A DNA stretch of 64,000 nt from Parcubacteria group bacterium Gr01-1014_31 (lineage in GTDB: Bacteria > Patescibacteriota > Patescibacteriia > Buchananbacterales > GWA2-38-13), in contig VMFR01000001.1 of NCBI GenBank assembly GCA_007376135.1, positions 270,554 through 334,553 of the forward strand. The letters are read 5' to 3'. The notes below the pieces were generated by a model. It saw nothing but the letters and a program-made list of their open reading frames with translations. It ran no database searches and was not told the DNA's origin. Every line of letters begins with the position of its first letter. Positions within the stretch are counted from its first letter, which is position 1. This document shows positions 1-64,000 of this stretch, in pieces. The position numbers and the translations under genes were made by a program.

Positions 1-60
1 TTCTGAGCGAGACGGACGGTAGGATGGTAGGGATGTAGGGTGGGTAGGGAAACAACAAAA

Positions 61-88
61 CGGCCGGGCAGACCGGCTGTTTTTTAAA
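61..88. terminator. GC hairpin (gccgg-gcaga-ccggc) followed by T6 and preceded by an A-rich run; probable bidirectional intrinsic terminator downstream of the minus-strand glycosyltransferase gene
   Basis: inverted repeat 63-76 and T-run 79-86 read in sequence. Confidence 0.4.
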
Positions 89-191
89 TTCTCCAGCCGC
101 CCTCCCAGCTACCACACGACCCGCCTACTTTCCTACCCTACTACTGTCCTACCGGTCTCGACACGACCCGCCTACCTTACCACCCGACTAC

Positions 192-1358
192 TCACCCTAC
201 CCGGCTCGCCCTCGTCTCGATCTGGCGCACGACGTCGGCGGCCAGGTCGTACGCGGCATTGGGTTTGCCCAAACTTCGGCAGGCGGACTTCCGCTCGGCG
301 GCGAGCTTGGCATCGGTCAACAGCGGGGCGACGGCGTCCGCCAGCTGGTCCGGGGCATGGGCGGAAACAGCCACTTTGTGGCGCAATAGAAATGCGAGGT
401 TGTCCTCCTCCTGGCCGGGGATGGCCGAGGGTATGGCCATGACCGCGCCCATCGCCAGGCATTCGGAGACCGTCAGGCCGCCCGCCTTGGTGATGACCAC
501 ATCGCATGCCGCCAGCAGCTCTTCCATATTCTGGACGAATCCATAGACGGAAACCCCGTCGGTGCCGGGCAGCGTTGAACGCTTCAGCTGGCTGCGCAAC
601 CAGTGGTCGCGACCGGTGACCAAGAGGAATTGCGTGCCGGGCGCATGGGCACGGACCAGCGGGACCAGCCGTTCCAGGTAGCCGGCCGACAACAGGCCGC
701 CGATGACCAGCACGATCGGCACTCGCTCGGGCAGCTTGAGACTGCGGCGCGCGGCAGCCGCATCGATGGGACGGGCGAATTTTGGCTGGACGGGAATGCC
801 GGTCACGGCCACCCGCTCCGGGGGAACGCGGAACCCCCCCAGGCAGCGGCGCACGTCCTCGGTCGACACGAAATAGCGGTCGGTCGCCTCATCGACCCAA
901 AAACTATGGCAGCCGTAGTCGGTCACGACCACGGCCGTAGGGATCGCGGCGATATTTTTGTCGCTAACGTGCGCCAACAGGCGGGTTGGCATCGGATGCG
1001 TACCGATGATGAAATCGGGCCGGTACTCTCGCACATACCGGAGCAGCGGCCTCTCCATCGCCCAACGCGTGAGGGAAACCAGCATGCCGTGGCGCGCGGG
1101 CCGGTCGTAGCGACGGTAGAGGAATCCCCAAAATTTGGTCCAGTGCGAACTGATAAAATTGTACCCGTTCTCGTAGAAGAAACGGAACGCGGGCCGCGCG
1201 AACTGCAGCACGTTGACGTTCCGCACCGTAACGTCAGGATGGCGCTCGGCGAACGCAGCCGTAATGGCTTCCGCCGCCTTGACATGGCCCATCCCGCCGG
1301 TCGCATGCAAGATCAAAACACGTCCCGATATTTTCGTAGTTGACCGCCGCTGAGCCAC
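192..1358 (-). CDS. GT28-family glycosyltransferase (MGDG synthase / diglucosyldiacylglycerol synthase UgtP-like; MurG superfamily)
   Basis: N-terminal ILHATGGMGHVKAAEAI motif and C-terminal VITKAGGLTVSECLAMG typical of MGDG-synthase/UgtP enzymes; GTG start; adjacent to cysS stop. Confidence 0.7.
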   Translation of the reverse strand: MAQRRSTTKISGRVLILHATGGMGHVKAAEAITAAFAERHPDVTVRNVNVLQFARPAFRFFYENGYNFISSHWTKFWGFLYRRYDRPARHGMLVSLTRWAMERPLLRYVREYRPDFIIGTHPMPTRLLAHVSDKNIAAIPTAVVVTDYGCHSFWVDEATDRYFVSTEDVRRCLGGFRVPPERVAVTGIPVQPKFARPIDAAAARRSLKLPERVPIVLVIGGLLSAGYLERLVPLVRAHAPGTQFLLVTGRDHWLRSQLKRSTLPGTDGVSVYGFVQNMEELLAACDVVITKAGGLTVSECLAMGAVMAIPSAIPGQEEDNLAFLLRHKVAVSAHAPDQLADAVAPLLTDAKLAAERKSACRSLGKPNAAYDLAADVVRQIETRASRVG

Positions 1359-1361
1359 AGG

Positions 1362-2762
1362 TTACGTTTTTTGCTCCACCCGCGGACCGTCGGTGGTGTC
1401 CTCAATGCGAAAACCGGCGGCGGCCGCCTCATCGCGCAGCCGGTCGGACTCTTTCCAATCTTTCTTTTTTCGTGCCTCCTGGCGGCGGGCGACCAGCGCC
1501 AGAATATTTTCGGGAATCTCTTCCGCGACGGTTTCCCCCAGCCCCAACCCCAGCACGCGGTCGAATTGCGCCACGGATTGCCGCTTGGCGTGGCCCGGCA
1601 ACGAATGGTCAGAAAGCATCTCCCACAGCACCGCCAGCGCCTGCGGCGTGTTCAGATCGTCGCCGATGGCCTGCGCGAAATGCTCTTCGTGCTCGGCGCA
1701 GCCGACCGCCGGTGTTCCCAATTCGGCGAGCGCGCGCCGCAGCCGCTTCAATGCCTGCGCCGCGCCGTCCAATGCTTCCCAGGAAAAATTCAGTTTCTGG
1801 CGGTAGTGGGTATTCAAGCAAAGGTAGCGGTACGCGAGCGGGTCGTAGCCGCGCTCCACGACGTCGGACAATTTCACGAACGTTCCCGAGGATTTGGCCA
1901 TCTTCGCCTTGCCCAGATCGAGGAACGCGCCGTGGAGCCACAGCTGCACCGTCCGCTCGCCATACGCGGCTTCGTTCTGGGCGATCTCATTGGTGTGGTG
2001 CACCGCGATGTGGTCTTCCCCGCCGCAGTGCAGGTCGAACGGGAATCCCAGATGCTGCTCGGACATGGCCGAACATTCAATGTGCCAACCCGGGAACCCG
2101 TCGCCCCACGGCGAGGGCCAGTGCATGACGTGTCCGGCATTCTTCCCCGCCCGTTTGAACCAGAGCGCGAAATCCGCGGGATGTTTTTTGGCGGCGTCCA
2201 CCTCCACTTCGTCGCGCGCGCCGACCGACTTTTCTTTCAACTTTTGGCCCGACAGCGCGGTGTAGCTCGGGAATTTCTCGACGTCGAAATAGACGGCCAG
2301 CGGGGTTTCATAGGCGTAGCCGTTCTGCTGCATCCGTTCGATGAGCTTGATCATCTGCGGCACGTGGTCGGTGGCCTTCGGCAGCACGTGCGGTCGCAGG
2401 ATATTGAGCGCGGTAAGGTCGGCCAAAAACGCCTGGGTGTAGCGGTCGGCAAGCGTGCGCAAGCTCTCCACCGTCGGGGGCAGCTGTTCGCGCGCCAGCG
2501 CCTTTTGCATCTTGTCCTCGCCCGTGTCGGCGTCGGAGACCAGATGGCCGACGTCGGTGATGTTCATCACGTGCCTGACGCGGAAATCGAAATACTCCAT
2601 CGTTCGGCGCAGCACGTCCTCGAACAGGTACGTGCGCAGGTTGCCGATGTGCGCAAAATCGTACACCGTCGGCCCGCAGGCATACAGACGGACGGTTTTG
2701 CCGTCCAGGGGCCGCAGCTCTTCCTTGCGGCGCGAAAGCGTGTTGTAGAGGCGAAATTCCAT
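1362..2762 (-). CDS. cysS: cysteine--tRNA ligase
   Basis: class I aaRS HIGH (HIGN) and KMSKS (KMAKS) motifs, CysRS zinc-binding cysteines; full length 466 aa. Confidence 0.9.
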   Translation of the reverse strand: MEFRLYNTLSRRKEELRPLDGKTVRLYACGPTVYDFAHIGNLRTYLFEDVLRRTMEYFDFRVRHVMNITDVGHLVSDADTGEDKMQKALAREQLPPTVESLRTLADRYTQAFLADLTALNILRPHVLPKATDHVPQMIKLIERMQQNGYAYETPLAVYFDVEKFPSYTALSGQKLKEKSVGARDEVEVDAAKKHPADFALWFKRAGKNAGHVMHWPSPWGDGFPGWHIECSAMSEQHLGFPFDLHCGGEDHIAVHHTNEIAQNEAAYGERTVQLWLHGAFLDLGKAKMAKSSGTFVKLSDVVERGYDPLAYRYLCLNTHYRQKLNFSWEALDGAAQALKRLRRALAELGTPAVGCAEHEEHFAQAIGDDLNTPQALAVLWEMLSDHSLPGHAKRQSVAQFDRVLGLGLGETVAEEIPENILALVARRQEARKKKDWKESDRLRDEAAAAGFRIEDTTDGPRVEQKT

Positions 2763-3074
2763 GTCCGGGTGGACTGCTTCGGGGCCTGCCGTACTGCCAA
2801 CAGGTCAGACGGTGCGAATGCAAAAATACTAGCCGTTTTCGCGGAAAAATGAAAGCCGGCGAGGCTTGACGGGCGAATCGCCAGTGCTACAGTGTACCCA
2901 GAGGGCCGGCCTTATCTCACCCAACTCCAACCCTACCCTTTCGACCCAAACAACCTTGGCCGGCCCCCTCTCTGTCCTTTGGCTGCTCCCCGCAGCCACC
3001 CGTGACCCCCTCGGTGATACTCGACCACCGGGGGGATTTTTTATTCCCGCCGCGGTGGCGTACAATGAACGCAC

Positions 3075-4934
3075 ATGCTCCCCCAGCGAAAATTCCTTTC
3101 CCGCTACTGGAAGAACGAGCGCGGCGCCATCGCGGCGATCTTTGTGTTCATCATGCTGGCGCAGGGCTTCTCGCTGTTGGAGCCCTACCTGTGGACCCGC
3201 CTGCTGGACGGCTTTCTCAAGGAAGTAACGGACCGCTCCAAGTTCCCGACCGAGGAAATATTCTTCGGGCAGGTCACCGGTATCGTGCTGTTCTGGGTTT
3301 CGGCGGCGCTGGCCTCCCGAACGGCAAAAAATATCCACCAATTCTACGCCACCACGCTGGCCGACCGCGTCGGCATCCGCGTTTTTCTGCATGCGTTCTC
3401 GCACGTGCTTTCCCTGCCAATGCGCTTCCACGCCAACGTCAAAGGCGGCGAGCTGTTCCGGAAGCTGACCAAGGCGCGCACCGACGTGACGGCGTTCCTG
3501 ACCACCTACTTTGAAAAGATCTTTCAAAACGCGTTCGCTATCGCTTTGGTCGCCGCCTACACGTTCATCCGCAACTGGCGGATGGGGTTGGCCCTGATCG
3601 TCTTTATCCCGCCGTTCCTGCTGGTGACCGCGTTGCTGACCCGCCGCATCCGGCACATTCAGAACCGCATCAACAAGGCGAACGAAACGCTGTTTGGCAC
3701 CACCGTGGAAGCCATCACCCACATTGAAGTGGTCAAGGCATTCGCCACGGCGTCCCACGAGCACCGGCTGGCCTCGCGCGACCACCGTATCGCCCACGCC
3801 CACGTGCAGGAACGCACCCGCGCCTACCAGATCCTGACGTTCACCCAGGGCACCATCATTAACCTGGCGCGCGTGACCATGATCTGGTACGGCGCGCTGC
3901 TCCTGTTCCGCGGCCAGCTGTCGTTCGGCGATCTGGTCCTCTTCAACATCTTCACCTTCTGGGTCTACCAGCCGCTCTACGAGCTGGGCGAGATCTACGC
4001 CAAGTATCAGGAGGGCGTGAACGCCGTGGAGCGCCTGCAGACGGTGCTGCGCGAACCGACCGATGAGGTCATCAGCGCATCGGCGGTCATTCCCGAAAAG
4101 CTGCGGGGCGACATCGAATTCCGCCACGTCGGCTTCACCTACGGCGACGAGCAGCGCGAGGTCCTGCGCGACGTGTCGTTCCGCGTCAAACCGGGACAAA
4201 AGCTGGCGCTGGTCGGGATGTCGGGTTCCGGCAAGACCACGGTGGTCAAGCTGCTGCTCCGCTTCTTTGCGCCGACCAACGGCCAGGTCCTGGTGGACGG
4301 GCGCGGCCTGCGCGACTACGACCTTGAGGCCCTGCGCAACCGCATCGGCCTGGTGATGCAGGACAACATCCTCTTCAACATGAGCCTGGCGGACAACATC
4401 CGCTACGGCACGTTCGATGCCACCGACGAGCAGGTCATCGCCGCGGCGCGGCGGGCGTACCTCGACGACCTGGTCGCCACGCTGCCCGACGGCTACAAGA
4501 CCCTGATCGGCGAGCGCGGCATCAAGCTGTCGGGCGGCGAGCGCCAGCGGGTCGCCATCGCCCGCGCCATCATCAAGCAGCCCGACATCCTCATCTTTGA
4601 CGAAGCCACCTCGGCCCTGGACTCCCGCTCTGAAGAGCTCATCAAGCGCGCCATCCAGGAGGTTTCGACCGGGGTCACGACCATCACGGTCGCCCACCGC
4701 TTCGCCACCGTCATGAACGCCGACGAGATCCTCCTTTTTGAGCGAGGACGCATCATGGAACGCGGGACCCACGGACAATTGCTAAAACGCCATGGGCGCT
4801 ACCGCGAACTTTTTGAACTGCAGACCCAGTACGGGGTAACCCTGGCTTCTCCCCGCAAACCGGAAGAACCGACGCTGGCGCCGGAACAGCTGAACGGACA
4901 CAACCATCCCCAGGGCGACGAAACCATGACTTGA
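3075..4934 (+). CDS. ABC transporter, fused permease/ATP-binding (type I exporter, MsbA-like)
   Basis: N-terminal 6-TM domain, Walker A GMSGSGKTT, signature LSGGERQRVAIARA, Walker B ILIFDEATSALD. Confidence 0.85.
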   Translation: MLPQRKFLSRYWKNERGAIAAIFVFIMLAQGFSLLEPYLWTRLLDGFLKEVTDRSKFPTEEIFFGQVTGIVLFWVSAALASRTAKNIHQFYATTLADRVGIRVFLHAFSHVLSLPMRFHANVKGGELFRKLTKARTDVTAFLTTYFEKIFQNAFAIALVAAYTFIRNWRMGLALIVFIPPFLLVTALLTRRIRHIQNRINKANETLFGTTVEAITHIEVVKAFATASHEHRLASRDHRIAHAHVQERTRAYQILTFTQGTIINLARVTMIWYGALLLFRGQLSFGDLVLFNIFTFWVYQPLYELGEIYAKYQEGVNAVERLQTVLREPTDEVISASAVIPEKLRGDIEFRHVGFTYGDEQREVLRDVSFRVKPGQKLALVGMSGSGKTTVVKLLLRFFAPTNGQVLVDGRGLRDYDLEALRNRIGLVMQDNILFNMSLADNIRYGTFDATDEQVIAAARRAYLDDLVATLPDGYKTLIGERGIKLSGGERQRVAIARAIIKQPDILIFDEATSALDSRSEELIKRAIQEVSTGVTTITVAHRFATVMNADEILLFERGRIMERGTHGQLLKRHGRYRELFELQTQYGVTLASPRKPEEPTLAPEQLNGHNHPQGDETMT

Positions 4935-5033
4935 CCGCGCTGCCGCCGCTGCATACAATAAAGGCGTCCTTTCCCCTTTTCCAATCCTCTCCATCCCCTA
5001 TCCCGAGGTTCATTTTTTTCTCCTCGTTTGTGC

Positions 5034-5073
5034 CCCGCACGTCACCTCACTGACGTGACGGGGCCTTTTCTTA
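5034..5073 (+). terminator. intrinsic terminator after ABC transporter gene
   Basis: hairpin ccccgcacgtcacc-tca-ctgacgtgacgggg followed by ccttttctt. Confidence 0.45.
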
Positions 5074-5103
5074 AAATGGACGTTTTGGGCTATTCTTACG
5101 GCT

Positions 5104-5979
5104 ATGACGGAACGCAATCGCCAACCTCGCCCGCGATTTCTGGCGAGCCTGCTGCATCGCGGGCTGGGAGTCGTTTCCCGCTGGCGGCTTGGCACTGGCG
5201 TCGCGCTGACTGCTGCCAGCTACCTGCTCGGACGGAAGCCGGGACTGTGGTGGTGGCAATTCACCCAGCGGTTCCACGTCCGGGCCCTGGCTGAACTGGC
5301 TGGCCCCGGCGACGTCGCGGTTGACATCGGCGCGGACGTGGGTTTTTTCACGCTTTTGCTCGCACGCCAGGTAGTACCGAAGGGCCATGTCTATGCCTTC
5401 GAACCCGAACCCAATAACCTTCGCGCGCTGACGGCCAACGTCCGCCGTTCAGGCCTCCGCAACATCACCATCGTTCCCGCGGCGGTTGCCAGCGTTTCGG
5501 GCACGCTGTCCCTCCATCTCTCCCCGGTGAATCCCGGCGACCATCGCATCATGCCGGCGGAAAACAAGCGCCGCACCGTTCCTGTCGCTGCCGTGTCGCT
5601 GGATGCCTACTTCCACGACAAGCCGGGCTCCATCAAAGTCATGAAGATCGATGTGCAGGGAGCTGAACTCTCCGTGCTTGGAGGCATGACAAAACTGCTT
5701 GCCGACCCCGCGCGCACCGTGGACTTGGCCATGATGATCGAATACTGGCCGTACGGCCTCCGCCGCGCTCGGGAAGAGCCCGCTGCGCTTTTGCATAGGC
5801 TCGTCGAAGCCGGTTTTACGCTCTCTCGCATTGATGAGCGCCAGCAAGGGCTCATCTCCCGAACGCCAAGCGAACTGAGCGCCGAGGTGGGCGAAGAATT
5901 CAGCGGCTACGTTGACCTCATCTGCCGCCGGACTACGGCGGCATCAACCGGATCACTTCCTGTTCGACCGGACCGATGA
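5104..5979 (+). CDS. FkbM-family SAM-dependent methyltransferase
   Basis: VDIGADVGFFTLL SAM-binding motif, YAFEPEP, MKIDVQGAEL motifs characteristic of FkbM family (TIGR01444). Confidence 0.75.
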   Translation: MTERNRQPRPRFLASLLHRGLGVVSRWRLGTGVALTAASYLLGRKPGLWWWQFTQRFHVRALAELAGPGDVAVDIGADVGFFTLLLARQVVPKGHVYAFEPEPNNLRALTANVRRSGLRNITIVPAAVASVSGTLSLHLSPVNPGDHRIMPAENKRRTVPVAAVSLDAYFHDKPGSIKVMKIDVQGAELSVLGGMTKLLADPARTVDLAMMIEYWPYGLRRAREEPAALLHRLVEAGFTLSRIDERQQGLISRTPSELSAEVGEEFSGYVDLICRRTTAASTGSLPVRPDR

Positions 5980-7225
5980 CGAACGTTCCCATCTCGTAGA
6001 GGGGGCGGATCTCGCAAGTCGGATTGATCGCGCACCCGATATTGTCCAGCCCTGCGGCCATGAGCATGAGGACCAGCAGGGTGAGCGCGGATTGCTGCAA
6101 GCGGGAAAGATACGGAGGCGGTCGGCTGCCCAACCGCAGCAGGTACACCAACAAGACGGCCTGCCAAGCACCACCGATACGGCTCAGATATTCCCCGGCA
6201 TAGTAATTACCGGATACCACGAACGCGGGAACAATAATGCTCACCGCGTAGAGGACGCCAATATGGAACGCCTGCCGACGCTGGTACCAATACGCTACCG
6301 TGACGAGCGGAATGCCAAGAATAACGACGAGGCGATAGGCCGCCCACTGGTTCCCCAGCCAGACGCTGAAAGGCGTCTGCATGCTGCTGACACCCCGCAG
6401 CCGCGTTACCCCCAGACTGCTTTCCAAATTGAACAACAGGGCTAGCGCGAAACAGGCGATCAGGGCAACGACGGCGACCGCGCCATGGCCCGCCAGCGTC
6501 CTGCGCTGCGCGCGGCGTTCGGACGCGGGGAGCAGCACCATTGCCGCAGCGCCGACGACCGCGAGGTTGATCAATTGCTGGTACGGGTGGGCGACGGCGC
6601 CCAGCACCAGCAGCGCACGGATGGTCAGGCGGTTACCGCCGGCCAGCAGCGCCGCCAGCGCCAAACCCGCGGCGAGCACGGAAAATCCGCGCGGCGCCGG
6701 TAGGAACGGATAGGTATGGAGGTGTAGCCAACCCAAAGCGATTCCAGACCCGATGAACCACGCCGGTGAAAGGGACAACCGCTGCCGGGTTGCCCAGCGG
6801 GCAGCAACGATCAGGACGACGAGCCACTCAATGGTCGGAACCACTAGCGCCCACGACACCAGCGGAACTCCGAAAAATCGCCGCAGGGGTTCGGCGATGC
6901 CGACCCGCAATACTACTAACGGCGAATAGGTCGTTGCCGCCGCCCGCAGCCGCGACCGCTGCACGTCGTCATCGAGCCGATCATAGGCCCGCCGGAGCTC
7001 ATCCGCGAGATCTTGACGATGCCCGCTCAATGTCTGCCATCCAACCCAGCCACCGAAGTAATACCGGAGATAATCATCCTGGTCAGTGAGGAGCGGGGAA
7101 ACGCGCAATAAAAATACGGTCGCAATGATCCAAACTGCGACCATCGCCAGCCGCTGGGAGCCCCCGGTTCCCCAGAGCGGCGTGCGTGCGGAACCCCCAG
7201 ACACCTCTCCCCCGAACTGCGGCAT
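5933..7225 (-). CDS. polytopic integral membrane protein (>=10 predicted TM helices), possibly glycan polymerase/glycosyltransferase-like; function unknown
   Basis: long hydrophobic segments throughout; ATG start; convergent 47-bp overlap with the upstream FkbM gene. Confidence 0.5.
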   Translation of the reverse strand: MPQFGGEVSGGSARTPLWGTGGSQRLAMVAVWIIATVFLLRVSPLLTDQDDYLRYYFGGWVGWQTLSGHRQDLADELRRAYDRLDDDVQRSRLRAAATTYSPLVVLRVGIAEPLRRFFGVPLVSWALVVPTIEWLVVLIVAARWATRQRLSLSPAWFIGSGIALGWLHLHTYPFLPAPRGFSVLAAGLALAALLAGGNRLTIRALLVLGAVAHPYQQLINLAVVGAAAMVLLPASERRAQRRTLAGHGAVAVVALIACFALALLFNLESSLGVTRLRGVSSMQTPFSVWLGNQWAAYRLVVILGIPLVTVAYWYQRRQAFHIGVLYAVSIIVPAFVVSGNYYAGEYLSRIGGAWQAVLLVYLLRLGSRPPPYLSRLQQSALTLLVLMLMAAGLDNIGCAINPTCEIRPLYEMGTFVIGPVEQEVIRLMPP

Positions 7226-7239
7226 GCTGCTGAACGTTT

Positions 7240-8244
7240 ATGCTCCACGGACGAGAGCACATCGCGACACCACCACGGTACCAAATTCTTACGCCGGTCG
7301 CCAGCGCCGCATCCTTTACGCGCTGCCTCTGCGGCGGTACCATGGCCGCTATGCGCACTGCGTGGCTTAGAGTTACAAACGCCATCCCGCGTACCAGGGT
7401 GAAACTCTGGCTGGCGGGACGGCTCTACCAGCTGGCCAAACTCGTGTACCGCAACGACCGCATCATCATCCGCCGCCGGGGAATCACCTATGCTATCGAC
7501 CTGCGGGAAGCCATCGACCTCAGTCTTACCGTTTTTGGCTCGTATCAACCGCACATCGCTCGTAACCGTGCCGTGCGCTTGACGGAGGACGCGGTTATTT
7601 TTGATATCGGCGCCAACACCGGGGTGATGTCCCTCGCCTACGCCGCCCAGGCGCCGCGAGGCAAGGTCTACGCTTTCGAGCCAACGGCGTTCGCGCTCCA
7701 GCGGCTGCGAAAAAATATCGCCGTCAATCCCGAGCTTGAACAGCGTATTCTCGTCACCCAGGCGTTCGTCGCACAATCGTCAGCTGAGGTCGCCCCGAGC
7801 AAAATCTACGCCAGCTGGCGGGTCAACGGTGCGGTGGACACTGCTGCGCACCCCATCCATGGCGGCATCGCCCACTCGACCGACGGTGTTACTACGACCA
7901 CGGTGGACGACTTCTGCGCGCGCCACGGCATTCAAAAAATTGATCTAATGAAGATCGACACGGATGGCCACGAACTCCAGGTACTCCGCGGGGCGCGGCA
8001 AAGCATTGCCCGCTTCCGGCCGGCGGTCATCTTTGAAATGGGGCTGGCGCTCATGGCGGAGAACGGCGCGGCATTCTCGGATTTTTTCAAGTACTTCCAC
8101 GATCTTTCGTACCGGCTGTTCGATAGCCGAAGCAACGCACCGGTCGACCTCAATAATTACCACCAATGGATACCGCGCTGGGGAAGTTTTGACGCGCTTG
8201 CGATCCCGCAGGAACGACTGCCTCGGCACCATGAACCCAGATGA
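7240..8244 (+). CDS. FkbM-family SAM-dependent methyltransferase (second copy); alternative start at 7342
   Basis: IFDIGANTGVMSL, YAFEPT, MKIDTDGHELQVL motifs; paralogous to 5104..5979. Confidence 0.7.
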   Translation: MLHGREHIATPPRYQILTPVASAASFTRCLCGGTMAAMRTAWLRVTNAIPRTRVKLWLAGRLYQLAKLVYRNDRIIIRRRGITYAIDLREAIDLSLTVFGSYQPHIARNRAVRLTEDAVIFDIGANTGVMSLAYAAQAPRGKVYAFEPTAFALQRLRKNIAVNPELEQRILVTQAFVAQSSAEVAPSKIYASWRVNGAVDTAAHPIHGGIAHSTDGVTTTTVDDFCARHGIQKIDLMKIDTDGHELQVLRGARQSIARFRPAVIFEMGLALMAENGAAFSDFFKYFHDLSYRLFDSRSNAPVDLNNYHQWIPRWGSFDALAIPQERLPRHHEPR

Positions 8245-8294
8245 ACTTGACGGGTGCGAGCACGGCGCAGTAGACTAGTAGCACAATTCAATAC

Positions 8295-8458
8295 GTATCA
8301 AGAGCGGCAGGAAAGCCCCGCCCACGGCGGGACCGGCGAACGAGCGCCGTTGACCTGCCCGACAACCTCCTCCCGTAGTACGGGAAAAAGGTGCCGACTC
8401 TCGCCCTGACGGGGAAAGATACTTCAACACTCCTTTCCGCGCGGAAAGGATTTTTTTT
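8295..8458 (+). promoter_or_regulatory. probable SAM-I (S-box) riboswitch with intrinsic terminator expression platform upstream of metK
   Basis: P1 gtatcaagag...gaaagatac, internal GGTGCCGACTC and AACC resembling SAM-I conserved blocks; terminator hairpin tcctttccgc/gcggaaagga + T8 at 8431-8458 that can alternatively pair with the P1 3' strand. Confidence 0.5.
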
Positions 8459-8466
8459 AACCTCCT

Positions 8467-9549
8467 ATGACCGACCAACCCGTACTGGCGAACCACCATT
8501 CCGTCGTCACCGCCGAGAGCGTCACCTCCGGCCACCCGGACAAGGTCTGCGACCAGATCTCCGACGCGGTCCTGGACGCATTCTTGGCCGGCGACCCGAC
8601 CAGCCGCGTGGCGGTGGAATGCATGGGATCGCACGGGTTACTGGTGATCGGCGGCGAGGTCACCTCCAGCCACGAAGTGGCGGTCGGCGAACTGGCGCTC
8701 AGGGTGTACGGCGGCATCGGCTACCATGAGCAGCCCGAGGTCATCGTGCGCATGGCGCAGCAGTCTCCGGATATCGCGGCTGGCGTTGACCCGGGCGGCG
8801 CGGGCGACCAGGGCATTATGTACGGCTACGCCACCGACGAAACGCCCGAGCTTTTGCCGCGGCCCATCGTACTCGCCCATAAACTAACCGCCGGCCTGGA
8901 GCGGCTGCGCCGCAGCGACTCGCGGTTCGCCTGGCTGCGGCCGGACGGCAAGGCCCAGGTCACCATTCAGAACGGCGACGTGAGAACTGCGCTGGTCTCC
9001 TGCCAGCACGACCCGGAAATCGCGCTGACGGACATCCAGCGGCTCATCTCCGACCACCTCATTAAACCCCAGATCGGCGACGGCAACTACCAGATCCTGG
9101 TCAATCCGACCGGCCGATTCACCCTTGGTGGATTCACCGCCGACGCCGGCCTGACCGGCCGGAAGATCATGGTAGACACCTACGGCGGGTCCATCCCTCA
9201 TGGCGGGGGCGCCTTTTCCGGCAAAGACCCGACCAAAGTGGACCGGTCCGCGGCCTACCAGGCGCGACGCGCCGCCGTCAGCGCGGTGCGTTCGGGGCTG
9301 GCCAAGCGCTGCCTGGTGTCGGTGGCCTACGCCATCGGCCGCGCGGAACCGCTGATGCTGTCGGTCATGACGTTTGGCACCGGCGATGATGCCAAGGTCC
9401 TGGAAAAGATACGTCGGGCGGTGGATTTCACCCCGAAAGGCATCATCCAGCAACTCAACCTGCGTCGTCCCATCTTCCAGAAAACGGCCTGCTACGGGCA
9501 CTTCGGACGCCCGGAATTCCCCTGGGAACAGCCACTGGATCTGCGCTAG
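8467..9549 (+). CDS. metK: S-adenosylmethionine synthetase
   Basis: ESVTSGHPDKVCDQISDAVLDA N-terminal signature and GGGAFSGKDPTKVDRSAAY motif. Confidence 0.9.
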   Translation: MTDQPVLANHHSVVTAESVTSGHPDKVCDQISDAVLDAFLAGDPTSRVAVECMGSHGLLVIGGEVTSSHEVAVGELALRVYGGIGYHEQPEVIVRMAQQSPDIAAGVDPGGAGDQGIMYGYATDETPELLPRPIVLAHKLTAGLERLRRSDSRFAWLRPDGKAQVTIQNGDVRTALVSCQHDPEIALTDIQRLISDHLIKPQIGDGNYQILVNPTGRFTLGGFTADAGLTGRKIMVDTYGGSIPHGGGAFSGKDPTKVDRSAAYQARRAAVSAVRSGLAKRCLVSVAYAIGRAEPLMLSVMTFGTGDDAKVLEKIRRAVDFTPKGIIQQLNLRRPIFQKTACYGHFGRPEFPWEQPLDLR

Positions 9550-9652
9550 AAGGCAGGCTGCGGCAGGATACGCCCAAACGCGCTTCGGGCCGTTTGGCAT
9601 GCGCCGACGCCGAGGCAATATAAATAATCCTGCTCGTACGTCTCTATATACG

Positions 9653-10039
9653 ATGAGTCAGGCACCCACCAAAATAACCATCGCGTTGACGGCCGCGGGA
9701 ATAGCCGGCGGTTTGTTGCGCGCCCGGCCGGTTTTCGCGCAACTGGCGCTGACGGTGAACGAAGGATTGTCGTACGGCACGATCGTCGGTTGGGGGACGC
9801 AAGACCTGCGGACCACCATCATGATGATCATTAATACGCTGCTGGGATTCTTGGGCGTCATCGCGGTCCTCATCATCTTGGGCGGAGGATTCAAGTGGAT
9901 GGTGTCAGGCGGGAACGAGGAGAAGGTCGCCGAAGCGCGCCGGATGATCATCTCCGGGATCATCGGGCTGGCCGTCATGTTCATGGCCTTCGCTATCGCC
10001 TCCTTCGTGGTGCAATCACTGGCCAACGCAACCAGCTAA
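9653..10039 (+). CDS. TrbC/VirB2-like small pilin (signal peptide + two hydrophobic helices), paralog 1
   Basis: N-terminal signal peptide ending VFAQ, mature part with two TM-like helices; 60-65% identical to 33822..34187. Confidence 0.55.
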   Translation: MSQAPTKITIALTAAGIAGGLLRARPVFAQLALTVNEGLSYGTIVGWGTQDLRTTIMMIINTLLGFLGVIAVLIILGGGFKWMVSGGNEEKVAEARRMIISGIIGLAVMFMAFAIASFVVQSLANATS

Positions 10040-10055
10040 GAACGGCTGCTTAAAT

Positions 10056-10092
10056 GAATACCGCCCTGCGAGCGGGTGGTATTCTCCTTTCT
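10056..10092 (+). terminator. intrinsic terminator after pilin gene
   Basis: hairpin aataccgccc-tgcgag-cgggtggtatt then T-rich tract. Confidence 0.4.
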
Positions 10093-10098
10093 ACCCCA

Positions 10099-10238
10099 GT
10101 ACCAATGGCGCAGCTGGTGCTATGGTGAACCGCTGCGCCCAAAACGGTGAGGGGCTATTCGCCCCGCGCGGTTCGTGAACGCCGGGAACGGTAGCGGAGG
10201 AACAGCGGCAGATGTGGTAGGGACGGCGCCATTGGTAC
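10099..10238 (+). rRNA. candidate divergent 5S rRNA-like structured RNA (orphan, no 16S/23S nearby)
   Basis: 13-bp terminal helix gtaccaatggcgc/gcgccattggtac; 3' end GGTAGGGACGGCGCC resembles bacterial 5S AGUAGGGAACUGCC; CGTGAACGCCGGGAACGGTAGCGG resembles loop E region GUGAAACGCCG..GAUGGUAGUG; about 20 nt longer than canonical 5S. Confidence 0.3.
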
Positions 10239-10620
10239 GGGGTCATTTCCGTACCCTCTTCTATTCCTCCCGCTCCGATGGCCATCGGAGCGGCTATCCT
10301 GGAGGTCAGAAATGAAAAATCCCCCGCGTTCCCTACGCAGCGGGGGGCGTTGTTTGGGTCTGAGCTCAAAAGGAGCATCCATCGCTACTTCACAGGTATT
10401 GGTGGGACCGGTCCGGCGGTAGGGAGCGCCAAAACCAGTATGGCAGGCACGGCAATTGCAGGAACAGTAGCAGTTCGCGTCAGTCCGTCAAGGTCGCGAC
10501 GACGGAACGGGTGTGCTAGGATGAAGTCACTATGCCCTGCGGGACAACGGGCCCATACATTCCAGTGACACCGCCAGTCTTTCCGAAATAACCAATTTTC
10601 CCAACTTCACTCACTCGACC

Positions 10621-10836
10621 GTGGTACTACTGGGTATGCGGACCGCCGGTATCATCATTCAGGCCCTGGGCGACGTCATCGTGGCCTTCACCGTGCTGCG
10701 AGTGCACCACCGTATGATGATGGAGCACAAGATCGACAACCGCGTCGTGCGCGTCATGCGACGTGAGCAGCAAGTGGGTTTTACCGGCATCGCCCTCATC
10801 ATCATCGGGACCTACCTGCAGGTGGCCGCCCCCTGA
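10621..10836 (+). CDS. small hypothetical membrane protein (2 TM)
   Basis: ORF followed by clean terminator; GTG start (ATG alt at 10636). Confidence 0.35.
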   Translation: MVLLGMRTAGIIIQALGDVIVAFTVLRVHHRMMMEHKIDNRVVRVMRREQQVGFTGIALIIIGTYLQVAAP

Positions 10837-10861
10837 CCTCACCCCCGCGTCAAGCCAAAAC

Positions 10862-10886
10862 CACCCGGCGAGTGCCGGTTTTTTTG
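10862..10886 (+). terminator. intrinsic terminator
   Basis: ccggcgagtgccgg hairpin + T7. Confidence 0.5.
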
Positions 10887-11026
10887 CGCCGTTGCGCGAA
10901 CATCGGCGGATCGCCCCGGGGTCACAAAATGCCCCCCTTGACAGGCCGATACCATGCCGCCACAATTCCGTATTGGCTCCTTTTGTATTAACGTATGTCT
11001 ATACGTCCTTTTTCCAGGAGGCTGCC

Positions 11027-11272
11027 GTGCGAGATGGCATTTTCGACGTCCTGCTCAAGGACACCTGCGATGGCCTGTACGCCACATCCCTTCGCCTGCT
11101 GCGCCACGCGCGCTACATCGTCTTGGGCCTCGCGCTGGGGCTCATCGTGAGCGGGGTGGTGTACGCCCTGCGGACCGCCCCCGTCGGGTGGACCATCATC
11201 TTCGGGGGCTTGGTGGTCCTCGTCCTCAACCTCTACACCTGGCGTCACGTTCATGACGCCACCCGGGAATGA
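11027..11272 (+). CDS. small hypothetical membrane protein
   Basis: GTG start 7 nt after AGGAGG; hydrophobic C-terminal half; followed by terminator. Confidence 0.35.
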   Translation: MRDGIFDVLLKDTCDGLYATSLRLLRHARYIVLGLALGLIVSGVVYALRTAPVGWTIIFGGLVVLVLNLYTWRHVHDATRE

Positions 11273-11302
11273 TCTGACCCCCGTACCGCTCTTTCCCGCC
11301 AA

Positions 11303-11334
11303 CCCTGCTTCCAGCGAGCAGGGCTTCTTTTTTG
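11303..11334 (+). terminator. intrinsic terminator
   Basis: ccctgcttccagcgagcaggg hairpin + T-run. Confidence 0.55.
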
Positions 11335-11365
11335 TCGGACCGCGGGCGCGTGCTACCATGCCGGT

Positions 11366-11998
11366 ATGCGCAGACTTCCGCTTTTCCTCTTTGGCGCCAC
11401 GCTGATCGCCGGCTCCCTGCTGGTAGCGTGGGCCTGGCGGATCACCCGCTACCCCATACGCAATGCCCCCTCCGCCGGACGCGCCATGGTCGCCTTCGGC
11501 GACAGTTTGGTGTCCGGCGCAGGCGTCAAGCCCGGTGAAGAGTGGGTTGCTCTCTTGTCCGCCAGCCTCAAGCGTCCCATCGTGAATGCCGGCGTGCCGG
11601 GCGATACGACCGCCGCGGCGATCACCCGCCTCGACCAGCTGCAGGAACTCCATCCGGACCTGGTGATCGTGCTGCTCGGCGGCAACGATGCGCTCCAACG
11701 GGTCCCACCCGACCAGACCGTCGCCAACCTGCGCCGGATCATGACGCGCCTGCAGGATGGGGGTGCCGTGGTGCTGCTGGTGGGCGTGCGCGGCGGCGTC
11801 ATCGGCGATCCGTACCACCGGAAATTCGCCAAGCTCGCGCGCGAAACGAGCGCCGCGTATGTCCCTAATATTTTGGACAGCGTGCTGGGTAACGACTACC
11901 TGATGGCTGACGAATTACACCCGAACTTCCGCGGGCAGCGGGTGATGGCCGAACGGCTATTGCCCACGGTCCAGTGGCTACTGGGCCAGGACCGCTGA
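11366..11998 (+). CDS. SGNH/GDSL-family hydrolase (arylesterase-like) with signal peptide
   Basis: block I AFGDSLVSG, block III GGNDA, block V DELHPN. Confidence 0.75.
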   Translation: MRRLPLFLFGATLIAGSLLVAWAWRITRYPIRNAPSAGRAMVAFGDSLVSGAGVKPGEEWVALLSASLKRPIVNAGVPGDTTAAAITRLDQLQELHPDLVIVLLGGNDALQRVPPDQTVANLRRIMTRLQDGGAVVLLVGVRGGVIGDPYHRKFAKLARETSAAYVPNILDSVLGNDYLMADELHPNFRGQRVMAERLLPTVQWLLGQDR

Positions 11999-12033
11999 GG
12001 TTCGGGACGGCTTGACGGCGGCGCAGGCGAACG

Positions 12034-12060
12034 GTACCGTGAACGCGGTACTTTTTTTGC
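12034..12060 (+). terminator. intrinsic terminator
   Basis: gtaccgtgaacgcggtac hairpin + T8. Confidence 0.55.
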
Positions 12061-12085
12061 CGTACCACGGCGGAAAGGAGCCGCA

Positions 12086-12295
12086 ATGGACTCCGTGGTC
12101 AGCTGGTTCGCGTTCGCCGCGTTCGTGGCCTACGTCTTTTCCCGCTTCATCCTCCCCTTGGCGGGTGTCTGCGGTCTGCTGGGCCTGGGCCTGCTGTTTG
12201 CCCTCCCGACGTCGGGCTGCGTGCTCATCTGCGCCGGCGTGCTCCTTGGCGGCCTTTGCCAGATCGGCAGGGCCATATTCAAGGACCTCGAGTAA
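12086..12295 (+). CDS. small hypothetical membrane protein (69 aa)
   Basis: AAAGGAG RBS 6 nt upstream of ATG; two hydrophobic helices. Confidence 0.45.
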   Translation: MDSVVSWFAFAAFVAYVFSRFILPLAGVCGLLGLGLLFALPTSGCVLICAGVLLGGLCQIGRAIFKDLE

Positions 12296-12368
12296 GTATG
12301 CCGTCCTCCTCCCTGGGCGGCCTTTTTTTAGGCTGACACGACCGCTGCCTTCTGATACGCTGAAGAAC

Positions 12369-12755
12369 ATGCCCCCAGCAACTCCGCGGCGCATATTCGA
12401 GCAATGGATATCCCAGGCCGTCGCCGCCCTTCCCGACGAGCTGCGCGCGCGCCTGGAGAACGTCGCGTTCGTACTGGAAGATGATGACCGGTCCGGCCGG
12501 TACCTGGGGCTGTATCATGGCGTGCCCAAGCCGCACCGCACGCTCAACGACAGCGGCGTGCTGCCGGATAAGATCACCATCTTCCAGACGCCCATCGAGC
12601 GCGAAGCGGATTCCCCCGAGGCCCTGCCCGACCTGGTGCGGCTGGTCGTCTGGCACGAGATCGGCCACTACTTCGGTTTTTCCGAACGGCGCGTCCGACA
12701 GATGGAACACCACTGGGCCAAACGGCTGAAAACCCGCGACCATGAGCATCATTAA
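12369..12755 (+). CDS. minimal zinc metallopeptidase-like protein (COG3824/DUF1025-type HExxH)
   Basis: VWHEIGHYFGFSE HExxH motif near C-terminus, 128 aa. Confidence 0.55.
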   Translation: MPPATPRRIFEQWISQAVAALPDELRARLENVAFVLEDDDRSGRYLGLYHGVPKPHRTLNDSGVLPDKITIFQTPIEREADSPEALPDLVRLVVWHEIGHYFGFSERRVRQMEHHWAKRLKTRDHEHH

Positions 12756-14277
12756 CGACCTGCGCGATTGGCGCAACCGAACGGCCCGCCAGGAAGGTGT
12801 GGAGCCGTACTTCGTGCTGCACAATAAGACCATCGAGGAAATCGCTCGCGCCAAGCCCGAAACCGCCGACGCCCTGGCGAACATCAAAGGCCTGGGCGAA
12901 AAAAAGATCGCCAAGTACGGGAGCGCCATCCTGACGATCTTGCGCGGCGTTCCCAAGGACGCACCGGCTTCGGACGATACGGTGCTCACCGTCGGGCAGT
13001 ACCTTGCCCGTCTCAACGACGCGCTCGTCGGGCTGCCCGCCCGTCTGCGGGGCGAGGTCGGCCGCATCAACGAACGCGAGAACGTCATCTATTTCGATTT
13101 CCGCGACGGGAGCGGCGATGCCGTGCTCTCTTGCCTGATCTTTTCCAGCCGCTACCGCCTGATGGGCGTGGAGCTGCGCGAAGGCATGGAGATCGTTATT
13201 ACCGGCGTGCCGTCGGTATGGCCGCGCACCGGACGATTGAGCTTCCGCACCGAAACCCTGGAACTGGTGGGCGAAGGAAAGTTGCAGCAAGCGTACCTCG
13301 CCCTGCAGCGCAAACTGCAGGCCGAAGGGTTATTTGCCCCGGAGCGGAAGCGTCCGCTCCCCGCCTACGCCCAGCGGATCGGCCTCATCACGTCGGCACA
13401 CGGCGACGCCCTGTTCGATTTCACCAGCAACCTCACGCGCGCGGGGCTACGCATCGAATTCCTTGATTGCCGGGTGGAGGGTGTGCGCGCCGTTCCCGAA
13501 CTGGTTTCCGCGCTCGCACATTTCAACGCGCGGCCGCCGGATGCGGTGGTGGTCATCCGCGGCGGCGGCAGCTGGGAATCGCTGCAGGCCTTCAACAACG
13601 AAGCGGTGTGCCGCGCGGTCGGTGATAGCCGCGCACCCGTACTGGCCGGCATCGGCCATGAACGCGACGTGCCGCTGGCGGCGATGGTCGCCGACCGCTT
13701 TGTCTCCACGCCGACAGCGACCGCCGTGCTCTTGTCGCAGCCCTGGCAGGACGCTCGGTATTCGGTCGGCAGGTCGGCGCAGATGGTGGAACAACGCCTG
13801 AGCGAACAACTCGCCCGGCAACGCCGGGACATCGCCGTGATCGCGTCCGCCGTGGCGGACGCCGCCCACCAGCCCCTGCTGGACCAGCGGCAGCGCCTTC
13901 GGCTGGCCACCATGCGCATCCAGAACGGATTTGCGGCCGTGCTGCGCCGCTGGCCCACTTTGGTTTCCCGCATCTCGTCGGGACTGGCGGCGCTGCGGCA
14001 ACGACTTGGGACCCATCGACTGCAGCTGCGCTCCTGCGCGCAGACGGTCTCGCGCCGCTTACCGGCCGAACACATCCGCGCCCGCGCCGCCTTGAACCGA
14101 CTCCACCAGATCGCCGACGCCCGCCACCCTCAACGATTGCTCGAACTGGGCTACAGCCTTGTCCGACATAGCGGAAAACTGGTACGCTCCCGTCAGCAGC
14201 TCACCAAGGGCGCCGACGTGTCGCTGCAGTTTCATGACGGCAGCGCATCGGGCACCATCACAAAATTAACCCCCTAA
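12742..14277 (+). CDS. xseA: exodeoxyribonuclease VII large subunit with N-terminal HRDC domain fusion
   Basis: N-terminal HRDC-like segment (ARQEGVEPYFVLHNKTIEEIA...GLGEKKIAKYG), then XseA OB-fold (LTVGQYLARLNDAL) and catalytic core (GLITSAHGDALFDF, VIRGGGSWESL). Confidence 0.75.
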   Translation: MSIINDLRDWRNRTARQEGVEPYFVLHNKTIEEIARAKPETADALANIKGLGEKKIAKYGSAILTILRGVPKDAPASDDTVLTVGQYLARLNDALVGLPARLRGEVGRINERENVIYFDFRDGSGDAVLSCLIFSSRYRLMGVELREGMEIVITGVPSVWPRTGRLSFRTETLELVGEGKLQQAYLALQRKLQAEGLFAPERKRPLPAYAQRIGLITSAHGDALFDFTSNLTRAGLRIEFLDCRVEGVRAVPELVSALAHFNARPPDAVVVIRGGGSWESLQAFNNEAVCRAVGDSRAPVLAGIGHERDVPLAAMVADRFVSTPTATAVLLSQPWQDARYSVGRSAQMVEQRLSEQLARQRRDIAVIASAVADAAHQPLLDQRQRLRLATMRIQNGFAAVLRRWPTLVSRISSGLAALRQRLGTHRLQLRSCAQTVSRRLPAEHIRARAALNRLHQIADARHPQRLLELGYSLVRHSGKLVRSRQQLTKGADVSLQFHDGSASGTITKLTP

Positions 14278-14281
14278 CGGT

Positions 14282-14521
14282 ATGACCACCCCAGAACAAA
14301 ACTTCGGGAAGCTGATGCAACAGCTGCAGGAGATCGTGGACTGGTACGAGCAGCAAGAAGAACTGGACCTAGAAGAAGGGCTGAAAAAAGCGAAGCACGC
14401 GGCGGAGCTCATCCGCCAGTGTGCGCAGCGCCTTTCGCAGCTGGAGAACGAATTCGTCAAGATCAAGGCGGACCTGGAAGCCGCTTCCGGACCAGCGCCA
14501 GACCCCAATAGCGCGGAGTGA
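14282..14521 (+). CDS. xseB: exodeoxyribonuclease VII small subunit
   Basis: 79-aa helical protein FGKLMQQLQEIVDWYEQ...LEEGL typical of XseB, immediately downstream of xseA. Confidence 0.8.
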   Translation: MTTPEQNFGKLMQQLQEIVDWYEQQEELDLEEGLKKAKHAAELIRQCAQRLSQLENEFVKIKADLEAASGPAPDPNSAE

Positions 14522-14982
14522 TGCGACGGCTTCGGGACGACAACTACGAGCGGAGCAACGCCGTCACGACGGTGGAAGTCGCCATCACCGCCGCCGCCCG
14601 CGACCTGACCGATCGGCTCCTTCGCTCCTCCGGCACCGCGGAGCGCCAGGGACTGGGCGAAGCGCTCTTGGATGAACTGGCGGATGGCGCCCGCGTGGAT
14701 ATCTGCACGCTCAAGGTGTCCGACACCCAACAATATCACCGGCGGGTCGCCGGACGAACCGTGTTCAAGCAATACGGCTACTACCGGCCGCAATCGCACT
14801 ACATTTATATCCAGAACAAAACGGCCGTACGCGGCCAGATCCTGGCCCCCCGATCGTTCGTGGAGACTTTGCTGCACGAGTGGACCCACCACTACGATTT
14901 CCTTGTGCTCAAACTTCGCTCCATCCATACGGCCGGATTCTACGCGCGGTTGCGCGACTTAAAAGAAAAGCTCGGCATTTGA
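14521..14982 (+). CDS. hypothetical protein with HExxH motif (LLHEWTHH), possible metallopeptidase-like
   Basis: start overlaps xseB stop (GTGATG); no other recognisable domain. Confidence 0.45.
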   Translation: MRRLRDDNYERSNAVTTVEVAITAAARDLTDRLLRSSGTAERQGLGEALLDELADGARVDICTLKVSDTQQYHRRVAGRTVFKQYGYYRPQSHYIYIQNKTAVRGQILAPRSFVETLLHEWTHHYDFLVLKLRSIHTAGFYARLRDLKEKLGI

Positions 14983-15171
14983 TACCACGGAATGAGGCGG
15001 GATGAATGCACTTTACGCAGCAGCGGACCGAAGCACGGTGTGCAGATCAGCGACGCGGATCACGCACAGATACATTTTTTTTGTGAATAGCGTCGCAAAA
15101 CTGTTTTTTATGGGTCGACGCTTCCGCTCACCACCGCACGGTGCTACAATGTCCTTATTAATGTTAACCAC

Positions 15172-15435
15172 ATGACTATGGCGACCGCAAAAAAACGCGT
15201 TGCAAAACCCGCCATTCGCCGTCAGCCGCCGCTGCCGGAGCAGTTGAAAACCGCCCTGCACGAGATGACTCAGGAAGTGGTGACCTTGGCGAAGGAAGCG
15301 AAGCGAAAATTCGACGGTCTGGATGATGCGACCAAACGCAAGGTGCTCACCGGGTTAAGCGGCGCGGCGGCGCTGTTGGCGCTGCGGGCGCACCACCGGC
15401 ACAAGAAACGCTGGAAAGCCAAACATCAGAAGTAA
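15172..15435 (+). CDS. small basic hypothetical protein (87 aa)
   Basis: ATG ORF followed by strong terminator; Lys/Arg-rich termini. Confidence 0.4.
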   Translation: MTMATAKKRVAKPAIRRQPPLPEQLKTALHEMTQEVVTLAKEAKRKFDGLDDATKRKVLTGLSGAAALLALRAHHRHKKRWKAKHQK

Positions 15436-15445
15436 ATACGAAAAA

Positions 15446-15472
15446 CTGCCCGCTCGCGGGCAGTTTTTTTTA
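15446..15472 (+). terminator. intrinsic terminator
   Basis: ctgcccgctcgcgggcag hairpin + T8. Confidence 0.6.
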
Positions 15473-15485
15473 CGCGCGCGTTAAC

Positions 15486-16787
15486 CTAGCGCGGCCACTC
15501 CGGACCCTGGCGCACGAGCAGCTCTTGCGCGCGTTGCGGCTCGGCCATCAGTTCCTTGACGACACGCTCCATCCGCACCCCCTGCGACCCCTTGACCAAC
15601 AGCACGTCGCCCGGCTCCAGCCGGTCCTGCAGGAAACGCCCGGCGGTCGCCGCATCCGGGAACGTGAACACGCGCTCCTCCGGCATGCCGGCCTCACGCG
15701 CCCCACGCGCGATATCGCGGCTCAACTCGCCGACGGCGACCAGGATATCCGTGCGCGAGGTGGCGACCAGCGCCCCCAGCTCGCGGTGCGCTCGGCCGGC
15801 GATCCTCCCCAGCTCGAGCATGTCGCCCAAGACCGCGAACTTTTGTCCATCGCGGCTCGGAACGGAGTCCAGCAGCCGTACGGCGGCGGCGGCGGCCGAC
15901 GGAGAACTATTATAGCTGTCGTCAATGATGGCGCTGCGCTTGATACCGGGGACCAGGCGCGATCGGCCCGGCGGCGGTTGATAGGGGCTGGCCGCGGCAA
16001 CCGCGTCACGCAACCGCATTCCTTCCGCCACGCCAACGGCAATTCCCGCCAACGGCGCGTAGAGTATCGCCTCCCCCAGGACATTGGGCAGCGAGAGCGG
16101 CGCGATCTCCTCCTTGTACTGCACGGTGCAGGCGATGCCGCCGTGCAACCGTCCTTCCGCATCCGTCCCGTAGGTCGTGCGCACGCCGACGGCCCGCAAG
16201 AGGGCGCCTTCGCTCATTCCGTAGGTGATGACGCGCGCTTTGGTTTTCTTCGCCATGGCCGCGGCCAGGGGTTCGTCGGCGTTGAGCACCGCCGTACCGT
16301 CGGCGGGCAACGCGGCAACCAGCCTCCCCTTCTCGGCGGCGACTGCGGCCACGGTCTTCATCGTCGCCAGGTGCACCGCGGACACCGCGGTCACGACGGC
16401 AATCTTGGGCTGCAGAAATTCCACCAGGTAGGCCATATCCTGAGGCTTATCGACGCCCAACTCCAGCACCAGCCGCGCCGGATAGCGCCGGCGCGCGCCC
16501 CAGCCCTGCCGGATACCGTCCCACAGCACGGTCAGCCACCGCAACGGCGAGCGCAGACCGCTTTCCTGATCCAGCACCGCCAGCGGCACCCCCAATTCGT
16601 TGTTGTAGTTCTTGGGGCTGACCCGCAGCGAATCCAGGCTGCCCAGCACGAGCGCGATGGCTTGCACCGACGAAGTCTTGCCGACGCTCCCGGTAACGCC
16701 GATGACCGTCGGATGGTAACGGAACACAACCCGGCGCGCGAGCATGCGCAGGGCACGTTGGAGTGTGTGACGAATAACGGGGATCAT
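15486..16787 (-). CDS. murF: UDP-N-acetylmuramoyl-tripeptide--D-alanyl-D-alanine ligase
   Basis: Mur ligase P-loop GVTGSVGKTS, MurF-specific DDSYNSSP and LLVKGSQGVRMERVV motifs; last gene of dcw block. Confidence 0.75.
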   Translation of the reverse strand: MIPVIRHTLQRALRMLARRVVFRYHPTVIGVTGSVGKTSSVQAIALVLGSLDSLRVSPKNYNNELGVPLAVLDQESGLRSPLRWLTVLWDGIRQGWGARRRYPARLVLELGVDKPQDMAYLVEFLQPKIAVVTAVSAVHLATMKTVAAVAAEKGRLVAALPADGTAVLNADEPLAAAMAKKTKARVITYGMSEGALLRAVGVRTTYGTDAEGRLHGGIACTVQYKEEIAPLSLPNVLGEAILYAPLAGIAVGVAEGMRLRDAVAAASPYQPPPGRSRLVPGIKRSAIIDDSYNSSPSAAAAAVRLLDSVPSRDGQKFAVLGDMLELGRIAGRAHRELGALVATSRTDILVAVGELSRDIARGAREAGMPEERVFTFPDAATAGRFLQDRLEPGDVLLVKGSQGVRMERVVKELMAEPQRAQELLVRQGPEWPR

Positions 16788-16791
16788 ACCA

Positions 16792-18567
16792 CTACCGCTG
16801 CGGCGGCAATTGGAAGTAGTCTACCAAAAACTCGCCGAGCTGACGAAAGATGACGGTCGTGGAATCGGCGGCATGCTTGACCTTGGTCGGCCGATCCAAT
16901 TTCACCAGAATGACGAAGGCCGGCTTGTAGGCGGGGAAATACCCGATGAACGTGTGGTTGACCTCCTCGCCATAGCCGCCGGCGGGGTCGGCGATCTGGG
17001 CCGTGCCGGTCTTGCCGGCGACGTAGTACCCGTTCAGTTTGGCCTTGTGGTCGTAGGCACCCTCCAGGGCCTGCACCAACATCCCGGTCACCGTGCTGGC
17101 GGTACGGGACGTGATCACCTGGCGAATGGCCTGCGGCGCGGTTTTCACCACCGTGCCATCGGCATGCCGTCGTTCCGCAACGATGTAGGGTCGCATCAGC
17201 GTGCCATTGTTGGCCAGCACCTCGTAGGCGAGGGCAAGCTGCAACGGCGTGACGGTGATCCCCTGCCCGAAGGAAGCGGTCATGGCATAGATCTCGCCTC
17301 GCCGGTCCAGGCTGCTGATGTTGCCGGCCACCTCGGCGTCCAGCGTGATACCCGTCGGCTTGCCAAATCCGAAATCCTGCACGTAGCGGCGGAAGGCCTC
17401 CTTCCCCACCTTGGTGACCACATAGACGGCTCCGGTATTGAGGGATTTCTCCAGCACCTGCACCATGGTCTGTAGACCGTGCGCCTGCAGGTCGGAATTA
17501 CGGATGCGCTTGCCGTCCGCCAGCTTGATCTCGCCGGAATCTTCATACACGTCCTGGGGTTTCACCGCGCCGCGGTCGATCGCCGCCGCCATGGTGATGG
17601 GCTTGAAGACCGATCCGGGCTCGTAGGCTTCAAAAATAGCGGGATTGTTATAGACCGAGGGGTCCTTTGCTTCGGAGTACAGCACGGGGTCGAAATTCGG
17701 CACGCTGCACATCGCCAGCACCGCGCCGGTGGACGGCTGCAGCACGATGACCGTGCCGCCCTGCGCCGAGAATGTTTCCACACCCTGCCGCAGACGATCG
17801 CACGCGGCGATCTGCACCGCGCGGTCGACGGTCAGCACCAGGTCGTCGCCGTCCCGCGCCTCTTGCACGCTCCGTTTGCCAATCGCCAGCGGCCGCCCGT
17901 AGGCGTCCGCCACCCCGCGCTCGCTGCCGGCTGCTCCGGCCAGCTCACGCTCGAAGTACCCCTCCAAACCATACCGGCCGACCCGCCGGTCGTCGGAATA
18001 ACCGATAAACCCCAGCAGCTGGCCGCTGAATCCCGGTTCCGGGTAATACCGGTAGCTCTCGCGCACGTCCGTGATACCGGGCAGCGCCGCGGCACGGATC
18101 TTCTCGACCTGTTCCTTGGTCACCTTGCGCCACAAGGGTTCATACGGATCGGAACGGCGCGAAAGTTTCGCCGCGATCGACGGCCATTCCTCGGGCGTGA
18201 GGTCCAGTACGGTTGAGAGCGTATCCACGACCCGGCCGGGGTTGGTCACCTTGCTCGGATTGGCGACGACCAGATAGTAGGTGCGGTTGGTGACGATCGG
18301 GTACTCTCGGCCGCGCTCCCGCACGAAGATCGAGCCGCGATCCGGCTCCAGTTCGCGGTACGCGTCCTGCGCCTTGGCCGCCAAGCTCATAAAGTAGTCA
18401 TGCCGCACCACCTGCAGATAGAATAAACGCACGATGATGACCAGCGCGCACAAAAAAAAGACGGCGCCCAGCATCCAAGCGCGCCGTATGGTCGGATCGG
18501 TGACCAACCGTGCGTGCCGCGGCAGCATCGGCTGCGCTATCCCACGGCGGGGAGCGGCGTCCAGCAT
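16792..18567 (-). CDS. ftsI: peptidoglycan D,D-transpeptidase (class B PBP, FtsI/PBP2-like)
   Basis: N-terminal TM, dimerisation domain, transpeptidase SxxK (SVFKP), SxN and KTG (KTGTA) motifs. Confidence 0.9.
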   Translation of the reverse strand: MLDAAPRRGIAQPMLPRHARLVTDPTIRRAWMLGAVFFLCALVIIVRLFYLQVVRHDYFMSLAAKAQDAYRELEPDRGSIFVRERGREYPIVTNRTYYLVVANPSKVTNPGRVVDTLSTVLDLTPEEWPSIAAKLSRRSDPYEPLWRKVTKEQVEKIRAAALPGITDVRESYRYYPEPGFSGQLLGFIGYSDDRRVGRYGLEGYFERELAGAAGSERGVADAYGRPLAIGKRSVQEARDGDDLVLTVDRAVQIAACDRLRQGVETFSAQGGTVIVLQPSTGAVLAMCSVPNFDPVLYSEAKDPSVYNNPAIFEAYEPGSVFKPITMAAAIDRGAVKPQDVYEDSGEIKLADGKRIRNSDLQAHGLQTMVQVLEKSLNTGAVYVVTKVGKEAFRRYVQDFGFGKPTGITLDAEVAGNISSLDRRGEIYAMTASFGQGITVTPLQLALAYEVLANNGTLMRPYIVAERRHADGTVVKTAPQAIRQVITSRTASTVTGMLVQALEGAYDHKAKLNGYYVAGKTGTAQIADPAGGYGEEVNHTFIGYFPAYKPAFVILVKLDRPTKVKHAADSTTVIFRQLGEFLVDYFQLPPQR

Positions 18568-18579
18568 CGGGTCGGTGCG

Positions 18580-18951
18580 TTAGTTCCCGGCGCTCCCGGA
18601 CGGCGCGTAGCCGACCGGACCGGCGGCCGCGTTGACGTAGCGAACGTCATTGGCCGGCACCAGCTGCAGCGAGGAGACGCGCCGCTCGAGATTCTGGAAT
18701 GACTGCAGCTCCAGGGCCCGGCTCTCCAGGTCACGGGTTTCCAATCGCAGCTGATCGAGCTGGTCGCGCAGGGACTGCATCTGGTACCCCTTCGCCGCCA
18801 AGCTGTTGGCCTGCACCAGGTACGAAGCGAGCGCGAACAGCAACCCGCCAACGGCGACCGTACACCAGACCCGCGGGTTGAATGAGGGCAACGCCGCCGC
18901 CGTCGCTCCGGTCCCGCCGGTACGATGGTGCATCGCGTAGAAACGTCCCAT
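18580..18951 (-). CDS. ftsL: cell division protein FtsL/DivIC-like (septum formation initiator)
   Basis: single TM followed by coiled-coil LRDQLDQLRLETRDLESRALELQ; position between rsmH and ftsI. Confidence 0.55.
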   Translation of the reverse strand: MGRFYAMHHRTGGTGATAAALPSFNPRVWCTVAVGGLLFALASYLVQANSLAAKGYQMQSLRDQLDQLRLETRDLESRALELQSFQNLERRVSSLQLVPANDVRYVNAAAGPVGYAPSGSAGN

Positions 18952-18963
18952 AGGTTTTTGTGA

Positions 18964-19941
18964 TTATGTTTGTTTGATTAAAGGGGTTTGATTGAAAAGT
19001 CGTTGGGCGATCCGGAGCTTGGCGCTGCGGCTGCGGAAATTAGCAGCCACTTCGGCGTCACCCGGGACCACGGGCTTGCGGGTCACGACCGCGAGGTACG
19101 GCCCGCCGCAGGTACAGCGCGGCGCGTCACTGGGGCACCGGCAGGGCCGGGCATACTCGCGGAAGAACTGCTTGACGATACGGTCTTCCAGAGAGTGGTA
19201 GCTGATGACCGCGATCCGCGCCCCCGGCGGCAGGAGCGTCAGGGAGGAGTGCAGGGCGGCCTGGATATTCTCCAGTTCCTGGTTGACCGCGATACGCAGG
19301 GCTTGGAAGGTGCGGGTCGCCGGATGCCGGCGCGATGGTTTACCGTAGTGGTGGCGGTACACGCCCGCAACCACCGCGGCCAGCTGCGCCCCTTGGCGGA
19401 ACGGTTCGCGCTCGCGCAACCGGACGATGGCCGATGCGATCGGGCGCGCCAATGGCTCCTCGCCGTAGGTTCTCAAGACGTCGGCCAATTTGCCCACCGG
19501 CATGCGGTTCACCAGGTCCGCCGCGGTCGGTATCTCGGCCGTCGCATCGAAACGGAAGTCAAGACGCTCGGCGTCAAAGCCGAATCCCGCGTCCGGGGCG
19601 TCCAGCTGTAGCGACGATAGCCCCAAGTCCAACAGGCACCCGCCGCTCGGAGTGAATCCGAGCGTTCGGGCGACTTCCTCCATGGTTGTGAAATTGCCGT
19701 GCGCAACGAGCATCCGTTCCTTCATTGCGGGATCCTGAGAGATCACCTTGAGCCGCGCGACCGCGCTCGGGTCCCAGTCGATGGCCAGGACCTGTCCATC
19801 CGGCGCGGTGGCGGAAAGCAATGCCCGCGTATGCCCCCCGTTGCCGGCCGTGCCATCAATGAAATGCTTCCCGGGAGCGGCGGCCAGCCCGCTCACCACT
19901 TCCGCGACCAGCACCGGTTGATGGCCTTCAGGACGGGGCAT
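18964..19941 (-). CDS. rsmH: 16S rRNA (cytosine1402-N4)-methyltransferase
   Basis: HQPVLVAEVV..FIDGTAGNGGH..LDLGLSSLQLD motifs; internal ATG at 19939-19941 chosen (upstream 134 aa of the ORF is Arg/Gly-rich junk). Confidence 0.85.
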   Translation of the reverse strand: MPRPEGHQPVLVAEVVSGLAAAPGKHFIDGTAGNGGHTRALLSATAPDGQVLAIDWDPSAVARLKVISQDPAMKERMLVAHGNFTTMEEVARTLGFTPSGGCLLDLGLSSLQLDAPDAGFGFDAERLDFRFDATAEIPTAADLVNRMPVGKLADVLRTYGEEPLARPIASAIVRLREREPFRQGAQLAAVVAGVYRHHYGKPSRRHPATRTFQALRIAVNQELENIQAALHSSLTLLPPGARIAVISYHSLEDRIVKQFFREYARPCRCPSDAPRCTCGGPYLAVVTRKPVVPGDAEVAANFRSRSAKLRIAQRLFNQTPLIKQT

Positions 19942-20051
19942 ACCCCGTTCGACAATGGTCAAACATCGGTTTACTACCCGCCAAGAAATGAGGAGGCCAT
20001 TCGCAACTTGGGCACACTCCCCAACCGTCCATGGCCAAACGGGGCATAGCC

Positions 20052-20483
20052 CTACACTCCCAGCTCGCCCAGCGCTTCCGAAATTTCCACGCTCTTCCCT
20101 TCGGTCTGCTTCTTGTATTCGTTCCACTTGGCGGCGTCCCAGATCTCCAATCGGTTGTAGAGGCCGGCAATGACCACCTGCTTGCCCAATCCGGCGAACT
20201 GGCGCAAGTATTCGGGTACGCTGATGCGGCCCTGCCCGTCCGGGGAAACGTCCATCGCACCGGCCAGCATCAGCCGGGCGAATGCCCGCGTATTGGCCTT
20301 CGCCAAGGGCAACGCGGCCAGTTTCGCGACCAGCTTCCCCCACTCGGCCTGGGTGTAGACGAACAAACAGCTGTCCAGCCCCCGGGTAACGACCACGCCG
20401 CGCCGCAATACCGCGCGAAACTTCGCCGGCACGGCGATTCGTCCTTTTTCGTCAACGGAATGCTGGTATTCGCCGATGAACAT
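20052..20483 (-). CDS. mraZ: transcriptional regulator MraZ
   Basis: MFIGEYQHSVDEKGRIAVPAKFR duplicated MraZ domain signature; ATG at 20481-20483. Confidence 0.9.
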   Translation of the reverse strand: MFIGEYQHSVDEKGRIAVPAKFRAVLRRGVVVTRGLDSCLFVYTQAEWGKLVAKLAALPLAKANTRAFARLMLAGAMDVSPDGQGRISVPEYLRQFAGLGKQVVIAGLYNRLEIWDAAKWNEYKKQTEGKSVEISEALGELGV

Positions 20484-20524
20484 ACGCCGCTGCAATGTTG
20501 CTGAGATATCCACAAATTCGAGTC

Positions 20525-20600
20525 CTTCTCCCCACTTTTATCCACTTTTCACCACTATACCTACATTTTATACCACCACAACACCACTGTCAACCACTTT
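20525..20600 (-). promoter_or_regulatory. mraZ promoter (TTGACA/TATAAAAT on minus strand) with three 10-bp-phased GTGG[T/A/G] direct repeats (MraZ boxes) in the leader
   Basis: minus-strand reading ttgacagtggtgttgtggtggtataaaat then gtggtgaaaa gtggataaaa gtggggagaa. Confidence 0.45.
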
Positions 20601-20664
20601 CAAATAGCCAATTTTCCTCAAAATTAAGTCAAAAAAACACCATATCAGTCAAGATATGGTCCAA

Positions 20665-21655
20665 CCTGTGGATATGTGCACAGGTATCCCTTGACAACAT
20701 AATACACAGGAGTATGCTGCCAATATATGGCCAAGAGCGACAAGTACGGTATCTACGACCTGCGCAACGAGTTCCCCACGGATGACGCCTGTTTGGAATA
20801 CATTTTCCGGGTGTTACACAGCGAACGCTGCTCGTGTGGGGGCCGTTACAAACGGCTACCCGAACGGCGGCAGTGGCAATGTTCCAAATGCCGCTACCAG
20901 ATCGCCCCGACAGCGGGTACCCTCTTTGAAAAATCTGCAACACCCTTGACCAAGTGGTTTCACGCCTTATTCGTCTTTTCCAGTGCGAAAAGCGGCCTGT
21001 CGGGCAAGCAACTGGAACGGGAACTGAACGTTACCTACAAGACCGCTTGGCGAATGTTAAAACTTATCCGGGCGTCCCTCCCCAACAAAAAACACCGCCT
21101 GCTGGGCGATGTGGAGATGGACGAAACCTACTTTGGTGGGAAAGGTAACGCCGGGAAGAACAACCAGGACCTAGGCAAAGTGATGGACGATAAATCCGTT
21201 ATCCTTGGCGCGGTGGAGCGCGACGGGGAAATCCGGGCAGAAGTGGCCCCGAACGCCAAGGCGGCGACCATCGGACAATTCCTCCATACCAACGTGGAGA
21301 GGGTCAAAACGCGCCTGCTGACCGATGAGAGCAACCGCTACGACTTGGTAGCCAAGCGGTACCACCGCCAGAGCGTCAACCACTCACAACAGGAGTACGT
21401 GCGGGACGACGTACATACCAACACCATTGAGGGGTTCTGGTCGCACGTGAAGCGCAGCATCTCCGGCACCCACAAGGCCGTATCTAGGCGGTATCTCCAG
21501 TCTTACCTGGATGGCTTCGTCTGGCACTATAACAACCGGCACAGCGACAGGGACCGTTTTTCCGCCTTGCTTTACGGCCTGTTGCGATGACGTGGCGCAG
21601 GGCCTCGTGGAACTTGATTTTTTTACCCGATTGTTCCATACTGTGTAACAATACC
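20665..21655 (+). mobile_element. IS1595-family insertion sequence (boundaries approximate)
   Basis: single transposase ORF; imperfect terminal inverted repeats cctgtggatatgtgcacaggtatccc (20665-20690) vs ccatactgtgtaacaatacc (21636-21655); AT-rich relative to surroundings. Confidence 0.45.
20727..21590 (+). CDS. IS1595-family transposase (ISXO2-like DDE domain with N-terminal zinc ribbon)
   Basis: N-terminal CxxC...CxxC zinc ribbon (CSCGG...CSKC), conserved TDESNRY and NTIEGFWSHVKR motifs. Confidence 0.85.
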   Translation: MAKSDKYGIYDLRNEFPTDDACLEYIFRVLHSERCSCGGRYKRLPERRQWQCSKCRYQIAPTAGTLFEKSATPLTKWFHALFVFSSAKSGLSGKQLERELNVTYKTAWRMLKLIRASLPNKKHRLLGDVEMDETYFGGKGNAGKNNQDLGKVMDDKSVILGAVERDGEIRAEVAPNAKAATIGQFLHTNVERVKTRLLTDESNRYDLVAKRYHRQSVNHSQQEYVRDDVHTNTIEGFWSHVKRSISGTHKAVSRRYLQSYLDGFVWHYNNRHSDRDRFSALLYGLLR

Positions 21656-21659
21656 TCTC

Positions 21660-21689
21660 TTGACAGCAACCTTCAAGGTCTGGTACGAT
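21660..21689 (+). promoter_or_regulatory. sigma70-like promoter (TTGACA-18-TACGAT) abutting the IS right end, driving the downstream non-coding unit
   Basis: ttgaca at 21660-21665, tacgat at 21684-21689. Confidence 0.45.
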
Positions 21690-21695
21690 GATCGT

Positions 21696-22312
21696 GCTAC
21701 AAAATTGAATAAAAATCTCCGTAAACTTGCAACGGAGGGCCAGCAGCGCTGCTTGCGCACGAACAACCGCAAAGGTCAGTGCTCGAAGGGGAAGACCGCA
21801 AGGTCAACCCAACGAGCCGCAAGTCCGTTGGGTATCTACGAAAATAGTACCCGACGAGCGCTGGCCCTTGAGGTTGTTTTTTATAACGCAGCTTTACGGT
21901 CTAAGTCTGCACGCCAGCAGCTGGTGGTGCGCAGATCGGACCGTTAAGTCCGAGGGTCGCTTCGCCCGTCGCTCAAAGGTCGTTCTGGCAGTACATCCAG
22001 AGAGTGAAAAGAAGCAGAAATTAATGTACGGCCTGTGCCATACATTATTTACCAAGTCGGACGCGACGCTGAAACCGGTGAATTCCTCACCGTGGAAGAG
22101 GCGCGACGCCGACCAAGCACTGCGGTAGTGGAGACTATCCGCCGAAAGGTGTGATAGCATACCACTTCCCGCAAGTACCGTATCGGAGACCTACGTTTCC
22201 GGTAATCACAAAAGCCGCTGATTAAAGCGGCTCGGTGATCCAACTACTAACGATAGTTGGCGGTTTGTACAGCGATTTCCCCGTTCTCACGAACGGGGAT
22301 TTCGTTTTATTT
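21696..22312 (+). ncRNA. candidate ~600-nt non-coding RNA of unknown class (promoter to intrinsic terminator, no credible ORF)
   Basis: bounded by promoter 21660-21689 and terminator 22277-22312; contains four CCGCAAG(G)T repeats and multiple hairpins; moderate GC unlike flanking low-GC genes. Confidence 0.3.
22277..22312 (+). terminator. intrinsic terminator
   Basis: tccccgttc-tcac-gaacgggga hairpin + tttcgttttatttgg. Confidence 0.6.
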
Positions 22313-22357
22313 GGAATGTTGAGGGTAGCACCGCCTTAAATCCTTGTCAAGTGATTA

Positions 22358-22774
22358 CTAACCACCTAAATTCTCAATAATTCTTCTAAGTTTTGGCAAA
22401 ATTGCACCGGGGGGAGCACTCAATATTTCGCGCTTAATATTCTGCAGATCAGCATCGCATAAAGATCGGAGCATTTCGTAACCTTGTAAGGATGTCTCAT
22501 CATGATCTGTGTGGTGCAACATCGCTATACGTTCACGAAATTGTTCTGTGGTCAATCTGGTATATAGATAGACTGGAGAGTTCACATTTCTTGACGTACT
22601 TTGGGTTGGGGGCTGTGTCGAACGCCATTCATCTAGTCTTATGACTTGCCGTGAGGTTGCAACGTCCGGAATACATGCCAAAAAAATTATCCTTTCTTCC
22701 GGAACTGACCCTAAAAAAACATAGTCATTCTCTCCTTCGGTATCAGTTAGCCTAATTACGTTCCCGAATACCAT
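22358..22774 (-). CDS. hypothetical 138-aa protein, candidate toxin partner of the Panacea-domain antitoxin (possible HEPN-like Rx4H: RIAMLHH)
   Basis: ATG 2 nt downstream of the Panacea gene stop (translational coupling); low GC; no recognisable domain. Confidence 0.5.
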   Translation of the reverse strand: MVFGNVIRLTDTEGENDYVFLGSVPEERIIFLACIPDVATSRQVIRLDEWRSTQPPTQSTSRNVNSPVYLYTRLTTEQFRERIAMLHHTDHDETSLQGYEMLRSLCDADLQNIKREILSAPPGAILPKLRRIIENLGG

Positions 22775-22776
22775 AT

Positions 22777-23316
22777 CTACTTTAGGCTGACCAAAATTTT
22801 TATTTCTTCCTCAGTTATTTTACTATCATTATCAAGGGCGGCTAGAGAATAGGGTATTTCAGTTGGTTCTTTAGTATTAATCCATGCACTTTCACCATGA
22901 GATGCCTCGACGATATATTTTGTGTTTTTGTCGCTGAATCTCTGGCATACGTCCTTGAGAGTTTGCAATTCCCTCTCGGTGAAATATTCGTTATCACTTG
23001 CAGTGAACGGTTTCAGGCAGATAATTTTCTGAAAATTTCTACCATCAACAAACCTCACCGAAATCGTATCGGAGAGTAACGCTGTTTCCGGCTCATCTAT
23101 TACGCTATTAACAAGATTGAGAATATTTGATGGAACGGGGCCGCGCTCCAAATGAACATATCTATCGTAGGTAATTGGGACACCAAATTTTTTAACGTGT
23201 GTAAAATCAGCAAAATAAAAAAGTTTCATCAACTTCGTTTTTCCTAACAGATTAGGATCTGTATTGCTACAGAAAAACCTAATCATCGCCTTCAATTTTG
23301 TCCTTGGAATTCTCAT
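22777..23316 (-). CDS. Panacea-domain (DUF4065, SocA/GepA-like) putative antitoxin
   Basis: KLMKLFYFADFTHVKKFGVPITYDRYVHLERGPV matches the Panacea/DUF4065 core (KLxKLLYFAD...G.P....Y....GPV); GGGGG SD before ATG at 23314-23316; low GC. Confidence 0.7.
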   Translation of the reverse strand: MRIPRTKLKAMIRFFCSNTDPNLLGKTKLMKLFYFADFTHVKKFGVPITYDRYVHLERGPVPSNILNLVNSVIDEPETALLSDTISVRFVDGRNFQKIICLKPFTASDNEYFTERELQTLKDVCQRFSDKNTKYIVEASHGESAWINTKEPTEIPYSLAALDNDSKITEEEIKILVSLK

Positions 23317-23489
23317 TGGCACCCCCAACCACTAACAGGATAACACGATAATATTCTTTCTCCTAATAATACGACGACTTTAAGGCATTAATTCTATCAT
23401 AAATCCAATACAGTGTCAATATCTATGCATCTTAGTCATTTATTTCACTATTCTCCGCTCAACCCAGCAAAACAAAGTATGTTCGGGGG

Positions 23490-23518
23490 GGATATGGGCG
23501 GATATGTGCGGATATGTG
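23490..23518. repeat. tandem direct repeat, 3 copies of GGATATG[G/T]GC
   Basis: ggatatgggc ggatatgtgc ggatatgtg; same 10-mer as in the IS left inverted repeat (20669-20678). Confidence 0.6.
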
Positions 23519-23542
23519 AAAAAAAGTGGCGGCAGCCACTTT
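23518..23542 (-). terminator. intrinsic terminator for tsaB operon (minus strand)
   Basis: agtggc-ggca-gccact hairpin with A-run on plus strand (T-run on minus). Confidence 0.5.
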
Positions 23543-23569
23543 CTCGTCATCCGTTCTCGGGCGTGGCTC

Positions 23570-23947
23570 TCAGCGCTTTACGGTCACCTGCGGCTCGGAA
23601 AGATAGCGCGGATGGACCCAGGTAATGGCACGAGCGCGTTTTCCGGCCTGCGCGACAACCTCTCGGAGTGTTACCGACCGCACCGGCACCCCCCAAGCGT
23701 AGCTCAGGGCGTTACCGGCAACCGCGCCGGCGCGCAGTTGGGTGAACCCGGCGTGGCCGAGCGGGTCCTCAACCACGGTCACCACTTCGGGAACAGCGCG
23801 GCCGCGCAGCAAAGCGGCGACCAGTGGCAGTATGCGCTCCGTCCCGTGGAATGGCGTTGCCGCCGTCGCCCGAGCGATGACCCGACGGCCATCGAGCAGC
23901 AATGCGGTGACGCGCTGCGGAACGGTCGTATCAAGACGCAGTTCCAT
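23570..23947 (-). CDS. tsaB: tRNA threonylcarbamoyladenosine biosynthesis protein TsaB (short form)
   Basis: N-terminal ELRLDTT..LALLLDGRRV and FTQLRAGAVAGNALSYAWGVPV match YeaZ/TsaB N-domain; 125 aa truncated form. Confidence 0.65.
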   Translation of the reverse strand: MELRLDTTVPQRVTALLLDGRRVIARATAATPFHGTERILPLVAALLRGRAVPEVVTVVEDPLGHAGFTQLRAGAVAGNALSYAWGVPVRSVTLREVVAQAGKRARAITWVHPRYLSEPQVTVKR

Positions 23948-23958
23948 GCGTACCTCAG

Positions 23959-24591
23959 CTAGCGGATGCCATGGCGCAACCGGTCGATGACCACGATCTT
24001 TTTGTTCTCCAGGATGGTGTAGAGGAACTTGTCGGTGATGTTGTGGCGGTAGCGGAACTCAGCGACGGTCATCACTGTGTAGTTGATGGGGTGATCAAGC
24101 TCGCGCTCGAACTGCCCCATCAGGCGCGCCAAACGCTTGCGGTTGACGGTCCCGACCAGCAGCAGATCGGTACTAAAACCTTCCAGGCCGACGAACATCC
24201 CGGTCAGCACCAACAGCTGGACGGACGCGATGTTCTTGATCCGCTCAATGAGCTTCTGCTCCACGAGCAACTGCGCCTTGACCAGCAACGCCTTGAGCTC
24301 CGGATACAGAAGGAAGCTGGAATTGGCGAGGTAGAATTTCTTCAACTGCTTGCGCACCCGGACCTTGCGCGCCGGCTTGGCTGCCTCCTTGCTGCCGGGA
24401 AGCACGCTGGGCGACAGCATCGGACTGATAATGCCGATGCTTTCAAGGTTGGCGACCTCCCGCCGAACCGAATTCAGCTGGACGTGGATCGCCCGCGCCA
24501 GTTCGCGCAGGTAGTAGGGCTGCTCCGGGTTATTCAAAAACCGCTGCAACAGTTTAACACGGGTGGTTGAACCAAATAAGTGTTCAAGCAT
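23959..24591 (-). CDS. winged-helix DNA-binding protein with uncharacterised C-terminal domain
   Basis: N-terminal wHTH (STTRVKLLQRFLNNPEQPYYLRELARAIHVQLNSVRREVANLESIGII); internal ATG at 24589-24591 chosen, upstream part of ORF is antisense junk. Confidence 0.5.
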   Translation of the reverse strand: MLEHLFGSTTRVKLLQRFLNNPEQPYYLRELARAIHVQLNSVRREVANLESIGIISPMLSPSVLPGSKEAAKPARKVRVRKQLKKFYLANSSFLLYPELKALLVKAQLLVEQKLIERIKNIASVQLLVLTGMFVGLEGFSTDLLLVGTVNRKRLARLMGQFERELDHPINYTVMTVAEFRYRHNITDKFLYTILENKKIVVIDRLRHGIR

Positions 24592-24663
24592 AAGGATTGG
24601 CCTGACCGCGAACGGCGAATATAGTATACTATAGCCATTCCCCAACCGACAAACCCCCCATCC

Positions 24664-26898
24664 ATGGACCGCTACCTCGCCAAGATCACCACCCTGCAGG
24701 TGGACCCCGCCCACGGGGGTTCCGCCGGCAAAGTATTCGTCGGCAAACCAACGCTCGAGAAAGAAATTGCTGCGGGCAAGCTTTTCGGTTTTGCCGAGCT
24801 GACCGGAGCGCAACCCGAAGGCACGAGCCTCGTGGACCAATTGCTGGATGAAGCGAAGGACGAGCTCTACCAGACCGGAGCGATACGCCGCGCCGGCGGA
24901 CTCACCCCTGCCGCTGACCTGGAGGAACGCTTTGGACAGGTGCTCCAACACGTCAACGGCGCGGTGGCGACCTTTCTGGAAACCCACCGCACCGGCACGG
25001 ATTTCCAACAAAGTTCCATACTGTTGGGCAACATCCGCCAGCAGCAACTGGTCATTTCCACGGTCGGCCGCGTGACCGGTTACCTGTTCCATTACCGGCC
25101 GACGCACGACTACCAGACGGTGACCATCACCGAACCGACGCCCGGGGTTTCGGTCAACCCGTTGCGGCTGTTCACGCAGACCATCGCGGGCAGCCTGGGC
25201 CCGCTGGACACCGCCATGTTCTGCTCCGACGGACTGCTCGACTACCTGTCGCTCCATACGCTGAAAACCACCGTGACTGGCAACGCCGGCCCGGATGCCG
25301 TGCGCCAGCTCAAGACCGCGCTTTTGCGCGCGCGGCCCAAAACTCCGGCGGTGGCCATCATTATCAGCCTGGTATTGCATCGGCCCGCGCCGCTCCCGCT
25401 GAGTCTGAAAAATTTTGACTACCTGGGCGCCGCATCGCGCGATTCCATGCGGACGCTCGCCCACACCCAGCGGCAAACCAGCCGCGTGCTGACCCCCCGT
25501 CTGCTGCCGGACGTGCAGAAATTCTGGCACTGGCTGCAGGAAACCGGCCAGCGCTACCGCCAGCGCGTCCACGACCGCCGTCCATCGCGCCCTGCTCCCA
25601 ACGCGCCGGTGCTCCCCGTTCCCCCGCCGACCCCGCCGCCGCGCCCATCCCATTCGGCACTACGGAAGGTTTCCGCCTTCACGGCAACCACCACGCGGCG
25701 CGCATTCACTCATCCGGTGGTCAAAACCGCCGGGGCGATGGTCGCGACGCTGGCGGCAAACATTTGGCGCCGCTACCGGTCGTGGTCATGGAAGCGGCAG
25801 CTGGCCGTAGCCGGCAGCCTGGTGTTGGCCGTCCTGCTGGTCTGGAACCTGGCAACGCTCTCCGGCCGGCGGGCCGTAACCGCCCGCGAGAAGGCGTTCG
25901 CGACCGTGCTGGCGCAAGCGGAGCGCCTGCGCGACGCCGCGCAGGCTTCCCTGATCTACCAGGACGAAACGGGTGCGCGCGAACGGCTCAACGAAGGCCT
26001 GCGCATCCTGGACCAGCTGCCGGAAACATATGCGGCGCACCCGACGGTCGTGCGAACGCGGCGCGAGCTGAACACCAAGCTCAATGAGCTGCGCCATGAA
26101 GTGGTCATTGCCGACCCGCTGCAGCTGGCAAATTTCAACAACCTGGATGACGACGCGCGCGCTGCGCCGACCATGGTGCGCCTGGGAGAGCGTCTCTATG
26201 CCCAAAATGCGCGGTCAAAGGTCTTTTTTACCCTTAACTTGGGCAACCGCTCCATCGCCGAGATCCAACCGTCCACCGCCCTTGAGGGCACGCTGAATTC
26301 GGCGACGGCCCTGTCGCGGACCGCAGCGGTGCTTCTGGACGATGACGGCCGCGTCCTGCGCCTCGACGGCACCGACCAGATCCGGCCGCTCCCGCTCACG
26401 CTCCCGGGCGGTAACGCCGTCGCGGTCGCCAGTTTCCGCGAGCGGCTGTACCTGCTATCCGCGGTGTCGGGCACCATCTTCCGGGCCGATCCGGCGGGCG
26501 GAGGATTCGGCGCCCCGCGCAACTGGATCGCCGACCCGAGCGTCGACCTGCGCACCGCCACCGACCTGACGCTGGACGGCGACCTGTATGTGCTGCTGCG
26601 CGACGGCGGCATCGTCAAGCTCAACCAGGGCCGCCCCGTAACGTTTGACCTGCAGCCCATCGATCCGCCGCTCTCCGGACCGACCAAGATAAAAACGTCT
26701 GAAGCGTCGGCCTACCTATACCTGCTGGACCCGCCGACGAAGCGCATCGTGGTCGTCGGCAAGGACGGCAAGCTCGCGCGGCAGTACCGTTCGGCAGCGT
26801 TCGACGAGCTGCGCGACATCGTTGTGGACGAAGCGGCAAAAACCATCTACGTGCTGAATGGTGCCCGCCTCTACGGCGTGCCGATGGAACACCTGTAG
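24664..26898 (+). CDS. large hypothetical protein (744 aa): N-terminal domain, Pro-rich linker, single TM, C-terminal beta-rich repeat domain
   Basis: Pro-rich PVLPVPPPTPPPRP linker, TM LAVAGSLVLAVLLVWNLATL, C-terminal repeated LDGDLYVLL/TIYVLNG segments. Confidence 0.55.
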   Translation: MDRYLAKITTLQVDPAHGGSAGKVFVGKPTLEKEIAAGKLFGFAELTGAQPEGTSLVDQLLDEAKDELYQTGAIRRAGGLTPAADLEERFGQVLQHVNGAVATFLETHRTGTDFQQSSILLGNIRQQQLVISTVGRVTGYLFHYRPTHDYQTVTITEPTPGVSVNPLRLFTQTIAGSLGPLDTAMFCSDGLLDYLSLHTLKTTVTGNAGPDAVRQLKTALLRARPKTPAVAIIISLVLHRPAPLPLSLKNFDYLGAASRDSMRTLAHTQRQTSRVLTPRLLPDVQKFWHWLQETGQRYRQRVHDRRPSRPAPNAPVLPVPPPTPPPRPSHSALRKVSAFTATTTRRAFTHPVVKTAGAMVATLAANIWRRYRSWSWKRQLAVAGSLVLAVLLVWNLATLSGRRAVTAREKAFATVLAQAERLRDAAQASLIYQDETGARERLNEGLRILDQLPETYAAHPTVVRTRRELNTKLNELRHEVVIADPLQLANFNNLDDDARAAPTMVRLGERLYAQNARSKVFFTLNLGNRSIAEIQPSTALEGTLNSATALSRTAAVLLDDDGRVLRLDGTDQIRPLPLTLPGGNAVAVASFRERLYLLSAVSGTIFRADPAGGGFGAPRNWIADPSVDLRTATDLTLDGDLYVLLRDGGIVKLNQGRPVTFDLQPIDPPLSGPTKIKTSEASAYLYLLDPPTKRIVVVGKDGKLARQYRSAAFDELRDIVVDEAAKTIYVLNGARLYGVPMEHL

Positions 26899-26918
26899 CC
26901 ATCCTCGACCGCACCGCA

Positions 26919-26948
26919 GCGGGCCGCATGGTCAGCCCGCTTTTTTTG
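26919..26948 (+). terminator. intrinsic terminator
   Basis: gcgggc-cgcatggtca-gcccgc + T8. Confidence 0.6.
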
Positions 26949-26966
26949 GCGCAGAGAATCACTGAC

Positions 26967-26995
26967 TTGACATTTTCCGTTATTTCCAGTAGAGT
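26967..26995 (+). promoter_or_regulatory. sigma70-like promoter TTGACA-17-TAGAGT
   Basis: ttgaca 26967-26972, tagagt 26990-26995. Confidence 0.4.
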
Positions 26996-27045
26996 CAAGC
27001 CTACGTTTTTAGTTGTTTCGAAGGCCCTTTTCCAAGGAGGACAAC

Positions 27046-27510
27046 GTGTCCAAACCCAACGACCGCGGCCTGTTCGCGGAACTCACCGCCAGGATGGCGG
27101 ACGTCAACCTCGGCGACCTGGACGAGCCCACCGACGAGGTGCAGGACGACGACGAGGTCGTCGGCGTGCTCACGGACGAGCTCAAGCGCCTGTACGCGCT
27201 GAGGTCGCAGGAGATCGACCGATACGGTAACCTCAGCGTCAAGAACATGCGCAAGACTGCCGACCTGATGGAGAGCAAACCATCACCCGATGAGATGAGG
27301 GCTGCACTCGAAGGCCTCGCCCAGGAGAAGCTGGCCCACAAAATCCGCTACAATATCGTGGACGCGCTCTTCAAGGCAGCATTGCGGCTTGAATTCCCTG
27401 CACTGGCCGACAAGAAAGCCGCCCTACGCGAAGGATGGCAGGTGGCCGCACACCACGACCGTTCCGGCGAACTGCCTTTGACACTACTCGTGGGACTCCT
27501 CTCCTGCTGA
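27046..27510 (+). CDS. hypothetical protein
   Basis: GTG start 6 nt after AAGGAGG; acidic N-terminus; terminator follows. Confidence 0.5.
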   Translation: MSKPNDRGLFAELTARMADVNLGDLDEPTDEVQDDDEVVGVLTDELKRLYALRSQEIDRYGNLSVKNMRKTADLMESKPSPDEMRAALEGLAQEKLAHKIRYNIVDALFKAALRLEFPALADKKAALREGWQVAAHHDRSGELPLTLLVGLLSC

Positions 27511-27554
27511 ACGCTCGTCGCGTTCTCCCACCTCATTGTTCTCTCTACCGACGG

Positions 27555-27587
27555 GCGGGTCCCCTCAACCGGACCCGCTTTTTTTTC
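27555..27587 (+). terminator. intrinsic terminator
   Basis: gcgggtcccctcaaccggacccgc + T9. Confidence 0.65.
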
Positions 27588-27718
27588 CGTAGGCCACAAA
27601 ATCGGTCCTTAGCCGTCCGATGTAGCCACGCCATCCATATTGACACGCACAAACCCATCCCGTACCGTAGAACTACCGCGTTGGAACAGATACGTAGCCC
27701 TTTCACAAGGAGTACCTC

Positions 27719-28108
27719 ATGGAAGACTGGTTTAGCAACCTCGTACAGGAGTTCATTGGCCCATTCGATTTCGCCAGGTTCGGGGAGCCACCCAAACCGG
27801 TCGGCGAGCACGAAACGATCGTCGGCGAGCTCGACGAAACCGGCAAGAAACTGTGGTGTCTGCGAGAACAGGCCAAGGGCAAAGAGTTCGATGTGGACTT
27901 CCAACTCCATTTCGACCAACAGGGTGGACCCGAAGTTATCGAAAGTGAGCCAATCGAGCTTACCCTTTCAAAACTGCAGAGTCGGGCGGTGAGCACCCTC
28001 TTCTGGATCAACATCCACAGCCGGTTCCCGTGTACGATTGACACCCGGGTTCTGACCGGCATCCGCGCTGGATGGAAAGTGGTTACCTACCCGGCGCCTT
28101 CATCCTGA
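27719..28108 (+). CDS. hypothetical protein
   Basis: AAGGAG RBS, ATG; promoter TTGACA-17-TACCGT at 27641-27670. Confidence 0.5.
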   Translation: MEDWFSNLVQEFIGPFDFARFGEPPKPVGEHETIVGELDETGKKLWCLREQAKGKEFDVDFQLHFDQQGGPEVIESEPIELTLSKLQSRAVSTLFWINIHSRFPCTIDTRVLTGIRAGWKVVTYPAPSS

Positions 28109-28149
28109 CAAACCTCGACCTCCTGACTCCGACCCAATTACCGTGCTCC

Positions 28150-28179
28150 GCGGGCCCCTCGGGACCCGCTCTTTTTTTA
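28150..28179 (+). terminator. intrinsic terminator
   Basis: gcgggcccctcgggacccgc + T7. Confidence 0.65.
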
Positions 28180-28205
28180 TCAAAAAAAATGCTGGGCAAA
28201 TGACA

Positions 28206-28237
28206 GAAAATCCCCCTGCATGTGCAGGGGGATTTTC
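28206..28237. terminator. bidirectional intrinsic terminator (serves rplL on minus strand)
   Basis: perfect palindrome gaaaatccccctgca-tg-tgcagggggattttc flanked by A/T runs. Confidence 0.6.
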
Positions 28238-28286
28238 TGTTCAAACGGACTGAGTACAGGGCACGGGGTACTGAGTACCCGACGTG

Positions 28287-28688
28287 TTACTTCAACGTCA
28301 CCTTGGCGCCGGCCGTTTCCAGGTCCTTTTTCATCTTCTCGGCCTCTTCCTTCTTAACGGCCTCCTTCACGACCTTCGGCGCGGCGTCCACCAGGTCCTT
28401 GGCTTCCTTCAGGCCCAGCTGGGTAAGGGCGCGCACCGCCTTGATGACGGCGATCTTGTTGTCGCCCGAGGAGGTCAATTCCACCGTGAACTCCGACTTC
28501 TCTTCGACCGGCGCAGCACCCGCGGCGGCCGGACCCGCCATCATCGCCATCGGCGCAGCGGCGGAAACGCCGAACTTCTCCTCTAGCACCTTGACGAGTT
28601 CCGCCAGGTCCAGCACGGAGAGCTTTTCGATCTGCTCCACCAGGCCCTTGAACTTCGCCGGCACTTCCACTTTCTTTTCATCGGACAT
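28287..28688 (-). CDS. rplL: 50S ribosomal protein L7/L12
   Basis: [19 protein letters not shown]-domain, Ala/Pro hinge, C-terminal [24 protein letters not shown]. Confidence 0.95.
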
Positions 28689-28740
28689 AGAGTTTGGGTT
28701 AGCTTGTAGGAATTAGGTTATCGCTTATAGGACGACCCGG

Positions 28741-29265
28741 CTAGGCCGGCTTTTTTTCGCTCAACGCTTTCAGTACCTGGACCAGGCCGCGCAGGTTGCC
28801 GGCCAGCACGTTGACCATGCCCGACAGCGGCGCGCGCACGGAACCGACCACTTTGGCGATGAGCTCGAGCTTGGACGGCAGCGCGGACAGCTCCCGCACC
28901 TTCGCACCGTCCACGTAACGGCGCTCCAGGAGCCCGCCGAACGGCTTGACCGCCGGATGGTCCTTGGAGAACTGCACCACGACCCGCGACGGAGCCACCT
29001 CATCCTCGTACCCGAAGATGGTCGCCACCTCAGACGGAAATTTTTCGGGGTCAACGTCCAGCTTAGCGTCGGTGAAGGCCTTCCGCATCAGCGTCTTTTT
29101 GGCAACGAGGTACTCGCCGCCCGCCTCCCGGCACAGCTTGCGCAGCTGCGTCACGTCCTTGACCGTCAGCCCGGCGAAGTTCGCGAAAACCACGGCCTTC
29201 GAGCGCTCGACCTTCTCCTTGATGCTGGCGACCTCCTGCGCCTTCTGCTGCTTGGATTTTGGCAT
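28741..29265 (-). CDS. rplJ: 50S ribosomal protein L10
   Basis: KQQKAQEVASIKEKVERSKAVVFANFAGLTVKDVTQLR typical L10; ATG at 29263-29265; upstream of rplL. Confidence 0.9.
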   Translation of the reverse strand: MPKSKQQKAQEVASIKEKVERSKAVVFANFAGLTVKDVTQLRKLCREAGGEYLVAKKTLMRKAFTDAKLDVDPEKFPSEVATIFGYEDEVAPSRVVVQFSKDHPAVKPFGGLLERRYVDGAKVRELSALPSKLELIAKVVGSVRAPLSGMVNVLAGNLRGLVQVLKALSEKKPA

Positions 29266-29278
29266 ATTCCTTTGTTTC

Positions 29279-29325
29279 CCTCTCCCCTTGTGGGAGAGGG
29301 TTAGGGTGAGGGGGATCACCCAACA
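29279..29325. repeat. 45-bp hairpin repeat (copy A) in rplJ 5' UTR; second copy at 41336-41384
   Basis: ccctctcccc-ttgt-gggagaggg + ttagggtgagggggat; >90% identical (reverse-complement sense) to 41336-41384. Confidence 0.55.
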
Positions 29326-29367
29326 CCGATATACCGACCTCTGGGACCCCTAACTACAGGGGTGCGT

Positions 29368-29400
29368 AAATAAAAAATCTGCGGCGTTCCCGCAGACCAA
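29368..29400 (-). terminator. hairpin + U-run in rplJ leader on minus strand (attenuator-like)
   Basis: minus-strand ggtctgcgggaacgccgcagatttttta. Confidence 0.35.
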
Positions 29401-29609
29401 AACCACGAATGGTTCCCTCGGCCGGCCCGGGTTGCCCCGATTTACGCCTTGCGGCACCGACGGTCTTTGGAAACTGATTACCCGTATCCTACCATACCGG
29501 CGGCCGCTGTCAACTGCTTGACCACGCCGAAACGGGGGTGTAGCGTGGCTCATATTCGGTATTCACCGCCATCGAATTATCGCCCTTTCCCAGGAGGAGG
29601 TACAAACCC

Positions 29610-29909
29610 ATGGCTCACGAAGCCGACGCCGCTACCATTGCGGCAGTCCTTGGCGTCACCAACGCGCTGATCGAACTCCAGGAGTTCCCCATCCGGGTGC
29701 AGGGTGACCCGGATGCGTTCCTTGTGCGCCGGTTAGTTGACCGGCGCCAGATCCTCTACCTGATGCGCTGGAACCCGCACACGGACCAGTGGACCGCCCG
29801 CGAGGTCATGCGCGGCGAAGTGGGCCAGCACCTGGTCATCAACAATGCCGCCGTCGACGGCGGCACCATCCGCCTCAACTTCGTGACGCACACGAAGGAC
29901 GAAGTATAA
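29610..29909 (+). CDS. hypothetical protein (99 aa)
   Basis: strong RBS AGGAGGAGG before ATG. Confidence 0.5.
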   Translation: MAHEADAATIAAVLGVTNALIELQEFPIRVQGDPDAFLVRRLVDRRQILYLMRWNPHTDQWTAREVMRGEVGQHLVINNAAVDGGTIRLNFVTHTKDEV

Positions 29910-30111
29910 CGGCCAACCGGCCCGCACCTTCCTGCCGCGAGCGCTCCGCACCCCGGAGCGCTTTCTCTTGCCCGCAGAGCGCCAATATGCTACCTTCGCT
30001 GCGTCGTTCTTCTGCCCTTGCGCTGCTTCACGTGCAGTCCAACGGCAGGAGCGCGCGTTCCTGCGCCACGTCCGGGCGTGCCGGACCTGCTCTTTGCCAT
30101 GGAGGCTCTCC

Positions 30112-30555
30112 ATGCCAGACGAGATCGCCATGCTCGATGACCGCAGCCTTGCGGCGCTTGTGCAGGGCGGACACGTGGACCGGTTCAACGCGTACCGCGA
30201 AGCTTGGCCGGATCAGTTCATCAATTTCCGCGGCGAGATGTTTTCCCATGTGGCGCTGTCGGGCATCAACCTGCGCGAGGTCGGACTGCGGGAAACCACG
30301 TTCCTGGACTGCAGCCTGATCCAGGCCCAATTCCAGCGGGCATTCGCCGTGGGCGCCACGTTCAGCACCTGCGTGCTGTACAGCGCGAACTTCTGCGGCT
30401 GTGACCTCCAAGGCGCGGTCTTCAACATCGCTAGCCTCCACAATGCCTACACCTACGGCGCGCACCATCTGGACTGGCGCTACCGAGCGCGCCTCCTCTG
30501 CAACCGCCGCCGCAGGCGACCCGCACCCCCCGAAACGACCAAAACCTCCGTCTAG
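30112..30555 (+). CDS. pentapeptide-repeat protein
   Basis: tandem A(D/N)LxX-type pentapeptides (HVALSGINLREVGLRETTFLDCSLIQAQFQRAFAVGATFSTCVLYSANFCGCDLQGAVF); GGAGG RBS. Confidence 0.6.
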   Translation: MPDEIAMLDDRSLAALVQGGHVDRFNAYREAWPDQFINFRGEMFSHVALSGINLREVGLRETTFLDCSLIQAQFQRAFAVGATFSTCVLYSANFCGCDLQGAVFNIASLHNAYTYGAHHLDWRYRARLLCNRRRRRPAPPETTKTSV

Positions 30556-30737
30556 CCGCCCATTCCGCACCCTCTGCGCCCCATACCCTGGGGCGCTCCT
30601 TTTTGTCTTGAAAAAAACGGGTAGTTCTGGTACGATACGCAATCGGTCGCACCTTGGACAATTCCGCATCCATGGATGGATGCAAAAAGGGCGAACGCAC
30701 ATCTGCAACCCCCTCTTCCGAGGGAAAGGAGTTTCGC

Positions 30738-31907
30738 ATGGCATTCCTCAATGCCGGGCAGCGGTTGTGGGAAACGCAGCTGGCCCAGGGCACGGGTTTG
30801 TGCCTGGGCCTGGACCCGCACGGTCCGGACGCCGAGCACGAACGGCTCTACGCCGAGTTCGCGCTCGATGGCGGCCGGGAGCGGTTCCAGAACCTGGTGC
30901 TAGAGGCCCGCAAGCAGGGCTTCGTCGCCAGCGACGACCCGTCGCAGGTCGGACGCACCTACACGTACCTGGCCGGGGTGACCGGCTACCTGACGGCCGT
31001 CATCGAGGCGGCCTGGGCGAACGGTATTCGCGTCTTCAAGCCGAACATCGCGTTCTTCGAGCGCTTCGCACCGTTCGGCGACTTCGTGCTGGCGCGGATC
31101 TGCCGCCGCATCGACGGGCTGGCGGCCGGCCAGAAGTCCAGGAGCTTCGTCATCCTCGACGCCAAGCGCGGCGATATCAGCTCCACCCAGGAGCCCTACT
31201 ACGCCGCCTACCTCTCCGACGGCAACGACGCGGTTCTCCCGGGATTGCCCGCACAGTTCGGTTTCGACGCGATGACCGTCACCACCTGGATGGGCGAAGA
31301 CGTGCTGACACCGGCCCTCCCCTACCTGCAGCGCGGTAAAGGCGTTGTCGCGGTCACCCGCTCCTCCAATCCCTCCGGCACGACGCTGCAAGACCTGCGC
31401 GTCGGCGCCAACCCCGACGCGGCGCTGTCGGACAAGCAGCGGCCGTTCGCGGTCAGCGACAGCATCCTCGAGGAGATGGAGTCTGCCATCGGCTACCCGC
31501 CGACCGCCCAGGAGGTGATGCTCTTCCAGACCACGGCGTTCTGCAGCAAGCACAACCTCGTCCAGGACGGGGTCAGCTCCGTGTTCTCGGTCGTCGGCGC
31601 CACGCGCCCGATGAACCGCGCCTTCCGCATCCTGCGGCCCGACGGCATCGCCTTGGTGCCGGGATTCGGCGCCCAGGGCGGCGCTTTCGACAACATCATG
31701 GCGCTGGCCATGACCGATGGCCCGAGGCGCGGGCATCTGGGGATCTTGTCCTCCTCGCGCGCGCACCTCTACCCCTGGCGGAAGGAGTTCGGCGGTTCGG
31801 GCGATCCCAAGACCCTGACCGCGGACGTCGAACGCGCGATCGTCAAGTTCCGCGCGGACGAGAAGGCCGCCTACCAGCGCGCCGACATCGAGTTCCCCTT
31901 CGAGTAG
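30738..31907 (+). CDS. pyrF: orotidine 5'-phosphate decarboxylase, type 2 (long form with C-terminal extension)
   Basis: LCLGLDPH, ILDAKRGDI, VTTWMG motifs; AGGAG RBS. Confidence 0.75.
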   Translation: MAFLNAGQRLWETQLAQGTGLCLGLDPHGPDAEHERLYAEFALDGGRERFQNLVLEARKQGFVASDDPSQVGRTYTYLAGVTGYLTAVIEAAWANGIRVFKPNIAFFERFAPFGDFVLARICRRIDGLAAGQKSRSFVILDAKRGDISSTQEPYYAAYLSDGNDAVLPGLPAQFGFDAMTVTTWMGEDVLTPALPYLQRGKGVVAVTRSSNPSGTTLQDLRVGANPDAALSDKQRPFAVSDSILEEMESAIGYPPTAQEVMLFQTTAFCSKHNLVQDGVSSVFSVVGATRPMNRAFRILRPDGIALVPGFGAQGGAFDNIMALAMTDGPRRGHLGILSSSRAHLYPWRKEFGGSGDPKTLTADVERAIVKFRADEKAAYQRADIEFPFE

Positions 31908-31949
31908 TCCGAACATTCCCACCCGGCCGCCAACGGCCGACCTCCCCCA

Positions 31950-31982
31950 CGAGGTGGCGCACCTGCGCCGCCTTTTTTTATC
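31950..31982 (+). terminator. intrinsic terminator after pyrF
   Basis: ggcgcacctgcgcc stem + T7. Confidence 0.4.
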
Positions 31983-32039
31983 GCCCCTTTTCTGCTATAC
32001 TGGGTACAGGAAAAAACGGCAAAACAAAAATAAAAAACT

Positions 32040-32804
32040 ATGGTTATCCGTGTTCAACGGCGTGTTCCCTGCAGCCTTTGGCTGGCAGGATTTTTTATTG
32101 CCCTGCTGCCGGGCGCGGTGTTGGGCCAAACGGCGGCGGATGCCGACAACGACGGCCTGACCGACACGGAGGAGCTGGAACGCTACCATACGGACCCCAA
32201 TGCTGCCGACACCGACGGCGACGGCTTCAACGACGGACAAGAAGCGGCGGGCGGCTACTCGCCGCGCCATGGCGGCAAAGCAATGCTTCTCACTGTCGAT
32301 TCGGACAATGACCGCTTGAACGACGGCTGGGAATTGCTGCTGCAGACCGACCTGAACGATGCGGACACCGACGGTGACGGTTTCCTTGATGGCACCGAAG
32401 TGGCGGCCGGTTACGACCCGGCGGTGCCGGGCCGCGTCAAACGGGACAAGCGCATCGACGTCAGCCTGGAGCAGCAGGAATTGACCTACTCCTTCGGCGG
32501 CATGGTTCTGGAAACTTTTCCCATCTCCGGCGGGCTGCCGAATACGCCCACGCCTCACGGTGATTTCACGGTGCAGGCGAAAGTGCCGGTCAAGCACTAC
32601 GGCGGCGCCGGCTTCGACTACCCGAATACCAAGTGGAATTTGCAATTCACGACGGTGCGTGGCCTGCGCTACTACATCCACGGCGCGTACTGGCACAATG
32701 ACTTCGGGCGGCCGAAATCCCACGGGTGTGTCAATGTCAGCTACGACCGGATGGAACGGCTGTACTGGTTTGCGCAGCTTGGCACCCGCGTCGCCATCCA
32801 ATAA
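32040..32804 (+). CDS. L,D-transpeptidase (YkuD domain) with signal peptide and N-terminal thrombospondin type-3-like calcium-binding repeats
   Basis: four DxDxDGxxDxxE repeats (DADNDGLTDTEE, DTDGDGFNDGQE, DSDNDRLNDGWE, DTDGDGFLDGTE); YkuD catalytic HGC (SHGCVNVS). Confidence 0.8.
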   Translation: MVIRVQRRVPCSLWLAGFFIALLPGAVLGQTAADADNDGLTDTEELERYHTDPNAADTDGDGFNDGQEAAGGYSPRHGGKAMLLTVDSDNDRLNDGWELLLQTDLNDADTDGDGFLDGTEVAAGYDPAVPGRVKRDKRIDVSLEQQELTYSFGGMVLETFPISGGLPNTPTPHGDFTVQAKVPVKHYGGAGFDYPNTKWNLQFTTVRGLRYYIHGAYWHNDFGRPKSHGCVNVSYDRMERLYWFAQLGTRVAIQ

Positions 32805-33085
32805 AAAGAGCCCCGCGATATACCGCAGGGCAGGCGACAAAAAAGGACGGCAGCAAGGAATTTCACGGCTTTCGCCGCAGAACGAAACGGATGCTGCGCA
32901 CGAACAGCTCGGCGCCGATGGCGGCGACCACGAGCACGATAATGAGCGCGAGTTCCAGACGGCTGGCATTGTGCCGCTCATCAACACTCCGGAGAATGGA
33001 CACGATACCCTCCTGCTGAAAATAAAGACCGAACAAAAAAACTGCTGCCCCCACCTTAGACAGCAGTTCTTTGTTTGTCAAAACC

Positions 33086-33817
33086 CTACCGCAGTCCGAT
33101 GACGGCGACCATCGCTTCCACCACCGCCGGATGGTCGCGCCGGTAGGAAAAATACCATTCCGGCAGACAGGCCGTGCAGTCGGTACTCGCCTCAATGTGT
33201 TCGTGCCGCACCCCACACTCGCGCAGCTGCATTCCCGCCACCGCCTTGAGGTCCAGCGCCAGGGTGCCGTCCGCCCGCCGGGTGAACGCGGCGGGGTACG
33301 CGGCAAAGCGTTCGGCCACGTCCTCGCTGACGGTGAAGTGGCACGGCCCGATACCCGGCCCGATGCCGACGACGATATCCGACGGACTGCTGCCGTACCG
33401 GTTCTGCAGCTGACGGACCGTCGCCGCGGGAATGCCCTGGTGCAACGACCGCCAGCCCGCATGCGCCAATCCGACGGCCTGGCGCTTGGGGTCATAGAAG
33501 TAGAGTGGCAGGCAGTCGCCCACGGTCACCGCCAAGAACGTCTGCGGCGTGACGGTGACCAGTCCATCGGTATCGCGGACCGCCGTTCCCCGATCGGCCG
33601 CCGTGACCACCGCAACCGCTGCCCCATGAGCCTGCTTGCAGCGCACGGCGTTTGCCGCCGTCAGGCCGAGGGCCGCAAAGTAGCGCCGGAAATTCTCGAT
33701 CACCTGCGTCTTCCGCGACGGGTCGGCCGCCGCCGTCATCGTGCCGTCCTGCCGCGCGGACAGAGTTGCCACCAGCCGCGGGTAGGCGGCGAAACTTGCG
33801 AACAGCGGATTGGCCAT
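33086..33817 (-). CDS. pgeF: peptidoglycan editing factor PgeF (YfiH/DUF152 purine nucleoside phosphorylase/laccase-domain protein)
   Basis: KQAHGAAVAVV, GDCLP, GWRS motifs. Confidence 0.75.
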   Translation of the reverse strand: MANPLFASFAAYPRLVATLSARQDGTMTAAADPSRKTQVIENFRRYFAALGLTAANAVRCKQAHGAAVAVVTAADRGTAVRDTDGLVTVTPQTFLAVTVGDCLPLYFYDPKRQAVGLAHAGWRSLHQGIPAATVRQLQNRYGSSPSDIVVGIGPGIGPCHFTVSEDVAERFAAYPAAFTRRADGTLALDLKAVAGMQLRECGVRHEHIEASTDCTACLPEWYFSYRRDHPAVVEAMVAVIGLR

Positions 33818-33821
33818 GGGA

Positions 33822-34187
33822 CTAACTGGTCGCGTTCACCAGCGAGCTGATGACGAACGCGGCAATGGCATAGGCCGCAAAGACGATGGCCAACCCGACG
33901 ACGCCCGCCGTGATGACCTTCTTGCCACCCGCCGCCTGGTCCTCATTACCGCCCGCCGTCATGTACTTAAACCCACCGTAGAAGATGCCGACGACCGCGA
34001 TCAGGCCCAGGAACCCGAACAGGATATTGATAATGAGCATGATGGTCGTCCGCAGGTCCTGGGTGCCCCACCCGACGATGGTGGAATACGACAATCCCTG
34101 GTTGACCGTCGTGCTCAATTGAGCGAGCGCCGGCTTGGCGAACGGCAGGGCGGCAACGATTGCCGCCGCACGGGTACGGATGCGCAT
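33822..34187 (-). CDS. TrbC/VirB2-like small pilin, paralog 2
   Basis: signal peptide ...ALAQ then LSTTVNQGLSYSTIVGWGTQDLRTTIM...; 60-65% identical to 9653..10039. Confidence 0.55.
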   Translation of the reverse strand: MRIRTRAAAIVAALPFAKPALAQLSTTVNQGLSYSTIVGWGTQDLRTTIMLIINILFGFLGLIAVVGIFYGGFKYMTAGGNEDQAAGGKKVITAGVVGLAIVFAAYAIAAFVISSLVNATS

Positions 34188-34195
34188 AGTGCGAA

Positions 34196-35068
34196 TTAGG
34201 TTACGCCCGGGACGTTAGTAGTGGTGCCCCGGGGAAAATCATTGTCCAACGTAGCCGCATCCTCCTCCGACAGCTGCCAGCCCAGCGCGCCCAGGTCTTC
34301 CGCCAGGTGCGCAGGATTGGACGTCTTCACCAGCGCGACGACGTTTCGCTTGCTGATGACCCAGTTCACGGCCACCTGCGCGGGCGTCTTGCCGTACCGG
34401 GCGGCCAGGTCGTCCAGCAGCCGCTGGCCCCCGCGGGACAGCTCGCCGTACTTGCCGATGGGCCGGTAGGCCGTCACCAGGACCCCCTGCGCGCGGCAGT
34501 ATTCCAAAGTTCCGTTGTCCTCGTACGCCCGCGCCACCAGGCTGTAGTGGATCTGGTTGGTCGCCACGCCGGAGCGGGAATGGCGATTCGCTTCCTGCAG
34601 CAAGGGGACGTCAAAATTGCTAACGCCAATAAAGCGGATCAGCCCCTGCTGCACCAATTCATCCAGCGCGCCCATGGTTTCAGCCAGTGGGACATTCGGA
34701 TTTGGGCCATGAATGAGGTACAGGTCCAGGTAATCCACCCCCAGCCGGCGCAGACTGCCGCGGCAGGCGGCATGCACGTCATCAGGCCGCAAATGGTTCG
34801 GATAGACCTTGGAGGCGAGAAAGATTTGGTCGCGCGGCATATCGGCGATGGCCTCGGCGACCAATTCCTCGCAATGGCCCTCGGCGTACGCCTCGGCCGT
34901 ATCAACGTGGCGCAAACCCGCCGCCAGCGCCGCCCGGATGCCGGCAATGTCGCGCGCATCGTCGTTGCCGGGGTTGCGCTGCAGTTGGCCGCCCATCTGA
35001 TAGGTGCCAAACCCCAGGGCGGGCAGGGCAAGCAATTTCCCCTGCTTGAGGGGAATATCGTACTCCAT
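34196..35068 (-). CDS. aldo/keto reductase
   Basis: ALGFGTY, AEAYAEG, IHGPNP, LIRFIGVSNF motifs; GGAGGG RBS before ATG at 35066-35068. Confidence 0.8.
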   Translation of the reverse strand: MEYDIPLKQGKLLALPALGFGTYQMGGQLQRNPGNDDARDIAGIRAALAAGLRHVDTAEAYAEGHCEELVAEAIADMPRDQIFLASKVYPNHLRPDDVHAACRGSLRRLGVDYLDLYLIHGPNPNVPLAETMGALDELVQQGLIRFIGVSNFDVPLLQEANRHSRSGVATNQIHYSLVARAYEDNGTLEYCRAQGVLVTAYRPIGKYGELSRGGQRLLDDLAARYGKTPAQVAVNWVISKRNVVALVKTSNPAHLAEDLGALGWQLSEEDAATLDNDFPRGTTTNVPGVT

Positions 35069-35070
35069 AG

Positions 35071-35865
35071 CTAACCCTCCTCGCCCAGCCAATGCACCAA
35101 ACGGCGCACCATGCGGCGCGGCAGCACTCGCGTCAAAAATACGCCAAGCTTGTTCCGGAATAGCGGCACGACGACCGCTTTCCCCGCCAGCATCCCGGCA
35201 ACTCCGACCCGCGCCACGACCGCCGGGTCGGCCAGATGTCCGCGCATCAGCCGCAGGTGGTGAAGGTTGGCTCGCTCCTGGAATTTCGTGCGGGTCGGAC
35301 CCGGGCACAAGACAGTTACGGTCACCCCCGAACCGCGCAGCTCCTCGTGCAAGGCTTCGGAAAATGACAAAATGTACGCCTTGGTCGCGTAATAAACGGC
35401 CATCAACGGGCCGGGCTCGAACGCGGCCGTTGACGCGACGTTAAGGATGCGGCCGGACCCGCGCGACAGCATCGGCCCAAGCAGCAGCTTGGTCAAGCGC
35501 GTCAGGCCGAGCATGTTGAGCGACATCATTTCCAGCTCCCGCTGCCAATCGGTCGCCGCAAAATAGCCGTGCACCCCGAACCCGGCATTATTGACCAGGG
35601 CATCCACCCGGACGCCGTGGTACTCCAATTCGCGGCACACCTCGATGGGGCCGGTCGGCAGCGACAGGTCGGCCGGAATGACCATCGCCTCTACCCCCGT
35701 ACTGGTGGTCAATTCCGCCGCCCGCAGCAGCAAGACGTCCTCATGGCGGGCGACCAGCACAAGATTGAACCCGTCATGGGCCAGCTCGCGCGCCAAAGCA
35801 AACCCTATCCCGCTGGATGCGCCGGTCACCAGCGCCGTTTTCCGTTCCGCCGCATCGAAGAACAT
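35071..35865 (-). CDS. short-chain dehydrogenase/reductase (SDR)
   Basis: TGASSGIG cofactor motif, NNAG, YxxxK (YYATKAY); stop 2 nt before downstream AKR start. Confidence 0.8.
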   Translation of the reverse strand: MFFDAAERKTALVTGASSGIGFALARELAHDGFNLVLVARHEDVLLLRAAELTTSTGVEAMVIPADLSLPTGPIEVCRELEYHGVRVDALVNNAGFGVHGYFAATDWQRELEMMSLNMLGLTRLTKLLLGPMLSRGSGRILNVASTAAFEPGPLMAVYYATKAYILSFSEALHEELRGSGVTVTVLCPGPTRTKFQERANLHHLRLMRGHLADPAVVARVGVAGMLAGKAVVVPLFRNKLGVFLTRVLPRRMVRRLVHWLGEEG

Positions 35866-36037
35866 AGGAATGTTCGCATTGTACCACACCGGCGGCAGCA
35901 CGCGTTGACAAATCGCTTATTTTAGGGTACCGTACGTCTTCCGCTGGTTGGGGGCAGCGGCGTTCTTTTCCACAAAAAAGTACGCAGTTTGCCCAGGTTA
36001 CCGTTGTTGTTCGGCCCAATTCCACAAGGAGGCGCTC

Positions 36038-37369
36038 ATGCCCAAGTTCCGACGTTCCCAGAACCGCACCAAGGTCATTCCCCTGCCGCTGTCCATCGGC
36101 GGCTGGTGCCTGGTCAACCCCGGCGGCGACCCGTTCGGCGACGCCGTGCGCGCGCCCACCCTGACCGACGGTCTGCGCGCCTGCCGCGATGCGGGCATCA
36201 CCCACGTGTCGTTCCACGACCGCGACCTGTACCCCGACGACGCCCCGCAGGAGATTATCGACGAAAAGGTCGACCAGGTCCTGCGGCTGCTGGAGGACAG
36301 CGGGTTGAAGGTGCTCTGCTTCACCACCAACCTGTTCTCCAACCCGTGCTTCCGCTCCGGCGCGTTCTCGTCGCCCATTCCCGCGGTGCGCCAGGCAGCC
36401 ATCGTCAAGGGCTGCCGGTCGGTCCATGCCGCGAAGCGGCTGGGTGCCCTCAACATCATCTTCTGGGGCGGCCGCGAAGGCACTGAGGTCTTCGAGCAGG
36501 ACAGCGGCGAAGGCGTGCGCAACTACCTGCTGGGCGCGCGCGCCGTCATCGTCTACGCCATCGCCCAGGGCTACCAGGGCACCTTCACCTTCGAGCCGAA
36601 GGTCTACGAGCCGCGCTTCCATTCGTTTGCGGCCACCGGGGCTGCGATGGGCTCCGGGATCCGCGAGTTCTTCCCCGAAACGGAGCTGGCGGCCCGGGTC
36701 AAGATCAACCCGGAGTACCCGCAGCACGTGGCGATGCTGGGGCTGAACCCCGCCATCGAGCTGGGTCAGCTCCTCGAGGAGGACCTGCTCGGTCCGTGCA
36801 TCCACTTCGGCGGGCAACCGCCGTGCCGCATGGACGCGGACTTCGCGCCGGGCCTGGGCGGTTCTCCGACCGACGACTTCCACGTCTGCAAGCTGCTCCA
36901 CGATGCGACGTACCGCGGGTTCGTGGAGTTCGACTGCCGTCCGCTGCGCACCTCGGCGTCCGAGCACGCCATCCGCCTGTTCGCGCGCCAATGCGTCGCC
37001 TACTGGCGGCAGCTGGAGCAAAAGGTCGTAACCTTCCGCCGCGACCCCATCATCCGCGCGCTGCAGGCCGAGATCTTCGGCGAACCCATCGCGCAACTGG
37101 AGGACGTGCTGACGGTGACGATGCCCAACGCTGCGGCCGACAGCAACGTCGTCATCGACGCGGTCAACCGGCTGCCCATCCGCACCTTCGCGGAGACGGC
37201 GGCCATCGACACGGACGCCATCGAGGCGTTCGGCTACCGCGTGCAGCAGATCGTCTGCGGCACCCACCGTGAAGGCGCAACGATGTTCTGCGGCACCAGG
37301 TGGGCCGCAGCCCAGGCCAAGACGGCTGATGCGCCCGTCGAGTCCGAGGCCGAAGAGGCCAGCAACTGA
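36038..37369 (+). CDS. xylose isomerase family protein (XylA-like TIM barrel)
   Basis: IIFWGGREG and FTFEPKVYEP match XylA FWGGREGY / EPKPxEP signatures; AAGGAGG RBS. Confidence 0.7.
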   Translation: MPKFRRSQNRTKVIPLPLSIGGWCLVNPGGDPFGDAVRAPTLTDGLRACRDAGITHVSFHDRDLYPDDAPQEIIDEKVDQVLRLLEDSGLKVLCFTTNLFSNPCFRSGAFSSPIPAVRQAAIVKGCRSVHAAKRLGALNIIFWGGREGTEVFEQDSGEGVRNYLLGARAVIVYAIAQGYQGTFTFEPKVYEPRFHSFAATGAAMGSGIREFFPETELAARVKINPEYPQHVAMLGLNPAIELGQLLEEDLLGPCIHFGGQPPCRMDADFAPGLGGSPTDDFHVCKLLHDATYRGFVEFDCRPLRTSASEHAIRLFARQCVAYWRQLEQKVVTFRRDPIIRALQAEIFGEPIAQLEDVLTVTMPNAAADSNVVIDAVNRLPIRTFAETAAIDTDAIEAFGYRVQQIVCGTHREGATMFCGTRWAAAQAKTADAPVESEAEEASN

Positions 37370-37404
37370 CGGCTCGCGCTCTCCGCTCCGTTCTTCAACC
37401 GATA

Positions 37405-37445
37405 CGCCGGAGGAGTCACCTGACTCCCCCGGCGTTTTTTTTATT
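37405..37445 (+). terminator. strong intrinsic terminator
   Basis: cgccggaggagtcacc-tgactcccccggcg 14-bp stem + T10. Confidence 0.7.
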
Positions 37446-37689
37446 TCCACGCCCCCGCAGCAAGGGAGCATGCGACCGACGGCGAGGAGGGCGCGGGAAT
37501 AACCCCGCCAAAATCTTGCCGTTTTCAGCCGTTTGGCCGCTGATCTAGGGGGGCGGCAGAGAACCCAAGCGGAGCGCGCGGCCGAATAGGCCTCCCCGCT
37601 GTGGGCGCAGCGCTCCGCCGTTGAACAACCCCGCAAGATTGGGCGGGATTTTCAAGCTCGTACAAATTTTCCCCATGCGTAAGGTGAGA

Positions 37690-39201
37690 CTAAAAACTAC
37701 TCAAGCCCGTGAACTCCATCACGCGATACCGCAGCATCTGCCACACCGAATCCTGGCGGTACGTCGCGTACCCCGTGCTGAAACGGTCCTGTCGGGCGTT
37801 CCCCCACACCAGATCAAAAAGATCTTGGGCTTGCCGCAGCGGCTGCGCGTCCTGGCTGCCGCCGACCACGACGCTGGTTTCCAGATTCAGGTCGCGCAGG
37901 TTCCGTTTGGTCCAGTTGGCTGAGCCGACCACCATGCTGGCCGAGCCGTCGGTTTTTCTGATGAGTAGCAGCTTGTCGTGCGCCTGCTCCCCGTGAGTGT
38001 CATACCACTGCACGAACAACCGCGCCGTACTGTGCAGCATCAGCTCCGACGCCACCGGTCGGTTGGGAATGCCGTTCTTGATGCGACCAAAGGCGTCCTT
38101 GTTGGGGTCGAGCAGCAGCCGCACGATGGCGCCGCGCTTGGACGCGGCCACCAGCGCCTTGATGATCGAACGGTCGGAAAAATAGAAAATGAACGCATCC
38201 ACCTGGTCGCCGGGACCGGCGGTGCCCAGCTGCCGCTCCAGAGCGTCGGCGATCTTTCCCTCGGTCACGACCTGCAGGCTGACCATGGAACTGGTCGCCG
38301 CCGTTGCCTGCCCGTCGGCTAAGCTGGCCTGCGCGAGTCCGGCGACGTCCACGCCGAACGGGGTGCCGGAAAACCTCCCAACGGCCGCCTCGCTGGCCAA
38401 AAGCTCCTTCCAGGGCCCGCCGGTGAATTGCAGCGCGATGTTGCTGTGGCCGGAGCTGGCCGAATGCGGATTCCATGAGGTTACCAGCGACACTGCGTCG
38501 CTGCCGCGGTCGGCAATGAGCACCTTGCGGTGATTGGCTTTGAAATTCAGCATCGCGAGCCACGCGCGCAGGTTGACTTTGCCCCCGCGGTCGAAGGGAT
38601 TGGGCAGCCACGACCACCCCGGCTGGTTGCCCAGGAATCGGACGCTTGGCCGCCAAAACCCGGCGTACAGCGGATTGGGGTCGCGCAGCTTATTCAGGTC
38701 GGTGGTCACGACCGTGACCCCGGCTTGCTGCAGCCGGGCAAGCTCGGGCGAGACTGTGCCGCCATAGACCGTGTTGATAGGGTCGGTGAGAAACACCAGC
38801 AGCACGCCGGGGTCGGCGCGGCGCTTCTCCAGCAGCGCGGCGGTCAACTCGGCCGTCAGGTCGCGGTGGATTTCCCCTCCCGTGCCCCGGAATTGGTTGA
38901 ACAGGAAAAAATCCATCACCACGAAACGCTTGGCTTCGCGGATCGCGGCAAGCACCTGGTCAAATATCTCCTGGCGCGAGAAGCGCTGCCCGCCGGCATC
39001 AACGCCGGTCACATCGGCGAGCAGGGACACATTGCGGGCCGGCACCTGGTAGGCGCGACTTTCCATGCTGACGCCCGACGGCAACGGCTTGTAGCGGGCG
39101 TACACGGCACTTCCAGCCCAAATGGCAAGCAAGAGCAAGAGTATGCGCCGGCGGCGCTGGCGGTTTGTCCCCTCGTCAAACCAACTCATAGTACTGCTCA
39201 T
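37690..39201 (-). CDS. phospholipase D-family protein (cardiolipin synthase-like, two HKD motifs) with N-terminal TM
   Basis: HKD motifs NHRKVLIADRG and HDKLLLIRKTDGSASMVVGSANWTKRN; start uncertain (ATG 39201 or 39189). Confidence 0.7.
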   Translation of the reverse strand: MSSTMSWFDEGTNRQRRRRILLLLLAIWAGSAVYARYKPLPSGVSMESRAYQVPARNVSLLADVTGVDAGGQRFSRQEIFDQVLAAIREAKRFVVMDFFLFNQFRGTGGEIHRDLTAELTAALLEKRRADPGVLLVFLTDPINTVYGGTVSPELARLQQAGVTVVTTDLNKLRDPNPLYAGFWRPSVRFLGNQPGWSWLPNPFDRGGKVNLRAWLAMLNFKANHRKVLIADRGSDAVSLVTSWNPHSASSGHSNIALQFTGGPWKELLASEAAVGRFSGTPFGVDVAGLAQASLADGQATAATSSMVSLQVVTEGKIADALERQLGTAGPGDQVDAFIFYFSDRSIIKALVAASKRGAIVRLLLDPNKDAFGRIKNGIPNRPVASELMLHSTARLFVQWYDTHGEQAHDKLLLIRKTDGSASMVVGSANWTKRNLRDLNLETSVVVGGSQDAQPLRQAQDLFDLVWGNARQDRFSTGYATYRQDSVWQMLRYRVMEFTGLSSF

Positions 39202-39339
39202 TGTAGCAGGCATCTGCGACGGCGCGAACTGTTCTGAATATTGGCTCAATATATTGACAAATGAACAATAATATGTTATTATTAATAATTGGCTGTTTTT
39301 TCCGAAATCGAACCTTTCCAACCTCTCGGAGGAAAAACC

Positions 39340-39957
39340 GTGAACTGGACCGCCTGTTTCCTGACGGCAGTGTTTGGCGCCTACCTGCCGATGCTCATTT
39401 CCTGGCGCGAAAATACGCTCCTGAAAAGGAGCGACCTACCCGAGCTGCGGCTCACCTTCTTCCACCACTGGGGTGTGTGTGTTGCCGATGCGCTGCTCTT
39501 GCCGCTCATCAACGGCGTCATCTGGGACCATCTGCAGTGGCTTGCGTGGCCAACGCTTCCAGTCGCCATCGCGCTCGCCGCCACCCTGACGTGGCTGTGC
39601 CACCGGAGCTGGTGGCCTAACCCGCACGCCCCGGTCTACGGCCTGCATTTTCCCGGCCACCACGGCTCGGGGGGAAACCAGCACCGCTGGTGGCGCGATC
39701 TGAGCATCGCGGGATGGCTCCATATCTTCTTTATGGGCGCCCAGCTGCTGCTGTTCGGGATCTACGTCCGCTCCGCGGTCCCCGCCTACGCGGTCTGGAC
39801 AACGGCAGCGCTGATGGCCGTGTTCCCGTTCGCGGCGGTATTCCAGCCCAGCTGGGCCGTGCATCGCCGCATCGACGGCGGCGCGTGGCTCGCAGCCTAC
39901 GGGATATGGGGCTTCACCGCCCTGGTCACCGCGGACAAACTCGGGTTCCTCTCCTAG
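39340..39957 (+). CDS. hypothetical integral membrane protein (Trp/His-rich, ~6 TM)
   Basis: GTG start after GGAGG; hydrophobic helices. Confidence 0.45.
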   Translation: MNWTACFLTAVFGAYLPMLISWRENTLLKRSDLPELRLTFFHHWGVCVADALLLPLINGVIWDHLQWLAWPTLPVAIALAATLTWLCHRSWWPNPHAPVYGLHFPGHHGSGGNQHRWWRDLSIAGWLHIFFMGAQLLLFGIYVRSAVPAYAVWTTAALMAVFPFAAVFQPSWAVHRRIDGGAWLAAYGIWGFTALVTADKLGFLS

Positions 39958-40020
39958 CACCTTGCGCAACGCCCTCGGCATCTCTGCTGAGGGCGTCTCT
40001 TTTTGCCTCGGGGGACCGGC

Positions 40021-40701
40021 TCAGGAAACAAGGGTGCCGCTGAATTTTTTTCCCGCCAAGAATGATCGCAAATTTGCCAAGTTGCTACCCCGCATGATGA
40101 CCAAACGGATGCCGCGCGACCTAGCCAGCTTGGACGCGACCGGGTCGAACGGCACGTGCGCACCCGGCTTCCAGACACCGCCGACAATGCGCTTGAACGC
40201 AGGCCAGGAGAGCGACGGCAAGGGTTTCGCGCCCTTGAACCGCTTGGGGTCGCGGTCGTAGACGTAGTCGATATTCGAAAGATTCACCACCGTGTCCACA
40301 CTGAACGTCATTGCCGCCAGGACCGCATCTTTGTCGGAACTGCAGCCGGGTTTCCAGCCTGAGCCGATGATGATCTTCTTGCCCGTGCGGATCTTTTTCG
40401 TGGGATTGTAGAGCAGCTGGTGCTCGGCGTCCTTGCCGAACACGTCGCGCACCAGCCACGCGTTGAGTTTGGTCGCCTCAATGCCCAGCCAGTCCAGCTC
40501 GGTGGAGGTCACTTTCGGATTGAGCCGACGCACGGCATTGACGTACTCGCGCGCGGTGTTGCCCCCGCCGCAGACGATGATGGCGCGGTTCCCGCCCCGC
40601 ACATAGCGCAACACGACCCGCCGGAACCCCGCGAGGAACTTCGCATCAACGCCGTCAGGGGTGATGAGCGACCCGCCCAGGGAAAAGACGATGGTCTTCA
40701 T
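40021..40701 (-). CDS. pyrH: uridylate (UMP) kinase, archaeal-type
   Basis: IVFSLGGSLI, IIVCGGGNTAR amino-acid-kinase fold motifs; 226 aa. Confidence 0.8.
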   Translation of the reverse strand: MKTIVFSLGGSLITPDGVDAKFLAGFRRVVLRYVRGGNRAIIVCGGGNTAREYVNAVRRLNPKVTSTELDWLGIEATKLNAWLVRDVFGKDAEHQLLYNPTKKIRTGKKIIIGSGWKPGCSSDKDAVLAAMTFSVDTVVNLSNIDYVYDRDPKRFKGAKPLPSLSWPAFKRIVGGVWKPGAHVPFDPVASKLARSRGIRLVIMRGSNLANLRSFLAGKKFSGTLVS

Positions 40702-40784
40702 GGAACTTGGAACATGAAACTTGGAACAAGCGGAACAACTAAAATTGTTCCCTGTTCCATGCTATGGGTTTCAAGATATCACCA

Positions 40785-40860
40785 GCCAAACAGTTTCCCC
40801 ACCTCCTCGGCCGTTTCGCGCTTGCGCGCGACGATGAAACGGTAATTCCACTTTTCGGGC
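40785..40860 (-). pseudogene. relic copy of the 3' end of the arginine-decarboxylase-like gene (last ~24 codons)
   Basis: ~88% nt identity to 41958-42035. Confidence 0.45.
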
Positions 40861-40861
40861 G

Positions 40862-41263
40862 TTATGGAGTTGCACAACCATAACCTAATACCCCTCCACC
40901 ACCTACCACAGCTACTCCGTAGCTCTCGTTACCCATTGGATAGTTCGTAAATGGTTCATAACTACTGCAAACACCACGCAGCTTACCTAGACCGGTTTCT
41001 AACTGATTTGCTTTAAGCAACTCTAGCTGATCAGCCGATAACGTACACGTCCCTTGACACTCAGAGCTTGAACCACATGCCTTACCACCATCGGTTGTTG
41101 GCATACCACAAAATCCACTGCTATTCACTAAACACCAAGACCAGCGCCCTCCACGCAGCTGGCATGATATCTCTGGGGTTCTTTCGGGTAAAACCGCTGC
41201 TACGATGCCGAGCGAAACTATGACTACGCCAATGATCCCGAAAATTATGATAAATCGTTTCAT
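40862..41263 (-). CDS. Cys-rich small secreted/membrane-anchored protein, paralog 1
   Basis: N-terminal TM anchor, 8 Cys; shares CxxxGGRW, CxxxxECxxxC, GxCSxYxP motifs with 41483..41896; AT-rich promoter with cattttg repeats. Confidence 0.5.
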   Translation of the reverse strand: MKRFIIIFGIIGVVIVSLGIVAAVLPERTPEISCQLRGGRWSWCLVNSSGFCGMPTTDGGKACGSSSECQGTCTLSADQLELLKANQLETGLGKLRGVCSSYEPFTNYPMGNESYGVAVVGGGGVLGYGCATP

Positions 41264-41335
41264 AAAGCGACAGCTTGATAAATCATTTTGAATTTTGCCC
41301 TGTCATTTTGCACTTTGACTTTTGCATTATGATTT

Positions 41336-41384
41336 TCCAATCCCCCTCACCCCAACCCTCTCCCGCAAGGGGAGAGGGAAAATA
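41336..41384. repeat. 45-bp hairpin repeat (copy B)
   Basis: aatccccctcaccccaaccctctcccgcaaggggagaggg; reverse complement ~93% identical to 29279-29325. Confidence 0.55.
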
Positions 41385-41394
41385 TTTTTAAAGC

Positions 41395-41483
41395 CGGAAC
41401 CCGGCAAGGAAAGCTCGGTCGATGCCGTCAGGGGCAATCAGCGACCCGCCGAGGGAAAAGATGATGGTACTATGGTTCATTAT
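41395..41483 (-). pseudogene. relic 5' fragment of pyrH (first ~29 codons, MNHSTIIFSLGGSLIAPDGID...)
   Basis: ~80% nt identity to pyrH 5' end 40615-40701; no downstream continuation. Confidence 0.5.
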
Positions 41484-41896
41484 TATGGAATCTGACAGCT
41501 ATATCTTAATGGCTGATCTCGTGTCGAAATAATTCTACAAAAAATTCTTTCGGGCTCAATATAATTATACTTACTGCAAAGACCATGAATATTTTCACTT
41601 TGTTGCGGGGTCACCTTACTACCGTCATTGTATAAATCGATCTGATCTGGTGAAAGTATACAGAAAGCTTCGCATTCATCTTCCCCACGACATATCTTTC
41701 CCGCATCAAAAGTTGGGAAAATGCACCGTTTTTCACCGTCGCTTGTGTATGTGACCCACCTCCCGCCTAGCCAAAAACATTGCCGCCCTTCCCGACCTAA
41801 GGATATCGCCAGCAGAAGCGAAAAAACTGCTACCAATAAAACCGTAGTGGTGATAAAAGCAACGACTACAATCAAAATAAACTTTCGTCGTTTCAT
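41483..41896 (-). CDS. Cys-rich small secreted/membrane-anchored protein, paralog 2
   Basis: N-terminal TM anchor, 8 Cys, same motif skeleton and same cattttg-repeat promoter as paralog 1. Confidence 0.5.
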   Translation of the reverse strand: MKRRKFILIVVVAFITTTVLLVAVFSLLLAISLGREGRQCFWLGGRWVTYTSDGEKRCIFPTFDAGKICRGEDECEAFCILSPDQIDLYNDGSKVTPQQSENIHGLCSKYNYIEPERIFCRIISTRDQPLRYSCQIP

Positions 41897-41966
41897 AGAG
41901 CTTTGTACAAAATCATCATTTTCTCATTTTGTCTGTCATTTTGCATTTTGACTTTTGCATTTTCAT

Positions 41967-43334
41967 TCACCAGCCAAACAACTTCCCGACCTCCTCGGCC
42001 GTTTCGCGCTTGCGGGCGACGATAATGTGGCCGTTCTCGGCGATGATCTTGGCCGGCGACGACAGCAGGCAGTGGTGGGACGCTAGCGGGTCCTGGTAGG
42101 CACCAGAGTCCAGGAAGGTGACATACAACGGCTCGGCCGTGCTGGATGGATCAAAATCCGGCAGCAGCACGTAGCTGTTCTGGCCGGTGTACTTGTCGTC
42201 GGAATCGCAGGAGCTGCCCGCCAGCCACGTTTTGACCAATTTCTTGGATTCCAGGTGCGCGGTCGGCAGCACGTGCCACTTCTGGTGGATGGCCCAGGTG
42301 TCCAGCAGGTCGTTCATGAAACTGCCATCGATGACGTACCACTTCTTGGCCGTACCCTTGGCGATGGCCTTGGAATCAATAACCTTGTAGATGGTGACTT
42401 GTGCCGGCGCCACAATGTAGCGCCCCCACTCCACCGTCAGGTTGGGGTGCGGGATGCCGTTGCGGTCGGCGAATTTCTTCATCATCCGCAACATCTGGCC
42501 GGCGAGGTTGGCGACCGAATAGCCGACCTTGCGGTCGTACGGGATGGGCATGCCGCCGCCGATATCGATGGTATCCAGGGTCGGGTTGATCTTCTTGAGT
42601 TTGGTGAACACCTTGAGCGCGTAGCGCAACGGCTGCAGGATGTCGGCCTGCTTTTCGATCTGCGAGCCGACGTGGTAGTGCAGGATCTTCAGATTGCGCA
42701 TGCGGCCCAGGTGCAGCAGCTCCGATTCCGAGAAACCGAAGCGGTCCACCTGCTTGTCCCACCGCGAGTCCACCGTTACCTGCGGCGGAATGTCCAGGCG
42801 TACGCCGATGTCGTACCGGCTCTGCCCGAACACGCCCACTTCGTTCGGACCCTCGATGATCGGCATGACGGACAGGCCGCGATGCTGCAGCTCGTCGATG
42901 AGCCGGATGTACTTGTCCGTCTTTGGTCCGTTGCACAGGATCTTGATCTTGGGGTTGAACGTTGCCTGCTCCCACAACCGCTTGACCAGCCAGAGCTCAT
43001 TGGCCGACCCCGTTTCCAAATTGGCGCCCTCCGACACCAGCGGCATAACCACTTCCTTGTTCTGGTTGACCTTCATCGGGTAGTGGTAGGAAAACCGCCC
43101 GCGGTACTTGAGCGCCTTGATCTGGGCATTGAACAGGTCCAGCAGGTCCTCCAGCCGTTCTTCCAGGATGAAAGGAAAAACAACCTCCAGCGGCGTGCCG
43201 AATTTCTCGGCCAGGTAGCGGAGATTGTACTGGTTGTTGCCCTCGCGCACCAGCAGGTCACCCTTCTTGTCTACGTCGAAGTACTGGGTGTTGAACTCCC
43301 GCATGCCCAGTTTCCAAAAACGTTTTCTGTTCAT
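41967..43334 (-). CDS. PLP-dependent decarboxylase, fold III (arginine/ornithine/diaminopimelate decarboxylase family; SpeA-like)
   Basis: HYPMKVN PLP-lysine motif, DIGGGMPIPY, SSCDSDDKY substrate-loop motif. Confidence 0.7.
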   Translation of the reverse strand: MNRKRFWKLGMREFNTQYFDVDKKGDLLVREGNNQYNLRYLAEKFGTPLEVVFPFILEERLEDLLDLFNAQIKALKYRGRFSYHYPMKVNQNKEVVMPLVSEGANLETGSANELWLVKRLWEQATFNPKIKILCNGPKTDKYIRLIDELQHRGLSVMPIIEGPNEVGVFGQSRYDIGVRLDIPPQVTVDSRWDKQVDRFGFSESELLHLGRMRNLKILHYHVGSQIEKQADILQPLRYALKVFTKLKKINPTLDTIDIGGGMPIPYDRKVGYSVANLAGQMLRMMKKFADRNGIPHPNLTVEWGRYIVAPAQVTIYKVIDSKAIAKGTAKKWYVIDGSFMNDLLDTWAIHQKWHVLPTAHLESKKLVKTWLAGSSCDSDDKYTGQNSYVLLPDFDPSSTAEPLYVTFLDSGAYQDPLASHHCLLSSPAKIIAENGHIIVARKRETAEEVGKLFGW

Positions 43335-43338
43335 ACCG

Positions 43339-44376
43339 TCAGCGCAGGTATTTCGCCTTGGCGGCGACGTGCTCGTCGTGCGTGCGCGAGTAAATCACGG
43401 TGCCGTCGGGCGTGGTTAAATAATAGAGGTAAGGGGATGGCTCGGGATCGAGCGCGGCGCGGATGGCCGAAAGCCCCGGGTTGTTGATCGGCCCGGGCGG
43501 CAGTCCGCGATGAATGTAGGTATTGTACAAGCTTTCGGTGCGCACGTCATCCAGGGTCGGGCTGGCGCGCTTCTTGCCAGTGACGTAGTTGACGGTGGCG
43601 TCGGACTGCAGCGCCATGCCGATCTGGAGCCGTCGCGCGAAGATGCCGGCCACCTTGCGGCGGTCGGGGCCATCGGGCACTTCGCGCTCGATGATGCTGG
43701 CAAACGTCAGCACCTCATGCAGCGTTTTACCCCGGCGGGAAATTTCCGCCCGCAGGTCGGGGGTCAGCTTGCGGCCGAAATTGTCCAGCATCTTGCGGAC
43801 GATGTCCTCGGGGGTCGCATCGGCGTAGACCCGGTAGGTATCCGGGAACAAATAGCCCTCCAGGTCGCGGTCGGACGGCCGGCTGGAAAGGAAATCATAC
43901 TCGCCCCACCAAACGGCCTTGCGGGAAACGACGGCAGAAAACTCCTCAGGGACCGCGGCGCGCTGGGTCTCCAGGTATTCGCCAAGCTCCTGATTGCTCC
44001 AGCCCTCCACGATGGTCAGGGTGCGCTCCTCGCGCGAAACCCGCGCGGTTAACCGGGACAGCACTTGTCGCAGGGTCAAATTCCTGGGCAGCCGGTACTC
44101 CCCCGCCTGCAGCCGGTCATCCTGGCCGGTAAGGTAGGCGTAGGCTTCGAACATCCAGCGGTCGCGGATGAGCCCGGCCTGTTGCAGCTGGGCGGCGATA
44201 GCCGAGGAGCTTTGCCCGGATTCGATCGTAACGCCGGCCAGCGTTGCATCGCGGGATGCCGCCTGGTTGAAACGCAGCCACACAAAGCCCGCGCTTCCCG
44301 CCACTAGCAGAAGGACCGCCAGGAGGACAAATCGCAACCAGGGCCGGCGTCGGGGCACAGCGAAGGGATCAGTCAT
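43339..44376 (-). CDS. mltG: endolytic murein transglycosylase MltG (YceG-like)
   Basis: N-terminal TM, LysM-like segment, conserved EGYLFPDTY and TFASIIEREV motifs; ATG overlaps upstream stop (ATGA). Confidence 0.85.
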   Translation of the reverse strand: MTDPFAVPRRRPWLRFVLLAVLLLVAGSAGFVWLRFNQAASRDATLAGVTIESGQSSSAIAAQLQQAGLIRDRWMFEAYAYLTGQDDRLQAGEYRLPRNLTLRQVLSRLTARVSREERTLTIVEGWSNQELGEYLETQRAAVPEEFSAVVSRKAVWWGEYDFLSSRPSDRDLEGYLFPDTYRVYADATPEDIVRKMLDNFGRKLTPDLRAEISRRGKTLHEVLTFASIIEREVPDGPDRRKVAGIFARRLQIGMALQSDATVNYVTGKKRASPTLDDVRTESLYNTYIHRGLPPGPINNPGLSAIRAALDPEPSPYLYYLTTPDGTVIYSRTHDEHVAAKAKYLR

Positions 44377-45086
44377 TGCTTGCGGGGTTTGCGCCACTCG
44401 CGCTGCACCTGCAGGTAGCGTTCCGCCGTGCCGGTATCGAACCACTGGCCCTCCCCGCGATGACCATAGAGCAGCCCCGCCTTCGCCAAGGCCGGGTACA
44501 CGTCATACTCGTTCATCACCACCGACTTGGAGGGAACGTACGCGAACGCGGCCGGGCTGAGGATGGCGTAGCCGGAGTTGATCAATGTGCTGGGGGCCTG
44601 CCCGCGCGCCGGTTTCTCGACGAATTCAACGATCCGATCGCCCTCGAGCCGCACCACACCGTACGCGGACGGATCATCAACCTGGTGTAACCCGATCGTC
44701 GCGGCTCCGCCATGTGCGCGGTGGCACGCCATCATCGCCCGCAGGTCAGTGGAAAAAAGATTGTCGCCGTTGATAAGGTAAAAGTCATCGGCGGGGATGC
44801 GGCCGGCTTCGCGGAGCATCAACAGCGGCCCGGCCGTCCCGCGGGGCGTCGTTTCGTGCAAAAAACTCAGCTTGACGCCCACGTCGCGGTTGGCAAAATG
44901 TTCGCGCACTTTGTCGCCCATATGGCCGGTGGAAAGCACGACCTCATCCACGCCAGCCGCTTTCAGGAGCTCAATGACGTGTTCCAGCAGCGCCTTACCC
45001 TGGACGGGGATGAGCACTTTGGGCATGTGGTCGGTCAGCGGTCGCAGGCGCTCGCCTTTGCCGCCAGCCAAAATGATCCCGAGCAT
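44373..45086 (-). CDS. sugar-phosphate nucleotidyltransferase (glucose-1-P thymidylyl/mannose-1-P guanylyl-transferase family)
   Basis: LGIILAGGKGERLRPLTDHMPKVLIPV N-terminal NTP-transferase signature. Confidence 0.8.
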   Translation of the reverse strand: MLGIILAGGKGERLRPLTDHMPKVLIPVQGKALLEHVIELLKAAGVDEVVLSTGHMGDKVREHFANRDVGVKLSFLHETTPRGTAGPLLMLREAGRIPADDFYLINGDNLFSTDLRAMMACHRAHGGAATIGLHQVDDPSAYGVVRLEGDRIVEFVEKPARGQAPSTLINSGYAILSPAAFAYVPSKSVVMNEYDVYPALAKAGLLYGHRGEGQWFDTGTAERYLQVQREWRKPRKQ

Positions 45087-45180
45087 ATACGGAGTATTGA
45101 GTATTCAGTATCTGGTATTAAGGCTACACCGACCGCAACCGAAACGCCGCTCAATATACTAGATACTCAATACTAAATAC

Positions 45181-45810
45181 TTACTTCCCCTCAATCAACG
45201 GCACAAACAGAAATCCAGGGTAAATCGTGGTGTTGTACTCATCCTTCGCTCTGCGCACGATGAGCCGCAGGTCCTCGTCCTGCGTCGGGATGACCATGCG
45301 GCCGCCAACCTTGAGCTGGGAACGCAGCGCCGACGGGACCTCGGCGGCAGCGGCGGCAACCTGAATTCTATCAAACGGAGCGTGCTCGGCAAGCCCCAGC
45401 GTCCCGTCGCCGCATACCATCGTCACGTTGGCATACCCGTACTTGGCGACGTTGCCCTGCCCGAACCGCTGCAGGTCCGGGATGCGCTCCACCGCGTACA
45501 CCTGCCCCGCCGGACCGACCAAGTGCGCTAGCAACGCCGTGGACCAGCCCGAGCCCGAACCGACATCCAGCACGCGGTCGCCCGACCGCACCGCCAGTAA
45601 TTGCAGCATGAACGCGACGGTCATCGGCTGCGAAATGGTCTGGCCGCCGCCGATGGGCAGCGGCGCGTTGACGGCCGACTCCATCTCCATGCCGGGAGGC
45701 AAAAAATCCTCCCGCCGAACGCGGCGGAAGGCCTGCTGCAGCGCCGGGTCGGAAAGGTACCCTTCGGCGACCAGCGCATCCACGAGACGGTCGTAGGCTG
45801 ATTTACCCAT
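45181..45810 (-). CDS. pcm: protein-L-isoaspartate O-methyltransferase
   Basis: GGGQTISQPMTVAFML and LDVGSGSGW SAM motifs; ATG at 45808-45810 lies inside the palindromic repeat. Confidence 0.85.
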   Translation of the reverse strand: MGKSAYDRLVDALVAEGYLSDPALQQAFRRVRREDFLPPGMEMESAVNAPLPIGGGQTISQPMTVAFMLQLLAVRSGDRVLDVGSGSGWSTALLAHLVGPAGQVYAVERIPDLQRFGQGNVAKYGYANVTMVCGDGTLGLAEHAPFDRIQVAAAAAEVPSALRSQLKVGGRMVIPTQDEDLRLIVRRAKDEYNTTIYPGFLFVPLIEGK

Positions 45811-45916
45811 ACCCCGTAGGACAACGGTCAAATACGTATCCTCGCGTAACCAACGATAATAGTTTTTTGTCCATGCTTCCGCCCTCCCTGGCAGTCCGTT
45901 GCACTACGGGGCATAC
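45808..45916. repeat. 109-bp palindromic MITE-like element (copy 1): 22-bp terminal inverted repeats CATACCCCGTAGGACAACGGTC flanking a ~65-bp core; proximal repeat supplies pcm start codon, distal repeat overlaps uppP stop
   Basis: terminal repeats 45808-45829 and 45892-45916; same architecture at 49287-49392. Confidence 0.65.
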
Positions 45917-46725
45917 GGAGCAAGCCAAGGCAGCAAGAGCAGCAGGACGCCCGCGACTGCCAAACGATAGTAGGCAAAAATATTGAGCGGCGCATGCTTC
46001 ACAAAGCGGAGCAGAAACCCTATCGCCCACCAGCCCGACACCAGAGCGACGACGAACCCTACCGCCAGCGGGAACAGCTCCTCCAGCGGCAGCGCCCCGG
46101 CAGTCGAAAGCTTCTTCACCCCAGCCCCAAGCACGACGGGCACCGACAGGAGGAAGGAGAATCGGGCCGCGGCCTCGCGCTGCAACCCCTGGCGCAACCC
46201 TGCTATAATAGTGATACCCGAACGGGAAACGCCGGGGATGAGGGCAAGCGCCTGGGCGCAACCGATGACAAGCGCGTCCTTCATCTTGACGGAATCCATC
46301 GTACGGGTGGGCCGTAGGTAGCGCTCGGCGGCGATCATCAGCAAAGCGACGACGGCCAGCGCGACGGCAACGCTCCCGACGCTGCGGAAGGTGGCGGCCA
46401 GCCAGTCCTCGGCCAAGGCGCCAACCAGCGCGGCGGGAACGGAGCCTGCAAGCAGCAGCCCGCCGAACCGCGCTTCGGGAGACCACGGACCGCGCCGCAG
46501 GACGGCGAGCGCCATCGCCCGAACAAGGGAAAGCAGCTCCTGCCGGAAGAAGCCGACGACCGCAATGGCCGTTGCCAAATGCAGGGCGACATCAAAGGTG
46601 ACGTCATCCTCCACGGAGAATTTGGTCAGCGCGTGCAGCACCACCAAGTGCCCGGAGCTGGAGACCGGCAGAAATTCGGTCAGCCCCTGTACCAGCCCGG
46701 CCAATGCGGCAATAAGAATATTCAT
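45904..46725 (-). CDS. uppP: undecaprenyl-diphosphate phosphatase
   Basis: GLTEFLPVSSSGHL and SRSGITI BacA/UppP motifs, 8 TM. Confidence 0.9.
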   Translation of the reverse strand: MNILIAALAGLVQGLTEFLPVSSSGHLVVLHALTKFSVEDDVTFDVALHLATAIAVVGFFRQELLSLVRAMALAVLRRGPWSPEARFGGLLLAGSVPAALVGALAEDWLAATFRSVGSVAVALAVVALLMIAAERYLRPTRTMDSVKMKDALVIGCAQALALIPGVSRSGITIIAGLRQGLQREAAARFSFLLSVPVVLGAGVKKLSTAGALPLEELFPLAVGFVVALVSGWWAIGFLLRFVKHAPLNIFAYYRLAVAGVLLLLLPWLAPYAP

Positions 46726-46745
46726 TCGCGTAGCGTAGCAACTCT

Positions 46746-47180
46746 ATGGGGTACACCCCGCTCATCATTCCGCTCGTCGTCGCGGTTTTGGCGCAGATCG
46801 TCAAACTTTCGGTGGACAAGATCAAGGGCAACTTGAACCTGAAAAATATCTGGCTGTCGTACGGCGGCATGCCCTCGGCGCATACGGCGTTCGCGGTATC
46901 GGCGGCAACGGTCGCCGGACTGTGGGAAGGCTGGGACTCACCGCTCTTTGCGGCTTGCGTCGTCTTCACGCTCATCATTATGCGCGACGCCGTCACCTTC
47001 CGCAACTACATGGGACAGCAGGGCCGCCTCTTCAACGCCTTGGTGGAAAAACTCCCGCCCGCGCAGCGTCCCGGGCTTCCCCGCTTCATGGAACGCGTCG
47101 GCCATACCGTCGGCGAAGTGGCGACCGGTGCGGCGTTCGGGGTCGCGCTGACGCTGCTACTGGACTGGCTCTGGCGCTGA
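46746..47180 (+). CDS. divergent PAP2-family membrane protein (DUF212)
   Basis: YGGMPSAHTA motif matching divergent PAP2 GGMPSSHSA. Confidence 0.65.
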   Translation: MGYTPLIIPLVVAVLAQIVKLSVDKIKGNLNLKNIWLSYGGMPSAHTAFAVSAATVAGLWEGWDSPLFAACVVFTLIIMRDAVTFRNYMGQQGRLFNALVEKLPPAQRPGLPRFMERVGHTVGEVATGAAFGVALTLLLDWLWR

Positions 47181-47301
47181 CGAGCAAAGAACGAAAAAGA
47201 ATTATGGCGCCCTCGCGGCGCCATTGTTTTTTTGCCGTCCCCATGCTAGCGTGGCGAACGGTTGCTCCGTTCTTTCCTCAACCCCGTTGCCGAGGTACAT
47301 C

Positions 47302-47493
47302 ATGTCTGACTCCCGATATGAAGACTCTCCCGACGAGCCCGAGAACGACGTGGAATACGAAGAAAGATGGGATGACGGCGGTGACGAGGATCCAGTTCTC
47401 GACCCCATCCCCTGGGCGCTCTTGCTCGGAATTCTCTGCATCTTGCTCGGGATCATTATCGGCGGCCTCTATATGCTCAGGTACGCCAAGTAG
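47302..47493 (+). CDS. small acidic protein with C-terminal TM (64 aa)
   Basis: ATG ORF; no RBS; weak. Confidence 0.25.
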   Translation: MSDSRYEDSPDEPENDVEYEERWDDGGDEDPVLDPIPWALLLGILCILLGIIIGGLYMLRYAK

Positions 47494-47570
47494 TGCGCCC
47501 ATGCTCCCCGATATTTCCCTCGTCACCCGACGAGGGCTTTTTTATTTCTTACACTCGGTACCTGGTAAAT

Positions 47571-47605
47571 CTTGACATTTTTTAAAAAAAATGATATTAT
47601 ACTTT
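47571..47605 (+). promoter_or_regulatory. sigma70-like promoter TTGACA-17-TATTAT
   Basis: cttgacattttttaaaaaaaatgatattatac. Confidence 0.5.
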
Positions 47606-47659
47606 TTCGTTCAGAACCTTGAAAACACGTTACTCCGCATTGCGGAAGAAAGGACTGCC

Positions 47660-48364
47660 ATGTTCAGTACGTTCATTCGCGCGCCCCTGTGGTTCGTGCT
47701 CGCGATGCGTTTCGCCGTCATCCCCCTGACCATGGGGACGCTGGTGCTGGCCGGTTACGCCGATACGGCAGCGCTCACGGCTGTTGGCCTGACCCTCCTC
47801 TACGGCATTCTGGCGCTGCTCAGCCACATCTACCACCTGGACATCCCGGCCTACCCCGACTGGCACCACAAGGCCGAGACGATCTCGGCCGGCGCGACGG
47901 CGGTGTTCGCCATCTGGCTGGTGCCGCGCTACCTCAGGATGGACCTGCTGGCCGCGGTAATGACCCTGGGTTGCGGCATCATCTGCGGCATTGCCGCAGT
48001 CAGTCTTCGGCGGTCGATGAAAAGCACCCCCCTTCTGCACTGGAACACCTTGGTGTTCCTGACGCCCGGAGCGCGCAACAGCCGGTTTTCGTCCGTGCGC
48101 GCCGCCATCATGCTGCTGGACCCCGTACGGCGGGCGTTTGTCGTACTCACGGTGGCGGCGACCTGCAACGTGCTGCAACGGCTCACGTACAGCCTCCAGG
48201 GCGTCAGCGGCTTCCGCAGCCAGGATGCGCGATGGGCGATGTTTATGCTCACCATCGCCTACGGCATGCTCGTACTGCTGTGGTGCGTCCAGTTCCACTG
48301 GCTCAGCTCCGTCGACCGGATACTCGCCCGCATCACCGCCCCATGGCGGCGCATTGCGCCCTGA
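47660..48364 (+). CDS. hypothetical integral membrane protein (6-7 TM)
   Basis: GGAAGAAAGGA RBS before ATG; hydrophobic helices. Confidence 0.5.
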   Translation: MFSTFIRAPLWFVLAMRFAVIPLTMGTLVLAGYADTAALTAVGLTLLYGILALLSHIYHLDIPAYPDWHHKAETISAGATAVFAIWLVPRYLRMDLLAAVMTLGCGIICGIAAVSLRRSMKSTPLLHWNTLVFLTPGARNSRFSSVRAAIMLLDPVRRAFVVLTVAATCNVLQRLTYSLQGVSGFRSQDARWAMFMLTIAYGMLVLLWCVQFHWLSSVDRILARITAPWRRIAP

Positions 48365-48389
48365 CCGGCATCGCCGGACCGTCCGACCA

Positions 48390-48431
48390 CCCGCCTCGAA
48401 TTCTGGAGCAATTCGGGGCGGTCTTTTTTTA
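48390..48431 (+). terminator. intrinsic terminator (overlaps 3' end of convergent fpg)
   Basis: ccgcc-tcgaattctggagcaattcg-gggcgg + T8. Confidence 0.5.
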
Positions 48432-49289
48432 TTTCTGGCAACACGGGCAGTAGTGCGTGCCGCGCTGGCCAACGACCGTTTTGACGATGGGGGTTTTACA
48501 GCGCCGGCACGGCTTCCCTTTTCGGCCATAGACGTTGAGGAACGGCGCCATGTACCCGGATTGCCCATTGACCCGCCGATACGTATCCCGGGTCGTTCCC
48601 TTGTGGCGCAGGGCCAGCTGCAGCACGCGCGGAATGCAACGGTACAATATCCGCAGATCGTTCTCGCGAATCGTGCGCACGCGGCGGGTCGGGCGCAGGC
48701 GGGCGCAAAAACAGCTCTCATCGGCGTAGATGTTGCCTACGCCCGCGATGCGTTCGGCATCCATCAGCACCTGTTTAATGGTCCGGTTGGGATAGCGGTG
48801 AGCCGCGCGGGCGAACGCCTCCCAGGTATAGGCCCCCGATAGCGGCTCCATGCCGAGGTGGGCGGTCAGCTCATGTAAACCGTCGGCATCCACCAGCTTC
48901 ACCCAGCCGAACTTGCGCTGGTCGTTGAAGTACAGCGTGCCGCCGCTGCGGAAACGGAAGATGACGTGCGTGAAAATGTTCGGCAGCACGCCGAGGTTGG
49001 GAATGGGATGCCCGCCGGACACCGTGCGGCCCGAGCGCGGGACGAATACCAGTTGCCCGGTCATTTTCAAATGGAACACCAAGTACCGCTGTCCGGGCAG
49101 CTCGCATACCAGCATCTTGGCCCGGCGCTTGACTGCCAGAATTTTTTTCCCGGCAAGTTCGCGCCGGAGCGCGGCTGCCGACGGGTGTGCCATCTTGGGC
49201 ACACGCACCTCCACCGCGCGCAGGGTTTGCACGAGCAGGCGGCGTTGCAGCTCGCGACGGATGGTTTCCACCTCCGGCAGTTCCGGCAT
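48429..49289 (-). CDS. mutM: formamidopyrimidine-DNA glycosylase
   Basis: N-terminal MPELPEVETIRR catalytic Pro2/Glu3, H2TH, C-terminal CxxC...CxxC zinc finger. Confidence 0.9.
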   Translation of the reverse strand: MPELPEVETIRRELQRRLLVQTLRAVEVRVPKMAHPSAAALRRELAGKKILAVKRRAKMLVCELPGQRYLVFHLKMTGQLVFVPRSGRTVSGGHPIPNLGVLPNIFTHVIFRFRSGGTLYFNDQRKFGWVKLVDADGLHELTAHLGMEPLSGAYTWEAFARAAHRYPNRTIKQVLMDAERIAGVGNIYADESCFCARLRPTRRVRTIRENDLRILYRCIPRVLQLALRHKGTTRDTYRRVNGQSGYMAPFLNVYGRKGKPCRRCKTPIVKTVVGQRGTHYCPCCQK

Positions 49290-49392
49290 ACCCCGTAGGA
49301 CAACGGTCGAACAAAAGGTGTTCGTGCATGACGTTATGATACCACTCGCTGCATTCGTCTTCCCAGTGAGTCCGTTGTCCTACGGGGCATAC
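49287..49392. repeat. 106-bp palindromic MITE-like element (copy 2); proximal inverted repeat supplies the fpg start codon
   Basis: terminal repeats 49287-49308 and 49369-49392 identical to copy 1 repeats; core differs but has the same length. Confidence 0.65.
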
Positions 49393-49464
49393 CCGGGAGT
49401 ACAATGGTCAACAGCAACTGGGCGCTCAAGTACGAAGTACCGAAAAAACGAAGCAAGGGTATCG

Positions 49465-49718
49465 CGAATATACTAGGACCATTGTACTACCGGGCATACT
49501 TCTTGGCACCACGCGGTTCCTCATGCTACGGTGCGTATACCCGTTCCCCTTGCCAGTTTGAAATGCCTGGGGGTCCTTGAGGGGCACTTGACCGGACGTT
49601 TGTTCGGATACCCCCAGGGCCTGGAAGTTGGCAACGTCAATATCCGCGGAGGTGATTTGGCGCCGGGGAACAATGGGTGGGGTGTGACGCATGCTGCGAA
49701 ACACCCCTTTTTTTGTTT
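49465..49718 (+). ncRNA. candidate sRNA/structured RNA ending at intrinsic terminator (ggggtgt..acacccc + T9 at 49683-49718)
   Basis: no credible ORF; long-range stem gcctgggggt...acccccagggc; terminator read directly; promoter not confidently placed. Confidence 0.25.
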
Positions 49719-50008
49719 CCTCGCGTCTTCCACAGGTTCTCCACCGTCCATGCACCGACAAGCCGTTGACCCCGCCGGCGGCGCGGGCTACCCTGCGTGC
49801 AGATGATGTTCCGGCGACCCGGGTACTAGTGTGGAGGCGACGAACGTTTTTCGCGGCGATGGCAGCCTTCGGGCTCCCACCAAAATCCGCGGACTCTGTT
49901 CGCACATCGGTCGCTCGCCATGAGCGTATCGCGCCTGCTCTGCAGGGATACCCATCGCGAAGCCTACTTCGCCCCACGCATGGCGCCGCCCGCGCCGACC
50001 ATTATCGA

Positions 50009-50043
50009 GGGCCCGAGCTCCGCTCGCGGCCCTTTTTCTTTTT
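50009..50043 (+). terminator. intrinsic terminator
   Basis: gggcc-cgagctccgctcgc-ggccc + T-run. Confidence 0.45.
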
Positions 50044-50082
50044 GTCTTGACAACGAGGGACCCGCAGGCCTAAGGTGTCGGG

Positions 50083-50367
50083 CAGATGGTGTTCTTTCCG
50101 CGAATGTCGCCGTCGGTAACTTGTGGGTCGGCTGGCAGAGGCAGTGACGCTGCGTCTCCTGGACGCATGAGAGGGCGTTGCCGCCCATCCGTACTGCCTT
50201 GGAGAATCCTAGGTTTCTCCAGCTGATCCGCCCGCTCTCTGGCGGGCCACACGGCGCCGGGGCTACTTCGCCCCCGGTATCAGCAACCGACCGAGTTGCT
50301 CTCTGCGGTATTCAACGTATCGAACATTGTCGGAGGGGCTGTCGTCCGCGGCCCCTCCTTTTTCTTT
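50083..50367 (+). ncRNA. candidate ~285-nt sRNA: promoter TTGACA-18-TAAGGT (50047-50076) to terminator ggaggggctgtcgtccgcggcccctcc + T-run (50332-50367)
   Basis: clean promoter and terminator pair in a 1-kb ORF-free GC-rich intergenic region. Confidence 0.35.
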
Positions 50368-50438
50368 ACAAAAAAACGGCGCGGTGCGCAGCCGAGCGCC
50401 AGCTACTTACCTACCGCCCTACCGACTACCTACTGGTC

Positions 50439-51359
50439 TTACAGCCACTTGCGCCAGACGAAAACGCCGAAGGTGCCGAGCGACGAAATGACCATCAGCG
50501 CAGCGATGAGATTGAAGGCGTTGGGGTCCTCGGCGTACGGCAGCCGCACGTTCATCCCGTAAATGCTGGACACGAGCAGCGGCACCGTCAGGATGACGGT
50601 CATGGAGGTCAGGAATTTCAGGGTCTTGTTCAGGTTGTTGGAAAGGATGGTAGAGTACGCCTCGCGGATGTTGGTGATGGAATGGATGCTCTCCTGGCAG
50701 AATTTCAGGACTTGGTTGGCGTCCACCAGCAGGTCCTGGATGAGGTCCTGGTCGTGCTCCACCAGGGGCACCACTTTGCCGGAGGCGATGCGCTCGTAGA
50801 CGGCGACGTTGGACAGCAACGACGCGTTGAAATCGTTGAGCACCTCCTCGTGCTCCACCAGATTGACGATGTCGCGGTTCCGCAGCTGGCGCAATTGGAC
50901 CCGCTGGCGCGACACGCTTTTGGCGATGGCCTTGATATGCAGGTAGAACGCCCGCACGATCTCGTTGAAGACGTAGATGAGAAATTTTGACTTTTCGGTC
51001 GTGAATACGTCCAGACGCTTGGCGACGAACCGGTTGAGGATGGGCGTGTCGTGGAGCGAAATGGTCACCAGGTACGACCCGGTGGTGATGATGGTCAGCG
51101 GCCGGGTGTCGATCTTGCCGTGGCGCTCCACTGGCACGCGGATGTAGACATACAGGGTGCCATTCTCCTGCTCGACGCGGGGCAGCTCGTGCGGGTCCGC
51201 GCTGTCCTCGAGCAGGTCCCGCGACAGCTCGCAGCGTTCCGCCAGGGCGTCCAGCTCGTGCGCGGTCGGCGCGACGGCGTTGACCCAGCTGCCCACCTCA
51301 AGGTGGTCCAGCGTCCGCAGCTCGGTCTCCTTCTCCGTTTTTTTGAAGATCTGGATCAT
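50439..51359 (-). CDS. corA: magnesium/cobalt transporter CorA
   Basis: C-terminal two TM with YGMN motif (IYGMNVRLPYAE); internal ATG at 51357-51359 chosen. Confidence 0.85.
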   Translation of the reverse strand: MIQIFKKTEKETELRTLDHLEVGSWVNAVAPTAHELDALAERCELSRDLLEDSADPHELPRVEQENGTLYVYIRVPVERHGKIDTRPLTIITTGSYLVTISLHDTPILNRFVAKRLDVFTTEKSKFLIYVFNEIVRAFYLHIKAIAKSVSRQRVQLRQLRNRDIVNLVEHEEVLNDFNASLLSNVAVYERIASGKVVPLVEHDQDLIQDLLVDANQVLKFCQESIHSITNIREAYSTILSNNLNKTLKFLTSMTVILTVPLLVSSIYGMNVRLPYAEDPNAFNLIAALMVISSLGTFGVFVWRKWL

Positions 51360-51477
51360 AAGGTTGGGCTCATGGGCCGTTGGTATGCAAAATGGGAGCG
51401 GCAATATGCCGGTTCCCTGCCTACAGTGTAATCGTTCACCCCGCAAGCGTCAAAACCTCCCCAAAACAAGGTCACCC

Positions 51478-51738
51478 TTGACAGGATCAAAAAATTTTGC
51501 CAGCATTTGGGTACTCAACTCAGTTCTGCTCTTCAAATCCCAGATCTCTACTTCATCCCCACAAACCTATAAAGGTTAAGCTTTGGCGCCCGGCTGTTTC
51601 GCGCGTACCTCTGACACCGGGAGAATTCCCCCGGCACGCGCTTGGCCGCGGAGGCCATGGTACCACATAAAGCGGGATGCTTGATTTCGAGGTTTGGGTG
51701 GGGACGGTATGGCAACAGCCTCGTCCCCCTTTTTTATG
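51478..51738 (+). ncRNA. candidate sRNA ending at terminator ggggacg..cgtcccc + T7 (51701-51738)
   Basis: TTGACA at 51478; ORF-free; terminator read directly. Confidence 0.3.
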
Positions 51739-51810
51739 AAAATAAGCCGATTTTTCGAAATCCACTGACGTAGGGGTTGACATCTGGTGCGGAAGGCCTA
51801 TGCTGTTAGG

Positions 51811-52024
51811 CAATACATGCCCTTTTGAAATCCCCACCTGAACTGGTAGCTTTGAGCTACACACCGCGGCGCGCTGCTGCACCTATCTCAACTCCCGGGG
51901 TTTTACCTCGGAACCTCCTTGGGCGACAGCCCAGACGTGCACGCAGCCATGCTGCGGATTACCATCCGGTCCAGGTGACACAGGGTAGGGACGACTGGCT
52001 ATGCCTCTCGTCCCTTTTTCTTTT
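51811..52024 (+). ncRNA. candidate ~210-nt sRNA: promoter TTGACA-16-TATGCT (51777-51804) to terminator gggacga..tcgtccc + T-run (51988-52024)
   Basis: promoter and terminator pair; terminator stem nearly identical to the one at 51701-51729. Confidence 0.35.
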
Positions 52025-52129
52025 CCCGCGACCGCAGCAAGGGAGTCCCGCCAACGGCGGGGAGAATCCAGTAACCCAAGACTGTTTTTCTGGATCCCGG
52101 GTCTGGGCCCGGGATGACGCGCTGCAAAA

Positions 52130-52552
52130 TCACGCGTCAAAGAATATCCGTCCCCCGCGATAGGCCTCCACGTACGTCGGGATGGTAAAGAATTGCGGCG
52201 TTGGCAAATGGTCCAGGTCGTACCACGCCCAGCCGTCTATTTTATCCGGCTCCATCACGCGGGGTTCGCCCGACGCCCAGTCAGCGAGGACACCAATGTC
52301 TATATAGTGCTTGGGCGCGTAGGCCTTCAGATTCTGCAACCGCAAGAAGCGGACGTTCTCAATCTCCATGCCGGTCTCCTCGCGGACTTCCCTGCGCGCG
52401 CAGTCTTCGATGGATTCCATATACTCCAGGTGCCCGCCCGGCCACGCATACTCCCCTCGCCCGTGCGCGCCCAACCGGCGGCCCATCAGGGCTTTGCCGT
52501 CTTTCAGTATCATCACGCCGATGCCGATCTTGATGATGTGGTCGGTATCCAT
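52130..52552 (-). CDS. NUDIX hydrolase
   Basis: Nudix box GGHLEYMESIEDCARREVREETG. Confidence 0.8.
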   Translation of the reverse strand: MDTDHIIKIGIGVMILKDGKALMGRRLGAHGRGEYAWPGGHLEYMESIEDCARREVREETGMEIENVRFLRLQNLKAYAPKHYIDIGVLADWASGEPRVMEPDKIDGWAWYDLDHLPTPQFFTIPTYVEAYRGGRIFFDA

Positions 52553-52706
52553 AGTGTATCGTTTTTAACTGTCATCCCCGCGCCCCAGCGGGGATCCAGT
52601 AGCCCGATAATGGCTTTTCTGGATCCTCCCGCCGCTGGCGGGATAGGCCACGGGAGTTTACCCTCATGAAAATGGGGGCGGGAATGACGGGTGATTGCTG
52701 GCTCGG

Positions 52707-53498
52707 CTACCTGTTTTTTAATATCTCCAGCAACCGGTCGTGGACCTGCGTACCGTTCGAGGCAATAAACTGGCGGTGTTCGTCGGAGTGATTGACGTCG
52801 CCCTGGAACGTCGTCATCTTTGCACCCGCTTCCTTGGCGATGAGGCGTCCGGCGGCGTAATCATAGAATTCGCTGCCACTGTGCAGGATCGCTTCAATTT
52901 TTCCCTCCGCCAGCATGCAGAAATCCAGAGCCGGGGTCCACAGCGTCAGCATCCGCTTGATGCCGGCGGCAAAGAACGGGCGCACGAAATCGCACTCCAC
53001 TTCCGGCGTATTGCCGTACGGCGCAATGTAGGCCAGCGTCGCGTGCCGCAGGTCGGCTTGCTGGTTGACGCGTATTTTTTTGCCGTTGCAATATGCCCCG
53101 CCCCCGCGCACGGCGGTAAAGAGGCGCTTGCGCATCGGGTCGTAGACCACCGCCGCCCGGATGACGTGGTCGGAAATCAGACACATGCTGACCGAAAAGA
53201 ACGGGATACCGAGCACGAAATTGTTGGTGCCGTCCAACGGGTCAAGAACGAACGTGAACTCCGACCCCTTGCCGCGCTCCCCCATTTCTTCCGAGACGAT
53301 ATTGTACTTCGGAAATGCCTTTTCCAGGATGCGAATGACGGCTTTCTCCGACCCCAGGTCCGCGTCGGTCCGGAAATCCGCAGTGGTGGACTTTGTTTCC
53401 ACGGCAATGGCTTTCCCGAAGTAGCGGCGCAGTACGCGGCCGCCGGCTAAAGCCGCTTTCATCATCACCGAAAGCGTTTTGTCGCTGCGTTTCTTCAT
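52707..53498 (-). CDS. inositol monophosphatase family protein (SuhB/IMPase)
   Basis: DPLDGT metal-binding motif and WTPALDFC...AAG C-terminal motif. Confidence 0.85.
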   Translation of the reverse strand: MKKRSDKTLSVMMKAALAGGRVLRRYFGKAIAVETKSTTADFRTDADLGSEKAVIRILEKAFPKYNIVSEEMGERGKGSEFTFVLDPLDGTNNFVLGIPFFSVSMCLISDHVIRAAVVYDPMRKRLFTAVRGGGAYCNGKKIRVNQQADLRHATLAYIAPYGNTPEVECDFVRPFFAAGIKRMLTLWTPALDFCMLAEGKIEAILHSGSEFYDYAAGRLIAKEAGAKMTTFQGDVNHSDEHRQFIASNGTQVHDRLLEILKNR

Positions 53499-53965
53499 GG
53501 CAGGGTTTTCACTTCGCGCAGGTCCATGCGCTGGACCACGTTGCCGTCAGCGTCAAAGTGAAAGGTACCACGAAATCTTTTGCCCGCCAAAAACAGCGGC
53601 AGCCAGTGGCGGTCGTCCGGCCACATCCGGTCATAAGGGATGGCATGAGTCGCAAACCATTGCGGCCGCATTTCCGCGGTTTCCGCCGGAATACCGTTCC
53701 AATTGCCCACGCGGAAAATATGGACTTCCAGAGAGTCCTTCTTCCCTTCGAATAAGAACGCGAGTATCCCGCGCAAGTCGAGTTTCGCGACCCGCAGACC
53801 GACTTCCTCGTTCACCTCGCGGACTGCTGCAGCATCTACCGTCTCCTCTTCCTCAACTTTACCGCCAAAGCCGTTCCACCGCCCTTGGCCAAACCCGCGT
53901 TTCTTAAAACCGAGCAAGATGTCGTCGCCCTGCTGAATGAGGCACAAGGTGTACAGTTTTTTCAC
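53495..53965 (-). CDS. NUDIX hydrolase (MutT-like)
   Basis: Nudix box GGKVEEEETVDAAAVREVNEEVG; 4-nt overlap with downstream IMPase. Confidence 0.8.
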   Translation of the reverse strand: MKKLYTLCLIQQGDDILLGFKKRGFGQGRWNGFGGKVEEEETVDAAAVREVNEEVGLRVAKLDLRGILAFLFEGKKDSLEVHIFRVGNWNGIPAETAEMRPQWFATHAIPYDRMWPDDRHWLPLFLAGKRFRGTFHFDADGNVVQRMDLREVKTLP

Positions 53966-53976
53966 AGTGGATAGAA

Positions 53977-54447
53977 TTACTTCGCGTCCGGATGCAGGCG
54001 GCGATAGACATCGGGTGCGTGCTGTTTGAGCAGGTCATCCAGCGGGTTGACCCGTTTCACTTGTTTGAATTGCATGCCACGATGCGCACCGCCCTTGACC
54101 TTCTCGGCAAAACTTTGGATCAGCCGCGAACATTCGTCGGTTAACCCGAGGCCCTCACGTAATTTCGACATTTCGATATAGCGACGGTCGCGGGCGATGT
54201 ACAGTTGCGACCGCACTTCGCCCGCTTCCCCCTTGGCGATGTACAGCGCATCAATGAATTCCGCCTGCGTACCGCGGTCAAATCCCTCGGCGATGTTGGA
54301 CATCGTGGACACGGCCGCGCGGCGCATCTGGCGCTTGAGGTCTACGTCGCGGAATACTGGCGCGTCGGTAAGGTCGAAAATAAAATTCACCAAGGCCCGG
54401 CATTTCTGCCAGCACAATAAGTCTTCGAATTTCTGAACCGTGGCCAT
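53977..54447 (-). CDS. four-helix-bundle protein (23S rRNA intervening-sequence protein family, TIGR02436)
   Basis: FEDLLCWQKCRAL...MSNIAEGFDR...AKGEAGEVRSQLYIA signature. Confidence 0.75.
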   Translation of the reverse strand: MATVQKFEDLLCWQKCRALVNFIFDLTDAPVFRDVDLKRQMRRAAVSTMSNIAEGFDRGTQAEFIDALYIAKGEAGEVRSQLYIARDRRYIEMSKLREGLGLTDECSRLIQSFAEKVKGGAHRGMQFKQVKRVNPLDDLLKQHAPDVYRRLHPDAK

Positions 54448-54584
54448 ACTATTGATATTTCGAAATTACGATATCTCGATATTTCGAAATCTCCATTCTT
54501 GTGATCTCATGAGGTCGGTATATCGAAATTTTGCTATCTCAATATACTTAGGACAAACTACCAGATGCTCGAAATTTCGAGATA
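54448..54584. repeat. AT-rich cluster of palindromic TTTCGAAA-containing repeats (putative operator array)
   Basis: atatttcgaaat (x2), tatatcgaaatttt, ctcgaaatttcgag palindromes within 137 bp; ~30% GC. Confidence 0.55.
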
Positions 54585-55051
54585 TCACCGCGACTCAATA
54601 AGGTGCCGCACGAACGCAAAATGTTTTTCGAGCATGGAGTGCATCGGTTCAGGCAGCTGGTCCGGCGCAAACCAACCAAGGTCATCAATTTTTTCCGGGT
54701 CGCCGTTCTTCACCAGTTCAGGATTCACGCGCACGGCATGGATGAGTGCCACCCAGTGCGTCGGCGTGCCGTTGTTGTCGCGCAGCACATTGGTGGTCGC
54801 GGCCAGTACCACTTCTTCGGGTTCGGTGCCGTACTCCTCGCGAATTTCCCGCCGGACGGCAGCCTCAATGTCTTCGCCAAACTCTAGAGCCCCAGCTCCG
54901 CAGTCCATCTTCCCTGCTCATCCCGGCAGAATTGGCTCCTGCGATGCAAAAGTATTTTGCCATTTCCATCATGGCAAAAAAACACACAGGCAATGCCGAT
55001 GTGGTCAACGCCGCGGCGGGAGTCTATGGCGTTGTACTGGTCGCTTGTCAT
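54585..55051 (-). pseudogene. NUDIX hydrolase disrupted by a frameshift near 54884-54908
   Basis: N-terminal part (DQYNAIDSRRGVDHIGIACVFFCHDGNGKILLHRRS...GRW) in one frame (ORF 54884..55114), Nudix box GAGALEFGEDIEAAVRREIREEYGT and C-terminus in another frame (ORF 54585..54908). Confidence 0.5.
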
Positions 55052-55053
55052 AT

Positions 55054-55560
55054 TCATTTTGCCCCCACCTGCCCCTGAAGTCCTTGGACTACGGGCCAAA
55101 ATAAGGGCAAGCAATTATCTTCCTTGACTTCAGCGATGTTCAACCACGCGACATCGGCAATCTCGTCCTCGACGATGGTATTGATGACCTGCTTGTCTTG
55201 CTTCTCGCTCGTCAATTTGGCGCGGTACATCAAGGCGATAGCGCGGAAATATTTCTGGTCGCGGGTGCCGAAAAAATTCTTCTCACCGATGTAGAACGGC
55301 TGTTCCTCGGCCTGGACGCGGTACCCGGTCTCCTCGTAGACCTCGCGCAGCAGGCCCTCGTGCAGCGACTCGGAAATTTCTACTCCCCCGCCGGGCAGCT
55401 CCCACCGATTGTTGTGCATCTGCTTGATGAACAGATGCTTGCCCCCGCGCTCAACCAGCGCATAAACCGAAATGCGCCATACCGGCGCAACGTCCCCCGG
55501 TTTCTTGTGGACTATGCCAAGGTAATCTTTGTAGATCTCCTTGCTTTCTGGGGCCGTCAT
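55054..55560 (-). CDS. NUDIX hydrolase
   Basis: Nudix box GGGVEISESLHEGLLREVYEETG. Confidence 0.8.
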   Translation of the reverse strand: MTAPESKEIYKDYLGIVHKKPGDVAPVWRISVYALVERGGKHLFIKQMHNNRWELPGGGVEISESLHEGLLREVYEETGYRVQAEEQPFYIGEKNFFGTRDQKYFRAIALMYRAKLTSEKQDKQVINTIVEDEIADVAWLNIAEVKEDNCLPLFWPVVQGLQGQVGAK

Positions 55561-55600
55561 ACCACGTCAGTATACCGTATTTCGTCGCCCCACAAACAGT

Positions 55601-56266
55601 TCAACTCCATATTTCATATTTCTTACCAAACACTATCCTTATCCCGCCATAAACATTATAGAAAAATGAAAATAGGTCGTAGAGAAACGGAACCTTAACA
55701 CCAAATATATATATCTCAATATTCCCGAATATTTTTGGCTTCACCATTTTATATTCCTTTTCCAAAACGTTTTTGTCAATTTTTCTTTTGGGATTCAGAA
55801 ACGATTGATAAATGCCGGCCAGCACCGATGACAGCGGGATACCAACAAATTCAAGGTTCTCAAAATGATACGGGGTTCGCCTCAAATAATCGGACGTGAT
55901 CCGAATTTCACCTACTTTCATAAAACGCCGGGAAAAATAGTCTTTGGTGAATTTACCCACCAACAGAAAGGTCAACCCAAGGTACTCATCCTTTGCTGCT
56001 TCAGTCCAACGAAATCCCATTTTCATTTTATTTTCCAGCGTAAAGCCCGCTTTCCTCAGGTGTTCAAAAACACATTCCTTGTTTTCCTCATCGAGCACGA
56101 CGTCAAGGTCGCCGATATGACGGAATACTCGACCAACATGGGCAGCGATCAGCGTCGAACCGACTATCCTGTATTCGGCGTTACATAATCGAAAAATATC
56201 AGTCGCGATTTGCAGCGTGTTGATAATTTTTTGCTTTTCATGTTGCCTCTCTCCGTCGGCGTGCAT
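55601..56266 (-). CDS. minimal nucleotidyltransferase (Pol-beta superfamily; aminoglycoside/lincosamide NTase-like), low GC
   Basis: hG[GS]...DhD signature IVGSTLIAAHVGRVFRHIGDLDVVLDEE; ~40% GC versus ~65% background. Confidence 0.55.
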   Translation of the reverse strand: MHADGERQHEKQKIINTLQIATDIFRLCNAEYRIVGSTLIAAHVGRVFRHIGDLDVVLDEENKECVFEHLRKAGFTLENKMKMGFRWTEAAKDEYLGLTFLLVGKFTKDYFSRRFMKVGEIRITSDYLRRTPYHFENLEFVGIPLSSVLAGIYQSFLNPKRKIDKNVLEKEYKMVKPKIFGNIEIYIFGVKVPFLYDLFSFFYNVYGGIRIVFGKKYEIWS

Positions 56267-56344
56267 ATTCAATTTTCATCCCCATTGATTCGATGGCTTA
56301 AATGTCGCTACTCAGTACTGATAACCATACTATCCCATAGTAAC

Positions 56345-56365
56345 AGTAATGGCACCTTTTTAGAA
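56345..56365. repeat. GGCACC hairpin repeat family, copy A
   Basis: ggcacctttttagaaaaggtg. Confidence 0.45.
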
Positions 56366-56564
56366 AAGGTGTGGTTTAATCCGATACTATTTTCGAATTC
56401 TTCAAAGGGCGAGAATAAAAATCATGCGTTCGTTAACATTGACGAAATCACGACTTTATGGTACTCTTCGCTGCCACTCATCTTGTCGATAAGTGGAAGT
56501 GCTTTCGGCACATTTACATTTCAAGTGTTCGGTAACTGGCCCTTTGACGAAAGGAGGTGGCCAG

Positions 56565-56888
56565 GTGTTCGATTTCTTACGTTCAACGCACAGCACGGTG
56601 GCAGTGTTCGTGGGCGTCGTTCTGTTCGTGCTCGTCTTTGCCTGGGTGCTCATCAGGTGGGTTTCCACCTGGGAGGAGGTCGCGGACAAGGTGTCCATGC
56701 AGCGGCAGATCAGGTTCTGGCGAAACACCGCACTCGCCGTCGCCGCCGTGGTTTTCGTGATCGCGCTGGCGAACATTGCCGTGGTGAATGAGACGCCACG
56801 GTCGACCATCGACCGATCGTCGGTAAACCAGCAGGCCGACGACTACGAACAGCACGTCAAGGAGAAGGCCGGTGAAGCAAAGAAGTAG
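56565..56888 (+). CDS. small hypothetical membrane protein
   Basis: GTG after AAGGAGG; two hydrophobic helices. Confidence 0.35.
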   Translation: MFDFLRSTHSTVAVFVGVVLFVLVFAWVLIRWVSTWEEVADKVSMQRQIRFWRNTALAVAAVVFVIALANIAVVNETPRSTIDRSSVNQQADDYEQHVKEKAGEAKK

Positions 56889-56943
56889 CCGGCGTCGGGT
56901 TCGGTCTCTGGATCATCAATCCAAATCAGGAAGGAGAATCACC

Positions 56944-57903
56944 ATGCGTTGGATGAAGTTCCTCATCGCGTTCGTGTGCGGCAGCCTCGCTGCGACGGCT
57001 GCGGTTCTGCTCGGCGGGTGCGACAACATGAAGCAGGTGCCGCCCGGCTTCATCGCCAAGAAGCTCACCCCCACGGGGTGGGAGAAGAAGCTCTACGAGA
57101 GCGGCATGGTGAACGTCGGCACCAAGTCCAACGACGGCACCATGAACATCCTCGTCATCTGCGAGGCAACCACCGCCACCATCAAGGAGCAATTCGGCAA
57201 GGAAGCGGCCGGGAATACCGATGCCGAAGACCACCGGATGCTCACCAAGGACGGCGTCCCGCTGACCGTGGACGTGTACGTGCGCGTTCTCCTGCCCGAC
57301 GACGAAGAGAACCGCAACAGCATCTTCGTGATGGTGACGCCGAAAGCCACCCCCGACATCCAGGTCCAGCGCATCCTGCTGGAAGACGTCTACGAGCGAT
57401 TCGCCCGGCCCAACATCCGGAGCGGCGCGCGAGCGATCTTCGCCGAGCAGGACAGCTACACGGCCGTCTACCAGAACTTCAAGACCATCAGCGACAAGGT
57501 CGGCGCGCTGGTGGCCGAGACGTTCAAGAACGCTAAGGTACCGTTGCGGCTGCAGGCCGTGGAGCTCTCCAATGTCAAGCCGGATGACATCATCTGGCAA
57601 GCGAATGCCGCCAAGGCCTCGGCCGATGCCGAGGTCAATCGCATCAAGGCCATCGGCGATTCGCTGAAGGCCAGCCCCGAGTACCGGGAATACATGATGT
57701 GGAAACAGCTGGAAAAGATCGCCGAGGTCGGCAGTAAGACCGGCCTCAACACCATCATCATCGTTCCCGTCGGCGGTGAAACTCTGGGCAAGCAGATCGC
57801 TGCCGCCGAATACTTGCGTCAGCAAGTCGCTCCCAAGGGCACCAAGATCGTGCCCACGCCCCCGCCGCCCCAGCCCGAACCTGTCAAGGCCGAAAAGCCG
57901 TAG
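56944..57903 (+). CDS. SPFH/band-7 (prohibitin/stomatin-like) domain lipoprotein with Pro-rich C-terminus
   Basis: lipobox LLGGC, band-7 core, AAGGAG RBS. Confidence 0.7.
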   Translation: MRWMKFLIAFVCGSLAATAAVLLGGCDNMKQVPPGFIAKKLTPTGWEKKLYESGMVNVGTKSNDGTMNILVICEATTATIKEQFGKEAAGNTDAEDHRMLTKDGVPLTVDVYVRVLLPDDEENRNSIFVMVTPKATPDIQVQRILLEDVYERFARPNIRSGARAIFAEQDSYTAVYQNFKTISDKVGALVAETFKNAKVPLRLQAVELSNVKPDDIIWQANAAKASADAEVNRIKAIGDSLKASPEYREYMMWKQLEKIAEVGSKTGLNTIIIVPVGGETLGKQIAAAEYLRQQVAPKGTKIVPTPPPPQPEPVKAEKP

Positions 57904-57945
57904 CGCCTTTCCGCCTCTGGACTTCGTCCGTTCCCCGTTCCTTTC

Positions 57946-57974
57946 GCCGGCTCTCCCCGAGGGCCGGTTTTTTA
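57946..57974 (+). terminator. intrinsic terminator
   Basis: ccggc-tctccccgagg-gccgg + T7. Confidence 0.5.
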
Positions 57975-57986
57975 TTACAAAAACTG

Positions 57987-58008
57987 GCGCCTTTCTGGGA
58001 AAGGTGCC
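57987..58008. repeat. GGCACC hairpin repeat family, copy B
   Basis: ggcgcctttctgggaaaggtgcc. Confidence 0.45.
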
Positions 58009-58133
58009 ATTGATAATCCGGCACTTGTCACCTCTTAGGAAGACATGTTCACGAGGATGGTCAGACGTGGATCATGCCTTTGTAGGATTCCGTGGCTCGG
58101 TGCATAACCCTGCCTAGACCGATCAACCGTTCA

Positions 58134-58616
58134 TCAAAATACCAATTTATCAACCCAGGATGGGACTCTAGGATTTTCAACTTTATCGTACTGGGGCCAA
58201 TAGGGTTTGATATCAACAACCGGCGTGTCGTTGAGAATATCCAATCCTTTTACTTTCAAAATATTGCCAACTCTACCCACCAGTTCAACCGTCGATAGCG
58301 CGATGGGATTTGGCCGCTGGGGACATCGGCACGCGAAAATCCCGCCGAACGGCACATCCGCCCTTCCCTGCGGGTGATGCCGCAGATGGCAGTGCTTCTC
58401 CTTATCCAGCCAGTAGACGACCATGATATGCGAATACTCCTCAATACCATCCAGACCCTTCGCGTATTCCTCGTTGATGACGATGTCAGTGACCACGTCC
58501 TTCCACCCCGGCAACGTCGGTTTATCTACCGAGTTTTTCGCGTACCCCAAGGGTCGCATGGTGATGGAACCATCCGCATTGGCGCTGCCTAAAAATTTAC
58601 AGAATTCGGTTTCCAT
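58134..58616 (-). CDS. tsaA: tRNA (adenine37-N6)-methyltransferase TsaA (YaeB/UPF0066 family)
   Basis: IMVVYWLDK, VPFGGIFACRCPQRPNPIALSTVELV, DGTPVVDIKPY motifs; GGGGG SD before ATG at 58614-58616. Confidence 0.75.
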   Translation of the reverse strand: METEFCKFLGSANADGSITMRPLGYAKNSVDKPTLPGWKDVVTDIVINEEYAKGLDGIEEYSHIMVVYWLDKEKHCHLRHHPQGRADVPFGGIFACRCPQRPNPIALSTVELVGRVGNILKVKGLDILNDTPVVDIKPYWPQYDKVENPRVPSWVDKLVF

Positions 58617-58638
58617 ACTGCCCCCATTATACGCTTTT

Positions 58639-58661
58639 GGCACCTTTTCAGAAAAGGTGCC
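58639..58661. repeat. GGCACC hairpin repeat family, copy C (perfect palindrome)
   Basis: ggcaccttttcagaaaaggtgcc. Confidence 0.5.
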
Positions 58662-58738
58662 ACTGAAAATCGGCTTTCTTGGTACCTCTCTAAGAAAGGT
58701 GGCAATACTACTGCCCGTGGCATTTTTTCTGTGTATTA

Positions 58739-59170
58739 CTAACCCGCAGGGAAGTTTATTTCGAGAACTTCCCACGGTTGCCTAGAAACATCTGTATAGC
58801 GTATCCATTTCGGGATTATTTTAAAAAATTTAATCCCCAGCTTCTCAAACTTCACCGCCTCGGGGAACTTCGCGAAGTGTACCTGTTTATATTCCTCAAG
58901 TTCACTATCACTTAATTCGACTGTAATCCCTTCATATTGTACTGTTGCAGGTTCCCACCCAACCACCACAGAGACATTCTGGTTACTTTTCAGATTCTCA
59001 TACTTTCGGAAAGTCGACAGTGTGTCGAATATCAGCTCAAGATTCTCGCGAGCTGAAAGCTCCACCACGGCTGATTCCGATGTATTTTCTGAAGTTACAG
59101 TGGACAATACAGCCAGTTTGTTCTGGTTTATCAACGTCTTTATCTTTCTAATTTTGACATTATCTTCCAT
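58739..59170 (-). CDS. pyridoxamine 5'-phosphate oxidase-like FMN-binding split-barrel protein, low GC
   Basis: KLAVLSTV...VVGWEP pattern of PNPOx-like/general stress protein 26 family. Confidence 0.55.
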   Translation of the reverse strand: MEDNVKIRKIKTLINQNKLAVLSTVTSENTSESAVVELSARENLELIFDTLSTFRKYENLKSNQNVSVVVGWEPATVQYEGITVELSDSELEEYKQVHFAKFPEAVKFEKLGIKFFKIIPKWIRYTDVSRQPWEVLEINFPAG

Positions 59171-59182
59171 AAACTTGTGTTT

Positions 59183-59320
59183 CTATTTCCCGTGACACTT
59201 CTTGAACCCTTCGACAAACTCAGGGTAGGCTTCTTCCCTCACCGTCCCGCCGTTGGCGGGACTCCGCTCGTTCCTACCAATTTCAAGCTTACTTTCCATG
59301 GCAATGCTAATACTAATTGC
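59183..59320 (+). repeat. ~135-bp dispersed repeat, copy 1 (translates spuriously to ...PFDKLR...TPLVPTNFK.TF.GNA)
   Basis: ~80% nt identity to 60068-60200. Confidence 0.55.
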
Positions 59321-59546
59321 CACGCGGATCGCCCAAATACTGAAATCGTGGCATCTTCTTACCATCAACTTCTACTTCCTCCAAAAACATCTTCAGCGGC
59401 CGCGCCCATAGATCAAAATCGCCATATAATGCTCGGTAAATTACCAATTCTTCCAGTGTCTCGCTGTGTCGCGCAGTACCGATAACTTCGTATTCTTTGC
59501 CCTTATAGTGTTGGTATTTTCCTAATTTAAGCATGCTATTTTCCAT
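59313..59546 (-). CDS. DUF1653 domain protein
   Basis: [15 protein letters not shown]...[10 protein letters not shown] signature; low GC. Confidence 0.7.
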
Positions 59547-59581
59547 GACATTTTTGTTGCTTATTATCCATACCGCAGGAA

Positions 59582-60025
59582 TTATACTTCTTTAAGTTCA
59601 AATCTTAGAATCGTTTTCCCCTCCGTCCAGACTTTTTCACCAAGTTTTTTCAGGTTCTGTAAATCTTCCTTATAAACATACCCGAATACATTGACGCAGT
59701 CGGAAAGTTTTGCTTCTCCATATACGATTGCGATGCTTCGGCTTACTTCGTTCCCTGGAATCGGAGAAGCATAACCCAATTCACCAACTTTCAAATTTAT
59801 AGAGGCATTTTCCTGTGGAATATTCAGTGATGGACCCTCTTTAATCCATATTTCTTCCCCAGCAAATCTTGCTTGTAACGCATTTGCTTCCAGCGGCAAC
59901 GCTTTGATAAATTCATCGCAAGTAACCGGAGCCTCTTTTTCGTAAAGATTAAATCTTATCGCTGGCAGGCCTTTGGTTTTAAGTTCAATGTAGAGCATAC
60001 ATTTGACTTCTACTTCCCGCGACAT
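59582..60025 (-). CDS. hypothetical protein (147 aa), low GC
   Basis: ATG ORF, no recognised domain. Confidence 0.45.
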
Positions 60026-60067
60026 CTTTTATCCTCCTTCGCCAAGGCTACGGAAGTATTGCGAGAT

Positions 60068-60200
60068 ATCACTTACCGTGACATCTCTTGAACCCCGTAC
60101 CAGTCCGCCAGCGGCGGTCAACTACGGGGCAAGCTTCTTCCCTCACCCATCCTTCGACAAGCTCAGGACTCCGCTCGTTCCTACTAATTTCAAGCCTACT
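60068..60200 (+). repeat. ~135-bp dispersed repeat, copy 2
   Basis: shares cgtgaca.ctcttgaaccc, cttcttccctcacc, actccgctcgttcctac.aatttcaag.ctactttcc.tggcaatgct with copy 1. Confidence 0.55.
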
Positions 60201-63012
60201 TTCCGTGGCAATGCTTGAATTTCACTGGCGTACCATCCGCCTTCTTCGCTCCACAAGGACAGGGGTCGTTGCGACCGACACGCGTGCCCTCGTAGTGGGT
60301 TTGCGCGTCGTCCACGTTAGACACCGTTTCGCGCTTGGCGACTTCGCGCGCCTGCGGCGTGTCGTCGTTTGAGGACGCGGCTGCCGCCACAGCCGATGGG
60401 CCGCGCTGCATTTCTTTTGAGGGTGCGGTGAACTGCATCGCGCCCAACCGCGGCTGTTGCATCAGCATCTGGCCGGCGACGCCGACCTTGTAGATGCTGT
60501 AGACGATCTGCTTGTTGACGATGTTGGTCAGCTCCGTGAACATGCGATAGGACTCGCGCTTGTACTCCACCAGCGGGTCCAGCTGGCCGTACCCGCGCAG
60601 CCCGATACCCGTACGCAAGTGGTCCATGGAATCCAGGTGGTCCATCCAGAGGGTGTCCATAGAGCGCAGCATCACGGCTTTTTCAATTTTGCGCATCGCC
60701 AGCTTGTCGCCGGTTGCAGCTTCGGCCGCCCGTTCCAGCTGGTCGTAGTGGGCAACCGCCAATTCTTTCAGGTAATCGATGACGCGGGTACGCGCCTCGG
60801 CGTCGGCCATCTTGTCGCCGGCCTTGCCGCGCCGAAGTTCCAATTGCTGCACGGCATCAGACGGCAGCGGGAAAATGGTCTTTGCGACCTCCGCCACCTC
60901 TTTCAAATCCCAGTCCTGCTGGTTTTCGCCTGCCGTGTGAAACCCGACGAACTGCGCGATTTCCTCGGCAACCAGTGAAAGCACGTCGTCGCGGAGGTTG
61001 TCGCCGTGCAAAATTTTCTTGCGGCGGCCGTACATGAGCTCGCGATGCTTGTTGACCACGTCGTCGTACTCCACCAAATGTTTGCGCAGGTCGAAGTTGT
61101 GCCCTTCCACTTTCTTCTGCGCGGCTTCCAGCGAGCGCGACACCATCCGGTTCTCAATGGGCATGTCTTCGGGGATCTTCAAGGTCTCCATGATGCCGCG
61201 GATACGGTCGGAGCCGAATATCTTCATCAGGTCGTCCTCGGTGCTCAAGAAGAATTGCGAAGAGCCCGGATCGCCCTGGCGGCCTGCGCGACCGCGCAGC
61301 TGGTTGTCGATTCTCCGCGACTCATGCCGCTCGGTGCCGATGATGTGCAGGCCCCCCAGCTCGCACACGACCTTGCCTTCCTCGGCGTCCGGCGGGTTAC
61401 CGCCCAGGATGATGTCCACGCCGCGGCCGGCCATGTTCGTGGCAATGGTCACCGCGCCCCGGCGGCCAGCCTGCGCGATGATCTGGCCTTCCTTTTCGTG
61501 CTGTTTGGCGTTCAGGAGCTGCGCCTCAATTCCCGATTGCGCCAGCAGCTGGCCCAGCAGTTCGTTCTTTTCAATGGAAATGGTACCCACCAGCACGGGC
61601 TGGCCCTTGGCATGGCGCGCTTTTATCTCGGCGACCACGGCCTGATATTTTCCGCCTTCGGTTTTATAGATGCGGTCGGGCAAGTCGCCGCGCACCATCG
61701 GCTTGTTGGTGGGCACCGTAACGACTTCCAAGTCGTAAATTTTTGAGAATTCCTCGGCTTCGGTGGCGGCGGTCCCGGTCATGCCGGCCAGTTTGTTGTA
61801 CAAGCGAAAAAGATTTTGGAACGTAACGGTGGCAAGTGTGCGGCTTTCCTGCTGGACCTTGACCCCTTCCTTGGCTTCGATGGCTTGGTGCAGCCCTTCG
61901 GAGTAGCGGCGGCCGTGCATCATGCGGCCGGTGAACTCGTCCACGATGATGATCTCGCCGTCCTTGACCACGTACTCCTTGTCCAGATGGTAGAGGGATT
62001 GCGCGCGCACCGCCTGTTCGATGTGGTGGACCAGGTCCATCCCGCCCTCGGCGTAGAGGTTGGATACCCCCAGCGCTTTCTCCACCTTGGTAATGCCTAC
62101 CTCGGTCAAGGTGGCCGCGCGCATCTTCAAGTCCACGTTGTAGTCGGTGTTCTCCACCAGAGTGCCGGCGATCTGGGCGAACTGCCGGTAACGATCCGAC
62201 GACTCGGCATCGGGGGCGGAAATGATGAGCGGAGTTCGCGCCTCATCAATGAGGATGGAGTCCACCTCGTCCACGATGGCGTAGTGCAGGCCGCGTTGGA
62301 CCTCCTGGACGGGAGCGCCGGCCATGTTGTCGCGCAGGTAGTCAAAGCCGAATTCGTTGTTCGTGCCGTAGGTGATGTCGCAGCCGTACGCTTCGCGCCG
62401 CGGCACGGGCCGCAGGTAGCTGTACTCCACGCGGAACGCGCCGGTCGTGTCGCGGACTTTGTCGCGCTCCTCCTCGGTGGGTTTTTGCTCCTCCACCTTG
62501 GTCTGCGTCTGGTAGGTCGGATCGTAGCGGAACGACGTTTCGTGCTGGATACAGCCGACCGTCATCCCGAGCGCGTGGTAGATCTGCCCCATCCAGACCG
62601 CATCGCGCCGCGCCAGGTAGTCGTTGACCGTTACCAGGTGACAACCCTTGCCCTCCAGCGCGTTGAGGTACATCGGCAAGGTTGCGGTCAACGTCTTTCC
62701 TTCACCCGTGCGCATCTCGGCGATCTGCCCGCGGTGCAGGACCATGCCGCCGAGCAGCTGCACGTCAAAATGGCGCTGGCCCAGCGTCCGAGAAGCTGCT
62801 TCCCGCACGGCCGCAAACGCTTGGGGCAGCAGCGCGTCCAACGCTTCGCCTTTCACGAGACGCTCGCGCAGGACCGCGGTTGCGCCCGACAATTCCGCGT
62901 CGGAAAACGCGCGGTATTTTTGCTCCAACGCGTTGACCTGGGCAACGATGGGCTCCAGAGTCTTCACGACGCGGGCGTTGGCATCACCGAAAATTTTGGT
63001 CAAAAGCGACAT
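60196..63012 (-). CDS. secA: preprotein translocase ATPase SecA
   Basis: full-length 938 aa with Walker A/B, preprotein cross-linking and helical scaffold domains, C-terminal zinc finger CPCGAKK..HCHG. Confidence 0.95.
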
Positions 63013-63110
63013 AGAATGTTTGCCAATTTTACCCTAAACTCTGCCAAATTGCAAACGTCGGGAATCTGACTGGTTTTGACATTTAAAACACCCCATGTTA
63101 ACGTTTCGCT

Positions 63111-63326
63111 TCGCGCAGCCCTTTGGAAATTGCCCCGTGGGTTGGTGCTCCACTGATGTGCACCTTTGCCGTTTACGGCGTATTTCTTCCCCCGCCATTA
63201 CGGCGGGCTTCTCTCTTCACGCGCTGTGAACCCAACCCCCGGGGTTTGACCTCCGCCTACCGGGCTCGTCACCCTCTACCACCATCACCGCTAACGGTGT
63301 CGGTGAGTCCGGTAGGCTCTTTTTTA
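63111..63326 (+). ncRNA. candidate ~215-nt sRNA: promoter TTGACA-17-TAACGT (63076-63104) to long terminator hairpin gcctaccgg...ccggtaggc + T-run (63255-63326)
   Basis: promoter and terminator pair, ORF-free, divergent from secA. Confidence 0.35.
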
Positions 63327-63347
63327 TTCCCCACGGATTGACAAAAA

Positions 63348-63376
63348 ACACCGGAGAACCTACAGTGGCAACGCCC
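63348..63376 (+). promoter_or_regulatory. sigma70-like promoter TTGACA-17-TACAGT; 350-nt structured leader (or separate sRNA) upstream of pilB
   Basis: ttgaca 63348-63353, tacagt 63371-63376. Confidence 0.4.
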
Positions 63377-63730
63377 TTTCCCATACCAACTATCCGGGAA
63401 AACCATCGTGACGGTGACCTACCCCTACAACAGCTCACCGCCCCTGGTTCTCCCGGACCAATATTCGCTCGCCGGATCGCAGGCTGCTTCTCCCTCCAAA
63501 CTCCCTTTTCCCCAAAGGGATCAACTCGCAGCTCGCATTTCCGGCGGGCTTTTCTTTTTCCCGCGGCCGAAAATAATGCACCCCGATCAGGCCATTTGTG
63601 CCGCTTTGGAGGGACAATCATTCTATTTACCAGATACTCTGAAAACTATTGGATCTCATATTGACATCCTCGGAAAAGTGTGATGAAATCAGCACGCTAA
63701 CAACCACCTTCGGTATTGGATAGATTGATT

Positions 63731-64000
63731 ATGATAAATCTGATTTCCTTCGGCAGTGATGAGAATCGTCTCTGGAAGGCGCTGGAGAACGGGCAGTGCA
63801 TCACTCGGGAACAATTTCGCGAAGCAACGCGGCAGGCGCGCAGCACCGGGCGCTTCCTAACCGATGTGCTATTGCAGAACTATGCCCTGGAGCCGGAAAA
63901 AATGCTGCTGGTCATTTCGGCAACGCTGCATTTCCCGCCGGTACGACTGGCCGACCGGGTCATCTCGCCCGCCGTGCTCAACCTCATCCCGAAAGAGGTC
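63731..64000 (+). CDS. type II secretion/type IV pilus assembly ATPase (GspE/PilB), N-terminal domain; partial, continues beyond window
   Basis: N-terminal GSPII_E_N-like segment (LLVISATLHFPPVRLADRVISPAVLNLIPKEV). Confidence 0.55.
   Translation, partial: MINLISFGSDENRLWKALENGQCITREQFREATRQARSTGRFLTDVLLQNYALEPEKMLLVISATLHFPPVRLADRVISPAVLNLIPKEV

Follow-up and report, generated by a model that had tools for sequence, protein, structure and literature searches.

The palindromic repeats at the starts of pcm and fpg are, as judged from sequence, MITE-like elements that have inserted there, and the right-hand TATG of each would serve as the start codon of the gene behind it. The start-codon endings, the single orientation and the clean empty sites in relatives all point to insertion. 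It is probable (roughly 0.6) that the copies belong to a small non-autonomous family in Parcubacteria, which would have inserted at S|TATG|S and thereafter had TATG on both sides. The initial annotation of this DNA had described two of the copies; its observation is confirmed as real but incomplete, and its interpretation is partly supported.

Copies within the window

The window, that is, the whole 64-kb stretch of DNA that was analysed, comes from a tiny groundwater bacterium of the Parcubacteria. It holds five copies (E1–E5) at four sites, as well as one empty target:

10531-10638, plus strand: E1, 108 bp, decayed, arms matched at 12/18 positions; ends on ATG 10636-10638 of a 66-aa ORF
19939-20048, minus strand: E2, 110 bp, occupies the mraZ-rsmH spacer; arms 14/18
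35066-35069, minus strand: empty target C-TATG-G, start codon of an aldo/keto-reductase-like gene
45181-45810, minus strand: pcm, 209 aa counted from the element-borne ATG 45808-45810; Pfam PCMT
45808-45915, minus strand: E3, 108 bp, between uppP and pcm; arms 15/18
45808-45811, 45812-45829, 45830-45893, 45894-45911, 45912-45915, minus strand: proximal TATG, proximal arm, core, distal arm and distal TATG of E3
48429-49289, minus strand: fpg, ATG 49287-49289; Pfam Fapy_DNA_glyco alignment begins at residue 1
49287-49391, minus strand: E4, 105 bp, immediately 5′ of fpg; arms 17/18
49287-49290, 49291-49308, 49309-49369, 49370-49387, 49388-49391, minus strand: proximal TATG, proximal arm, core, distal arm and distal TATG of E4
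49388-49498, minus strand: E5, 111 bp, in tandem upstream of E4; TATG 49388-49391 common to both
49392-49409, 49410-49476, 49477-49494, 49495-49498, minus strand: proximal arm, core, distal arm and distal TATG of E5

Both copies described earlier lie where they were placed, with repeats at 45808-45829 and 49287-49308 and partner arms at 45894-45916 and 49370-49392; CATACCCCGTAGGACAACGGTC is exact at both repeats and has 0 matches in shuffles. What had been called perfect 22-bp inverted repeats are inverted arms whose true repeat is 18 bp, matched at 15/18 and 17/18 positions, and the outer 4 bases (CATA on the plus strand, TATG when read with the gene) are a direct repeat instead of a part of the palindrome. 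The cores, taken for different sequences of equal length, are diverged homologues of 64 and 61 nt. As proposed, pcm and fpg have their ATG at the CAT of 45808-45810 and of 49287-49289, respectively, with Pfam backing; of the repeat-encoded residues expected at the beginning of both proteins the element supplies only the Met codon, and the subsequent residues are native. Fpg, with its N-terminal Met-Pro, must start from the element-borne ATG. The reported overlap with uppP is there too, its stop codon TAG 45904-45906 sitting within the distal arm of E3. Around E2, Pfam identifies rsmH (MraW match from residue 7; ATG 19939-19941) and mraZ (MraZ; stop TAG 20052-20054). E5 represents another subfamily than E4, with 3 arm positions that differ on both arms.

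Anatomy and census of the family

Members of the family are 105–116 bp long and consist of 18-bp terminal inverted repeats, CCCCGTAGGACAACGGAC ... GACCGTTGTCCTACGGGG, around a poorly conserved core of ~65 nt that has no structure beyond that of shuffles; the 4-bp direct repeat TATG borders each side. Arm pairing is Watson-Crick at 436 of the 522 arm positions in 29 copies, two positions being systematically mismatched. Covariation runs from arm to arm and not inside a single arm, where the internal palindrome is only 4 bp (CCGT...ACGG). The reading frame opened by the old, upstream ATG spans 8–49 codons and is not conserved among copies. The elements are thus short and noncoding, well within the <~300 bp of MITEs, and have terminal inverted repeats; they are flanked by what looks like a target-site duplication, for which the fixed core of a site-specific reaction is the other possibility.

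Covariance-model and HMM searches covering the window, MAG loci, JGI metagenome contigs and other MAGs revealed 17 copies across 14 loci of the related MAG JAUSGZ01, 10 copies in 5 JGI metagenome contigs, and single copies in four further MAGs (one labelled Uhrbacteria with 43% GC, Moranbacteria with 44% GC, Saccharibacteria and a mislabelled Gammaproteobacteria). The earlier report had considered that only two copies might exist; there are five in the window and more in relatives. At 3 of 26 sites the copies are tandem pairs with one common TATG, and different subfamilies are involved. Paralogous cores are 71% identical in the best pair and 49% in the median; since there are no young paralogues, recent activity is to be read from filled and empty sites only. 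With more than 35 copies in several genomes at unrelated genes, empty sites in relatives and 0 matches expected from shuffles, practically nothing is left of the view that this is a repeat arisen by chance or just a conserved 5′ UTR, for which the few copies seen at first sight had spoken; the census and the empty sites already refute it.

Target site, start codons and orientation

At 24 of 26 independent sites the element finishes exactly on a real gene's ATG. In 14 of 16 MAG copies and at all 4 window sites, its final three bases are the ATG with which an ORF of 66 aa or more begins; the other 2 MAG copies are found at positions that have no gene start. In relatives, the genes started by the element are queA, tpiA, fba, rpsT, rpsU, mraY, hrcA, uvrD, HIT, yqeY, a glycosyltransferase and others, and the copies from metagenome contigs and other MAGs open HIT, rpsU, yqeY, hrcA and uvrD genes. 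Even essential genes bear the element because its end re-creates the ATG. We found no common functional theme among the element-bearing genes and no repair regulon. The suggested control module shared by damage-repair enzymes is not borne out, as copies also stand at rsmH, at a small ORF and at many unrelated genes, and fpg of the sister MAG carries none.

Orientation relative to the gene is identical in all 29 complete copies tabulated, and G or C is present on both flanks in 26/26 sites (S|TATG|S). At 23 of these sites the proximal 4-mer reads TATG; where it does not, the same variant recurs distally (CATG/CATG twice, CTTG/CTTG once). The distal 4-mer is more variable, with CATG, CTTG, CCTG, TCTG and TATA among the 26 sites and TAGG in the orthologous copy L095. 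Occupancy amounts to 17 of 200 S-TATG-S sites versus 2 of 2063 other S-YNTG-S sites, and to 13 of 60 start-like sites versus 4 of 140 remaining ones (odds ratio 9.4, p 5e-5), where the two latter classes rest on crude gene calls. Noncoding TATG sites away from starts are almost never filled, which selection purging intragenic insertions does not account for, with the same crude gene calls underlying the comparison.

Filled and empty sites in relatives

The upstream regions of pcm and fpg in relatives, whose comparison had been suggested, contain empty sites. The fpg site is double-filled in the window and empty in L074, L096, L098 and L099 (G-TATG-C) and in L101 (C-CATG-C). For pcm, in silico excision of E3 predicts an 8-nt overlap of uppP and pcm, and L098, in which this site is empty, has exactly that overlap; L074 carries an orthologous copy of E3. 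Conversely, the reductase site is empty in the window (35066-35069) and filled in the sister MAG (L002:5136-5243). All empty sites are seamless, with a single TATG. Dispersed copies that are present or absent among relatives, inverted ends, a 4-bp flanking duplication and tandem copies thus bear out the earlier suggestion of a MITE inserted at gene starts.

How the element may move

We suppose that a trans-acting enzyme moves the element, most likely a transposase duplicating 4 bp. Where the target TATG contained a start codon, the right-hand copy would put an ATG back where the coding sequence had it, and the gene would survive; the old ATG, a promoter or an upstream stop codon would be displaced ~105 nt upstream, and the old ATG would often decay. 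The ends may stay alike because only copies with intact ends leave descendants. No transposase or recombinase gene bounded by element ends was found in the 64 kb and in ~190 kb of related loci (14 MAG loci, L091-L101), and no solo or widely spaced arms were found in the window or related loci. An IS1595-like ORF at 20727-21590 was considered as the autonomous partner and rejected, as it has no such ends.

A symmetric cut-and-paste enzyme would be expected to use a palindromic target and to insert in both orientations, whereas the target seen is asymmetric and the polarity single. A different mover of the same mobile element would be orientation-specific and make no true target duplication. It could be a site-specific recombinase of the tyrosine or serine type, pairing the palindromic joint ...CTACGGGG-TATG-CCCCGTAG... 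with any S-TATG-S core, or a single-strand HUH enzyme (IS200/IS605- or RAYT-like) that pastes 3′ of YATG, the terminal TATG being element-borne. We regard such a mover as rather unlikely, yet a serious candidate. It would account for the asymmetric and near-invariant 4-mer and the polarity fixed in every copy, for the tandems of mixed subfamilies with one TATG (3/26 sites), as if the junction stays a good target, and for the greater variation of the distal 4-mer, as if the distal one were flank and the proximal one part of the element; the seamless empty sites and the GTAG in the arms, as in REP sequences, agree with it as well. The three co-varying pairs of 4-mers, however, suit duplication better, the ends of IS200/IS605 and REP elements form separate sub-terminal hairpins in place of the long terminal inverted repeats with a 4-bp palindrome per arm seen here, and no recombinase, RAYT or Y1 transposase gene was seen near any copy.

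Selfish DNA or regulatory RNA

The hairpins predicted for the copies have the AUG at their foot and energies of -40 to -60 kcal/mol. The long stem that had been proposed to include the start codon is reproduced by the folding model for E3 and E4 (-48 and -60 kcal/mol, z -3.2 and -6.4); E1 no longer folds (z +1.0). Such folds raise the question of a host cis-regulatory RNA, i.e. a conserved 5′ hairpin masking the start codon, through which temperature, a helicase, RNase III or a binding protein would control the translation of a set of genes jointly, the mobility being growth of a regulon. The stem is very stable and always takes in the AUG, the arms are conserved over distant CPR lineages with 43–63% GC, and the length stays at 105–116 even in the decayed copy. 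Moreover, the orthologous pcm copy is identical at 102 of 107 positions, with sharp boundaries, and flanking third codon positions are 63–81% identical, which hints at constraint or at transfer of that copy.

Other evidence makes this regulatory role quite improbable. Mismatches in the arms give 14 G-U pairs in the sense RNA versus 16 that are G-U only in the antisense, i.e. no strand bias. The arms of resident copies change no more slowly than the cores do (4.2% versus 6.1% divergence between orthologous copies), and the tpiA and fba copies diverge at the rate of synonymous sites. The stem is lost in E1, two copies are located where there is no gene start, no theme unites the genes, and in sister genomes their orthologues do without the element. 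Rfam gave no match at gathering thresholds across the window, nor, with E values as high as 1 allowed, any match on the elements. Selfish DNA fits better than regulatory RNA, to the extent that the sequences can tell, given the lack of wobble bias, the structureless cores and the decayed copies.

Transcription and translation

At ~11 sites, -35/-10 boxes (TTGACA-17-TATACT-like) end 5–12 nt upstream of the distal ATG; E1 has a -10-like box, TGcTAGGAT, at 10514-10522, 8 nt upstream of its distal TATG. No conserved promoter was found inside the element, and several copies have no upstream ATG any more. Transcription from the native promoter would put the element at the very 5′ end of the mRNA (~105 nt), where it would fold as a long hairpin, the AUG lying at the foot. 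In many Parcubacteria, initiation is thought to be independent of a Shine-Dalgarno helix. The anti-SD motif was found in only 48% of Parcubacteria (PMC9297842). Translation might be reached in two ways. RNase III may cut the hairpin away, as for the Correia hairpins of Neisseria, which are bound and cleaved by this enzyme (PMC2649163), or a ribosome finishing the upstream gene may open the weak 4-bp base (U-G, A-U, U-A, G-U).

A bolder and doubtful proposal, to which we give some weight, is that the element homes to initiation codons in one orientation via a gene-start feature beyond S-TATG-S, and that it is translationally 'transparent', the AUG being reached by a shunt-like route or after trimming by a structure-specific RNase to a near-leaderless mRNA. 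As the two ends of the hairpin are adjacent, the AUG at the 3′ foot would stay within reach of the native 5′ end or of a ribosome terminating on the upstream gene. If true, this would be a new way for selfish DNA to inhabit essential genes, beside introns, inteins and bypass elements, and would offer a natural means of studying Shine-Dalgarno-independent initiation in CPR bacteria.

Comparison with known systems

Correia elements (CREE or NEMIS) have a 26-bp repeat of the TATAGCGGATTAACAAAAATCAGGAC type, duplicate TA, have an IHF site in a core that is conserved, can create promoters at their ends, and are not bound to start codons or to one orientation, whereas our element duplicates TATG, has an unconserved core (median identity 49%) and no internal promoter that we found, and 24 of its 26 sites are start codons. 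In Neisseria these elements measure ~100–155 bp, are noncoding, with ~26-bp terminal inverted repeats, a short target duplication and hundreds of copies beside genes, and are co-transcribed, their hairpins being cut by RNase III so that expression of neighbouring genes is altered (PMC2649163). We rejected membership in this family on account of the different ends, the 4-bp repeat and the core median of 49%. Integron attC sites were rejected too, as ACAAC/GTTGT stands at the inner and not the outer ends of the arms (attC has outer RYYYAAC / GTTRRRY) and the element is flanked by housekeeping operons (mraZ-rsmH, tpiA-fba, rpsU-yqeY), not by a cassette array next to intI.

The other systems are compared from general knowledge. 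Like REP sequences and REPINs, the element has short conserved arms in inverted order, a less conserved spacer, a hairpin and many copies per genome, and in its arms a GTAG, a tetranucleotide that REPs conserve as well. REPs, by contrast, are each a strong palindrome in themselves (~20–35 nt and imperfect, where the arm-internal stem here is just 4 bp), and REPINs lie mostly between convergent genes, lack a flanking duplication and occur with a RAYT gene that REPs flank; neither a palindrome of its own in each repeat nor a RAYT gene flanked by repeats was found for our element in the window and related loci. With IS200/IS605-derived elements and IStrons it shares the single orientation beside a fixed tetra- or pentanucleotide. 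IStrons are tolerated in genes through removal from the mRNA; they carry a group I ribozyme several hundred nt long, as opposed to the structureless 65-nt core here. Elements derived from IS200/IS605 have sub-terminal hairpins and neither terminal inverted repeats nor a duplication; in the comparison with PATE, the fixed 4-mer and one orientation agree, but the long terminal inverted repeats and co-varying flanks disagree.

Systems in which translation spans a hairpin (the split ribosome-binding sites of T4 genes 38 and 25, the bypass in T4 gene 60 and in mitochondrial 'byp' elements, the CaMV shunt) have the same geometry, signals 5′ of the hairpin acting on a codon just 3′ of it, and bypass elements even have the same codon on both sides of a mobile hairpin, as here. 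The likeness is an analogy, our element being read from its sequence alone, with a much larger hairpin (~105 nt) and with the upstream ATG lost in several copies. The Rickettsia palindromic elements, reportedly described by Ogata et al. in 2000, are likewise palindromic selfish elements that endure in essential genes of a reduced genome and leave the gene product usable. They are inserted in frame and translated as an extra peptide, whereas the element described here lies outside the frame and restores the initiation codon only.

Structure and distribution of the element

The two palindromic copies that the initial annotation placed at pcm and fpg are present in the sequence as described. Exact search of the window for the 22-mer CATACCCCGTAGGACAACGGTC returns exactly two occurrences, at 45808 and 49287, while shuffled sequences are expected to contain none. 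Looser searches, a covariance model and an HMM revealed three further copies (E1, E2 and E5).

Copies of the element in the window
E1: 10531-10638, plus strand, before a small ORF
E2: 19939-20048, minus strand, occupies the whole mraZ-rsmH spacer
E3: 45808-45915, minus strand, between uppP and pcm
E4: 49287-49391, minus strand, before fpg
E5: 49388-49498, minus strand, immediately upstream of E4, with one TATG common to both

In the direction of the downstream genes (minus strand), the two copies reported initially, E3 and E4, consist of TATG, CCCCGTAG(G/T)(A/G)CAACGGAC, a core of 61-64 nt, GACCGTTGTCCTACGGGG and again TATG. Their terminal inverted repeats had been described as perfect over 22 bp; the 22-mer does occur in both copies, but the inverted repeat proper is 18 bp long, with 15/18 and 17/18 positions matched, and the outer TATG is a direct repeat lying outside the palindrome. 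Across the whole family the two arms are unlike each other at the same two positions. Other readings of the boundaries (TA, AT, 3-bp or 6-bp duplications, IS3-like TG...CA ends) gave asymmetric ends or were contradicted by the flanks.

When one genome per species was scanned with the arm pattern, the arms recurred in one other genome only, the sister MAG JAUSGZ01 ('E14_metabat.bin.16'), where 17 copies lie within the 14 blocks examined. A scan of JGI metagenomes gave 10 copies on five contigs, and with the HMM four other MAGs proved to carry full-length copies; their labels are Uhrbacteria (43% GC), Moranbacteria (44% GC), Saccharibacteria and Gammaproteobacteria, the last being probably wrong. 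Six loci (∼67 kb) of relatives with 67-69% identical Fpg hold one degenerate copy only. This copy (L098:5713-5821; Fpg 67% identical) ends on GTG, not ATG, at the start of a NUDIX gene, and its distal 4-mer, at the end far from the gene, is TAGG. The element was not found in phage genomes and viral contigs. It should be noted that elements break MAG assemblies, as one contig begins within a copy.

Start codons supplied by the element

Every complete copy was translated from its last three bases. An ORF of at least 66 aa begins there in 14/16 MAG copies and at 4/4 window sites, and the genes started in this way in the MAG and the window include QueA, Pcm, TpiA, Fba, ribosomal protein S20, MraY, a DJ-1-like protein, an aldo/keto reductase, a glycosyltransferase, MerR-like and NrnA-like proteins and membrane proteins; by eye, the N-termini look like the canonical ones of the respective families. 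Further genes of this kind, in the metagenome contigs and the other four MAGs, are those for HIT, S21, YqeY, HrcA and UvrD/PcrA, and one metagenome contig reads gene-element-gene-element-gene-element-gene. With tandems and orthologues counted once, start codons make up 24 of 26 independent sites, L042 and L057b being the exceptions. Polarity relative to the gene is identical in all copies, and in both models the sense strand always scores far above the antisense strand.

That the repeat supplies the ATG of pcm and fpg, as originally proposed, is borne out by independent gene calls on a public contig, which start both genes at the element-borne ATG, and by the alignment of Fpg to its family from residue 1. 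Fpg itself is 100% identical to a protein of Parcubacteria group bacterium Gr01-1014_31 encoded on a 539-kb contig. Since Fpg uses the proline right after the initiator Met as its catalytic nucleophile, the element-borne ATG must be the true start of fpg. Pfam confirms pcm, uppP (BacA), fpg, rsmH and mraZ. The element may also end genes: in the sister MAG and a JGI contig (L083:2677-3657 and L095) tpiA runs through the old ATG of the fba element and stops in its core, and excision in silico leaves tpiA in frame with fba with no stop between, so the element now provides the tpiA stop codon. The uppP stop codon in the window is likewise supplied by the element. Such near-exclusive, oriented residence on start codons, those of essential genes included, is an unusual property of the family.

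Evidence for insertion

Four lines of sequence comparison (empty fpg, filled reductase, uppP/pcm overlap and tandems) show that the copies are insertions. In the sister MAG fpg carries no element, the sequence being ...cgcc-TATG-ccggaattgccg, as against TATG-[E5]-TATG-[E4]-TATG-ccggaactgccg in the window; the fpg site is also bare in four further relatives (G-TATG-C in three, C-CATG-C in one). The reverse case is a reductase gene that is filled in the MAG (L002) and shows a bare C-TATG-G at 35066-35069 of the window. Removal of E3 together with one TATG in silico predicts that uppP ends ...Y-G-stop with an 8-nt overlap with the pcm ATG, and locus L098 has exactly this arrangement, cgc-TATGGATAA, with gene calls overlapping by 8 nt. 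Finally, three sites hold tandem double elements whose two members come from different subfamilies. Between E4 and E5 three arm positions are changed, on both arms, and the cores are unrelated; the pair therefore represents independent hits on one site. Of the two interpretations initially offered, a MITE inserted at gene starts is supported by the filled and empty sites in relatives and by the tandems, while a control module for repair genes is not, as QueA, TpiA, Fba, S20, MraY and others also carry the element and the fpg of the sister MAG does without it.

Target site

G or C precedes the distal 4-mer and follows the proximal, gene-side one at 26/26 sites each, the 43%-GC genome included, and no other flanking position is conserved at these 26 sites. 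The proximal 4-mer is TATG at 23 sites, CATG at 2 and CTTG at 1. The distal one is TATG at 16 sites and otherwise CATG, CTTG, CCTG, TCTG or TATA, with TAGG in the orthologous copy of L095. At all three sites with a proximal variant the distal 4-mer shows the identical variant, an argument for a genuine duplication of 4 bp.

Occupancy was counted over 156 kb from which the elements had first been excised in silico: 17 of 200 S-TATG-S sites are occupied versus 2 of 2063 other S-YNTG-S sites. Start-like S-TATG-S sites, defined by an open frame of at least 60 codons downstream and a stop no more than 40 codons upstream, are occupied in 13/60 cases and the remaining S-TATG-S sites in 4/140 (odds ratio 9.4, p 5e-5). 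Part of this excess must be due to the loss of insertions that were lethal within genes, but such loss explains neither why other non-coding TATG sites are nearly empty nor the single orientation.

Folding and conservation

RNA folding agrees with the predicted stem of ∼22 bp, giving 20-22 bp in most copies. Elements alone are predicted to fold at -37 to -52 kcal/mol into a stem closing an open loop; with flanks, values are -48 kcal/mol for the pcm copy (z -3.2) and -60 kcal/mol for the fpg copy (z -6.4), and E1 has lost its stem (z +1.0). The foot of the stem is four weak base pairs, UAUG against UAUG. Nothing in the arm mismatches points to selection for RNA pairing, with 14 sense G-U and 16 antisense-only G-U cases, no excess and no G-U versus A-C asymmetry. 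Folding energies of the cores do not surpass those of shuffles (z -0.8 to +1.8); a structured core, to which internal AATTAT-loop hairpins noticed by eye in some copies had pointed, was rejected on these energies. Core identity between copies has a median of 49% and reaches 71% in the best paralogous pair.

Four orthologous pairs diverge by 4.2% in arms and 6.1% in cores, so resident arms enjoy no special protection. Together with the unbiased mismatches, the unstructured and divergent cores and the lost stem of E1, this speaks against an RNA device. The simplest reading of these sequences is a long-lived family with slow turnover, where a copy must have intact ends to give rise to descendants. 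The tpiA and fba copies diverge like synonymous sites. The pcm copy, however, is 102/107 identical between two genomes, with sharp boundaries, while adjacent third codon positions are just 63-81% identical, and this does not fit a reading of the element as unprotected selfish DNA.

Probable expression through the element

A good -35/-10 pair is present at ∼11 sites, its end lying 5-12 nt ahead of the distal ATG (TTGACA-17-TACGAT, TATACT, TAGACT and TGcTAGGAT are examples), so these genes probably were leaderless or nearly so. At ∼10 sites the upstream gene stops a few nt from the distal ATG or within the element. A promoter inside the element was rejected, as no sigma-70-like site is conserved: a TACAAT box is confined to arm variants carrying T at one position, TTGACC where core and arm meet lacks a correctly spaced -10, and TGTACT, 7 nt ahead of the ATG, misses the essential A. 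Upstream promoters and gene stops, together with the lack of an internal promoter, make it most likely that the mRNA begins, or continues, through the element.

Reading frames from the old ATG span 8-49 codons with scattered stops, which speaks against a conserved leader peptide or coupled upstream ORF, and the old ATG is mutated in ∼1/3 of copies; a coupled leader peptide is therefore no general solution. Tolerance of the hairpin is made plausible by the anti-Shine-Dalgarno motif being detected in only 48% of Parcubacteria, with SD helices thought absent in some (PMC9297842), and by Correia-element hairpins in Neisseria mRNAs, which RNase III binds and either cleaves or protects (PMC2649163). 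We favour either of two routes: a double-strand RNase would take out the hairpin, or a ribosome ending the upstream gene, or binding the 5' end, would open the weak foot of the stem, which adjoins the proximal AUG.

Across the window and in related loci, many genes have a -10 box (TATACT, TAGACT, TAGGAT, TATGCT) that ends 5-12 nt ahead of the ATG, in many cases preceded by TTGACA at 17 nt (for example 10514-10522 and 20691-20725 in the window; L045, L057, L083, L092 and L094 among the related loci). This points to leaderless or near-leaderless transcripts being frequent in this lineage of Parcubacteria.

Other features of the window

Between corA and the elements upstream of fpg, ∼0.9 kb (49500-50438; L074:4604-5568 in a relative) contain no credible ORF. 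The two sequences are 80-94% identical over most of their length, above adjacent third codon positions; mismatches lack a 3-nt periodicity (44/51/47), and the lengths of many indels are not divisible by 3. GC content is high (62%), short hairpins are numerous, the 450 nt on the corA side fold more stably than shuffles (z about -3), and 49400-50500 has no Rfam match at E-value thresholds. The stretch may represent a large non-coding RNA or regulatory region not described so far. Gene-free gaps of 0.5-1.8 kb precede fpg in relatives too.

Another repeat system consists of a 42-nt inverted pair (29275-29316 and 41340-41381; 95% complementary, with a GC-rich hairpin inside) and a gene segment present in duplicate (86-93% identical), upstream of which an AT-rich block is repeated as well (40646-40835 vs 41419-42023; 41282-41339 vs 41915-41972). 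The small hairpin TGGCACCTTTTnAGAAAAGGTG has four copies (56350-56371, 57985-58006, 58638-58659 and 58680-58701), and a 50-nt direct repeat, 94% identical, recurs ∼900 bp apart (59259-59308 vs 60166-60215). A sub-threshold Rfam sraL match at 47109-47230 (plus strand; 30.4 bits vs gathering score 39, E 4.5e-4), falling in 46.7-48.4 kb where ORFs are short or overlapping only, is probably due to chance.

Significance and comparison with known elements

Bacterial MITEs and REPs usually gather in harmless intergenic DNA; this family is almost confined to start codons, and genes for ribosomal proteins, glycolysis and the cell wall are among those affected. The organisms concerned have genomes of ∼0.5-1 Mb and unusual ribosomes. 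Should the bias stem from the insertion mechanism, it would represent a new kind of target choice. If it stems from selection, these bacteria would be able to initiate translation at an AUG at the base of a 20-bp GC-rich stem, ∼105 nt from the promoter, which bears on the initiation mechanism where the anti-Shine-Dalgarno is often missing. Annotators and gene-calling software should be prepared for start codons, and stops of upstream genes, that are donated by this repeat.

An autonomous parent, the fifth of the MITE criteria, was not found in the window and the related loci examined. The sole transposase-like ORF of the window, an IS1595/ISXO2-like ORF adjoining mraZ (20727-21590, plus strand; Pfam PF12762, E 2e-36), was considered as the parent and rejected, as its ends do not match and terminal inverted repeats could not be detected. 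It is unrelated to the element ends, may be domesticated or degenerate, and has a leaderless-type promoter, TTGACA-17-TATGCT-8-ATG. In view of the asymmetric fixed 4-mer, single orientation and frequent tandems, the mover may be a site-specific recombinase or an HUH enzyme.

In the literature searched on start-codon-associated MITEs or leaderless translation in Patescibacteria we found no description of this element. It is no Correia element, REP/REPIN or attC site, nor a known RNA family: no Rfam family matches the elements at gathering thresholds over the whole window or at E-value thresholds over 45700-49650 and 49400-50500. With MITEs it shares four of the five criteria, namely size, inverted ends, flanking duplication and polymorphic multi-copy distribution.
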